Under the pieces are notes generated by a model that saw nothing but the letters and a program-made list of their open reading frames with translations, was not told where the DNA came from and ran no database searches. A program made the position numbers and the translations under genes. DNA of 64,000 nt, taken from contig CM068779.1 in NCBI GenBank assembly GCA_035084275.1, forward strand, positions 310,001-374,000. Reading direction: 5' to 3'. Positions 1-64,000 of this stretch are shown piece by piece. Origin of the DNA: Hydrolagus colliei. Its lineage: Eukaryota. Positions within the stretch are counted from its first letter, which is position 1. The number at the start of each line of letters is the position of its first letter.

Positions 1-38
1 TAGCGAGAGAGACAATGGACTGGACGTTGTGGCTGTAC

Positions 39-549
39 CTGTAGCTGGAAGGGCTGTGGCAGGCCGTGAGGGAAGGTGGATTTGAGGTCACTCGGTGGGA
101 TGGTGTAATGCAGGCCATCGTGGAGTTGCTGGTGATTTGCCAGCGAATAAACCCCGCTTTACACAATCATTTAACACTGTCACTGCACAGCGGAGCTTTC
201 CAACCAAGAGATACACACGGTGCAGGGTGTGTTACGTGTTTTGTACGTGTGCTTGTTGGCACTGTGTGTTGTGTGTCTGTGTGTTGTGCGTGCGTGACTC
301 ACTGGATCTGTTTGGCTGGTCCTGAACACATCTCTGGGAGTTTCTGGGGCTGTGTCCCTCTGCACTGCGGCATGCGCCTCCCACGAGCGGGGGCTGCAGT
401 GAAGGAGACGGGCACGACAGGCCTGGGGGGCAAACAGCACACAGGAACATTGCCTTCGCGAACGTGTAAATGTTACACTGGATCATTGGCACAGGACTCA
501 CTGTTGTAGCAAACTTGGCCATTTTCCTCAGACAGTCCAGCGGCATCAT
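39..549 (-). CDS. DAP3: DAP3 / mitochondrial ribosomal protein S29, first three coding exons (549-502, 422-303, 140-39); the gene continues beyond the window start
   Basis: Spliced translation is MMPLDCLRKMAKFATT | ACRARLLHCSPRSWEAHAAVQRDTAPETPRDVFRTSQTDP | ANHQQLHDGLHYTIPPSDLKSTFPHGLPQPFQLQ. This matches my recollection of the vertebrate DAP3 N-terminus (...[48 protein letters not shown]). All junctions are phase 0. Donors are GTGAGT, GTGAGT and GTACAG. Acceptors are CAG before 551 and 422, but the acceptor before 140 reads TG. Confidence 0.85.
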
Positions 550-789
550 TCCTGCAACACACACAGAGGCCACTTCATTCCAGCTGCTGTGTAACTGCAT
601 TATTTACCCCCGAGACAACAAGGGTCTCCACCTGGCACAGTGAGTCAATATACAGTGTGATGGTAACGGTGCTGTACCAAAAGTCAACATTCTTCTTTCT
701 ACACGCTAGCCTCTGTTTACCTGGCAGGAGGTGGGAATCTGGTTGTTATTGGATTGAGGGATTGCTTTTGGGGGATAACACTATTGCAA

Positions 790-1335
790 AGCCCTCCATG
801 CCGGTTTCCCCTCCACCACAATCCACAAAACCCATCTTATCCAAATCTCTGCCGCCCGCATACTCACCCGCTCTAAGCTTTGATCCCCCATCACCCCAGT
901 CCTTGCCAGACTTCCCTGGCTCCCTATCCCAGAGAGGATCAACTTCAAGATCCTCACCCTTGTTTTCAAATCCCTCCACTCCTCTGCACCCCCCTACCTC
1001 TCCAACCTCCTCTCCCCCCAAACCAGCACCCGCTGCCTTCGCTCCTCTGGGTCTGGCCTCCTCCATGTCCCCCCGAGTGCTCCGCTCCACCCTCGGTGGC
1101 CGTGCCTTTAGCCACTACGCCCCGAGGCTCTGGAACTCCCTTCCTGACTCGCTTCGCCTCGCACCCTCTCTTCCCAGTTTCAGGTCACATTTGCAGACCT
1201 TTCTCTTCGACCGAGCTTTTGATCACCTTCCTGCCTCTGCCCCTGGCTCGGTCCCGGGATCCGCTACTGTGAAGCGCTCTGAGACGCCGTCCGGCGTGGA
1301 GGGCGCTGTATAAATCGAAGTTGTTGTTGTTGTAA
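790..1335 (+). mobile_element. L2 (CR1-superfamily) LINE 3' fragment
   Basis: Broken frames contain the L2 ORF2 C-terminal motifs (...LGGRAFSHYAPRLWNSLPDSLR..FRSHLQTFLF). The fragment ends in the GTGAAGCGCT...GGCGCTGTATAAAT tail plus (GTT)n. Confidence 0.85.
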
Positions 1336-1519
1336 TAAAATAAAAATATTAATTTGGTAACTCAATCCACATCGCTTTGTTAGACAAAGAGGACTGTGAG
1401 ACACGGAGGACTGTGTGTGTCACTCTCTGACTGTGATTGGATCTCACACTATAAAGAGGACTTTTGTCTCTCTCTGTATGTATGTGACCCTCAGTAATGC
1501 AAAATACACGAAGAGCCAG

Positions 1520-2580
1520 ACAGACAGAGGCCTGTATGAGACAGAGAGAGAGAGAGAGAGACTTCTCTACAGATAGTCTCACACATACTCTCATAGAGAC
1601 ACAGGCCTGACACAAACACATCGAGACACACACACACAGTCCCCTGTCTCTTTCTCTGTCGCTCTCTCTCTGACACACAGGGAGAGGGAGACACACATAC
1701 ACATACAGGCCTCTGTCACACACAACTAGACTTATACACACTCACAACAACACTTCAATTCCCCCCAACCATCCAACAAACACATAAAAAAACACACACA
1801 TAGGGAGAGACACACACACACAGGGAGAGACACACACACAGGGAGAGACACACACACACACACACACAGGGAGACACACACACATACACAGGGAGACACA
1901 CACACAGGGACACACACACAGAGAGAGAGACACACACACACACAGGGAGACACACATACACACAGGGAGACACACGTACACACAGGGAGAGATACACACA
2001 GAGAGAGACATATACACACACACAGGGAGACACACATACACACAGGGAGAGACACACACACACATACAGAGACATACACACACGCACACAGGGAGACACA
2101 CATACACACAGGGAGAAACGTAAACACACACAGGGAGACACACACACACACACACACACACACAGGGAGAAACACACACACACACAGGGAGAAACGTAAA
2201 CACACACAGGGAGACACACACAGGGAGACACACACACACACACACACAGGGAGACACACAGGGAGAGACACAGACACACATACACACAGCGAGAGACACA
2301 GACACACAGGCAGACACACATACACACAGGGAGACACACACACACACAGGCAGACACACATACACACAGAGACACACACACACACAGGGAGACACACACA
2401 CACACACATGTAGACGCACACACACACAGGGAGAGACACACAAACAGACACACAGGCCTCTGTCTCTCTCTCTCGTTGTGAGTGTATCTCTGACCAGATC
2501 TTCCTCTCTCTCTCTCCCACCTTCTCTCTGTGTATCGCAGGATGTAACCACCCTCTCTCTCTCTCTCCCCCTGAGCATCT
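1520..2580. repeat. Compound (CA)n/(GA)n low-complexity tract
   Basis: Reiterated CACACACAGGGAGA(GA) units. This tract explains the Cys/Val-rich spurious ORFs. Confidence 0.95.
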
Positions 2581-2619
2581 GTGTCCCTGTATCTCAGGCT
2601 GTACACAGGCAACCAGTGG

Positions 2620-2710
2620 TAACCAGTGATTGACAGGAGAGTGAGAGGGAGACGCCCCCCGTTTCCCTAATAACCAGTCATTGACAGGAGAGAGAGAGAG
2701 ACCCGCCCAC
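2620..2710. promoter_or_regulatory. Candidate DAP3 promoter: duplicated TGATTGACAG (PBX-PREP type) motif plus GC box
   Basis: TGATTGACAG at 2627-2636 and TCATTGACAG at 2678-2687 lie in a 51-bp-spaced direct repeat, with CCCGCCC at 2702-2708. The site is upstream of DAP3. The non-coding first exon was not located. Confidence 0.35.
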
Positions 2711-3069
2711 TGGCTGTCACTGGATTGTTTTTAATAAAATCTTAACATTGTTTGGTATTTGGCTTTTTTCCAATTTAGATTTTTTAAATTATTTTAAAAT
2801 CATTTTAAAAATTATTTTTAGTTGTTTTGTATTTCTTTTTTCCCCCTCCAATTAATGAATGAATTACTTATTATTTCTTATCTAATAATGATTTCAGTAT
2901 TATGTAATTATTTGTTGTATGTGGGGTTGTTATTAGACGTGTGGAGATGGAAACCTGCCCAAGCTGCACCCTGTCTGGAATTGAACCCAGTTCTCTGGCT
3001 TGTGAGGCGATTGCTTCAAACACTGAGCTACAGGACTGCACCAACATACACCTTATAACTGTATGTAGG

Positions 3070-3900
3070 TTTGTCTGTGTGTGTGTGTGGGGGGGGGGCT
3101 GTGTGTGTGGGGGTACTATATACGTGTGTGTGTGTGGGGGGGGTGTATGTCTGCGTGAGGGGCTTTATGTGTGTGGAGGGGCTGAGTGGATGTCTGTGGG
3201 AATGGCGAGCTGTATGTAGGGGGGGTGGGTGTCAGTATGAGGGGCCCGTATGTGGAGGGTGTGGCTGTGTTTCTGTGCGGGGGCTGTATATGTGTGGGGG
3301 CTGTGTCTCTGGGTGTGAGAGGCGGGAGCTGAGTGTGTGTGTCTACCCCCGTTTCTGTGCGTATGTTTCTAGCCTCCCTCTCTCTGAACGTGTGTGTCTC
3401 TCTCTCATTCTGTATGTGTATATCCCCCCACTCTCTCTATATATCTGTGTGAGTGTCTTCCCCCCCTCCCTATGTCTGCGTGTCTCCCACACCACCCTCT
3501 ATCCCTCTCTCTATATGAGTGTGTGTGTCTTGCTCCATATGTATGTATGTCTTCACCTTCTCTATATATGTCTGTATATATGGGTGTCTCCCCTCTCTCT
3601 GTATATGTGTGCCTCTCCCTCTCTCTATGTGATTTATTGCCCCTTCTCTCCCTGCATGTGTGTGTGTGCACCATCCCCCTCTCTGTATGTATGTGTGTCT
3701 ATACCTCTCTCTCTGTATGTGCGTGTCTCCCCCTCTCTCTGTGCATATGCGTGTCTCCCCTCTCTTTGAGTATGTTTCTCGCCCCCATCTCTATATGTCT
3801 ATGTGTCTCTCTCCCTGTATGTGTGTCTCCCTCCTCTCTCTATGTTCTTATGTGTGTGTGTCATCCACACTCTCTCTGTATAAGTGTGTTTCTCTCCCCT
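3070..3900. repeat. (GT)n/(CT)n low-complexity tract
   Basis: Degenerate GT, GGG and CT dinucleotide runs. Confidence 0.9.
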
Positions 3901-3904
3901 CTCC

Positions 3905-5092
3905 CTGAGGTCCTACCTCTCCCATCGTCTTCACTTTGTCGCCGTCAATGGCATTTCCACTAGCCCCCGCACTGTCTCGTGCGGCGTCCCTCAGGGCTCT
4001 GTCTTCGGTCCCCTCCTCTTCACCCTCTATATGCTCCCCCTTGGTGACATTATCCGCAGACATGGGGTTAACTTCCACATGTATGCGGTTGACACCCAAC
4101 TCTACCTCCTCTTTTACCCTCAACTCCAGTACCACCGATATCCTGACAGCCTGCTTGTCTGACATCGAGTGCTTGACGCGAGATACCTTTCTTCAGCTCA
4201 ACCTGCGCAAAACTGAGGCCCTCCTGATTGGCTAGCGTCAGCGCCTCCGCACCTCAGGCGCTGAAAGCATCAGCATCCAAGGCTGGAGTCTCCACCTCAC
4301 TAAGCCAATCAGGAACCTCGGTTTTGTGTTTGACCCTGAGCTCTCCTTTCTTCGACACATCCGCGTGAGGAACAACTGGCAAAGCCTTTCACTACCTCCC
4401 GAATATTGCCAGGCTCCGGCACTGCCTCACCCCTCACGCTGCCGAAACCCTGGTCCACGCCTTTATCACCTCAAGTCTGGACTATGGGAACTCTCTCCTC
4501 GGCGGCCTTCCGGGCACCTCCCTCCACAAGCTGCAGGTCACTCAGAACTCTGCAGCTCATGTACTGACCCGCACCAGGCTTCGGGACCACATCACCCCCA
4601 CCCTCGCTCACCTCCACTGCGCTCCCTATCTCCCAGAGGATCGAATTCAAGATCCTCATCCTTACCTTCAAGGCGATTCATGGCCTTACTCCCTCCTACC
4701 TCTGCGAACTTCTATCCCCCTACTTCCCCACCCTTACACTCCGTTCCTCTGGCTCCGGTCTCCTCCACGCCCCCAGCCCTAACCACCCCACCATTGGTGG
4801 TCGGGCCTTCAGCCTCTCGGCACCTAGGCTATGGAACTCCATTCCTCAGTGCCTTCGTCTCGTTTCCTCCCTTTCCTCCTTCAAGGCCGGTCTGACGACC
4901 TTTCTCTTCAATGGTGCCTTCGGCTCCCCCTCTCGACTCTGTGCCCCCTCCTCGCTCCCTCCCTCCCTTCCCTTCCCTCACCCTGACCACTTCCCCCCTG
5001 CTCGGGTCCCGACCCAGCTGTTGAGCGCCTTGGGAATTCCTCCCGACGTGAAAGGCGCTCTATAAGTGCAATCTTGTTGTTGTTATTGTTGA
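3905..5092 (+). mobile_element. L2 LINE 3' portion (RT C-half), frameshifted
   Basis: Motifs [51 protein letters not shown] and FDPELSF are present, followed by an L2-type tail and (GTT)n. Confidence 0.9.
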
Positions 5093-5465
5093 GAGAGAGG
5101 ATGTGGATTACAAGACTGCCATTGTATCAAACAAAATGTCTGTGCTTTCAATAACAACAATTACTTTTGATATATATGTGAAACGTTCAGCAGACGTCTC
5201 AAAAAAACACGTTAGGCAGATTACTGGGTTTCGCATTTCTAGAACATTGCATTTATATTTTAAGGAATAGGTTTTATTTAGACTAATACAGTGGTCGATA
5301 ACCTGTTATGTTTGAGAATCAAATGAACAGCAATCACTTTTCGTCAGCAGATATTTCGATTAATTTATGAGAGTTGAAGCGTTCTCCTGTTCAAATTCAT
5401 CCCGAAACACAGAGATTAAATACGTTATTTACTGCAACACAATTTGAACCGTAGACAATACAACG

Positions 5466-5538
5466 ACCCGTCTAGCTCAGTCGGTAGAGCATGAGACTCT
5501 TAATCTCAAGGTCGTGGGTTGGGGCCCCACGTTGGGCG
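5466..5538 (+). pseudogene. tRNA-Lys(CTT), probably a pseudogene
   Basis: Near-canonical Lys-CTT sequence, but the T-loop/B-box TTCGAG reads TTGGGG and the acceptor stem carries changes (G1>A). Confidence 0.8.
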
Positions 5539-7749
5539 ACGCAATTTGTAAAGCTACGCATTTGCAGGCATTCTGGATTTAATCTGATTAGGAAATATAC
5601 ACACCTCAACACACAGAGTCTCTTTCGATTAAGGCAAACCTTTTATGATACTTTGAAAAAATCTTTACAAATAATGAAGATCTTTTGATGCAACATATTC
5701 AGACGACAAGGAACGAGCTTCTGCGAAATAGTTAGAAATTAAATACATCTTGTACATCCGTATCCGTACCAAGGATTCTCCCGCAAAATATACTGTAAAT
5801 TCACTTTGCATTATTGGTTGGGAAGCGCTTTGAGACGTCACATTGAACTGTTAAGGACTTTCATTGAAATGTTCAATCAACAATTGATGCTTTGTGTGGC
5901 CACAATCAGAGCAAAGTGGTAGTTAGCAGCAAAATAGTAAAATAATCACGATGTTTAATTTGTCTCTGGTGTTTTGAAATTCATAATAACTGAAAGTATT
6001 AACTGAACAGAAGCCGGGCTGAATTTAAGTAAATTTTGACCAATTACAGCCGCTATGTGCTTCTGTGGTGTATTGTTTTGGGAGAAAGCCTTCGTACGGA
6101 TACAGATGATATGCAAAATATGTTAAAGATATAATTAATTGTTAACTGTTTTGCAGAAAATTGTTTCTAGTTTTCTGAATATGTTGCATCAATGTTTTCT
6201 GGAGCAAGTATGCAACGGCAGCATCCAATCCTACTTCGAGGCCACAGAGAAACACTGGGCAACGGACAGTTTCCAAGCTTGGCTCTTTTTAGGCAATATA
6301 TATTTTATTTCTACACATTCATTTTCTATACATATTATGCAGCGCAGCGGATATCAAATTCTTCTCACACACATGAGTTCCCAGGTTTGAAACATGCTGG
6401 ACACATTCTTCCGTTACTTTCAAACAGAAAATCTAATAATTTTCTCGTGGTCGAAATGAACGCTATCCAATCAGTAAGGAGAAGTGAAAAAAAAAATGAA
6501 CCGAGTAACAGAACGTAATTTACAATACTATTTCATGTTCTACAAAGTAATTCGTCTGGCAATTAAGTTGCGTGTAACTTATTTTCCTGAATGGTTTGCA
6601 TTTTATCAAATGTATTTCCCCTTTTGAAAACTAATGAGGGAACGTAACTTTCTGAGAATGCAAATGGTTGGATTGATAAGAATCTGAGGATTTACACAGC
6701 CAGTTTTTAGTACAAGTAACGTATCAACAACTTTTATTTGCTTTGCGCCATTCATGCAAAAATGGAAGCATCTAATAAAACGCACCACATGATTTGAACT
6801 TCAGAAACACAAGCTGTGGAAGTGGAATGGTCTGCCATTTTTCAAGTTCTGATGATATGCTGAGCACGCATGCAGTACAGTTTCCTCATAAATATATTTT
6901 GCAAAAATCTGAACCCTCCTTAGGTTTCCCGAAAAACGAAATCTCTACAACTGGCCATTGAGAAGGTCGCTGATGGGAAGGGAAGGTAAGATCATGCATT
7001 TTGACAACATTTCTGCTCCTCATAAGAAAACAAGATTCTACACGCGGATCTTTGCTGTTCTTAGAATGCAATTGTAATAGAATTCGTTTTGCATTCGATA
7101 TCACGCTTTTCGCGTCTTCCTGAAGGAAACAAAACGCTTCATGGAACATACTATTGAATGAATTAACTGTATATTTGTGGGCGAAGCCAATTGTGCACGG
7201 TAGTTTCCATAAACAGATGTGTAAAACAAACAAAAGTGACCAATTCTATTATTATTTTGCTTGTGTGATATGTATCGGGCTTGTTGACAACAGATATTCG
7301 CCGATTATTCAGCCATCCGGGAATCGAACCCACATCTCTCGATTTCAATGCATACGATCCTACCACAGTTCGAAATGACTCCTCTGCGTTTAGAAGCATT
7401 TATGCTAAAGAACAAATAATCGTAAAATAAAATAACCTACTTACAAAGGTTAAACGACGATCAGAAAACAAATGCTTGGATGACTAACAAAACTGCGCCC
7501 ACAATACACAATAAATTCACTTTAGGGTATAATCTGTGAAGTGCCTTGAGGTATCTCGAAGATAAGTTAAGGCGTTTTATCAAATGCAAGGATTATTATT
7601 ATTACTATCACTCATTAATACTTCTTTAGCAATTCCAATGGTAGATTTAAACTTCAAGTTGCTCATATGTTATGTAACTGTTTGTGTTTAAATGACAATC
7701 TCACAACAGTGCATGTGAACTGAAGGCGGGCAAAGCTTCGTGGCAGAGA

Positions 7750-7831
7750 GACGGGGTGGCCGAGTGGTTAAGGCGATGGACTGCTAATCCATTGTGCTCT
7801 GCACGCGTGGGTTCGAATCCCACCCCCGTCG
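7750..7831 (+). tRNA. tRNA-Ser(GCT)
   Basis: 82-nt cloverleaf with long variable arm, intact A and B boxes, and acceptor stem GACGGGG/CCCCGTC fully paired. Confidence 0.95.
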
Positions 7832-8335
7832 CTCTAGGTACTCTCAATTGTGAGTTGATTTGCAGCAGCTGAGTTAACTAGTTCCTTCGAATTAGTATCA
7901 TTTCCATCATCGAGCATGAAATCAAGGAATTATACTTATTTTAGAAACTGGACAATTTGCCAGGTCTTGTCCTACACTGAAATCCGCTTTCACTTTCCAA
8001 TGCGATGCTAAACACACATTAGTTAGCAACACACCTTATTAATACGATGACGTACACAGCGATTAAGTGTACCTACATGTGAAACCAGACCGATTGATTA
8101 TTTATATTTTAAAAAGTGAACAAGATAATGATATTTCGAATAGATTTTACAAGAAATTGATGGAGATTTAAACTAGGAGATTTGAGTATAATTGGGGGAA
8201 TAGTGGAAGAGAGAGTGGTGTGAGAGGAGAAGGAGATGGGGAAATGGTCCGAGATGGCCTCGTTCACGATGCTGATGTCCAGGCTGTGGGTGAGGACAAG
8301 GTCGAGTACTTTCTAGCAGAAGGGTCTAGACAGAA

Positions 8336-8410
8336 GTCTCTGTGGCGCAATTGGTTAGCGCGTTCGGCTGTTAATTGTAAAGGTTGGCGGTTCAAGCCCA
8401 CCCAGGGGCG
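8336..8410 (+). pseudogene. tRNA-Asn(GTT), degenerate
   Basis: Asn-GTT-like sequence. The 3' side of the anticodon stem reads TTGTAA instead of CCGAA (mismatches plus a 1-nt insertion). Confidence 0.8.
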
Positions 8411-9123
8411 ATGCACATTCAGAAGAAATCTATACTTCTTCATTATTTACTTATGCTTGAAAGAATGTCATGAGCAACTTAGTATTGGTTCTTTTCTTAT
8501 TGTTTGCTTCAGTGCCAATTTTCTAGGATTTGTAACTGATATATTTAACTTGATATCCGACATACGAATCGGAGGATATTGTTAAATTATTCTGATCTGC
8601 AGGAAGGCTTTGCCCAGGACCTTGTCAACTCAGCTAATTGCAGTTAATGTCTCCAGATTCATCCAGGATTATCTTATCCGTAATCAGTTGCATGAACACT
8701 CACAATCGGCAACATCAGTTACACTCGGGTTCTTCTCAACTCAAACAATTAACAACCTCAGCCTTCAAGATGCTGAAAGCCTGGAGCTCACCATCCATTT
8801 AAGTAAGAAGTTGAGGTGGAATCGAACAAAGAAGAATTCACGAAGACACTCCACTCTCAATGATTCATTGTGTAAGTGATGTGTGTAAACCTTTTGCTGT
8901 TGATGGTAGCTATGGATTGATAATTTATCCCAAGTTTTCAGGTTATATTTTCTGCAATAAAAGCTAGTCATCCCATTTGTTAATGTATGAAAGATACTGC
9001 GCTATGGGTTAAGAGAAAGTATATCCATAACAGCAGCAGATGGCGTGTTAATTTCTGTAGTTTAATAACACATAGTTTCTTATGCTTTTCATTAACTGTT
9101 CTGTACGTGGAGCCAAGTGTACA

Positions 9124-9189
9124 GCCGTATAGTGGTTAGTACTCTGCGTGGTGGCCGCAGCAACCTCGGTTCGAATCCCAGTCACGGCA
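9124..9189 (+). pseudogene. tRNA-His(GTG) pseudogene with a 6-nt 5' deletion
   Basis: Begins GCCGTATAG instead of GCCGTGATCGTATAG. The rest matches His-GTG, and the length is 66 nt. Confidence 0.85.
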
Positions 9190-10439
9190 AACACCATATA
9201 TTTTCGTTTTAAATATTCCTGAATTGTTTGAATGGAATCTCAGTGCACAACGAATGTGAAATTACCAGCAGTTTGCACTTAATCAAACTCAGTTATATCG
9301 ATCTAATCGCTGGTGCTAATATAACATCAATTCTACTGAGATCATTACTGTCTCTGGTGCTAAAACCTGCTATCACATGAAGTTTAACAGATGAACTAGA
9401 ATAAAACCTTCTAGTTATCAGCGAGATATTAGAATACCATCATCAAGCTTACATCATGATTGTGACTCACGTGCTGCCTACCTGTGGAATGTCCTGCATT
9501 TGGAATGGAATGAACACGGTTTACTCGGCGATCAGCTTCTGTTTAATTGATTCCAGACAGAACCAGAGAGTGGGAAACTGCTGGAGTTTAACCAGCGCGA
9601 AACAAAACGGTGAGAGTCGAAATGAACCCCGGCTATATCTTTAATTGAATGGGTTTCTGCTTATCTTGGTGCCAAATTACTCAAGTTAAAGTCGAAAATA
9701 AATTCACGGCTGTTTGTTTGGAGGAATTGGTTTAGAATTTTAAGAGGCAGAGAGAGAGGGGGGGGGGGGGGGGGGGGGGGATGAGAGAGAGACTTAACAG
9801 AAATACACTGTCACATCTGCCAGGTAAACAGAATATCATAGGAAGGTCTGGGGATCGTCTCGATGATGTGTTAACACATTGTATGATAGAAACATAGATT
9901 CATAGAATTGTACGTCACAAAAGGCCCATCTAGTCTAGTCTGTGTGTAGTGAGTGTTGCAGGTCCTTTTGTAGGAATAGGAAAGGTGTCCAGAGTGGGAG
10001 TGGGAAAAGTTGCCAGAGTGGGAGTAGTAGAAGTTCCTGTATTGGGAGTGGGAGGAGCTCCGATAAAGGAGCTGTTTGATTCTCTATCGGCGAAATACGG
10101 TCCACAGTGCAGCAGAATTAAAAGGGGAAGATAAAACTGCAGGAAGATAATGGAGTTGAACAAAAACAATACATGACAAATTATCGGCAGTTCATTATTA
10201 ATCTAGAGAAACTAGCAGAGAGACGATGGTAACATTCGAGGAGATAATTGATTTTAATGTTCGTTTCTGTCCTAAACTACATTAATTTTAGAAAGAGATG
10301 TGTGCTCTAACTCCAAACATATGGGAAGGAACATTATAACAGGGCGGCCTCGAGTTTTCAAGAAAATCCCCTTTGAAATGCCAACCCACCACCCCCGGTA
10401 CATTAACTGGCACAACATGAGCCTCTCGGTCTTTCGCCA

Positions 10440-10960
10440 TTTGCCATTTTGTGTCAATCTCCTGTCTGGCAAGCTGCAGAAATCTCCAGTGAGTGTCGTA
10501 TCGTTGCCTAACACCATTTGGACCCCTGTCACGCAGCAGGTCATGGTCCTCAACATCAAATTCCTCCACGGCCTCCATCCTCCCGCACTCTGTGACCACC
10601 TACAAACTCCTAACCACCTACAAACGTCTTCACTCTTTCTGGTCAGTGGGTTCCAACCATATTCACGTTGCCTACGTTACCCATTCCACAATTGGCGAAC
10701 TGGCCTCCAACCTCTCTGACCCCTCACTGGAGCGACAACCAACCATTCCTAGATCTTGTCCATTGCGTTGTGCTATAATTCCTCGTCTGAAGACGCTCCT
10801 CTTCAGCCGTGCGTTGGATTACCTGACTTTCCCTCCTCCCCCCATCCACCTCCCCTCCTGATCCGAAACAACACCCCAAGAGCGGACCCCCCACTGTTTA
10901 TCGCTTTGGCGTTTCACCCCGATGTGAAAGGCGGTATAAATATACAAGATGACTTTGTGT
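10440..10960 (+). mobile_element. L2 LINE 3' fragment, degenerate
   Basis: Remnant L2 C-terminal motifs (LKTLLFSRA) and a GTGAAAGGCGGTATAAAT tail. Confidence 0.7.
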
Positions 10961-11750
10961 TGGTGATTCAATCAAACTGCCCCTGACCTCTCTGTGGTGG
11001 TCACCGCATAACAGGTACGTCACATAAAGGCTTCAGCTTCACGCATTCACTGCAGTGACACCAGCACCTCGTCATGGTCTGAAACCAGACATATTGCCTG
11101 CACACGTGTTATGCAATAGAACAACAACCATAACAAAAAATATATTGATAGAGCGCTTTTCACGTCGAGAGGACGTCTCAAGGCTGCCGCAGTTCCCATA
11201 GGGAACACGATTTGTATCCAGTGTCTCAGATATTTCCGTTTCTTCGGTTTGATTAGAAGCGGCTTTTTTAAAAAAAAGAATATCTATATAATCACCGCCT
11301 ACACACTTCCACCGATTTCGCACTTCCGGAGATTCGTTCATCAAGTTTCATATCTCTCCGCTTACAGCTGACTCCATTTGTCTCTCTCCTTGAGGTTTTC
11401 TTCTGTGCATTCTGTAATCCATCTGCTAGCTCGGTAATAATATTTATGGAGTTCAATATTGAACGCAGTGTCAAAATGACTGGGCAGAACCGTTGGGATT
11501 TCTCTTAAATTGCCTGAGATTGCACGAGATCCCACAATCTCCTTCATTAACATCTAATGTCTGTTTGCTTTTAATCACTTGTATTTAAGTCACATTTAAC
11601 AACAACACATTCCTATTATCTGAGCCCTTCTTCAGGTTCCGCATAACACTGAACTGAGCAAGACTATATCACAACCACAGAACTGTTACTCCATGGCCTC
11701 CAGTGTTCTCCACTGATGCAGCTCACTTGACTAAAACCAAGGACAACTCG

Positions 11751-11844
11751 TGCTCTGGGTGAGGATCGAACTCACAACCTCGGCATCACTCGAGCAAGTA
11801 CTGTCATATAAGTACCGTGCGCTAACCTATTGCGCAACTCGAGC
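11751..11844 (-). tRNA. Intron-containing tRNA-Ile(TAT), with acceptor-stem mismatches
   Basis: Reverse complement is GCTCGAGTTGCGCAATAGGTTAGCGCACGGTACTTATA-[TGACAGTACTTGCTCGAGTG, 20 nt]-ATGCCGAGGTTGTGAGTTCGATCCTCACCCAGAGCA. There are two mismatches in the acceptor stem, so function is uncertain. Confidence 0.8.
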
Positions 11845-12716
11845 TGCTTTAGTATATTCTCTGGTTCATTATTACAACAATGTTAACACCACATTAGCAG
11901 CGGGCTATTAGCGTTAAATTCCGAGTCTAGATTATTTGAAACAACACTTTGTTTTTCAATTATCATTTTGAGGAACGACTCGCAGCCTCATATTTAATGG
12001 AAGAATTTGCAAACTGTCAGGCCACGTAGATAATGTGTTCAAGTTTTTAGAGCCTGAAACAACTGATATAAACTGCAGCAGAACTCATACAGGAAACTGT
12101 TGTGTAGAATGTGTTATTCGAAATTTTATTTAGAAAATCACTTGTCGCTTGTTCACTTTAGCGAATACATGCGACTTAAAACTAAACACCGTTTGTTTTT
12201 GTAACCTTGGTCTGAAAAGGAAGATCAGCATTTTGTTTAATTTTGACTAACTGTGTACTTTAAGAAAAGATAATCAGAAAATACATTTCTCCAACTGCTT
12301 GCCAATAGTTGGTCATTTTGTATCCAACGAGTGTACACATTGAACTCTCACAGCGTGGAATGCAGGGAGTATTAAACACCTATGTACTTCCTGGTGGGCA
12401 ACATGAATCACAGACCTTGGCATTGTCACTTTCTTAATTTCTATTTGCCATCAATAAGAACAATAACCAAATTACACCTTTTAAGCGGCTTTCACGTCGG
12501 GATGAAGTTCTCTGGCGCTGGACAGTCAGTGTTTACACTCCATACATAACGAGAAGGAATCCAGTATCACCGGTGAACAAAATGCACTTTTGTCCATAAA
12601 AGACAGCAACCACACGTGCTGAAACACCACAGCGATCTGAGAATGATAACTTGAAGAACAACTGTTGTCTATCGGCTTATTTTGTTGTTGTTTTGTCGGC
12701 AGCTAAATTATACGTA

Positions 12717-12788
12717 AGGTTCCACCGAGATTTGAACTCGGATTGCTGGATTCAGAGTCCAGAGTGCTCACCATTACACCATGGAACC
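12717..12788 (-). tRNA. tRNA-Gln(CTG)
   Basis: 72-nt canonical vertebrate Gln-CTG sequence with intact stems and boxes. Confidence 0.95.
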
Positions 12789-12929
12789 TGTGGCTGCAAA
12801 CCGATATTATTCTGATATTGCATTGGAATACTCAGTGGTGTCGAATTAATAGGTTGTTGTCGAGTCACTTCAAGCCAGAACTACGCAGTAGATTCTCAAA
12901 GCACGTTCTCCCAAACGGTCAGAGGTAAT

Positions 12930-13320
12930 CGTATGTGTCCAACTGAGATGGAAAATTGGAAGTGAAAGGATCGGTGGGAATGTCAATCAGTGTAGAGCAT
13001 ACGAGATGCCTGTGTCCTGTGAGCCTTGAGGTGGGCCCTGGGATGAGGCAGTCGAGGCGGCTGTTGTTAGAGGTCTGATGGACTGCATCACAATGAGCCC
13101 GACAGCTGATTGCCAGGAGGGAACAAAGGGGTGGCTGCGGAAAGGGCCAGGAATGCGACAATGCAGGAAGGCCTTTGAGAGAAGAGAGTCCAGTGTGAAT
13201 ATTGCAGGAGCGAGATGGGTGCTTAGCGTGAGAGCTGTCAACTCAACGCGAGGGACTACAGCCAAGATGCAAGACTGAGACTGGGAGCTGGGATCAAATG
13301 TTGGGCGGTGAATGGTTAAG
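12930..13320 (-). mobile_element. L2 LINE fragment
   Basis: Reverse strand shows FDPSSQSQSCI-type L2 remnants. Confidence 0.6.
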
Positions 13321-13411
13321 TCACTCAATATAGTGAAAAGGAGTAACCAGATAGTTGGACAGAGTATCTGTCAATCTAGATGTTAAACGAAATAAACGGA
13401 TTTGTTGCAAA

Positions 13412-13484
13412 GGCCCTGTGGCTTAGTTGGCGAAGCGTCTGTCTCGTAAACAGGAGATCCTGGGTTCAAATCCCAGCCGGGCCA
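13412..13484 (+). tRNA. tRNA-Thr(CGT)
   Basis: GGCCCTGTGGCTTAGTTGGCGAAGCGTCTGTCTCGTAAACAGGAGATCCTGGGTTCAAATCCCAGCCGGGCCA. One acceptor-stem mismatch and a D-loop variant. Confidence 0.85.
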
Positions 13485-14492
13485 GAGTAACTAGTTACTG
13501 TTACTGTTGCCGCTGTATGCTGAACAACTGTAATTCTGGTTACTAAAAAGAAAGAAAACTGCCTGTTTGGATGGCTGAGAAATTGCAGTGAAATCGTGAA
13601 AAAAATATTATTGAAACTTTTTCACATTCCGACAGCAATCTGATCTGATATCTGGGTTTCCTTTCATGTGGAGGACTGCATCTATCTCTGCAGGACAGGC
13701 TGGTTTTGGTCCCAATTTTTACTTCAGGTTGGAATTTAGTTGGTGTGAGTGTCTCTTGAACACGGTGATTCTCTTCCACCCGCCCACATGAGCTATGCTA
13801 ATGTAAAAGTGTTAATATTAACACTCAGAAGCAAGAAATTCCCATTGTTTGCTGGGTAGCTGCAGTGGGCTTTTGCCTGTTCTACATCTGAGAAACAAAT
13901 AACAAGCAGTCAGTAAATATATAGAACAATCTGTGAGAAACTATCATCAGCTGAAGGAAGACAGATCTTGTCGTCAAAATTTATTGAAACGGCCTCTACT
14001 GCTTTGCACATTTTCTAGCGCTTCACAGAATAAACTGTCAATTGAAGCGCAGCCGCGTATTGCACAAGGCAGTATCCCCATAAATAGTCAAAGATTGACG
14101 TGATCAATTTTATTAGTTTTTTTTAAAAGATTATTATTAGGTGTGTGTGTGGAGTAAAGAAATTTGCCCACAATTGCGCCGTGGATTCGAAACTCAGGTC
14201 TCACGCTTGTAAGGCGAGTGCTCTACCCACTAAGCTACAAGACTGCAAGATACTTTATCAAATGCATGGTTTCATATTCTGTTGGCAACTGGCGAATGTT
14301 AGTAGTTTTCTTTGATGTTGCGAGGTGCCAGCCTACTTTTTAATGATGATCAGTACTAATTATTTCGGGTTTCACCCTGAGATTCCTACAATTGCAAGTG
14401 AAAACAGGTCAAATCAAATAAATAACACAAAGTTTGTTTTCGAATCCACCACGTCTCCAACTGGTGGATGTAAAACATACTATTTTCTAAAG

Positions 14493-14574
14493 CGCTGCGA
14501 GCAGGGTTCGAACCTGCGCGGGAATATCCCATTGGATTTCAAGTCCAACGCCTTAACCACTCGGCCATCGCAGC
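14493..14574 (-). tRNA. tRNA-Ser(TGA)
   Basis: 82-nt cloverleaf with acceptor GCTGCGA/TCGCAGC paired, variable arm GGGATATTCCC, and intact boxes. Confidence 0.95.
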
Positions 14575-14934
14575 AACTGTTGCCGTTTCCACTGTGAAAT
14601 TCTCCTTTTTTTAATCAGAATGTTTCTTAATCTGATAATTTGGGAAAACTCTGAATGAAAGCATTCTTCGATCTTGACTGATATTGTCTGAACAGCACAG
14701 ATAAATCTGCCGATTACATGCAACATTTTTCAGCCACTTTCAGATAATCCACTTCCTCAATAAAATCAATATTCACTTGATGTATTGATTCCCTTGAGGC
14801 AGAATAACAACAGCGGTAACAGAGGGGTTGCTGGTATCCCTTTGAAGATACCACACAAAAAGATTGAGAAGGGAAGCAAGTTTCTTCCTGTGACCCGGAC
14901 AGTAATTCCTTGTTGAATGAAATGTGTTCCTGCT

Positions 14935-15253
14935 GGCTAGCGCTATACACATCTTATCAACGACCCAAAGCGCTTCACAAAATATACTGTAAAGTGAATT
15001 GACTGTATATATATTTGTGGGCGAATGGCGGCAGCCAATTGCGCACAGCAGTGTCGCACACACAGTCGTGGATTGAAATGACCAATTTTATTATTGCGTT
15101 TTATTTTGTTAGAGAGATTATTATTGGGCGTGTGGAGTAAGGAAACGTGCCCAAGGGTTCGCCCTGACCTGCCTGGATTCGAACACAGGTCTCCCAAGTT
15201 TGGTCTCCCCAGCTTGCAAAACAAGTGCTCTAACCACTGAGCCACAGGAGCTC
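14935..15253 (-). mobile_element. tRNA-derived SINE with L2-type 3' tail (exemplar of a family with roughly 25-30 copies in the window)
   Basis: tRNA-like head GGAGCTCCTGTGGCTCAGTGGTTAGAGC...GTTCGAATCC, body ...GCTGTGCGCAATTGGCTGCC..., tail GTGAAGCGCTTTGGG...AGCGCTA. Other copies occur near 2.95, 5.8, 7.1, 14.0, 18.6, 30.1, 30.4, 32.3, 32.6, 39.7, 40.5, 42.8, 44.1, 44.7, 46.5, 47.1, 47.4, 48.4, 48.7, 56.6, 57.5, 58.2 and 59.6 kb. Confidence 0.85.
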
Positions 15254-16132
15254 CGATATGTTGATCAGTCGTGCAAACCTCGAAACATAGAGCAGAATTC
15301 ATTTGCATCATCAATTGACACTTCTGCTTTTAAAATGAGAAGTTAGCGGAATGTGATCAAAACCAAAACCTTTATTTGGAACAACGCGGCAAAAATTGCA
15401 CTAAAAACACATTTCGGAGAATAGTTTGAATTACAGTTAGACATTTAGAAGTTACGTATTCATAAATCACCATCATCGTTCCCAATCAGAAAGATTTTAC
15501 TGTGACAAAAATTTTGAATAATGCTCACCATTTATTCCGTTGCCAATTGCAACAGTTATATTTGTACATGTATGTCAGCCATCTGGTTTTTTGGTCTGGG
15601 GTTACATTTACACTGGCTGACATTAACATTATATTGACGGAACTCTATCTGTGATTTCAGCATTCACTCCGAGGCAGTGGAATGAAATCACGCAAACACC
15701 TGCACCAGGGCTAGTTTCCTAATGTTTCTAGATTAATATCAAGTACATTGGTACTGTCTGCATTCTTCAATGTATGACAGGTACTGCTTGAATGAAAAAA
15801 ACCCAGACTTGATTTGATTCTGAACGTTTGAGTAAAGACATGTAGACTGGTTTGAAGACAAATTGATCTAATTTTCCTCTCTATGATATTACACTGCACA
15901 CACATTTGATGATTGGCAGTATAGCGGGAGATTTACCTTGTGTGTCAACACCCTGCCATTGGGACGTCCTTCAAATTAATAGGCGCAAAACACAGAACAT
16001 TTCTTCTGATTGTTGAGGGAGCTTAGTTCTGTATCTATTCCTGAACTGAGTATATGAACAGACAGTGATGCTGGAGCTTTTCCGCGTTTTTAGAATTTTC
16101 TGTGCCTATTTAGAATAGACGTTCGAGTATTG

Positions 16133-17945
16133 CTAATTAAATAATTCAGCAATTAGTATAAAAGGAAATCTCACCGATCTCTTAATCTCTTCTCTGAATG
16201 AGTCTGGGTAACAGCGTAAATGCATGTGGTTTTACAGGAGCTTAAAAGCCGCCTATTAATTTGAAGGACGTCCCAATGGCTGGGATCATTGTAGCCTGAG
16301 AAGTAATTTGACACTGAAATTCTCCAGTATATGAAAAATAAAACATACGTCATCCACAACACTATAAAATTGCCTGATATCGCAATAAGTAAAACAATGG
16401 CTTTCCTTCGGCTCTTCATTTCTGGATCACTATCTCTCTCACCTCTATTCTTGTCCACATCACTGTGTCCCCGCCATCTCCTGCGGGCTCGACTGGCCTC
16501 CAGGAAGTGCCTGACAATCAGGGCGTTGAGCAGCAAAATCACAACGAATGGGAGAATCGGGGTTAAAATTGTGTCGATGAGGTCATACACTATCCATGGG
16601 AGAAACGAGTAAAAGTTTGCTATAGTAACACATCCCATCGGTACACTGTTAAGAATGATCTGTGGTTCATCGGAAAAATACCAAGGAATGCTTTCCCCAA
16701 AGAAGAACACATTCAGCCCCGCTATTACTGCAGCAGCTGTTTTTTCGGTGCAATATTTAGTTTTCAGTTGTTGGCAGCAGACGGCGACATGATATCGATC
16801 AAGGTGAAAGCTACAGTTAGCCAGACAGAGATTGCCGATGCTGCACCACTCACTACAGCTAGCAGCGCGCAAACAGGAGTGATGTTCACGAATGAATATG
16901 GGAAGTAGTAACGAACAATGCGAAAGAAAATCACCGTGAAAATTACCACCATCAGATCAGCCACTGACATGGCCACTAGATAGTGAGAGACACATTTGGA
17001 CCGCACCTCCCTCGGGACAGTATCAGAATGGCCGCGAGGTTAGCTACAGAGAGAGTGAGGGGAAAATGACCAGTTATAATAATCCATTTCTACAGTTGAT
17101 TTTCTGCTGATAAAGTGTATATCTTGTGCTGGACTTTCTGTTGTGTTGTATTCGCTTCTCTCACATTCAGTCACTATTTTGCGGAATCAACGGGAGATGG
17201 AGAAAAGTCTGGCTCGCTGCTCATCACCAGGTAACACAATCACACACACATACAGAGACAGACAGAGATCCACAGAGAGAGGGAGATGTGCTGACATGTA
17301 GAGAGGGGAAACAGAGCAATAAACAAATAGGTGACTCACAGGACTATATAGAGTAAAACAGATTCAGTCAGAAAGGCACCAACACGTTTTGTTTAATCGG
17401 CAGAAAGATCTATACCCGTTCAGAGAGAGAGACAGTCACAGACATAGAGGAACTGGAAGATGCAGAGATACAACTACACAGAGCGTTGTACACAGACACA
17501 TTGAGAGAGGCACAGAGCTACAATGAGACAAATAAATAATTTTTAGGTTACATCATAAAAAAAATAACAGAATTCCATCGCGTTCACAACAATTATTTTC
17601 TCTATTCAATGCCGCCCTTCTATCTTTAATACCTAAGCAGGCAAACTGGAGATGTCTTATTAAAACTTTATTCTCGCTACCGCACTTAGTTGAGAAATCA
17701 CGTCCTCGCAATATATTTGAACGTCATCGGTCAGTTATCCGAAAAAGGGCAATGGGGAATTTCAAGGTTTACACAAACCATTATTTGCTGATTGCAAAGG
17801 TGAGATTGCTAAACTGAGTGAGGCTAGAAAATTCACTGCAAACTAACCTAAATAATGAATTGATAAATCACTTGCCAGGAATACCAACAGCAGCGAGAAT
17901 CGGGTAGTAATTTTTTTCTGTTCTGTATATCATCGGATAGGCCAT
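16133..17945 (-). pseudogene. GPR139/GPR142-like class A GPCR pseudogene, copy 1 (exon 1 17945-17876; exon 2 17043-16133)
   Basis: Exon 1 encodes MAYPMIYRTEKNYYPILAAVGIP. Exon 2 contains ANLAAILILSRG..YLVAMSVADL..DRY..CCQQLKTKYCTEKTAA..DPEMKSRRKAIVLL..CIYAVTQ. At least three frameshifts: a 4-nt deletion near 17000, a 1-nt deletion near 16800, and one near the C-terminus. Confidence 0.85.
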
Positions 17946-20900
17946 CTTCACGGTGACAAAATGAATCCTCTTCCTCAGAAGGCAGCTCGCATGCTAATTG
18001 TGTTTTAGAATAGCAGAAAACGGGGTCTTATTTAAATGAAAGTGGGGAACGCTCCTTTGAGCAATTTTACCGCACGATCCTGGCACGATGTTCTGTAACA
18101 TGCCAATGATCGGAAGGAATCATTTCTGCAGCTTCTTTTGGTGCTCAGAATCACAAATTGGAAGTGTTTTCACACATATCTTATACAATTAAAGCGTAAC
18201 TTGCACAATAAGCTTGCTGCTGTTGAAGATACGAGAATGACCAGAGTGGAAATTGGTCCTTGCTCACAATTGGTCAGAATAGAACAGCGCCAAAGCAACA
18301 GTTGGCAGAGAAGCATATAAGTTTGCAGCACTGAATTAGGACACCCAGCCCTTTGGACTTATTTGGAACTGCTCTTGCAGTCAGACAACCCAACCTGCTT
18401 CCTTCTTGATAGACTTGTGATTGTTTCTCTTTTAAAATATGTAATAAATAATCTGGTGAAACTTTTTCTGGAATTTTATGTAAAGTACATGAAGGATCTC
18501 TTCAGAAATCGATCCACGTTTCCACTAACAGTCATATTCCTCATTATCTCTGGGTATTAATAATAATAATGCTTGAAGTTGATATCGCGCTTTTCGCATC
18601 ATCTTAACGTGTCAAAGCGCTTCACAGAATATACTGTAAAGTGAATTGACTATATATATATATGTGTGGGTGAAACGCAGCAGCCAAATGTGCACCGCAG
18701 TATCCCCCACAAATAATCTTGGATTCAAATAACCATATCCTAAATATACACTGGTGCTATTATTAGACGTATGGAGTAAGTAAACTTGCCCAAGTATTCG
18801 CATTGATAGGAATTAAACCAAGGAATCTCGTTTGAAAGTGAGTGCTCTAACCATTCAGTCACAGTACTCCATAATCGAACACAGTTGGCAAATTAACGGA
18901 TTTATTAATAGAATGAGAATAGTCAGACAGGAAATGTGTAGCCAGAATACATGATTAATTTGCCTCAAGTGGTAGCGACAAGTTCAGTCAGTGTCGAGTT
19001 TTCAATTTGCTGTATTAATTTACACAAACCCTAAAAAATGATGGCAGCTCCACAACTCCCACGCCTGCAAAAGAGACGGCTTAAACGGTTAAGGAGATAC
19101 ATGTGGAATAAGGAAATTTGGTGTACGTTTTACAATGCTGGAAATCAAATCAAATCTCTGGTTTGGGAGCTGTGTGCTACATACACTGATCTCTGTTACA
19201 GATGATGTTACTGAGCTTTCTAATTCCACTACGAACATACTTACATAAGGAGGTTAAAGCGAGTTGTTTGAATTTGGAATGCATTGACTGAAAAGGTGGT
19301 GATTAGTCCGATTAGATAACAATGTTTATAAGACATTTATTTGGGGGAGGACGGGTTTGCGAGGTTATGGGAAGAGAGCTGGGGAGTGGGATTCAAATGC
19401 TCTTTATAAGAGCTGGTAGAGACTCGATGGGCCAATTGGCCTCCATTTGTACCATAAGATTCTATAATTCGATGAGTCGATGCACCATGGATCTTGCCTG
19501 ATCTTGTCGTATTATCGCAGATACCCTAATTGGTCCGATTTCACATAAATACCGTGTCAACTTTGTTCAGCCGTTTCCTGACAATCCACTTTCTCAACAA
19601 GGTCATGATTCACATGATATGTTGATTCACTTGAGGATGAATATCAGCAGCGATAGCAGAGGTCTTGCTGGTATCCCATTGAAAATCCCACTACTCAATT
19701 TGAGAAGACAAGCGAATTTCTGCCTGGGTTCTTCCCAGGAAATCTTTTTTTGATTTAGCGTTGTATCTGTTGCTGTTTGCAGGCTGTTACTGCGGGCATC
19801 TGTGTGCAGCATTTACCCAAGTACAGTCTCATAACGGCCGGGAATTTGAGCAAGCTTTAGAGGCCTGTCGAAATAAGAAATAGACCTATACTAATTCCAA
19901 TTAATCAAACACACTGGAAATTATTGCTTGGAATATACAGTAAACAGGTTACTCGTGGAAAATTTTCCACGAATGTGTGTGAGTCCAGGATATCAGCTGT
20001 GCTGTCGAGTTGTTAATGTGATGGACCAGAAAATATATTGAGAACGTTATGCGAATCGATAACTATCTTGCCGTGATATTATATTCTGACAATGTTTATA
20101 GTGAGGTTACAATACAATAATCCTGTGTTTGATTCAAAACTCACTTGATGAACTTAATATATATAACGCAATAAGATCCATGAAATTGAACACACAAAAA
20201 TCATTACCTTCATATTATTTGTAATGACATTTTATTTAGATGTTGATCAGTCGTGCAAATCTCGAAACATAGTGCACAGTTCATTCGCATCAACAACAGC
20301 ACATTCTGCTTTAAAATTAAAAGTTTGGGGAATGTGTTCAAAACCCAAACCTTTATCTGGAACAGCTCGGCAAAAAGTTCACTAATAGTGCATTTGGGAG
20401 AATAGTGTGAAATACAGTTAGACACTTAGGGGATAATTATTCGTAGATAACATTCAGCTTTACCAATCAGAAAGATTTCACTGTGACAATGATTTTGAGT
20501 GATGTTCACCATTTATTCTGTTGCTAATTTCATCAGTTATATTTGCAGATGTGTGTAAGCTCTCTGGCTTTTTGGTCTGGGATTACTATTGCACTGGCTA
20601 GCATTACCCTCATATTGACGGTACTCTATCTGTGATTTCAGCATTCACTCAGCGGCAGTGGTTTGAAACCACGCAAACACGTGCACTGGGGCTAGTTTCC
20701 CAATGTTTCTAGATATATATCTGGTAGTTTGATACTTTTTGCATTGTTCAATGTACGACATGTAGGTTTGAATGAAACTAAAACAAAACAGATTCGATTT
20801 GCTTCTGGAATGCCCGAATATTTGAGTTAAATCATGTAGACTGGTATGAATGCAAACAAAATTTATATAATTTTCCTCTCTATGATGGGTAGCTGCACAT

Positions 20901-21110
20901 ACATTTGCTTATTGACTGTAGCCCAAGCTTTACCGTGTGCGTCAACAAGCAACCATTTCAATGTCCTTCCTAAACAATAGGCGCTGAAAACAGAGCATTT
21001 CCTGTTATTGTTGAGGGAGCTTTATTCTGTATCTATTCCTGAACTGGAAATGGGAACGGACAGGGAAGCTGGAGCTGTTCTCTGTCTTTCAAATAGACTT
21101 TCATGTATTG

Positions 21111-22726
21111 CTAATGAAATAACTTAACAATTAGTATAAAAGGAAATGTCACTCCTCTCTTAATCTCCTCTCTGAATTGAGTCTGTGTAACAGCGTAAAT
21201 ACACGTGTTAGTACAGGAGCTTAAAAGGTGCCGCATGTAAGCAGATTGCTGAATAATGTTCCAAGGATCATTATCGCCTGAGAAATAATTTGCCCCTGAA
21301 ATTCTCTGGTATAAGAAAAATAAAACATATGTCATCCATAACACTGTAAAATTGCCTGATATCGCAAAGTGTAAAACAATGGCTTTCCTTCGGCTCTTCA
21401 TCTCGGGATCACTGTCTCTCTCATCTCTATTCCTGTCCGCATCACTGTGACCCCGCAATCTCCTGAGGTCTTGACTGGCCATCAGGATGTGCCTGACAGT
21501 CAGGGCATTGAGCAGCAAAATCACAACGAATGGGAGAGTCGGGGTTAAAATAGTGTTGAGGAGGTCATACACTGTCCATAGGATAAGTGAGAAAAAGCTT
21601 GCTTTAGTTTTACATCTCCACGGTATATTATTATATATGAACCGTGCACCAACGAATATGGGAATTCATAACCAACAATGCGATAGAAAATCACCGAGAG
21701 AATTACCACCATCAGATCAGTCACTGACATGGCCACCAGATAGACACATTTGGAGAGACCGCACCTCCCCCGAGACAGGATCACAATGGCCACGAGGTTA
21801 GCTACAAGAGAGAGAGAGAGAGAGAGAGAAATGACCAGGTATGATAATCAATTTTTACAGTTGATTTTGTGCTGATAAAATATATATTTTGTGTTGGAAG
21901 TTCCTGTTGGGTAATATTCGCTTCTCTCACATCAAGTCACTATTTTGCGGAATCAAAGGGAGATGGAGTAAAGTCTGGCTCTTTTCCCATCACCAAGTAA
22001 CACAGTCACACACACACACACATACAGAGACAGACAGAGATTCGCAGACAGAGGGAGATGCACTGACATGCAGAGAGGGAAATGTAGCACGAAACAAAGA
22101 AGGGACACACAGGACGATGTAGAGAAAAAATACATTCAGTCAGTAAGGCACAAATACCCTTTTTTTAATCAGCAGAAAGATCTATAACCGTTCAGAGAGA
22201 GACAGTCACAGACGTAGAGGGAATGGAAGATACAGAGATACAACTACACAGCGAGTGATCCACAGACACAATGAGAGAGGCACAGAGATACATGAGACAA
22301 ATAGAAAATTATTATACTGCATCATAAAAAACAATTACATAATCAATATGCCATCGGATTCATCTGATCTATTTTGAATGGTGCCCTACAATCTCTAATA
22401 CCTAAGCAGGGAAACTGGAGGTTTCTTCCTAAGCTTTTATTCTCGCTGTGCACATCCATGTGAGGATGTGATAAGAAATCACATCCTCACAATTTATTTG
22501 ATCGTCAGTGGTCAGTATCCCGGAATAGGGCAAAAGGGAATTTCAAGGATTACACAAACCACCATTTGCTGATTGAAAGGTGAGATTGCTAAACTGAGTC
22601 AGACTACAAACTTTACTGCAAACTAACCTAAATAATGAATTGGATAAATCACTTGCCAGGAGTTCCAACAGCAGCGAGAATCGGGTAGTAAATTTTTCCT
22701 ATTGTCCCAATTATCGGATAGGCCAT
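21111..22726 (-). pseudogene. GPR139/GPR142-like GPCR pseudogene, copy 2 (exon 1 22726-22657; exon 2 21801-21111)
   Basis: Paralog of copy 1: MAYPIIGTIGKIYYPILAAVGTP | ANLVAIVILSRGRCGLSKC... The TM3-TM4 segment (including the DRY motif) is deleted near 21650, with a frameshift. The C-terminal half is open. Confidence 0.85.
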
Positions 22727-23392
22727 CTTCACGGAGACAAAATGAATCCCCTTCTACAAAATGCAGCTCACGCAAAAAGAGTGCTTCTCAAGAGCATAAA
22801 ACTGGGTATTATTTAAATGAAAGTGGGGAACGCTCCATCGAGCAATTTTACCGAATGAAACTTGGGGAGTTTGAGCCGTGTGCAAACAAAAACATTATCT
22901 CCCTGAGTTACGCAATTCACCCCAATGATGTAATTTGGGGGCAGCTGGGTGTCCATTCCATGATGAAACCCAGGCCCACAACTCCACACACGCCACCGTG
23001 TGTCAGTGCAATGTTGTTCATAATTAACGAAACCATCAGAGAGATGCACATGTGTGTGTGTGTCCCACACCTACACACAGTATTCACCAGCCTGGAGTGT
23101 GTGTGTACATTGTCTACACAGGGGCCACTCACTAGCATTGAACCCACTACCTACTGCATTGGTCACAGCTTGGGAGGGACAAAGGCCTTTGTGACCACAG
23201 TGTATACAGGGCGCTGAGGTCACTGCTGTAGTTTAACCCGTAAATGGTGAAACGCTTTCCACAAAGGATAATGCTGCCATACAATTCCAATATACTGCCT
23301 TACATTGTATACACCTGGCTGTGAAATGCTAGTCAGCCACAAAGGAATAAAATATTCATGGGTTAAATGTATTCCTCGGTGTATATGTGTGT

Positions 23393-25735
23393 CTATCTAG
23401 TTTTGGGAAATGAGGTAGGGCAAGTTCAACAGGTTTCTGTAGGTGAGCATCTAGGGAATAGTGACCACAATATCGTTAGATTCAGAATAATTATGGAAAG
23501 GGATAAGGAACGATCACAGGTGAGGACACTCAACTGGAAAAGGGCTAATTTCAATGAGTTGAGGTGGGACCTAGCCAAGGTGGATTGGAAAGAAAAATTG
23601 GCAGGTAAGACAACTAACGAGCAGTGGGCAGCGTTCAAAGAGGAGATAGTTCAGGCACAGGTCAAAAGCATCCCCACAAAGGTGAAATGTAAGGCATCCA
23701 AACCTCCCTGGATGACTAAGGAAATCGGGGCCAAAATCAAACAAAAAAAAGAGGCTTATGATAAGTGTCAGGCTCAAAATTCAGAAGGGAACCAAGCAGA
23801 ATATAGGAAGTGTAGGATAGAACTAAAAAAGGAAGTTAGAGGGGCAAAGAGACTGCATGAAAAACAATTAGCGAGTAAGATTAAGGGGAACCCTAAGGTT
23901 TTTTACCAACATATTAAGAGTAAAAGGTTGGTCAAGGAGAGGGTGGGGCCAATTAGGGACCTAGGAGGAAATCTCATTGTGGAGGCAGAGGGCATGGCTG
24001 ATGTACTGAATGAGTACTTCGCCTCTGTCTTCACAAAAGAAAATGATACAGCCAATGCCATGGTATTAGAGGAGAGGGTAGGAGAAATGGATAGAATAAT
24101 TATAACCAGAGAGGAAGTGCTAACAAGGTTGACGTCGCTCAAGGTGGATAAGTCACCTGGTCCGGATGGGATGCACCCTAGGTTACTAAGTGAGGCACGG
24201 GAGCAAATAGCAGGGACTCTGGCCACGATCTTTCAATCTTCCTTGGACACAGGGGTCGTGCCAGAGGACTGGAGGATAGCTAATGTTACTCCCTTGTATA
24301 AAAAGGGGCAGAAGGACAAGCCTGGTAACTACAGACCAGTCAGTCTAACGTCGATAGTGGGCAAACTTCTAGAGTCCATAATCAGGGACAAGGTAGATCT
24401 TCACTTAGAAAGATATAGGCTAATAAAGGACAGTCAACATGGATTTGTTAAAGGCAAATCTTGCCTTACAAATCTGATAGAATTTTTTGATGAGGTAACG
24501 GAATGGGTGGATAACGGTAGCGCAGTTGATGTAGTTTACATGGACTTTCAAAAGGCATTTGACAAAGTGCCACATGAGAGACCTATTATGAAATTAAAGG
24601 CCCATGGCGTAAAAGGGACAGTGGCAGCGTGGATCCACAACTGGCTGCGAGACAGAAAGCAGAGTGTTGTAGTGAGCGGCTGTTTTTCAGATTGGAGGGA
24701 AGTGAGCAGTGGTGTGCCACAGGGATCGGTTTTGGGACCATTGCTGTTTGTAATCTACATCAATGATCTGGACTTGGGTGTACGGAGTACAGTTTCCAAG
24801 TTTGCAGATGACACTAAGTTAGGGAGAATAGTAAACAGTGAGGAGGATAGTAGCTATCTGCAAGAGGATATAGACAAATTGGTAAAGTGGGCAGACACAT
24901 GGCAGATGAAGTTTAATGCAGAGAAGTGTGATGTGATGCATTTTGGGAGAAGAAATGAAGGGAGGCAATATAGGCTAGATAGTACAATTTTAAATGGTGT
25001 GAAGGAACAGAGAGACCTGGGGATTTGTGTTAGTGACTCGTTGAAGGTGGCAGGACAGGTAGACAAGGCTGTTAAGAAGGCATATGGGATACTAAGCTTT
25101 ATAAATAGGGGTATAGAGTACAAAAGTCAGGAAGTGCTGACTAACCTCTATAGGACTTTGGTGAGGCCTCAGCTGGAATACTGTGTTCAATTCTGGTCAC
25201 CACACTACAGAAAGGATGTGAAGGCATTGGAAAGGGTACAACGAAGATTTACTAGGATGGTGCCAGGATTGAGGGACTTCAGCTATGAGGAGAGGCTAGA
25301 TAGGCTAGGGTTATTCTCTCTGGAGCAGAGAAGATTGAGGGGAGACCTAATAGAGGTTTATAAGATCATGAGGGGTTTCGACAGGGCAAATAGAGAAAAA
25401 CTATTTCCACTCGTGGGTGAATCTGTGACTCGTGGTCACAGATTTAAAATAGTTTCAAGGCGCAGTAGAGGGGAGCTGAGGAGAAATTTTTTCACTCAGC
25501 GAGTTGTTCGAATCTGGAATGCATTGCCTGAAAAGGTGGTGGAGGCTGATTCGATAACAACTTTTAAAAGGGAATTAGATCTTTATATAGGGAGAACGGG
25601 TCTATTAGGCTATGGGGAGCGGGCAGGGCAATGGGATTGAATCGCTCTTTTCAAAGAGCCGGCACAGACTAGATGGGCCGAATGGCCTCCTTTTGTGCCG
25701 TAAAATTCTATGATTCTATGATTCTATGATTCTAT
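23393..25735 (+). mobile_element. CR1 LINE, 5'-truncated, with an uninterrupted ORF2 RT region (ORF 23367-25640)
   Basis: RT motifs NYRPVSLTS, DFQKAFDKV, GVPQGSVLGP and FADDTKL. The 3' end has the GGCCGAATGGCC stem-loop and an (ATTCTATG)n tail. Most of the endonuclease domain is absent. Confidence 0.95.
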
Positions 25736-26070
25736 CACTTTGTGTGTATGTGTTTGTGTGTGTGTGTTATGTGTCTCCGTCTTTCTCCTTAACAACTGTG
25801 ACTCTGTATCTGTCTCTAACTCTTTCTGTCTCTCTCTCTCTCTCCCCCTCTCTCTCATTTTGTGTGTCTGTTTATGTAGACACAGGTGTATGCATCTGTC
25901 CCTCTGTATCTGTCCCTATGTGTGTGTGTGTGTGTGTGCATTTATGTGTGTCTCTCTCTGCTTTTGTGTGGGTGTCTCCCTCCCTCTCTAACCCTGTCTC
26001 TCTCTAAATGACTTTAGCCCTGTCTGTCTCTCACTCTCCCACTGTGTGTGTGTGTGTGGGTGTGATTGTC
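25736..26070. repeat. (TG)n/(CT)n low-complexity flank
   Basis: Dinucleotide-rich tract. Its first 141 bp are duplicated at 56373-56513. Confidence 0.85.
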
Positions 26071-26984
26071 TATGCTATGCATTGCATTTACTATGTTAAA
26101 CTGAGGTTCTGGCTGCACATGCGGATGCCACAATATCCCAGCTCCCATTTCAAATAGTGCGGGAGATTCTGTAAGTTTGCTGGGTAAACAGTCCCACAGA
26201 TACATTGATCAGTCACCTTATGGATGAATCTTGCAATTTACTGTGCGCAAAATCTCTCTTGTATTTCGAATCTACCGAAGCACTATTCCAAGATCAAATA
26301 GTAAAGCTGTGGAACATATTCCCGTAGGAGACTGTTTAAGCACAAAGTATTTATTGAAAAAAAACTGGTTAGGTTTGTTTTTGGAAGTATTGTAACATAG
26401 TACATATGTTGTTCGCGGACATATATGATTGCGACCAGTAGGAATGTGAATGGTGAACTAAATGCCTATTTTTTGAAAAATAGTTTGTTTATATCCTTAC
26501 GCTTCAATCAAAAATTCCCAATAAATAATCGCTGTAGAATATATACTGTGAGCGTTGGTGTGGGCGTTTGAAAGAGATGACATGAATTATCAAGTTTATT
26601 ATCAGTACTGTCTATCATTATTTCAACTAACATGTTTAGAATATTGGCTGAAATGGGAAGAATCAAAGGCTTCGGACTCTAGTAGTGGCGCTGTGATTAC
26701 TACTGAAATTTAAACATTTAATGGTGAATTGTGTACCACTCCACACAATCCCAATATGATTTGCAGACATTTGATGCGTCTGGTTATGAACTGCGGTACC
26801 ATTTGCAAAGCTTTCAGTTCGGCTCATTGGGTGCATTCGAGTCTCTTGGTAAGAAAAATCGTGATTTAAGTGTTTTGCTGGAGATGTGTTGCTTTGCCGG
26901 GAGTGCGGTCTTTTAGATGAGAGTTTAAACTAAGGTTTTTGTTCAACAATAGCTTCAACAACAAAATTATATTTACAGATTACG

Positions 26985-27535
26985 CATCGAGAGGACGAGC
27001 AGTCAGGCCTTGAACCTATCCTGCGGGTGGTACAGGGCAGTGGGGAGGGTCGGGAGAGAGTCAGAATGTTGCGAGAGAGTTGTGAGGGCAGCAGATGGCA
27101 TGTCCAAGAGTATGGCCTTCAGAACGTCCGTCAAAGAGGCGAGGGAGGAAGGTGAAGGTTTTGTGGGAAGGAGCTCCAGAGGGTGGGGACAGAGAGGCTT
27201 AAAGCCCGTCTGCCAATGCTGGGGCGGGTCGGGTGGGGGCTATAGTGCAGGCCTGAGTCCGCTGAACGCAGGGGTGGTGAGGTTCACAGGGCGACAGCAG
27301 GTCGGAGAAATAGTGGGGGGCAAGGCCGTGAATGGACTTGAACGCGCGGACGAGGATCTTGCTTTCGATACTCTGCCGCATGGCGAGCCAATGGAGCCGA
27401 GTGAGGGTGGGAGTGACGTGGTCACGGAACTTGGTACACGACCTGCAGAGTTGTGGATGATCTGGAGCTGATGAAGGTAGGAATCAAGAAGGCCGACATG
27501 GAAGGAGTCAATGTGGATGTTATCATTTCCCATGG
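26985..27535 (-). mobile_element. L2 LINE 3' fragment
   Basis: Reverse strand shows LQIIHNSAGRV and KILVRAFKSIHGLAPHYFSDLL. Confidence 0.8.
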
Positions 27536-28030
27536 CACGTTTCAAAATTATCAGTGAGTTTCAAATAGTCAACAATAACAATCCCTCGTATAAAATTAAT
27601 CACTCACTTGGTGGCATTTACTGATCTGCACAATCTAGCTTGAGCCATGTCTCACTGCAGCATTTCGCCCTTCCGACAAATCCACCTCACTATAGTCCTA
27701 AACTTTGCAAACGTGCTGAAGAAATCATTTTGTGTGGAATTGTTCGGAGTTAAGTCTTACAAATCAGAATTTTGTCTGATCACATTTTATTGGACACACG
27801 TTTAACATTATCATAGTGGAACGGAACAGAACAGGGCCCAAAAATTGTTGTCACAGAATCATAGAGCATTGCATCACAGAAAGAGGCCATTCAGCCCTGT
27901 GACAGCAACTCGAAAGAAGTACATTATCTCTCACACTCCAATGATTATTTGCACACAGATTTGAATTTATTTGCCTTTGCATCTTTCTCTCTCTCTCTCT
28001 CTATGTTTTGATAGTATTCTATCATAATCG

Positions 28031-28135
28031 TTTGAAGGCCATTACCAAAAAGCTAAGTGAATGATGATTCAATCACACTTTTAATTATTGTGATTTAATC
28101 GTGATTCACTTAGCTTTTTGGTAATGTCCTTCAAA
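28031..28135. repeat. Long inverted repeat (about 47-bp arms, 11-nt loop)
   Basis: Left arm TTTGAAGGCCATTACCAAAAAGCTAAGTGAATGATGATTCAATCACA pairs with the right arm with 4 mismatches. Confidence 0.9.
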
Positions 28136-28960
28136 GTTAGCAGACACATGGCAGGTGAAGTTTTATGCAGAGAAGTGTGAGGTGATAAATGTTGGGAGAA
28201 GACATAAGGGGAGGCAATATAGGCTAGATATTCCAATTTTAAGGAATGTGAAGTAACAAGAATCCTGGGGAGTTATGCTGGTGACGCTTTGAAGGTGGCA
28301 GTTCGGATAGACAAAGCCGTTTGGAACGGACACAATGCTTTAATGATAGGGGTACAGAAAACAAAAGTCAAGAAATGCTGACTAACCGCTATAAAACTTG
28401 GTTAGGCCACAGCTTGAGTACTGTGTTTAATTCTGCTTATCACACAATATAAACGATGTTAAGGCATTGGAAAGGGTACAAGGAAGGATTGCTAAAATGG
28501 TACCAAGATTGAAGGACTTCATTGATGAGGAAAGGCTAGGCAGGTTGTGTTTATTCTCTCTAGAAGAGAGAGGGTTGAGAGGTGATCTAAAACAGATTGA
28601 TAAAATCATGACCGAATTCGACAGCATGAATTAGTAAAATCTGTTTGCACTGGTGGGCGAACCTGTGACTCGCGGTGACAGATTTAACATAATTGCAAAA
28701 CGAAGCAGAAAGGATCTGAGGAGAATTTGTTTGACTCAGCTGGTTCGAATCTGAAATGCATTGCCTTAAAAGGTGGTGGAGGCTGATTCGATGACAGCAG
28801 TTAAAGAGACTTAGATTTATGTTTAGGAAGAGCAGGTCTGTGAGTTTATGGGGAGAGAGCTGGGTAGTGGGATTGAGTTGCTATTTTCGATGATCCGGCA
28901 CAGACTAGTTGGGCAAATGTGCTCCTGTTGTGTCGTAAAATTCCATTATTCTAGAGCTCA
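28136..28960 (+). mobile_element. Old CR1 LINE 3' fragment
   Basis: Degenerate homology to the 3' third of the CR1 at 24.9-25.7 kb. Confidence 0.85.
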
Positions 28961-31011
28961 ATTGAATACTCGATTACAAGTAATAGTTTGGCCATATATT
29001 CCCGTGGCTTCTCGTCTCAGCAGTCGAGCTTCATAAATACTTTCAGGGATTTAACCCTTAGCCTTATGACGTGCTCTGCTCTGGTATCGTAAGCCATCAC
29101 TTAAATTGATCCTGTACATTCGAAATGAAATTGCAATTTGCCATGGGACTTCTGGATCAAATCAAGAGCCTACACGTCATGTAAGTTATTGACTAGATGA
29201 AGCTACATCGCATCAACACGGAAATCAGTGGAATTCTTCTGTATATCTACAGATCAGCATTCATGTCTTCCACGCCAGCTGCATTGCCATGAGCCATGCT
29301 ATACCCAATCACCAGCATACCCTAAGACGCCATCGGCCTTACCACAAGCCAGGCCAGGCCTCCACAGCACAACTGCTTCCCTAGCAATAACCAAAACATG
29401 AATACCCCTGAACAATTATTTCTTGTTCATGATTGGAATGAGGCTAATTGCCAACCTATCGTGAAATTATTTTCTGTTGAGCCCTGCAGCTCGGTGACTT
29501 TGGTTCTAAGAATATTCGTTTGGATGTCACTTCATTAAACGATCCAATGCAATCCACGAGAATGGATTCATAAAGTCGTCAATTTTTATTGTCAGTGACG
29601 ATGTGGCGAGTGGAATACTTATATCAACTTGGTTTTGTGAAACGTGGAACTGCGGACACTACAGAGGATTGTGTAGGACAATCAATAAAAAACCGTGACA
29701 GAAGCGTGGGTAGGATTTTCAAGGGAGTTTATCACAAAAAAACAATGGCATGAACAGACAATCACATAAAAATAATGTGCGATTGTAAAATGAATTTTCG
29801 ATGAGAGGATGAACAATGGCGCTGGCAATTCAGGGATTTGCACGTTGTATGGTGTTCAGATCGAAAGAGGTGGAGGCTGAGGGAGAATAGTGCAGTTAGT
29901 CTTGTCAGAGTAATATGACGAGGAGATGGGTCAAGCAAACGCTTTCAAATAGACCACGGATTATTGGTACTGTTACGGCCGATTTGAATCAACGAAATGT
30001 CAAGAAATTCTCCAAAGCTCAGGTGCCGATATCAGGTGCTGATATCACGTGCTCCTAATTCTTATATTCTTATGTTCTTATATCATCACCCTTCACAGAT
30101 ACATTCACTCCACACATTACGGAGAAAATATGGCATCTCGGAATCCTAATCATCCATCAAATGTATGGACTATTATGGGATGGATTATTGTTATTAGGCA
30201 TGGGGAGTAAGGACACTTGCTCAAGATGTTGCCCTGATCTTCCTGGATTCGAACACAGATCTCACGTTTGTTAAACGAATGCTCTAACCACTGAGCTACA
30301 GGAGCTCTCACTATTAAACCTAGCATTCTAGGGTTGTGGTAAGGCATGATTACACCATCGAGACGTCTGAAAGCGCTTCACTAATATATTGTAAATTGAA
30401 TTTCTTGTAGTTTGTGGACAAAGCATGGCAGCAAATTGCAGAAATCAGTATCTCAGACACATCCTGGGATTGAGTGATCAAATTATATTTATTTATTTCA
30501 CTGGAATTAATTATCCTGGAAAAGTGTTGCCCTAGTCGACTAACTTGTAACTGTCTGCTGGTAAACAGAGGCGTGTGGAACAAGGAAATCTCCACAGCTT
30601 TTCACGTTTCGGAGAATCAAGCTCAGGTCTCTCGCTTGTGAGGTATATACTCTAATTGCTGAACAAGTCCACTTCACTGCAGAGTTGTGGAAAATGACTA
30701 TTGCAAATACCCAAATAATTAGAAAAATTATAATAACAATGATACTGGAGTTAGATAGTGTACCTTCCCCATCAGGAGGACGTCCAAAAGTGCTTTACTT
30801 TATTTAACGGTAAGTGGAGTGAAGGTTAACACGAAAGCCCAATTGCTTACAGGAATATCCCACAAAAGTTCAGACAGTCAATAACAAATTTTACATGGCT
30901 GATTGTGGGACAGGAATCTGGGTTAAATTCTCGATCAGCAATAGGGGGTATTTAATCTCCACCTGACCTGACCAAATGAGCTCGTTCGATACACAACGTA
31001 ACAATAGGTAA

Positions 31012-31379
31012 ATATTACCCACAATTGTAGCGTTGCCATTTCAGACCGTCCGCCATAGTTAATTAAACATGTGTGGCCTCCATTATAGTCACCCTCGCTT
31101 CTTCTATTCTGAGAGACACATCGCCCTGTATCAACCCATCTAACAACAAGTACGTTCTGCCTGTGTGGGATTCATCCTGATCTTCTGTTTGGTAACGTCC
31201 ATCAATGTATAAGTTCAGGGGCGATTCAAACTTGTTCCTGAACCTTCTGATCTCCAACACCCTCCTACCTCCCCCCCCCTCACTGACGTGACAGGGATAT
31301 CGAACACTTACAGTCCAGCACCACTTCTGTACCAGCTCTGGCTGTGATCGGGTAAGCAGCGCCACTCACATTAATATCT
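31012..31379 (-). pseudogene. Butyrophilin/B7-family IgV exon remnant
   Basis: Frame-corrected translation is DINVSGAAYPITARAGTEVVLDCKCS..VLEIRRFRNKFESPLNLYIDGRYQTEDQDESHTGRTYLLLDGLIQGDVSLRIEEARV..NGGHTCLINYGGRSEMATLQLWV, matching the BTN/MOG-type V signature (LY.DG....Q...Y.GRT.L..D....G.VSLRI). A CAG acceptor precedes 31379. There are about 3 frameshifts, and the C-strand Trp is lost. Confidence 0.8.
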
Positions 31380-31604
31380 CTGCTTCAATGACAAACAATG
31401 GGTACGGTTAACATGGCCAGAAACACATTGACAATATACAGTCACTGAGATGCGATCGAGGTGCATGCTTTGAGGTTGAGGATATTTGGCGTGAAGCAAT
31501 TCCATTCCCCCTGATGTTTGTGAAAACTGCCAAATATCACTGCCGTCTTCATAAATCCCTACATCCCTACAATCAATAAACTGTTCTCAATTGAACAATT
31601 ACCT

Positions 31605-31790
31605 GGAGCTCCTGTGGCTCATTGGTTAGAGCACTTGTCTTGTAAGCTGGGGAGACCAAGCTGGGGAGACCTGTGTTCGAATCCAAACAGGTCAGGGCGA
31701 AATCTTTGGCAAGACTATTGTGTGCAGTTTTGGTCTCCTTACTTAATATAGGACATACTTGCCTTAGTATGCAGCGTAGATTCACTAGGT
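31605..31790 (+). mobile_element. tRNA-derived SINE 5' part
   Basis: GGAGCTCCTGTGGCTCATTGGTTAGAGC...GTTCGAATCC head with an internal GCTGGGGAGACC duplication. Confidence 0.8.
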
Positions 31791-32235
31791 TAGTTCATGG
31801 GATGAGGCGACTGACCTATGAGGATAGGTTGAATAGACTAGGGCTGTAATCTCTAAAGTGTAGAAGAATTAAGGGGTATCTTGTTGAAACATATAAGATT
31901 CTTAAAGGGCGGGATAAAGTAGACATTGAGGGACTGTTTCCCCTGGTAGGAGAATCTATAACCAGGGGTCATATCTTAAAATTATGGGTCAGCCTTTTAG
32001 AACAGAGTTGAGGAAACATTTCTTCTCCCAAAGAGTAGTGAATATATGTAATTCACTACCCCAGAAGTCTGTAGATGCTCAGTCCTTGAATAGTTTCAAA
32101 TCTGAGACTGATAGATTTTCAAAATATATAGGGATTAGAGGATATAGAGATAGGTCAGCAGATCAGCCACGATCTTATCAAATGGTGGGGCAGGCTCGAG
32201 GGGCCGAAAGGCCTACTCCTGCTCCTATTTCTTCT
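31785..32235 (+). mobile_element. CR1 LINE 3' fragment (different subfamily)
   Basis: FRTELRKHFFSQRVVNICNSLP motif plus a GGCCGAAAGGCC terminal stem. Confidence 0.8.
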
Positions 32236-32912
32236 GTTCTTATCTTACTTACTCCACACGCCTAATAATAATCCGTCCAAAAAAAAACAGAATAATAAAA
32301 TTGGTCATTTCAATTCACGACTGTTTGTGAATTGAAGTAGCAGTTGGCTACCGCGATTCCCCCACAAATATATACAGTCAATTCACTTCATATTATATTC
32401 AGTGAAGCGCTCTGGGACGTCGATAAATTAGGAAAAGCGCTATATCAAATGCAAGCATTATTATTATAATCTTCTACCATTGAGAAAATAAACTGCTATT
32501 TCTAGAGTAATCATAATCATTGCATTTGATACAGCGCTCTTCACGTCTTCTAGACTGTGCCTCAAAGCGCTTCTCAAAAAACTACTGCTACGTGAATTGA
32601 CTATAAACACGAGAGCGAAACATGGGACTATATTGCACACAGCAGTGTCAAGCAAACTGTCGTGGATTCAAGTTACCAAATTATGATGTTTATTTGAGAG
32701 ATTATTATCAGATATATAGAGTAAGAAATCTTGCCCAAGGTTTCGCCTGGAGTCAATCCAGATATTTTGCGTGCGAGGCGAGGGATCTAACCATTGGCAA
32801 TGTCGCTCAAACTCACAAGGAAGCGAGCGATAAATTATATTTGATTTGGAGGTTATTGGCCTGCAAAATGCAGTAATCGTCCTCCTATACATTTCACATA
32901 TTACCATATGTT

Positions 32913-33048
32913 NNNNNNNNNNNNNNNNNNNNNNNNNNNNNNNNNNNNNNNNNNNNNNNNNNNNNNNNNNNNNNNNNNNNNNNNNNNNNNNNNNNNNNNN
33001 NNNNNNNNNNNNNNNNNNNNNNNNNNNNNNNNNNNNNNNNNNNNNNNN
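32913..33048. other. Assembly gap (136 N)
   Basis: Run of N. Confidence 1.
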
Positions 33049-33869
33049 CCCACCGATCGACCGACCGTCTGCCTCTACCTCAGTAATAAACACCCCCACC
33101 TTTCATGGATTTGAAATACAGACCTTATTTCTCACCAGCTCTATTGTGCAGTACAACTACACAATCAGTTTAATTTCTCACAATCACTCTCTGTAAACAA
33201 AGCAGCCTTTCTTTCTGTTCCTCTACATTAACCACATAAACAGTCGCTATTGAAGGCTGCTCAATGCCAACTGCACTGTGACCATATCTCACAATAAGAT
33301 CCTGAGAAATTGTTGCAGAAAATTAAATGAAATGATATGGAACTGCATAAAAGTAAGGATGGTTTATGTTCACTGTGTAAATACCCTTCACAACTGTTGG
33401 AACAATGCCATGCAGTTACTGACTTCCCCATTCCACTTCACATCCAAGCGATAGGAATGCGTTGTAATACTCCATATCACTTGGACCTTGTTCTGATCCG
33501 AAGTGACGTCAGCCCCTCTAGCAATTCCCCCCCCCCCACCCCACCACCACCCCCAACCACTCCCCCTTCATTATGAAGGTGAAGTGACAGATTCCATCTC
33601 CTCATCGGCAGTGTGAGCTCTCAGGCTGTTTGCTATCTGAACCATTGCTGAAATCTGACTCTCAGTTTAGGAAGCGGCGCTGCTCGCGAAATCAACTTCA
33701 AGCATCGTGCAAGTCCCGACAGCTTTAACTTGCTGATAGCATCTTTAAAACTTCAGTAGTAATGAGATAGTTTCAGCACCAAAGTTGAGAACTATTCCAT
33801 CAAGATTGGCGATATGGTGATGCATTGCAATATGGAATTACAAACATTTTACATGTTGATAACATCAAC

Positions 33870-34260
33870 AAAATATTATTTCAAAACTACCTTTCGCATC
33901 AAGAGAGCCGACAGTTTTAGCAGCACAGCTGAAGTCATGGACAAAAGCGAAGTTATTGAGTGGTTCCTTGCAGTAGACTAGAAAGGGAACAAGGCGAACA
34001 GATTGTTGGATGGAGTTGCAAAATGTGTGGGCGGAGAGGCTGAAATCCCGGCGACCATTGCTAGGAATTGTTGGGCAGGACACACGGAGTAGGTCAGAGC
34101 CTGCAAACAGGTTGGTAGGGTCACAGCAGGTCAGAGATCCAGGATTGGCCACGACCAATGAGGATTTCTATCTCAACCCACTGAGCAACGGGATGACGGG
34201 GAGGAGTCGTGGGTTGTCATGGGGTCATGGAACCTCGCAACCTGTGCTTGGCACTTGACA
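33870..34260 (-). mobile_element. L2 LINE 3' fragment, degenerate
   Basis: Reverse strand shows GRRDFSLSAHTFCNSIQQSVR, a remnant of the L2 C-terminus. Confidence 0.6.
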
Positions 34261-37200
34261 AAACAGCTGGACCACTGGATATCAGTCTACGTCTATATAA
34301 TGCCCCCCAAATCCTAAATCATCTTATCAAGTGAATATGTTAAGACATTAGTTGCTGACATGTAATTGGCTGATGAGCGAGCCCCTGATTTCCAATGATC
34401 CACGCCTCACATCTTGATACAATGAACCACTGCCGGAGTCTGAAGCACTTCAGAGACATTTGGAGTTCCTTTTCTATCTTGTGTTTGCCCCGTTCCTATT
34501 GTAACTCAGATATTGTGTTTTTTGCTCCCTCCTGCTGGACACGCAAACTGCAGATATCAGGCTGATTAGGATCTGAAACTCTCCTCAAATATGCATCTCA
34601 CTGAAGCGCTTCTAAGAAATTTATTTCCCAACTGTCTGCCGAGTCACCCTGTGTTTTATTTAGCAGCCGTGATGTTCACGTTTAGAAGAATCTATCAAGA
34701 ATCATAGAGATAAATAAAATTGCGTTTTTAAGGTACGCTGATGTTGCCGACATGTAGAGTCCAATGATCAAATGAGCCTCGTTGATGGTAGTACATTTAC
34801 TAAATTGTCACCTTATACATTTACCCATTTTATCAACATTTAGTCAATATATTAACACTTGAACTTCTGAATTGTCTGCAACACATGGATAAACAAAGTA
34901 CAGACTGGCAAACGCTTCACCTGTTCACCATTCCGACATAATAAACTTCAATATCAACTCTGCTCTATCAGCTCTGTGCTTTCAAGTACTAAATTCCATT
35001 GTGCAGGTTTTCGCCAATTGTTCTGAAGTGATAGTATCTGCCTCCAGGTTACTTCTCCCATAGTTACTGTAAACATCCTCTCGCATTTTAATATCACATA
35101 TTGCTCTATTTTGAATTATTTACAGTCGAAATCATGGCTGTCGAATGGACCACGGAATGGAAATGATCCATTGCCTTATCTCTCCTCAGGAGCTCCACAC
35201 ATTGACACTGAGCTGTTGCGAGAAAGAGCTTCTCGATCGCCATTTGGATGTGACTGTCTAATAGTCACTGGGGTTCGGTGGAGGAACTTCAGCACAAATT
35301 CTCTCCAGGGAAGAGCAGAAACCAGTTTGCGGGCAGGATAGGCTCAAATCCTATCTAAAGTTACAGCTGCAACAGCATCGGACCTTGCATTTAACCTCGT
35401 GCACGTTCACGATTTCAAGTCGTCTCCAAGCGTTTGCCAGAACACACGAAATTTATAGTTAATGCATATTTTGTTCGCGAAACGCGGCTGCAAATTGTTC
35501 ACAGCAGTATTCCACAAAAAGGGCTGTATCCAGACTTTTATTATGTATCTATATTGTTGAAGGGTCTATTACCCCCACTAAAGCAATATTCTAATAGACC
35601 AACAGCCCAGTTCCCAACAACTGCTGGGAAAACCATTGCTGTGTGCTTCGATTAAGAAACTTGCTGACGGTTTCACCTGTACAATTTACCCCGCCACCCC
35701 CACCCCCACCGCCTCCCGCACTCCCCCCATACATACACACAAACAAACACTCACACAGAAGAACAGTGGCAAAAAAAACTTTAATTTTTTTTACATAAAA
35801 GAGTGCTTCTCAAGTCGGGAGGCAGATACAATCTCCGCACCTCTTTCCAACAGCACTCATGCTGATTGTATCTGATCCACTGCTGAAATCTGACGCCCAC
35901 TAAAGGGTGTAGAACTTCTCACAAAATCACCTGCATCTATGTGATACGTTCCTACGCGGATAATTTGCTGGTAGCAGTAATTTGCCGACTGCAAAGGCAT
36001 CAATTTACACCAGGAAATAAATATTATAAATAATCTGTAAAGTGTGGTGATATGCACAGGCATTGCTGCATGAATTGGATACCGCTACACACTCCCTGTC
36101 CCGAGCTCGGGTCTGAAACAATGACTGTGCAGCGCCTTGGGTCGTCCTCCTGAAAGGAGCTTTACTGGTTTAATTTTGATTATGTAGTTGTTGATATGAA
36201 CTAGGTATTTGAGCGAAGACGTGGTCGACAGTTCCAGTTCCTTGTCCACAATCCATTAAAAATCCTATGTCGTTTCATCAAGTTGACGTGTCAAGGTTTT
36301 ACCTGTTGACCTGTACATGGGACATGAGCACACGGCTGGTCTCCATGTTATGCAGGACTCACACACTAACGTAAGATGACACCACCGCTGCTCGTCAGAG
36401 AAACAAAGGTTAATTTACTGTTTTCTACTTTATTGAGTTATTTCCAGTTCTACTGTTGTGTTGTCTGTTCCCTCCTGTGGGTTCCCTCCCGCTGGACAGG
36501 CGAGCGGCAGCTCTCAGGCTGTTTACGATCTGACACTCTCCTGGAATGTGACTCTACCAAAGGGAGGGGCGCTGCTCAGAAAATGGTGTCCAACCAGTTT
36601 GACAAGTCACTGCGTGTTTAAGGTTAAGGTATTTATTTTTCTGTACTGAGAATGATTTTCAGAGGCATTAGTTATAATCCATTAATAGAAATGAAGTCTC
36701 AAATTCATGTTGTGCATTTTTAAGCCTAATGAGCCGCTTGAAAATGTTTCAAATATTTAAAATCAAATTTCATCTTTTGAAACATGGCATAATTTGAGTT
36801 CTCCAATAAAATCAATAATAGTCTTAATAGTAACTACTTACAATAATAACATATTTTTAGAAATGTAAAAAGGTGATGTAGCTCGTCAGTCAGATGTCTT
36901 CACTGAATATCCTGTAGCGAGTAGTGATTGTAAGTTTTCTGAGTAAAATATCGATTAAAGCCAACATGTTGGAATATATAGTTTGTGGCAATTCGGTTAC
37001 AATATTTGACGGTTAGAATAAATATCCAGGTCGTGAATGAACACCCAAATCAGCGGCGGTCAGAGGAAGAGAAGCCCCCAATCACATCCCAACTCCACAC
37101 TTTCAAAACCCCGCACACCTTATCACAGTCAAAGGAGGAGAGACTGGGCTGTGAAGAAACTGTGTGTAATTGACAGTGGGCGTCTCCTCTCTGTACATTC

Positions 37201-37269
37201 AGCCAGGATTGATTCTGCATACAATAGTGTAGGTACACAACAAACCCGAGGAACCGGTTTGAGAGGTAG

Positions 37270-39524
<2,255 letters not shown>

Positions 39525-41924
39525 TGAGGAGGAAAATCCTCAGCCGTGAACCGCGTTTGCTTGTGATTCCCACCAGGCTGGGGTGGGGAATACGGGTGAA
39601 TTCTGTGCTTCTCCCCAGTTTTGATCTGAGTTTGTGAATGGAAAATGAATACACAATAATAAAATATAATAATGGTTACATTTAATTTAGCAACTGATCG
39701 CGACTTCTAGACTTCTCAAATAATCGTGCCATACACTGTAAAGTTAACTGACTGTAGAATTGGTACAGCAAACACGGCACGGAATAGCACACAACAGTGC
39801 CTACAAAACAGTCGTGAACTGAATAAATTAGTTTATTATTTTTGCAAGCAATTATTACTCATGGAAAGTGACACGTCGACCGACTCACAACCGGGTTCCT
39901 ACTTATGGCTGGTAAACCGAGGCACCTGTGTGGAGGAAGGAAACGTGCACAACGATTCTGCCTGATGGGAATCGAACCAAGTTTTCTCGTTTGGGGGGCG
40001 AGTACTCTAACCACTGAGCTGCAGGATCCCACTGGGAGGCTGTGGGGGCTACGATGCACATCCCCTTCTCCTTATCTCACTGTGCTTAATATCCAGTCTA
40101 TTTCTCGTGCAAGCTTTCATAAATGCGAAAATATACAACAAAGCTTGTCGTTTATCTCACGCATTTCACATTGTGATGATATCTCATATGTTTCTCAAGA
40201 TTTTCGGTACTGATTGTGTTGTTTGTTCGTGAATGCAGCAGCGAATTTACACACAGCGTTATCCAACTTAAGTTACATTTCACACAATCAGAACCAGATC
40301 ATGCATGGAGCTGCTGACATCTATAATAATTATGCTTGTGTATGTTGCAGAACTTATCGGATGTGGCGGAGAATATTTAAACAGCAATACTCAGAAATAC
40401 TTACTACAATGAATACCAGGATGGAGCAATCAGCTCCTAGTATCCTAGTAATCACCCTTGTGTAGTAAACGATAACTTTTCACATTTTTCTGATGTCTCG
40501 TCGCACATTATAGTGTATACTGGAAATTGTAGTAACTGCAAAATTTGTGGTAGGTAGCTAACTGCGCACAGTGAGTGTCCCACAAACAATCTTGGAGACG
40601 AATTTTCAGAAAAGTAGCGAATATTACAGGAAGAAAATTGACCAGCATTCGTCTAACAATTGATTTCCTTCTGATTGCTACATCAACACAGATGGAGTAA
40701 GGAAACTTGCCCATGGATTCATCTGACCAATGTCCTCTCGATTACGTGGCGACCGGTCTAAACACTGAACCATGGGGACCACAGAATATCTGGGTGAGGA
40801 GTGGGAGGAGCTGCATGAGGAGCGGGAGGGGCTGGTGTGGAGGGCTAGGAGCTGAGTGAAGAGGGGTAGTGGCTTAGTGAAGGTGGTAGCGTTCTGAGTG
40901 TGGAGGAGAAGATTTGTGTGCCTCGATGTTGGTTTCTAAGTAAGGGATGTGAACCCAAATCGTTGACTCGCTTTTCCTCTCTCCGTAGATGTTGCCAGAC
41001 CTGTCGAGTGATCGCATTCCTGTTGTTATTACTTTCTTTCCCCAACATGTCTTTGCTGATGTCACCCGCGAAGCTGCCTTGTCTGTCAGGTCTATGTCCC
41101 TCCCACAGTGTCTAGCACATGCTGGGGTTGGGCTGTGAATTGCCTGGAAGATCACCTCTGTATCACAGGGAAATGAACCATTTGTTTCTGGTGATCTATT
41201 ACGGTGGTAGGTAAGTTGGAGAACTGGCAATTTGCATACTAGTATTAACCACCTCAAACTCTGGCACACTTTCCATCAATCAATCGTCTTATCCTTTATT
41301 ACCAAGACCTTTCTATTAGACATTGGCGACAGTCACTTCCCCGTCTCCCCGGGTCGTTGTCAGGCAATGCGATCGACCCTGTTCGATGGTAACAGCGATG
41401 GTAACAGCAATTTGCAGATGTAATTAAAATCACACGGAAAAATATTCAGTCTTTTGACGAGAATGACACATAGTCCACTGAAAGTTGTGAACAGGGATTC
41501 AATTAAAAGCATTTAAACCCCGAAGGAAAACACTTACAATAATAATAATTATTGTCTTTTTTATAGCGCCTTCTCACGACTTCCGGCCGTTTCACTGCGA
41601 GACTGTTTCAGATTTTCGGGGCGCGCAGCCTGAAAATGTGACCTACAACAGCGACTGGTCTGTCTTTCGAAGTCCTGCCGTTGAGCCAGGATGGGAGGGT
41701 GCTGTCAATGGGAGCCCTGGACATACTACGGATCCTCCTCGATCAGGAACTGACCTAGGTACCCTCACAGCGAGGCTAGGTCTGGGATCGATTGTGAGAA
41801 TGTATTACAAAACCCCAGATCACCTGCAGTCAGACTTACTCCTCTTTTACTTGAGAACATTGTGGGCAGCTACACAGTGTAATGGCACCATCTGTCGGCA
41901 GCGAAGCGGTACTACCACAACAAT

Positions 41925-42610
41925 AACAAGATCGCACTTATAAAGCGCATTTCACGTCGGTAGGACGTCCGAAATGTGATGAACAGTCAGGTCCGGACAC
42001 GAGCGAAGGGGAAGGCTAAGGGGTAGGGGGATGGGGAAGGAGAGTGGGAGAGGGGGAAGAGTTAGTGGGGCAGCCGAAGTCGCGGTCCAAGAGGAACGTC
42101 TTGAGACCGGCATTGAAGGAGGAAAGGGAGGAAGCGAGGTGGAGGGGCAGCGAGATGGAGTTCCACCGTGTCGTTGAAAGCCTGGCCGGGAATGGTTGGG
42201 CGGTTAGGGCGGTGGAGGCGGAGAATGCCTGTGTCTGCTGAACGGAGGGGACGGTCAGGCTGATAGGGAAGCAGCATGGCAGAGAGATAGGCCGGGGCAA
42301 GGCCGTGAATGGCCTTGAAGGTGAGGACAAGGATGTTGAATTCGATCCTCTAGGTGACGGGGAGCCAGTGGCGACGGGCGAGAGTGGGAGTGATGTGGTC
42401 GCGAAGCCTGGTGCGAGAGAGTACACGAGCTGCAGAATTCTGAATGAACTGAGCCTGTGAAGGGGAGGCCGAGGAGGAGAGAGTTTCCGTAGTCGAGCCT
42501 GGAAGTGATGAAGGCGTGGATGAGAGTTTCGCAGCAAGGTTGGTGAGATCGTGGCGGAGTCTGGCAATTTTGCGGAGGTGATCGTGATACTATATGGTGA
42601 TGATGTTAAT
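41925..42610 (-). mobile_element. L2 LINE 3' fragment
   Basis: Reverse strand shows WNSISLPLHLASSLSSFNAGLKTFLLDR and an L2 tail. Confidence 0.8.
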
Positions 42611-43249
42611 CTGAGCACACAGAAATTCACAATAAATTATTGTATTGCTCAACTACAGAATAGCATTAGGAGAGATGAACACAAGGTTAAGGTGTTGCTC
42701 TGTTTTCCCGCGCTCGACTATTAGATGGTGGCAATCAGACCTGAGGCACTTAGTAACAGAATCAATGTGATGGGATTAAGTGGGAAATACGTGTTTAGTC
42801 ATAATAGCATTACTTGAATTTGGTAAAACGCTTTTCCTGTCACCTAGATGTCTCAAATAGCTTCACAGAACACACTGGGAAGTGAATTTACTATATATTT
42901 GTGGGTGGAAAGCGGCAGGCAATTACGCACCGCAGCGTCACACAAAGATTTGTTGGTCAAAATGACCTATTTATTTGTTGTGTTTATTTCAGGGAATATT
43001 GACGAGGAAGTGCCTTAAATTAACTTGCCTACGGTTTCTTCCTGCCTGACATGAAATCATACCGATGTCTCTCGCTTGTAAGGTAAGCGCTCTATTCATT
43101 GTGTAAAATACCATCATATTTATATGAACTGTATTCTGTGAATGTCAATGCTCTGACAACATCTGCTTTTTAATAATTATTACAGTATTATGATAGTACA
43201 AAAGCAACATCAAAATCACAATTCTTGTGCATGTCCCAAGTGATAATCC

Positions 43250-43900
43250 CTGCTAGGATTTCTCATCCCCATTTTTATAGCGCCTTATCTCCACATTAAA
43301 TTTTCCGCATTGAAATGTATTTGCCACCAATCTCACGAATGTCCCTATCTTCCTATTACCATCTAGTTCAGCGTCGCAATCTACCTCCTTCATTATCTTG
43401 GTTTTATTTGCAAACTTAGCGACTGTGCCTGCGAGTCCTTGTCCCAGATCATTGATTTAAATGTGTAACGAAAGCGTTTCCCAAACAGACCTTTGAGCAA
43501 TCCCAATGGTAAAGTTTCCCAGTACAATACCCTCTGGGATTTTCCAGCCCACCAGTTGCGTATCTATTGTGATAGACCTCTACTGATTTTCTGTACCAGC
43601 CGCTCAAGAGGAACTGTACCAAAGGTCTTCCTGAAATTTATTATAAAACATGCACTGCCTTAGATTTGTCAAGCTCCCTTTTCACACATTCAATGAAACC
43701 AGTAAACGCTTGCAGCAAAATGTATCATTTGTGAACCCACTGATGTTATATTAATTATTTTAATGTTGTCCAGATGCTGTATGATTTTATCCTTAATATG
43801 GGTCTCCATTACTGTACGCATAATGGAAATCAAATTTGGTTTGTGGTTTGCTTGGATACGTTTGTTACAATTGTTAAACATAGGAAAATCACCTGCCATT
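43250..43900 (-). mobile_element. Old CR1 RT fragment
   Basis: Degenerate RT motifs on the reverse strand (..METHIKDKIIQHL..). Confidence 0.55.
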
Positions 43901-45919
43901 CTCTAATGCCCAGTCTACTTGACCATTATTATGGTTAGATTTTGTAAGGATTATTTGTACCTGAACAAATGTTTTCAACATGCTCACTGTTATGAATTAT
44001 TTCTAATGGATTTCTGATTTGATGTCTGAAATAAACCGCAAACTATTTAATAATAATAATAAACCTTGCATTTTATGTAGCGCTTTTACCGTCTTCAAGA
44101 CATCTCAAAGCGCTTGATAGAAAGCACTGGAGTGTGAATTCACCGCAGATTTGTCGAAGCAACCCGGCAGCGAATTGCGCACAGCATCATCCCCACAAAC
44201 AGCCGTCGGTTGAATTTAACAACTTTACAATGACGTTTTTGTTTAGGGATTATTATTAGTCATGAGGAGCAAGGCAATTTATACAAGGACTCGATGTGAC
44301 CTGCCATGTTTCGAAAACAAGACCCACGCTTGTATAAGTGCTCCAACCACTGAGCAACAGGACTACAGTTAGTCAGTGAGTGAACTTATTTGGTGCGGAT
44401 TAATCACAAAACATATTGGTCACAGTCATAACAATTCAGTTTTATCACTGAACGCCCTGCAGGCACGTTTCAGTGTTAATCATAATCCTTCCATTTGATG
44501 CAATGCGGAAGTTCATTTGTATACGAGGCCCGATCAAAGGACGTTGTTTCTCTGCTCATTCTCGCCTTTTCCTGTTTGGCTTGCGAGTTGTGGGGAAATC
44601 CAGTGAGGCATAAATCACCCGTTTCTGATCTTCAGCCTGAGACTGAAAAATAAATGTACAGTAATAGTATAATCAGCACTGCATTATTTATATCTACTTA
44701 TCACTTGGACCCATCTCAAAGCTCTTCACAGGATACACTATAAAGAAGATTGAATGTATATATTATCGGATAAATTGGCAGCCACGTGTACACTACTGTG
44801 TCTCCAAAATAATGTGAATTGAGTGACTTTTTACGTTTTTTCGTTTGAAGGACATATTACCACCCGCATAAACGTTCCACCAATTGACTGACAAGACAGT
44901 ACATACTTACCAATGGTAAACCGAGGTTTGTGTGTGTATGTGCTTGTTTGTGTGTGGGTGGGTGTCGGTCTACGTATGTGTGGAGTAAGGTAATCTGGCT
45001 AATATTTCGCACTTTCTAGCCCATGTCTCTCGCTACGAGGGCAGAGCTCTAACTACGGAATCTGATATGCGTTTGCAGTATAAGGAATAGACGGTTACAT
45101 AGTGCCAACTAACGATAACATTATCCACCAGTTTGTGGTCATTTGCTAAGAGGTTCAATAAAAAAATACTTTTCTAGCGCCCTTCAGATCAGAAAGTTGT
45201 CGCACGGCGTTGCAGTCAGGGATTGTTGGACCCGAGAAGGGAGTGTTGGACAGGAGCGTTGGAGAGCAGATGGTGGGGTGAGATAGTGGCTCAAAGCATG
45301 TATGAAGGAAAGGTCACTACACAGGACTTGAATAAGGCTAGGAACAACAACAAAAACATTACACTTCTATAGCATCTTTAATGTGATGAAGACGTCCCAA
45401 GGCGCTGGACAGTCATTTTTTAAGACCCGAGCTGGTGACAGGGATGATGGAAGGAAAGGAGGGATTTGGGGTTACCAATGGGATAGTCGAAGAGGATGGT
45501 CTTGATGCGGGACTTGAAGGAGGCCAGGGAATGTGTGAGGCTGAGAGATTGCAGCATAGTCATCCGAAGGGGTTTCAGCTGTGTAGAGACCATTAGTTAT
45601 CAAAATGCACAATCTGCACTCTCACCACCCAAGCCTTGGTCCAAGCCGAGCTGCAGCTAAAAAAGTGTGGGGTTGGGAGGGTGATCTAAGGAGCGATCAA
45701 CGCGGAAGCAATAGGGGGAGGGATTGCGGTGGAGGGGTTGTGCTTTAGAGCTCCAAAGTGTGGGGACAGTGAGTCTGAATCCCACCCAACCCCAAGTAAA
45801 GACACCATTCGGCTAGATAATAGGTTTAACATATTCAGCGTTGTCCTTTTCGATGCTGACCTCTGGTTAACTTTTGCAATATCGATACGTTTGACACATT
45901 TGACACATGCCCATATTAA

Positions 45920-48900
45920 CTACCTCCTAATTTTCTGAGGATGCTGACTAGTCACCGATGTTGGTGACTGCTCAGCGATTTTAATCACTGATTTAGTATA
46001 CACAAACTTTGCCAAAGAAGATAACTAATAACAATTATACCTGCGTTGATACAGCACCTGGACACATACCCGAGACAGCTCAACGTGCTTCAGGTTAGAC
46101 AGTGTAATGTGGAATAACTGTGTGTTTTCTGGCCGAAACACTGTAGCCAATCGTTTACTGTGATAGCCCCACAAACAGCCATGGATTAGGGGACCAAACT
46201 AACAATACTATTATTAAAGGGATTATTACCTCCAGGGAGAGATCAAACAATCTTGGTATCTTTCTGTGTCTATTCTCACCCAAATGAAAATCAGTTAAAG
46301 TTAGTTTCAAAGACGGACCTTACCTGATTCAGACGCTGATTCCTGTGCATTGTTATATCTGCATAATAATTAAAGCAATAGAGACAATAATGTTAATAAC
46401 TATAAAAACTTTGAGACTCAGAGCACTAAACTCATGAATTGTTTGTTGTAATTATAATAATACTTTTGGCAATTTTAATATTCATATTCACTTGGAACCT
46501 ACCTTCACTGAGAGAATAACATTTTGAAACTAAAATAATAATAATCATCCTTTTATTTGACGTAACCTATTATCACTTCGTCTTGACGCCGTAATTCGCT
46601 TTAAAGTATACACAGAAAGTGAATTTACTGTATATTTTGTGGATTGAGTTACAACATTCTTATTTTTCTTACTTACAGAGAGGTAGGTGTGCTTGTGGAG
46701 TCAGTAAAACTGCCCAACATTTGAACCTGCCTGGGAGTTGAACCCATACCCTCTCGCTTGCTGGGAAAGTACTATAACTACCAAGCTACGGGAACCCACA
46801 TGTTCAACCGCTATAAAATATGTTGCCAACGGAGTTGTATCAAAACACTTTGAGCGTGAAACAGATTGGTATAGTATAATAGAAATCTGAATTGGAATAA
46901 TCTTGTTCTAAAATTACTGGAATGAATCTCACCTGCATGTTCATAATTTCCTAATTTTGTTTTCATTTTCGGATTGTCACTGCAAATTCGGAAAACAAAA
47001 GACTGTTATTTAAAATATATATAGATGAAAATACTTAACTGAATGATTAATTCTTTAAAAATGATAATCCTTGAATTAGATACAGTTCCTTATTACATAT
47101 TCGGCAAGTCTCAAAGCGCTCCACAGAAAGTAACATAGAGTGAATTGACTGTCCATTTTTCGGGTGAACTGTAGCAGGTTTATGTGGTAACTGCCACTTT
47201 GGTTCTCATGATAATTTGCCATTGTCGTCCTTCTATGCATTTATTTCGCGCTAAACAAAATACACTATTGACGTGGACTGGAATATCAAACACCATTGAG
47301 GTTTTTACTGTGAAAGAAACATTGAAAGTATTTTTTACCGTTTATTGCGTCCCATCTTGGCGTTTTCTGCTTAAAACAGATTAGGAGATCAAAATGAAAT
47401 TGTCGTCTTTAATCCTTGCATTCGACAAATCATATCTTTGAGACGTTTCAATGCGTTTCACCGGACACATTGCAAAGTGAATTGATTGTAAATTTTGTGG
47501 GTGAAAACGGCAGACAATTGCTCACAGCAGCGTCCAACAAATAGTTATGGATCGAGTGACCAAATTGTTATTTTCTTACTTTCTGGAAGCAATTATTATC
47601 TCCTGAATAGCTATCCACCAACTCAATATTAGGCAGGTTCCCGCTCACTATTGACAAAGAGAGGTGACTGGGAGCAAAGTAACTTTCCCAAAGTTGTGTT
47701 GTGTTAATATAGTTTGTTGTAATTTTTGTTGTAAGTCATATAACTTTACCGAAGATGCCATTCAGCCAATTTTGTCACTGCTGGTTCCTTGCTAGAGCTA
47801 TCAACTCGTCCAACCCCCCCCCCCCCCCCCCCCCCACCCACCCGCCTCATCTCTCCCGATAACATTGCAAATTTGTCCTCACCAAATTCTTCTTTTGAAC
47901 TAGTTGACAGATTTAAGATAAAATTACAGGTTCTGTGAAAATTGCAATCTCAACAAGACTTTTAGCGCCTTGGGACGATCTCTAAGTGTAATGTTTTTAG
48001 CTGTTGGTGCTTACCTGTCGGTTTGCATTTCCAAAGTGGGGCGGAGAGAAGAAACACAAGTACAAACAAGAGAACCAGAGCAATAATACCAATAGTGATC
48101 AGAAGGAAATCATTTGCAGTGTGGAGAGAGACTATGAGAGAGTAAAAGAGAGATAGAGTGAGATACATACAGTAATTGTACTTGGCACATTCCTAGCTGC
48201 CAAACATCACACACACATTCTCGTCCCACATACCCTTGAACATTTTTGGATGTACAAAATCCAAAAAATTCCTTTGAATATAGTTCCACCAATCGACCAA
48301 CCAGCGGGTTAGCACTTACTGCTGGTTAACATATGTCTCCGCGTGTTTGAAGTTATATTATGAACAACTCTGAACATTCGTTTAGAGTATAATAATAATA
48401 ATCATCCATGCTCGTGAGACAGCGCTTTTTCACATTTTCCATCAATTTCAAAACGCTTCACAGTGAATTTAAATGACTTGGCTGTGCTTTTTAGTTGAAA
48501 GTCTGCAGCAAAAGTAGCACAGAGACTTCCCTACAAACCGTCTTGAATCGAAGAGATCTAACGATTACTATTTAAAAAAATACTACTTAAAACAATAACA
48601 ATTGACTAACAAGCTGGTTCCTACTTACAGTTTGGTAAACAGAGATTTCTGTGCATGTGTATGTGCAGTAACAATAATACTAATAATGAACCTTGATTTG
48701 AAATAGCGCGTTCCATATCTTATCAACGTATGAAAGCGCTTCACGGAATATACTGTAAAGTGGATTAGCTGTATATTTGTGTACGAAACACAGCAGCCAG
48801 TTGCGCACAGCAGCGTTCTCATGAACAGCCGTGGATTCAAAATGACAATATTTTATTATTTTGCTTGTTTATCGGAAGGATTATTATTAGGCGTGTGAGT

Positions 48901-51900
48901 GGAGCAAGGAAACTTGCCCCAGGATTCGCCCTCATCTGGCTGGATTAGAAAACCGGTCTCACGCTTGTAAAACGAGAGCTTCAGATACTGAGCCACAGGG
49001 CTCACGGGTAATGAAAAGTATCCAACGTTTCACCCTGACATGGCCGGTAAACGAACCTGTGTCCTCTCATGGCGAGCGCTCTAACTACTGATCTTCAGGG
49101 ACGAACTAATCTAGTTAGTAGCTAACTAATCTGTAAATTCACCGTTTTTCCTTTTTTCTTGGTACGTCACGCTCTTCTCCACTGTTTTCTCTGGAGACAC
49201 TTGAGCAACACAAGTGCACATGGCACCTTCGATCCAGGTGTCATTTGAGATGTGGATCTGACTCCTCACACTGTATGTTCCATCAGGTTGGTGCGTCCCT
49301 TGATCACTCGCTCCCGCCGTTAATTGTCCTGACACATTCCAGAACACGGGAACCATATTGGAGGACACTCGGCTGACCAAACACACCAAGGGAACCGACT
49401 CAACGGAATCCAGGCGAAACCGAGGCACGAATATTTGCAAGGACGTCTTGTCTGAGGAAGTCTCTGAAGTGGGAAACAGACAAGAGGAGGCAATAGTTTG
49501 TACCGACTCAATATTACTGCTACTTGGGACAGTGAGAAAGCTGGAGTCCTGAAATCCTGTAATTCAGTAGATAGAGCACTTATTGTACAAGCCTGAGACC
49601 AGTTTGCGAATCTAGCCAGATCAGGGCGAATCTTTGGGCAAGTTTCCTTATTTTACACGCGTAATAATGTGCCGTCAAAAAAAGTTGGTGGTTTCAATTC
49701 ACATCTGTTTGTGGGACACTGCTGTGTGCAATTGGCTGCCTTGTTTCGCATACAAATATGCAGTCAACTAACCTTACAGCACATACTGTGAAGCACTTTG
49801 AGATGCCTAGAAGAACGGAAAAGCGCATATCAAAACCAAAGATTACTATTCTTACGTATTATTAAATCTTGCAAATAGCTCTCTCACTAGCAGAAACTTA
49901 CTCTTGTAGGAATGTTTCTCAGGCACTGGAAAGAGTGCAGAGGAGATTTACTAGGACGGTACCAGGAATCAGGGACTTCCGCTATGAGGAAAGGCTACAG
50001 AAGCTAGGTTTATTCTAATTAGAACCAATAATATTGCGTAGAGACCTACTAGAGATTTTTAAGATGATGAGGGGATTCGATAGAGGAAATAGAGAAAAAC
50101 TGTTTCCACTGATGAGAATATCAGTGAATCGTGGTCACAGATTCAAAATAGTTTCAAAAAGAAGCAGAGGGCAGGTTAGGAAAAATAAATTCTCCCGGCG
50201 TGTTGTTCGAATCTGGAATGCATTGCCTGAAAAGGTGGTGAAGGCCGATTCTATAAAAGTTTTTTTAAGAGAGGTAGATGTTTATTTGGGAAAGATGGTT
50301 TGCGAGATTATGGGCAGAGAGCTGTGGAATAGGATTAAATCGCTCTTTTGAAGGAGCCGACTCGATTCGATAGGCCGAATGGCCTCCTTTTGTCCAGTAA
50401 GATTCTCTGATTCTCTAGCGGCCATATGCCAGGAAGGCGCACCAGAGCGCTATACAGACAATGGTGTCTGGACTTGAGTTGGGAGTTGGAGTCAGCAGGA
50501 TTATGAAGCAGGCACATTGTGTGTGAGAGCGTGGCTGAATGAGCAGTCAAATCGAAGGTTTTTAGAAGGAGTAGAGGGGGCCCATAGCAGTATTGAGGCC
50601 GTGGGCTTGTAGCCAATATCTCAAAAGCCACACTGAGTGGGTTCAGCATTTATCCCATCACACACAGAGGGGTTCTCCACTCCGCCCTCTCTCAACAAAC
50701 CTTTGATCTCGCCAACCTGGGCTTAATACACGATTGAATTAGGCGAGCATTCTGCCTCCCTCCAGAGAGTGTGTATCTTGATCAATCAATAAACCAATGA
50801 GGAATACACCCATGAGTAAGTGGAACGCGTCAGATCACAAAAAAAATTCATTCTTACCTCCGACAAGTAGAGTGGATGCGTTCAATAGAAAGTCGATATA
50901 TTGCTCAGAGCAATAGTATGAGCCAGAATCATTCCTCTGTACATCACGGATTTTCAGTTTTAAAGCTCCGTTGACTGTTTCAGAAGCAAATTTACAAGAT
51001 GACCCTTTGCAGGATTGAGTGTCGATTAGCTGTGGGGCTTCGCCATCAGTTTGTTTGTACCAAACAGTTTCAATCTCATATCTTGTGTTGCATTGTACCT
51101 CAATATCCTCGCCAACCTTGACCAAACAGAGATAGGGGAACAGCGACGCGAGAGGTTCAGATTCTGAATGGGAAACAAAGACGTTTAATTGAAGTTAGAG
51201 TTTAATGAAAGAAACAATAACAGTACGAAATTATACTTACATAGCGCCTGACATTCGTGTGGGTAGGACAACACAACGTACTGGGATTATCAGTGTCTGC
51301 ACCCGAGCTGGGGGATTAGATAGGAGGGTGCCCGAAGGCACGGTTGAGGAGGAGGATCTTGGGACACCACTTGAAATAGCAAAGGGAGAATGCGAAACAA
51401 AAGGTATGCGTGATGAAGTTCCAAATGGTCGGGGCAGAGTGGCTGAAGCCCTGATTGTCAATAGTGGGGCGAGGGAGGCAGGACACATGAAGTAGACAGC
51501 AATAATTTTATTTTGCCTAAAGCTCCCCATTGTAGCGTCCAAGAGCGCATACAACAAACTAATGTACATCAAGCCAGACAAAAAATCGTATTGTCACTAC
51601 ACTTTACAACGTATCCTGTGAAACGTTGTGAGACTTCTCGAAGATGTGATCAGCGGTCTTTTCAAATTATTATTACTATTACTATTATTATCATCATTAT
51701 CATCATTATCATCATTATCATCATCATCATCATTATCATCATTATCATTATCATTAATATCTCTGCTCTTACCATTTTATGTTGAAATATCAAATTTGAT
51801 CCGCTTTGAAAATACAAAAAAATGTAATTGAGTAGAATTCAGTCCTTATTTTTTTTGCCAAACTTGCGAAAGAAAACTGTGTAAATTATTTGCATCTGTA

Positions 51901-52126
51901 GACTAAAAGTATTCCCGTGTTCTCTTCCTGCACTAAACGCCTTTCCATTTATTGTCTGAACTTACGGTAGTAAATAATCACTCCTTTCAAAATCTTTCTC
52001 TGCTAAATTGTTTTGTTTGTGTTTCTCTGCCAACCTCCCCATAAAAGATCACATCGCACGTTTAAACTTACTGTTTATCCAGGACAGCGTCACAGAGAGA
52101 AGGACTGACGATAGTATTTTTGACAT
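45920..52126 (-). CDS. IgSF receptor A: leader-V-C1-TM-cytoplasmic, non-rearranging and antigen-receptor-like (PRARP/VJC1-like), about 331 aa
   Basis: Exons: L 52126-52072 (MSKILSSVLLSVTLSWIN), V 51163-50858, C1 49463-49143, TM 48131-48015 (FLLITIGIIALVLLFVLVFLL), then candidate cytoplasmic exons 47366-47339, 46979-46933, 46358-46324 and 46006-45920. All introns are GT-AG, phases are compatible, and the total of 996 nt has no internal stop. L, V, C1 and TM are strongly supported. The small cytoplasmic exons, especially the last (AAG acceptor), are less certain. Confidence 0.75.
49550..49865 (+). mobile_element. tRNA-derived SINE, near full length
   Basis: Head, body and L2-type tail are all present. 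Confidence 0.75.
49915..50415 (+). mobile_element. CR1 LINE 3' fragment in the V-C1 intron of gene A
   Basis: RGDL..FKMMRGFDR..RVVRIWNALPEKVV, a GGCCGAATGGCC stem and an ATTCTCTG tail. Confidence 0.9.
51230..51500 (-). mobile_element. L2 3' fragment
   Basis: L2 tail on the reverse strand. Confidence 0.6.
51668..51757. repeat. (ATT/ATC)n microsatellite
   Basis: Trinucleotide run. Confidence 0.95.
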
Positions 52127-52574
52127 GATGAGTCAATCGACCTGACCAGTTTGCTGCGGACAGCTTGCGAGTTATTGAATGAAATGGGGGAAAACGTTAG
52201 TTTAGCGCACGCTTAAGATAGAGATCCGTTATATGTCCGATCCTACGCACGAGCAACTCACTGCAACCTCTCTGTAGCACAGTGGTCAGACTTGACTTAT
52301 AGACAGTGATCAGTGTGAGAAATTATATTACGTAGTGAGACCCGCCTTTGACAAACAAGCCAATACTGTACATGCTTGAGATAATGATGACACTTGCATT
52401 TGAAACAATAATAATCACTTTGTTCAGTACAGCGGAAATTTGCGACATCCAGGCGCCATAAATAGCCTGATGTGGATTGAATATATATTTTGTTCACCAA
52501 ACGTAGCGGCCAATTGTGCCAGTAATAGACTTCAATTTAGTGATCAAATGATTATTATTAGAAACAACGCTTCA

Positions 52575-52900
52575 CAACAGTGGATCCGGTGACCAAGCCA
52601 GGGGCAGGGGTAGGAAGATGATCAACGGCACGGTCGAAGAGAAAGTATTTAGCTGGGATCTGGAGCTGGGAAGAGAAGGGAGTGAGGAAGGGAGTTCCAG
52701 AGCATCAGGGCATGGTGGCTGTAGGTAAGGCCGCCGAGGGTGGAGCGGAGGATTCGGGGGATATGGAGGAGACCAGAGTTGGTGGAGTGAAGGTAGCGAG
52801 TGTTCTTTTGTGGTGAGACGAGGTCGAAGATGTACAGAGGAGTGGATGGATTTAAAGAGAAGGGTGAGGATCTGGAATATTATTCCGAAAGCATTCCACC
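52575..52900 (-). mobile_element. L2 3' fragment
   Basis: Reverse strand shows FQILTLLFKSIH. Confidence 0.7.
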
Positions 52901-53744
52901 ATTTTAACAATTATTGTGTTTCTTCATAATGTTAGGCAGAAGGACGTATTTGTGAGAAGTCAGGAAATTTTTTCATGGGCTCGCCCTGTGTTGAACTTGA
53001 TTCTAACCAGGTCTTCTCAGTTACTCATTAACTGTCCTTAATTGATCTCAAGTTTTGTGTCGTGCTTTAGTTGCATTAATTGACGATTAATAGTACTTTT
53101 GAAGTTAAACTACCTGCTTGCCAATCTAAACTGTAATCTTTAAATGCACCCACGGTATACTCAAGCCACAGAAAGACTGAGACTATAGTTCAGAACAATA
53201 TAACTGAGGTAATCACTTTCAATCATTCCTGATAGATATTTAACAAAGGACCAAAGTACTAGTCGGGAAATTGGATGAAAAATAATATTTACATTCAATC
53301 TTTACGTTCAGCGATGGAATAATTGTGGATTTGATGTTTCTAGCCAACAAAAGTAACAAGATTTTTGAATCTCACTATCTCATCAAATCGAAAAGCTCAG
53401 GGCAATGGAAGAGCATTCAATTGTAAATAGAGAAATATGTATATTGGGTATAACGTTTGGTTCGGTTTAGCCTCGATTCTGAAGAGCTTTATTTGTGCCA
53501 AACTGATGGACAGAGTTGTATTATCACAACTCCCAATCACGTGTTGTAAATGGACATGGACAATTATGCTAATTTTTTCAAACAATAATATTCCATTGGG
53601 GTTGGTAGAGCGCCCCTTCATCAAGTAGTCTCAAACTTCCAGCTAAGCATCCTTCTGCATTGTAGTTAATCTATTTTAATTACAATTAATGTCGTTTATC
53701 AGTTGGTCTGTAAATTCAAGTAAAATTCAAGGACTAAAAACCTT

Positions 53745-56575
53745 ATCTAGTTAGAAATGAGGAATACAAAAGGTGCAGCTACACTGTTAGTGGTATACTA
53801 TAGACCACCAAATAGTGGGGAGGAGATAGACAAGCAGATCTGCAAGCGTATCACGGAGAAATGCAGAGCTAATAGAGTAGTGATAATGGGTGACTTCAAC
53901 TATCCCAACATAGACTGGCAGAATAGTAGTGCAAAGGGCAAGGAGGGAGAAGAATTCCTGAAGTGTGTGCAGGACAACTTTCTTGATCAATATGTTTCCA
54001 GTCCAACGCGGAAAGAAGCATTGCTGCATCTAGTTTGGGGAAATGAGGTAGGGCAAGTTCAACAGGTTTCTGTAGATGATCATCCAGGGAATAGTGACCA
54101 CAATATCGTTAGATTCAGAATAATTATGGAAAGGGATAAGGAACGATCACAGGTGAGGACACTCAACTGGAAAAGGGCTAATTTCAATGAGTTGAGGTGG
54201 GACCTAGCCAGGGTGGATTGGAAGGAAACATTCGCAGGTAAGACAAGTAACGAGCCGTGGGCAGTGTTGAAAGAGGAGATAGTTCAGGCACAGGTCAAAA
54301 GCATCCCCACAAAGGTGAATTGTAAGGCATCCAAAGCTCCCTGGATGACTAAGGAAATCGGGGCCAAAATAAATAAATAAATAAAAAGAGGCTTATGATA
54401 AGTGTCAGGCTCAAAATTCAGAAGGGAACCAAGCAGAATATAGGAAGTGTAGGAAAGAACTAACAAAGGAAGTTGGAGGGGCAAAGAGACTGCATGAGAA
54501 ACAATTACCGAGTAAGATTAAGGGGAAGCCTAAGATTGTTTACCAACATATTAAGAGTAAAAGGTTGGTCACGGATAGGGTGGGGCCAATTAGGGACCTA
54601 GGAGGAAATCTCATTGTGGAGGCAGAGGGCATGGCTGATGTACTGAATGAGTATTTCGCCTCTGTCTTCACAAAAGAAAAGGATACAGCCAATGCCATAG
54701 TATTGGAGGAGAGGGTAGGAGAAATTGATAGAATAATTATAACCAGAGAGGAAGTTCTGAAAAGGGTGACGTCGCTCAAGGCGGTTAAGTCACCTGGTCC
54801 GGATGGGATGCACCCTAGGTTACTAATGGAGGCACGGGAGCAAATAGCAGAGACTCTGGCCACAATCTTTCAATCTTCCTTGGACACAGGGGTCGTGCCA
54901 GTGGACTGGAGGATAGCTAATGTTACTCCCTTGTATAAAAAGGGGCAGAAGGACAAGCCTGGTAAATACAGACTAGTCAGTCTAACGTCGGTAGCGCGCA
55001 AACTTCCAGAGCCCATAATCAGGGACAAGATAGATCTTCACTTAGAAAGATATAGGCTAATAAAGGACAGTCAACATGGATTTGTTGAAGGCAAATCTTG
55101 CCTTACAAATCTGATAGAATTTTTTGATGAGGTAACGGAATGGGTGGATAATGGTAGCGCAGTTGATGTAGTTTACGTGGACTTTCAAAAGGCATTTGAC
55201 AAAGTGCCACATGAGAGACTTATTAGGAAATTAAAGGCCCATGGCGTAAAAGGGACAGTGGCAGAGTGGATCCACAACTGGCTGCGAGACAGAAAGCAGA
55301 GAGTTGTAGTGAGCGGCTGTTTTTCAGACTGGAGGGAAGTGAGCAGTGGTGTGCCACAGGGATCGGTTTTGGGACGATTGCTGTTTGTAATCTACATCAA
55401 TGATCTAGACTTGGGTGTACGAAGTACAGTTTCCAAGTTTGCAGATGACACTAAGTTAGGGAGAATAGTAAATAGTGAGGAGGATAGTAGCCATCTGCAA
55501 GAGGATATAGACAAATTGGTGAAGTGGGCAGACACATGGCAGATGACGTTTAATGCAGAGAAGTGGGAGGTGATGCATTTGGGGAGAAGAAATGAAGGGA
55601 GGCAATATAGGCTAGATAGTACAATTTTAAATGGTGTGAAGGAACAGAGAGACCTGGTGATTTGTGTTAGTGACTCATGGAAGTTGGCAGGACAGGTAGA
55701 CAAGGCTGTTAAGAAGGCATATGGGATACTAGGCTTTATAAATAGGGGTATAGAGTACAAAAGTCAGGAAGTGCAGACTAAACTCTGTAAGACTTTGGTG
55801 AGGTCTCAGCTGGAATACTGTGTTCAATTCTGGTCGCCACACTACAGAAAGGGTGTGAAGACATTGGAAAGGGTACAAATAAGATTTACTAGGATGGTGC
55901 CAGGATTGAGGGACTTCAGCTATGAGGAGAGGCTAGATAGGCTAGGGTTATTCTCTCTGGAGTAGAGAAGATTGAGGGGAGACCTAATCGAGGATTATAA
56001 GATCATGAGGGGTTTCGACAGGGCAAATAGAGAAAAAGTATTTCCACTCGTGGGCGAATCTGTGACTCGTGGTCACAGATTTAAAATAGTTTCAAGGCGA
56101 AATAGAGGGGAGCTGAGGAGAAACGTTTTCACTCAGCGAGTTGTTCGAATCTGGAATGCATTGCCTGAAAAGGTGGTGGAGGCTGATTCGATAACAACTT
56201 TTAAAAGGGAATTATATCTTTATTTAGGGAGAACAGGTCTATTAGGCTATGGGGAGCGGGCAGGGCAGTGGGATTGAATCGCTCTTTTCAACGAGCCGGC
56301 ACAGACTAGATGGGCCGAATGGCCTCCTTTTGTGCCGTAAAATTCTATGATTCTATGATTCTATGATTCTATCACTTTGTGTGTATGTGTTTGTGTGTGT
56401 GTGTTATGTGTCTCCGTCTTTCTCCTTAACAACTGTGACTCTGTATCTGTCTCTAACTCTTTCTGTCTCTCTCTCTCTCTCCCCCTCTCTCTCATTTTGT
56501 GTGTCTGTTTATGGAGGCCGAATGGCCTCCTTTTGTGCCGTGGAATTCTATGAATCTATGAATCTATGAATCTAT
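53745..56575 (+). mobile_element. CR1 LINE (same family as the 23.4-kb copy), longer at the 5' end, inactivated, with a duplicated 3' terminus
   Basis: Endonuclease motifs YYRPPNS and MGDFNYP plus RT motifs. There is an (AAAT)n frameshift near 54370 and a TAG at 55963-55965. The first tail ends at 56372, followed by a 141-bp insert and a second terminal stem-loop and tail at 56514-56575. Confidence 0.95.
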
Positions 56576-57766
56576 ATGGTCTTTCAGTTCAGCATCAATG
56601 GCTGAGTACTACAAATAGATAACTAGGAACGATAATATTCATTGCATTCAACACAGACATGATCACACCTTCGATATATCGCAAAACACTTCACAGTAAA
56701 TACTGCAAAGCGAACTGACTAAGTATTTTGTGGGTGAAATGCGGCAGCCAATTGCGCACAATGAAGTCCCATAAATTGTCATGTGGTGATTAGCAAATTG
56801 ATATATTTTTATTGTTGCCATTGTCTGACTACAAGGAGTTTGACCACATTCAGACCACACTCGATGTCTCGTTAAATTGGTCACTGGCCTCGCTTCATAT
56901 CAATATCTCGCTCGCTGCTTGGAGGTGAGAGAGAAGAAAGTAATATGATTGGATGCCCTTTACAGACTACAGTGTGCAAGTGGGCGTTGAATACACAAAC
57001 AGGAAAACCACAAAAATATGTATTGCCTGAAACAATGTACTTCTGCTGATTCTCAAGTTATTAATAAACATGCGGTTTTCGAACCTTGCTCTGTACGTCA
57101 AAATTTCCAGCCGCCAAACTGACCATAACGGTATTGTTCTTAACGATCGGAAAGTTTTGATACAGTCACAAACAGCTCAGATCCACACAGACAAAATTAG
57201 GATCTTAATGATCCGTGCTTTCTCTCATCTTCTTCAAGTTTAGAATTTAATATTCTCATCAGATATGCCAGTCAAAATAATAATTGCAGCATTTTGTGTG
57301 GAGGAATCTCAATGCCATTTGATTGGTTTACTATACAATTTAGTGGATGTGTACTTTGTTGGCACACAACATCTATCCAAAGGACAGCAATGTACTGAAC
57401 AATGAATTTTATCTGGGGATAACAATAGTATTCCTTTCAGTTGACACAGCGCCTCATCCCATCTTCAAGACATCAAAAGGCGCTTCATTTTTAACCAATA
57501 TATACTGTCAAGTGGATTGAGTGTAAACGTGACAGCCCACAAAATATTTACAGTCAATTCACTTGATAGTATATTCTATGAAGTAGCTTTGAGTCGTCTC
57601 GAAGACATCATGATAAATATCGTTATTATTATAATCCGGGAAGTCGGTTGCCTTGGTTCAGAGGCATTATTAAAATGGCTTATTACTACTAACTGTTCAC
57701 AAACAATTTATTTCCTTGAATCAATGACTTGGCTGTAATCCGTCTCAATGTTTGACTTTGTGTCAG

Positions 57767-59463
57767 TTGTGGTACCGCGGATGGCTTTGGAGCAGACTCC
57801 AGCACTGCAGACATTGGCGGTAGGCAACACTGTGAAGATTGATTGTTACGGCAGCATGCACTCACTGAGCATTGCTGTTAGATGGTACACACAGAGACAC
57901 AATGGGAAGCTAGAAAGGTTCTACATAGTATCACAAACTTCTCCAAATGCTATACAGAAGGAGAATAAAACTGACCGTTATCATCATATTTTCATCATCG
58001 AAAATGCTCAGATAAAAGATTCTGGGACATATTACTGTTCTGCTAGGAATTATACAAGTGGAACCATTGTATTTGGGAATGGCTCCGAGGTCACAATTGC
58101 AGGTAAGTTTCACCATGCTTTTTTTATGCGTAAGAATCACAATAACCCTTTCATTGGCTTTAGCACCTGTTTGTGTCTTCAAGACATCTCACTGTACTTC
58201 ACATGATATTGTGAGTTGCCTGTATATTTAGCGAACGTGGCAGCCAATTGCGCACAGCAGTTTCCCACAAACCGAGTGACGAATTTATTATTATTATTAT
58301 TATTGTTATTGTTTTTGATTAAATTACTAACACTGGAGAAGCAATCCAAGAGAACTTGCCTGATATTTTGCCCTGACGGGAAGCGAACTCAGGTCCGCTC
58401 GCTTGTGAGGCAAACGTTTTCTGCATTGGACACAATCGGAATTTAAGAACCTAGAAAGAGAAGGAGAGTTTGCAGCTCCGTGAGCCTCCCTGGTTATTCT
58501 GCAAAATCGCGACTGAACCTATATATTCATTTCAATTACCTGCCTTTGCCACATCTCCCTTGATACCCTGACCTACAAAACATTTTTTCCACTCGAATCT
58601 TATCAATGGGAATGAATACGGCCATAATCCACAGTGTTTTGGGCACAGAGCTCCAGAGCCTGCAGCTACAGTATTCATCTTGCAAACTAGACGAACTGAG
58701 CTCACTTTCCAGCTGAAATTGTGCGTAAGTTTCCTTAGTCTGTTTACCAGCAGTAAGATCGTAAGCAGTTGTTAATCCATTGCTGGAATACGTTTTTCGA
58801 AGGTAGTATGCTCTCAAAAATCTAAAAGTAACAAAATGATCACTGAATGCACGATTGTTTGTTGCACACTCTGTGAGCAATTCAGTGCCACGATTCGCGC
58901 AGCAATACCCAGTCACTACGCGTATGGTGTGAATCATGTCAAGTGCATTGAGCCATTTACAGAGGAGACCAGGCTTTTTGTGAAACGCAAAGATTATTAT
59001 TAGTTCACTCCAAGTAGCTTAATGATCACTTATGCGGATCTGAGTGCGCTTTGTGCATGTCCTCCTGATGTGAAAAACAATAAGCAAATGTAATATCGTT
59101 GTTCTTGTGATGTGTTGACGTTGTCCTATTCAAATGATTGTGTTCTGTTCCCTGGTCTCAGCCGGTCCCCCCAGGATGTACATTTTATCTCCTCCATCGG
59201 ATGAGATCCTGTCAGTGGAGACAGTCCCATTGATATGTGTGGTCAGTGGAGTGCCCCAGCTTCCTCTCCCATCCACTGGACGCTGGCTGGACAACGTACG
59301 GAGGGCCTGACTGATTCGCGTATCACAGAACCAGATGGAACCTACAGCATCAGGAGTCAGATCAACATCTCAATGGAGATGTGGGAGAGCGGCGTTGGCT
59401 GCACTTGTATTCATCTCAACTCCACTGGACACACTGGAAATCAAACTGCATTATATCACACAG
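57767..59463 (+). CDS. IgSF receptor B: germline-joined VJ exon (57767-58102) plus C1 exon (59162-59463, -1 frameshift as assembled)
   Basis: V exon: ..LEQTPALQTLAVGNTVKIDC..AVRWYTQ..ENAQIKDSGTYYCSARNYTSGTIVFGNGSEVTIA|GTAAGT, 336 nt, phase 1-1. C1 exon: AGPPRMYILSPPSDE..VPLICVVSGV[fs]PASSPIHW..PDGTYSIRSQINIS..WESGVGCTC, 302 nt (303 needed). The leader and TM exons were not confidently found. Confidence 0.75.
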
Positions 59464-60134
59464 GTAACTAGCCACATGGCTATTCGACTGTCCAGCTCCT
59501 AGTTTTTCTTCTCTATCCGAAATTGTCAGTAGATAGAAGACCAGGGTCCATCCAATTCGCCTTTCACAACCCACATGAATTCCTGCAGCTCAGCGTTTGG
59601 AGCGCTAATCTCACAAACGAGACGAACCGGGTTCTACTCACGGGTGGGACAGTGTAGAATGCTGGGCAGGTTTCCTTACTGTGCACACATCTCTGTTTAC
59701 CGAGCAGCAAGACGAAATACGCTTGTTAGTCGATTTGTGGTCTACTTTGCCGGGGGTAATATTCCTTTGAAAATAATTTTATTTCAAAATGATTCAGTCA
59801 CTCAGTCCATTACTTTATTATACACATGAATTATATTGCTGTGTATAATAAGATGCCACATTTTGCCCACAAAATATTCGGTCACCACGTGTTACTGGGA
59901 AGTGTATTTAAACGATAATAACCTACATGTATCCAGCGCTCATTATACAGGTTAGAGAACCAGAAGGCTAATCAATATCTTGTCAACCTTCTCTGCTCTC
60001 AGAAGAACAATCCGAGCCTTTTTCCTTTCTCTGCATAATCTATATCGGGTTTGAGTCAATGGATTGTGCTGTCCAAGCCCGATGACTGAAGCCATTTGAG
60101 CAGTCTTGTCCATGTGCAGTCACTGCCTCAATTC

Positions 60135-63100
60135 AAAGGGAGGGAGGGAGGGAGGGTGAGAAGGAGGGAGGGAGGGAGGGATGGAGTGAGGGTGCGAGGG
60201 AGTGAGAGAGTCAGGGAAGGAGTGTGGGAGGGAGGGAGGGAGTAAGGTGGTAGAGAGGGAGGGAGGGATGGAAGGAAGGTGGTTGGGATGGAGAGCAGGA
60301 AGAAGGGAGCGAGTGAGTTGTGTTTGGATGATGGTAGGGTTGGGATGGTGGAAGGGTGGGAGAGAAGGACGGACGGAGGGATGGACGGAGCGACGGAGCG
60401 AAGGAGGGCGGTGGATCAGTGCGTAGGAGGGAGCGATGGATGGATGAGGGAGGGTCGGAGGGAAGAATGGAAGGAAGTAGGGAGGGAAGGAGTTAAGGTG
60501 GGCGTGAGGCAGGGAGAGAGGGAATGACGGAGGGAGGGAGAGACGTGGGTTGGGATGGTGGAAGGGAGGGAGGGAGAGAAGGAAGGACGGAGGGATGGAG
60601 GGAGCGACGGTGCGAAGGAGGGATGGTGGATGAGTGGGAAGGAGAGAGCGATGGAGGGAAGGACGGAGGGTCGGAGGGAAGAATGGAAAGATGTAGGGAG
60701 GGAGGGAGGGAGCGTGGGAGCGAGGGAGCGAGGGAGGGAGGGAGGGAGGGAGCGAGGGATGGTGGGAGGGATGGTAGGGGGAGGCAGTGAGAGAGGGAGG
60801 GACGGAGGGAGGGAAAGACGTGGTTTAGGTTTGTGGAAGTGAGGGAGGGAGAGAAGGAAGGACGGAGGGATGGAGGGAGCGACGGAGCGAGGGTTGATGA
60901 GTGGGTAGGAGAGAGCGATGGAGGGAAGGAGGTAGAGTCGGAGGGAAGATTGGAAGGAAGTAGGGAGGGAGGGAGGAATGGAGGGATGGAGTGAAGGTGG
61001 GTATGAGACAGGGAGAGAGTGAGGGACGGAGGGAGGGAGAGACGTGGGTTGGGATGGTGGAAGGGAGGGAGATAAGGAAGAACGGTGTGGTGGAGGGAGC
61101 GACGGTGCGAAGGAGGGATGGTGGATGAGGAAGGGAATGAAGGACAGAGGGACGGAGGGAGGGAGCGAGGTAGGTAGCGAGGGCGGGAGAGGGGTAGAGA
61201 GTGAAGGTTAGTGGAAGGGAGGGATAAAGGAAGGGAGCGATGGAGGGAGAGAGGGAGTGAGGGAGGTGGGTTTGGATGGTGGGAGGGTGGAAGGGAATGA
61301 AGGACAGAGGTTTGGAGGGAAGGCGTATCAGGGATGTAGTTAGGGAGTGAGGGATGGCGGGAAGGAGGGAGGGATGGAGGGAGTGAGGTGGGTGTGGATG
61401 GTGTAAGGAAGGGAGAGACGAAAGGACGGATGGATAGAGGGAGCGAGGTAGTGAAGGACGGAGCGCTGGAGGGAGGGAAGGAGGGAGGGTGGGAGGGAGG
61501 GAAGGAGAGAGGGTCGGAGGGAAGAATGGAATGAAGTAGGGAGTGTGAGAGGGAGGGAAGAAGAGAGGGTCGGAGGGAAGAATGGAAGGGAGTAGGGAGG
61601 GAGGGAGGGATGGAAGTAGGGATGGGGTGGGTGGTGGGGGAGGGAGCGAGGGAGAGAAGGAGGTGGGAGAGTGGAAAGGAGAGAGGGAGAAAAGGGAGGA
61701 CGGAAAGAAAGAAGGAAGGAGTGAGTGTGTGAGTGAGGGAGGGAGGGAGTGAGTGAGGGAGGGAGTGAGGCAGTGAGGGATGGTGGGCGGGAGGCAGGGA
61801 GAGAGGGAGGGACGGAGGGAGGGAGAGACGTGGGTTGGGATGGTGGAAGGGTGGGAGAGAAGGACGGACGGAGGGATGGACGGAGCGACGGAGCGAAGGA
61901 GGGCGGTGGATCAGTGCGTAGGAGGGAGCGATGGATGGATGAGGGAGGGTCGGAGGGAAGAATGGAAGGAAGTAGGGAGGGAAGGAGTTAAGGTGGGCGT
62001 GAGGCAGGGAGAGAGGGAATGACGGAGGGAGGGAGAGACGTGGGTTGGGATGGTGGAAGGGAGGGAGGGAGAGAAGGAAGGACGGAGGGATGGAGGGAGC
62101 GACGGTGCGAAGGAGGGATGGTGGATGAGTGGGAAGGAGAGAGCGATGGAGGGAAGGACGGAGGGTCGGAGGGAAGAATGGAAGGATGTAGGGAGGGAGG
62201 GAGGGAGCGTGGGAGCGAGGGAGCGAGGGAGGGAGGGAGGGAGGGAGCGAGGGATGGTGGGAGGGATGGTAGGGGGAGGCAGTGAGAGAGGGAGGGACGG
62301 AGGGAGGGAAAGACGTGGTTTAGGTTTGTGGAAGTGAGGGAGGGAGAGAAGGAAGGACGGAGGGATGGAGGGAGCGACGGAGCGAGGGTTGATGAGTGGG
62401 TAGGAGAGAGCGATGGAGGGAAGGAGGTAGAGTCGGAGGGAAGATTGGAAGGAAGTAGGGAGGGAGGGAGGAATGGAGGGATGGAGTGAAGGTGGGTATG
62501 AGACAGGGAGAGAGTGAGGGACGGAGGGAGGGAGAGACGTGGGTTGGGATGGTGGAAGGGAGGGAGATAAGGAAGAACGGTGTGGTGGAGGGAGCGACGG
62601 TGCGAAGGAGGGATGGTGGATGAGTGGGTAGGATGGAGCGATGGGGGGAAGGACGGAGTGTCGGAGGGAAGAATGGAAGGAACTAGGGATGGAGGGAGGG
62701 AGGGAGGGAGGGAGCGAGGGAGGTAGGATGGGAGGGAGGGAGGGAGGACGAGTGGGAGAGAGCGAGGGAGGGAGGGAGACAAGAAAGTAAGGAAGGAAGG
62801 AAGGAAGGAGGGATGGACAGAGGGAGGGAGTGAGGGAGGAACGGAGTGAGTGCGATAGGGAGGAAGGGAGGGAGGCAGGAAGAGTGGGAGGGATGGAGGG
62901 AGGGAGGGAGGGATGCAGCGAGGGAGAGAGTGAGTGAGGGAAGGAAGCATGGACTGAGGGAGGGAGGGAGTGAGGGTGAGAGCGAGAGAGACATTTAGCG
63001 AGAGAGGGTGGGATGTAGAGAGGGAGTGAGGGAGGGTCGGAGTGAAGGTGTTTGGGAGGGAGAGCGGGAAGGAGGGAGTGAGGGACGGAGGGAGTATTGT

Positions 63101-63420
63101 TTGGATGGTGGTAGGGAGGGAGGGAGCTGGCGAGGGAGAGAGGGGGGTAGAGAGTGAAGGTTAGTGGAAGGGAGGGAGGAAGGGAGGGAGCGATGGAGGG
63201 AGAGAGGGAAGGAGGTGGGTTTGGATGGTGGGAGGGAGGGAGGAAGGGAATGAAGGACTGAGGGATGGAGGGAAGGCGTGCCAGGGATGAAGGGAGGGAG
63301 TGAGGGAGGTAGGGAGGGAGGGAGTGAGCGTGGGATGGAGCGAAGGTGGGCGGGAGAGAGTGAGAGAAGGAGGGACGGAGGGAGGGAGGGAGAGGCATGG
63401 GTTGGGATGGTGGAAGTGAG
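60135..63420. repeat. 3.3-kb polypurine (GGA/GGGA) tract with higher-order duplication
   Basis: The plus strand is overwhelmingly G and A. About 60335-61118 is repeated near-identically 1495 bp downstream, and GGGTTGGGATGGTGGAAGGG sub-units recur. Confidence 0.95.
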
Positions 63421-63624
63421 AAGTCAGGTCGTCTGACTTGTACGCATACTAGTTATCTGCAAACCTGCACTATGCTTTCCTTAACCTTTGGTCAGCACTC
63501 ATGATCCTGTTCAGCAATAAGAGGAAAACAGGAGCGATGTTATGACTTTTAAGACATACCATGGTTTTGTGTTTGTGTAAACTGACGCCTATACTGCCTT
63601 GTTGTTGCATAGAAAGCTCTAGGC

Positions 63625-63770
63625 TTGTTTATCATATTTTACTGCAAGGCTATGATATTATTGTTTATCATATTTTACTACAAGGCTATGATATTATTGT
63701 TTATTATATTGTACTACAAGGCTATGATATCATTGTTTGTCATATGTACTACAAGGTTATGATGTTATTG
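63625..63770. repeat. 36-bp minisatellite, 4 copies
   Basis: TTGTTTATCATATTTTACTACAAGGCTATGATATTA units start at 63625, 63661, 63697 and 63733. Confidence 0.9.
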
Positions 63771-64000
63771 TAAGCTCCAGGCTTCGAGGCCTATCTTGTT
63801 ATTTGAAAGCTCTAGGCATATCTTATTATTGTACGCTATAGCTGGCTTATGTCTCATTGACTCCAAGGCTACGATGTTTTTATGATGCAGTTGCAAGACC
63901 ATGTTGTTTATAGCCCGGCATGAGTCATGTGGCGAAAAATGTATAACTACCCATGTAAAGGTTGCTCTGTGTGTGCACGTGGAGTAGACGGACGAGATTC

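Follow-up and report, generated by a model that had tools for sequence, protein, structure and literature searches.

Butyrophilin-like genes in Callorhinchus milii and in mammals

Butyrophilin-like genes are already annotated in Callorhinchus milii, where RefSeq names XP_042201173.1 (protein P0132 in our set) 'butyrophilin subfamily 1 member A1-like' and P0138 'BTN2A2-like'; P0139 is a further member. The locus of P0132 is called L001 below and that of P0139, a gene with V, C, TM and B30.2 exons, L002. These C. milii genes are intact across V, C and TM, with or without B30.2, and their C exon lies 0.5-0.8 kb downstream of the V exon. Proteins P0138 to P0142 combine V-set, C2-set_3, PRY and SPRY domains, so the closest intact relatives of the exon described here have butyrophilin (BTN) architecture. 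No detailed treatment of the BTN-architecture genes of C. milii was found in the open-access literature searched. Among mammals, the IgV domains that can be likened to our exon are those of BTNL8 (PDB 22kk), SKINT1 (2n4i), MOG (1py9), BTN2A1 (8dfw) and BTN3A1 (4f80).

The window, that is, the whole 64,000-nt stretch of Hydrolagus colliei DNA analysed here, contains one broken copy of the first Ig (V) exon of a butyrophilin-like gene. Gene duplication has left it behind as an ordinary pseudogene fragment. Very probably this IgV exon, which stands alone and no longer functions, belongs to the butyrophilin-like family of chimaeras and arose as a by-product of birth-and-death duplication where BTN-like genes and TRIM/B30.2 genes share a cluster.

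31012 to 31379, minus strand: BTN-like IgV pseudo-exon, from DNA alignments to the C. milii L001 and L002 V exons

The pseudo-exon has in common with the C. milii family the V signature VVLDCKCS...EGVE-IRWFR...GRT...GDVSLRL...VTDNG-YTC, as well as the same phase-1 acceptor context and a homologous flanking intron. In contrast to the intact C. milii genes, the window copy is a V exon alone, with frameshifts and stops. With the mammalian BTN/BTNL/SKINT/MOG domains it shares the V-set fold type and the pattern that runs from 'E-[VI]-RWFR' through 'Y.GRT.L' to 'G.vSLRI', but only about 30-45% identity.

V relics are common in the butyrophilin-like family, since each of the two C. milii loci examined, L001 and L002, has a broken V copy as well. 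In the L001 copy (30726-31095, minus strand) 2 nt are deleted, five bases away from the 1-nt deletion of the window copy; the L001 copy has kept its C exon, whereas the window copy has none. The one in L002 (19512-19650, plus strand) is a 5' V fragment, 77% identical to the 5' end of the window exon. The C. milii copies adjoin B30.2 exons, and their lesions are independent of those of the window copy.

Identification of the V pseudo-exon

The minus strand between 30950 and 31450 was read in three frames, and the three pieces of V domain found in this way were searched separately, with no stop read through.

31286 to 31372, minus strand: piece 1, strands A-B with the first Cys (31312-31310), NVSGAAYPITARAGTEVVLDCKCSISLSR; profile E 1.9e-10
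31087 to 31266, minus strand: piece 2, strands C to E, RRVLEIRRFRNKFESPLNLYIDGRYQTEDQDESHTGRTYLLLDGLIQGDVSLRIEEARVT, with RRVLEIRRFRNKF...GDVSLRIEEARVT; profile E 1.9e-15
31013 to 31090, minus strand: piece 3, strands F-G with the second Cys, DYNGGHTCLINYGGRSEMATLQLWVI; profile E 0.0044

The E-values are those of a family profile (A2) made from seven C. milii V domains and run over the whole window in six frames, cut into 3123 stop-to-stop segments. The three pieces were matches 1, 2 and 4 of this search, and the profile matched them collinearly (profile positions 4-32, 32-91 and 75-116 for pieces 1, 2 and 3). Piece 2 alone, compared with the PDB by phmmer, found BTNL8 (7e-8), SKINT1 (3e-6), CD276 (2e-5) and MOG (5e-5), with further matches to BTNL3, BTN2A1 and BTN3A. 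The BTNL8 match provides the significant V-set similarity that an earlier, sequence-only reading of this DNA had set as its own test. Piece 2 sits within a 100-aa ORF (31063-31365, minus strand), for which 131 proteins at E<=1e-3 were found among 1.84 billion representative proteins (best 1.8e-20), those of highest identity all coming from C. milii. Piece 1 is 58-62% identical to C. milii proteins, and its VVLDCKCSISLS is identical to P0045 at 12 of 12 residues; piece 3 is 46-48% identical to P0132 and P0133. Searched alone against the PDB, pieces 1 and 3 gave weak light-chain V matches (E about 0.2) or none. None of the three separate pieces matched the Pfam V-set model, because separately they are too short. 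The Ig V-set core (PF07686) is not contained in one open frame: both Cys are kept, while the frame is broken three times and there are two stops.

At the DNA level the pseudo-exon is 70% identical to the intact V exons of L001 and L002. In alignments with these exons it starts at 31379, next to an acceptor AG at 31381-31380, and its last homologous base is 31012; the coordinates proposed by the sequence-only reading are those of the homologous exon exactly. Its identification of a decayed BTN/MOG-type IgV exon is borne out by the matches of the pieces, by the family profile and by the DNA homology, and the motif string that it gave is spelled by the three minus-strand pieces. Its placing of the DNA in a cartilaginous fish also agrees with our data, given that the closest V relatives are all from C. 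milii and that introns and SINEs align to that species at the DNA level.

Flanking introns, missing exons and origin

The exon is embedded in recognizable intron sequence on both sides, with repeats and a gap around it.

31380 to 31435, minus strand: 3' end of the upstream intron with the acceptor AG, conserved with C. milii paralogues (blastn and the four-sequence alignment A3)
30349 to 31011, minus strand: remnant of the V-to-C intron, aligning to C. milii L001 20678-21380
30187 to 30307, unstranded: SINE copy with a tRNA-like head, where the intact-gene homology stops (self-blastn to window copies)
31605 to 32442, plus strand: SINE (31605-31711 and 32245-32442) split by a LINE 3' fragment (31713-32160) (blastn and tblastn with the window's own copies)
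32508 to 32747: further SINE upstream of the V exon
32913 to 33048, unstranded: assembly gap of 136 N

Window positions 31435-30349 align to L001 20253-21380 by blastn with 63.6% identity over 1158 nt (E 3e-101). The homologous segment is made up of the upstream-intron end (a conserved stretch of ~55 nt), the V exon and ~700 nt of the next intron. Beyond 30349, which falls within a SINE, the intact gene can no longer be aligned, and the window copy lacks C, TM and B30.2 exons. The head of this SINE matches the Rfam tRNA model (30235-30305, minus strand, 34.8 bits), and ARAGORN found no tRNA within 29-34 kb of the window. In gene orientation, 230 nt separate the split SINE from the V exon that follows it. 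Both the 136-N gap and the SINE insertions had been pointed out as flanking features beforehand, and they are present as described; the LINE fragment would be the putative CR1 insertion of that reading. A leader exon could lie in the gap or elsewhere upstream of the V exon.

The partner exons were searched for in two ways. When 11 relatives were compared with the window by tblastn, only noise was obtained at E<5 for IgC, TM and B30.2 exons on the minus strand, and when the complete C. milii gene was compared by blastn at low stringency, its C and TM exons had no match in the window. Across the 31 kb of minus strand downstream of the V exon no C, TM or B30.2 exon was found. The membrane-proximal IgC exon typical of butyrophilins is absent from the blastn matches, as nothing in the window matched the L001 C exon. 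The TM exon of P0132 (L001 24423-24551) had no window match either, a result weaker than that for IgC since short hydrophobic exons are hard to detect. The sole B30.2 exon of the window (38991-39524) is on the plus strand and belongs to a TRIM gene. These searches agree with the sequence-only reading, in which C, TM and B30.2 exons had not been seen on the minus strand either. Its wording of a decayed BTN-like gene holds for the decay and not for the gene: since the V exon is the only one present, the locus is a fragment rather than a complete decayed gene.

As to how the fragment arose, the duplication may have been partial, or a SINE-associated rearrangement may have removed the remaining exons of a V-bearing gene. 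Afterwards the solitary V exon would have drifted neutrally, accumulating indels and stops and losing a splice site.

Chicken immunoglobulin genes are diversified by pseudo-V segments through gene conversion, and it can be asked whether intact BTN-like V exons make similar use of the relic, either as a source of converted sequence or as a non-coding element that is transcribed, so that it has been kept. A multi-copy family with several broken V copies would offer the setting for such a role, and the upstream intron end and the acceptor are well conserved among paralogues. However, identity to the closest of the fetched exons is 70%, a level at which no conversion tract can be seen, and there is no intact partner gene within the window. 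We regard a retained role of this kind as very improbable.

Butyrophilin/MOG or another B7 lineage

The family label was evaluated by scoring single V domains with the C. milii profile. MOG reached 97-100 bits per V domain, BTN2A1 96, BTN1A1 92, BTNL8 84, SKINT1 77 and BTN3A 72-76, while VTCN1 scored 68, CD276 57-66 and PD-L1 53. Neither HHLA2 nor CD80/86 was found among the 60 profile matches listed. Pieces 1 and 2, entered as separate rows in a maximum-likelihood tree with CD276 as the sole B7 outgroup, both fell within the C. milii BTN-like clade with support 95/98. From the PDB matches of piece 2, the profile scores and this tree, the exon has the features of a butyrophilin-family N-terminal IgV domain. 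The comparison of sequences thus supports a BTN/MOG label over CD276, VTCN1 and PD-L1.

A V domain descended from a non-BTN B7 lineage (CD276, VTCN1, HHLA2 or PD-L1) would change this label, and the sequence-only reading had named such a grouping as what would speak against it. CD276 is indeed among the PDB matches of piece 2 and is first in the profile search by summed score. The latter rank arises because its chain has two V domains, and per single V domain BTN/MOG obtain 84-100 bits against 53-68 for the other B7 members. Moreover, the closest relatives carry PRY/SPRY, and the named top matches from other vertebrates are BTNL2, BTNL8, MOG-like and ERMAP. A non-BTN origin is therefore highly improbable; the single-domain scores favour BTN/MOG, and the tree agrees as far as a tree with CD276 as its only B7 outgroup can.

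Lesions and probable loss of function

DNA alignments with the intact C. milii exons, mainly alignment A1 (the window exon and two C. milii V exons), revealed eight lesions in the pseudo-exon.

First ~12 nt of the exon, minus strand: 1 base missing (A3 and exon alignment)
31272 to 31292, minus strand: B-C loop insertion of 21 nt, G-rich, GTCACGTCAGTGAGGGGGGGG; neither the two C. milii V exons of A1 nor L002 have it
31265 to 31267, minus strand: TAG stop where relatives have CCG/CCA (Pro) (A1)
31257, minus strand: 1-nt insertion directly after the EGV codons (A1 column 162; also in the L002 exon alignment)
31245 to 31243, minus strand: invariant C-strand Trp changed to Arg (AGG) (A1)
Between 31087 and 31086, minus strand: 1-nt deletion within the V-T-D-N-G codons (A1 column 333; also in the L002 exon alignment)
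31075 to 31073, minus strand: F-strand Tyr/Phe of the Y/F-x-C motif changed to His (CAC) (piece 3)
31010 to 31011, minus strand: splice-donor site TT, where the C. milii family has G/GT (A1 columns 409-410)

Three of these are frame-changing 1-nt indels, corresponding to the count of about three frameshifts made from the sequence alone; the further lesions were not listed there. Because of the base missing near the exon start, piece 1 is read one position out of step with the phase-1 entry frame. The insertion at 31257 moves the frame into the 100-aa ORF, and the deletion at 31087/31086 moves it into piece 3. The 21-nt insertion includes a run of nine G (31279-31271) and an in-frame TGA (31282-31280). 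As for the properties of a working exon, the acceptor AG is kept, the change of GT to TT means that the donor is lost, and the exon has 368 nt where its intact C. milii counterpart has 348 nt, so that its length is no longer a multiple of 3 as that of a phase-1/phase-1 exon should be. A codon-position test for neutral drift did not set the window exon (p=0.33-0.46) apart from a pair of intact paralogues (p=0.19), neither showing an excess at third positions.

Two other placements of the 5' half were tried and rejected. In the frame of the ORF, 'YPCHVS' can be taken for a B strand that mimics the mammalian 'LPCHLSP'; this required a 19-nt insertion, and it was rejected because the C. milii relatives read the piece 1 segment with 12 of 12 identities in the other frame. 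A first alignment had suggested a +1 insertion at the 5' end together with a lost acceptor, while the four-sequence alignment A3 shows a conserved acceptor and a 1-nt deficit.

Most likely, judging from these lesions, the exon makes no protein and does nothing. That the exon instead still works within an intact BTN-like gene, its frameshifts being assembly errors, is scarcely credible: one lesion does lie in or beside the 9-G homopolymer, a possible assembly-error site, and the assembly has gaps, but the run would account for at most one lesion, whereas there are eight independent ones, substitutions included (TAG, Trp to Arg, GT to TT), and no C or TM exon downstream of the V exon.

Meaning of the relic

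The sequence-only reading had connected this exon with the question of how gamma-delta T-cell ligands arose. Our results do not support this: intact full V-C-TM-PRY/SPRY genes are already annotated in C. milii, and since they carry RefSeq butyrophilin names the relic adds nothing to that question. As far as can be read from the DNA, no coding capacity is left in the V relic and nothing at the locus would bear on gamma-delta T cells. In itself the relic matters little: it adds another dead copy to a BTN-like/TRIM cluster whose evolution is one of gene duplication and loss. What it documents is a chimaera-lineage genome with V-exon relics beside intact BTN-architecture genes that have existing RefSeq names. 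For annotation, 31012-31379 is best labelled a pseudogene fragment and left out of BTN gene counts in comparisons on the origin of B7/BTN.

Neighbouring genes and repeats

Other genes of the window are disrupted as well, namely the RING exon of a TRIM gene and two 7TM genes. The TRIM gene, of the 'zinc-binding protein A33-like' type, is the source of the only B30.2 exon.

37342 to 39524, plus strand: TRIM gene
37342, plus strand: ATG from which the RING begins
37431 to 37772, plus strand: B-box
38030 to 38395, plus strand: coiled coil
38991 to 39524, plus strand: B30.2 exon

Its frame changes near 37456-37470, within the RING. The B30.2 exon has 79% DNA identity to the B30.2 exon of an intact C. 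milii BTN gene, and its top 33 relatives are all from C. milii (64-73% identity), with elasmobranch, coelacanth and lungfish sequences at or below 61%. The SINE and LINE families of the window and its non-coding flanks align to C. milii loci. Taken together with the nesting of the V pieces among the C. milii paralogues, these similarities mark the DNA as holocephalan.

Two further units, each consisting of an unsplit VJ-type V exon followed 1-1.4 kb downstream by a C1-set exon, are a more curious feature of the window than the V relic.

50860 to 51125, minus strand: unsplit VJ-type V exon
49126 to 49440, minus strand: C1-set exon
57748 to 58206, plus strand: unsplit VJ-type V exon
59119 to 59471, plus strand: C1-set exon, frameshifted and split over two frames

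One VJ-type V exon ends in ...YYCSEQYIDFLLNASTLLVG/gtaaga and the other in ...YYCSARNYTSGTIVFGNGSEVTIAG. In sequence these V exons are similar to the V domains of Ig light chains or of TCR-alpha, and the C exons are of generic Ig/TCR C1 type; a search for RSS near the two VJ exons found none. The units may be germline-joined light-chain clusters or relatives of UrIg/UrIg2, which are non-rearranging genes in elasmobranchs (PMC12227049, PMC10751288). A likeness of the C1 exon to UrIg2 was rejected as not specific, being a sum over three domains with per-domain E of 0.14-4. It is an unlikely reading that the relic marks a chimaera neighbourhood in which BTN-like V exons, TRIM/B30.2 and VJ-C1 units are mixed, the latter as holocephalan relatives of UrIg/UrIg2. 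If true, the elasmobranch UrIg/UrIg2 family of antigen-receptor precursors would extend to chimaeras and be linked to BTN and TRIM genes.

The remaining observations concern receptor genes and repeats. Two rhodopsin-type 7TM receptor genes lie in tandem at 16171-17006 and 21111-21793 (both minus strand), each spread over two overlapping frames, and both are probably pseudogenes. A non-LTR retrotransposon (RVT_1) is present in two young copies, at 23367-25640 and 53757-56277 (both plus strand), with about 86-88% protein identity; one of them has an open 757-aa ORF, and the C. milii loci contain copies with a DNA identity of about 73%. Long low-complexity tracts at 1349-3963 and 60279-63398 yield spurious long ORFs, either Cys/Val-rich, from TG/CA-type repeats, or Ser/Leu/Pro-rich on one strand and Gly/Arg/Glu-rich on the other.
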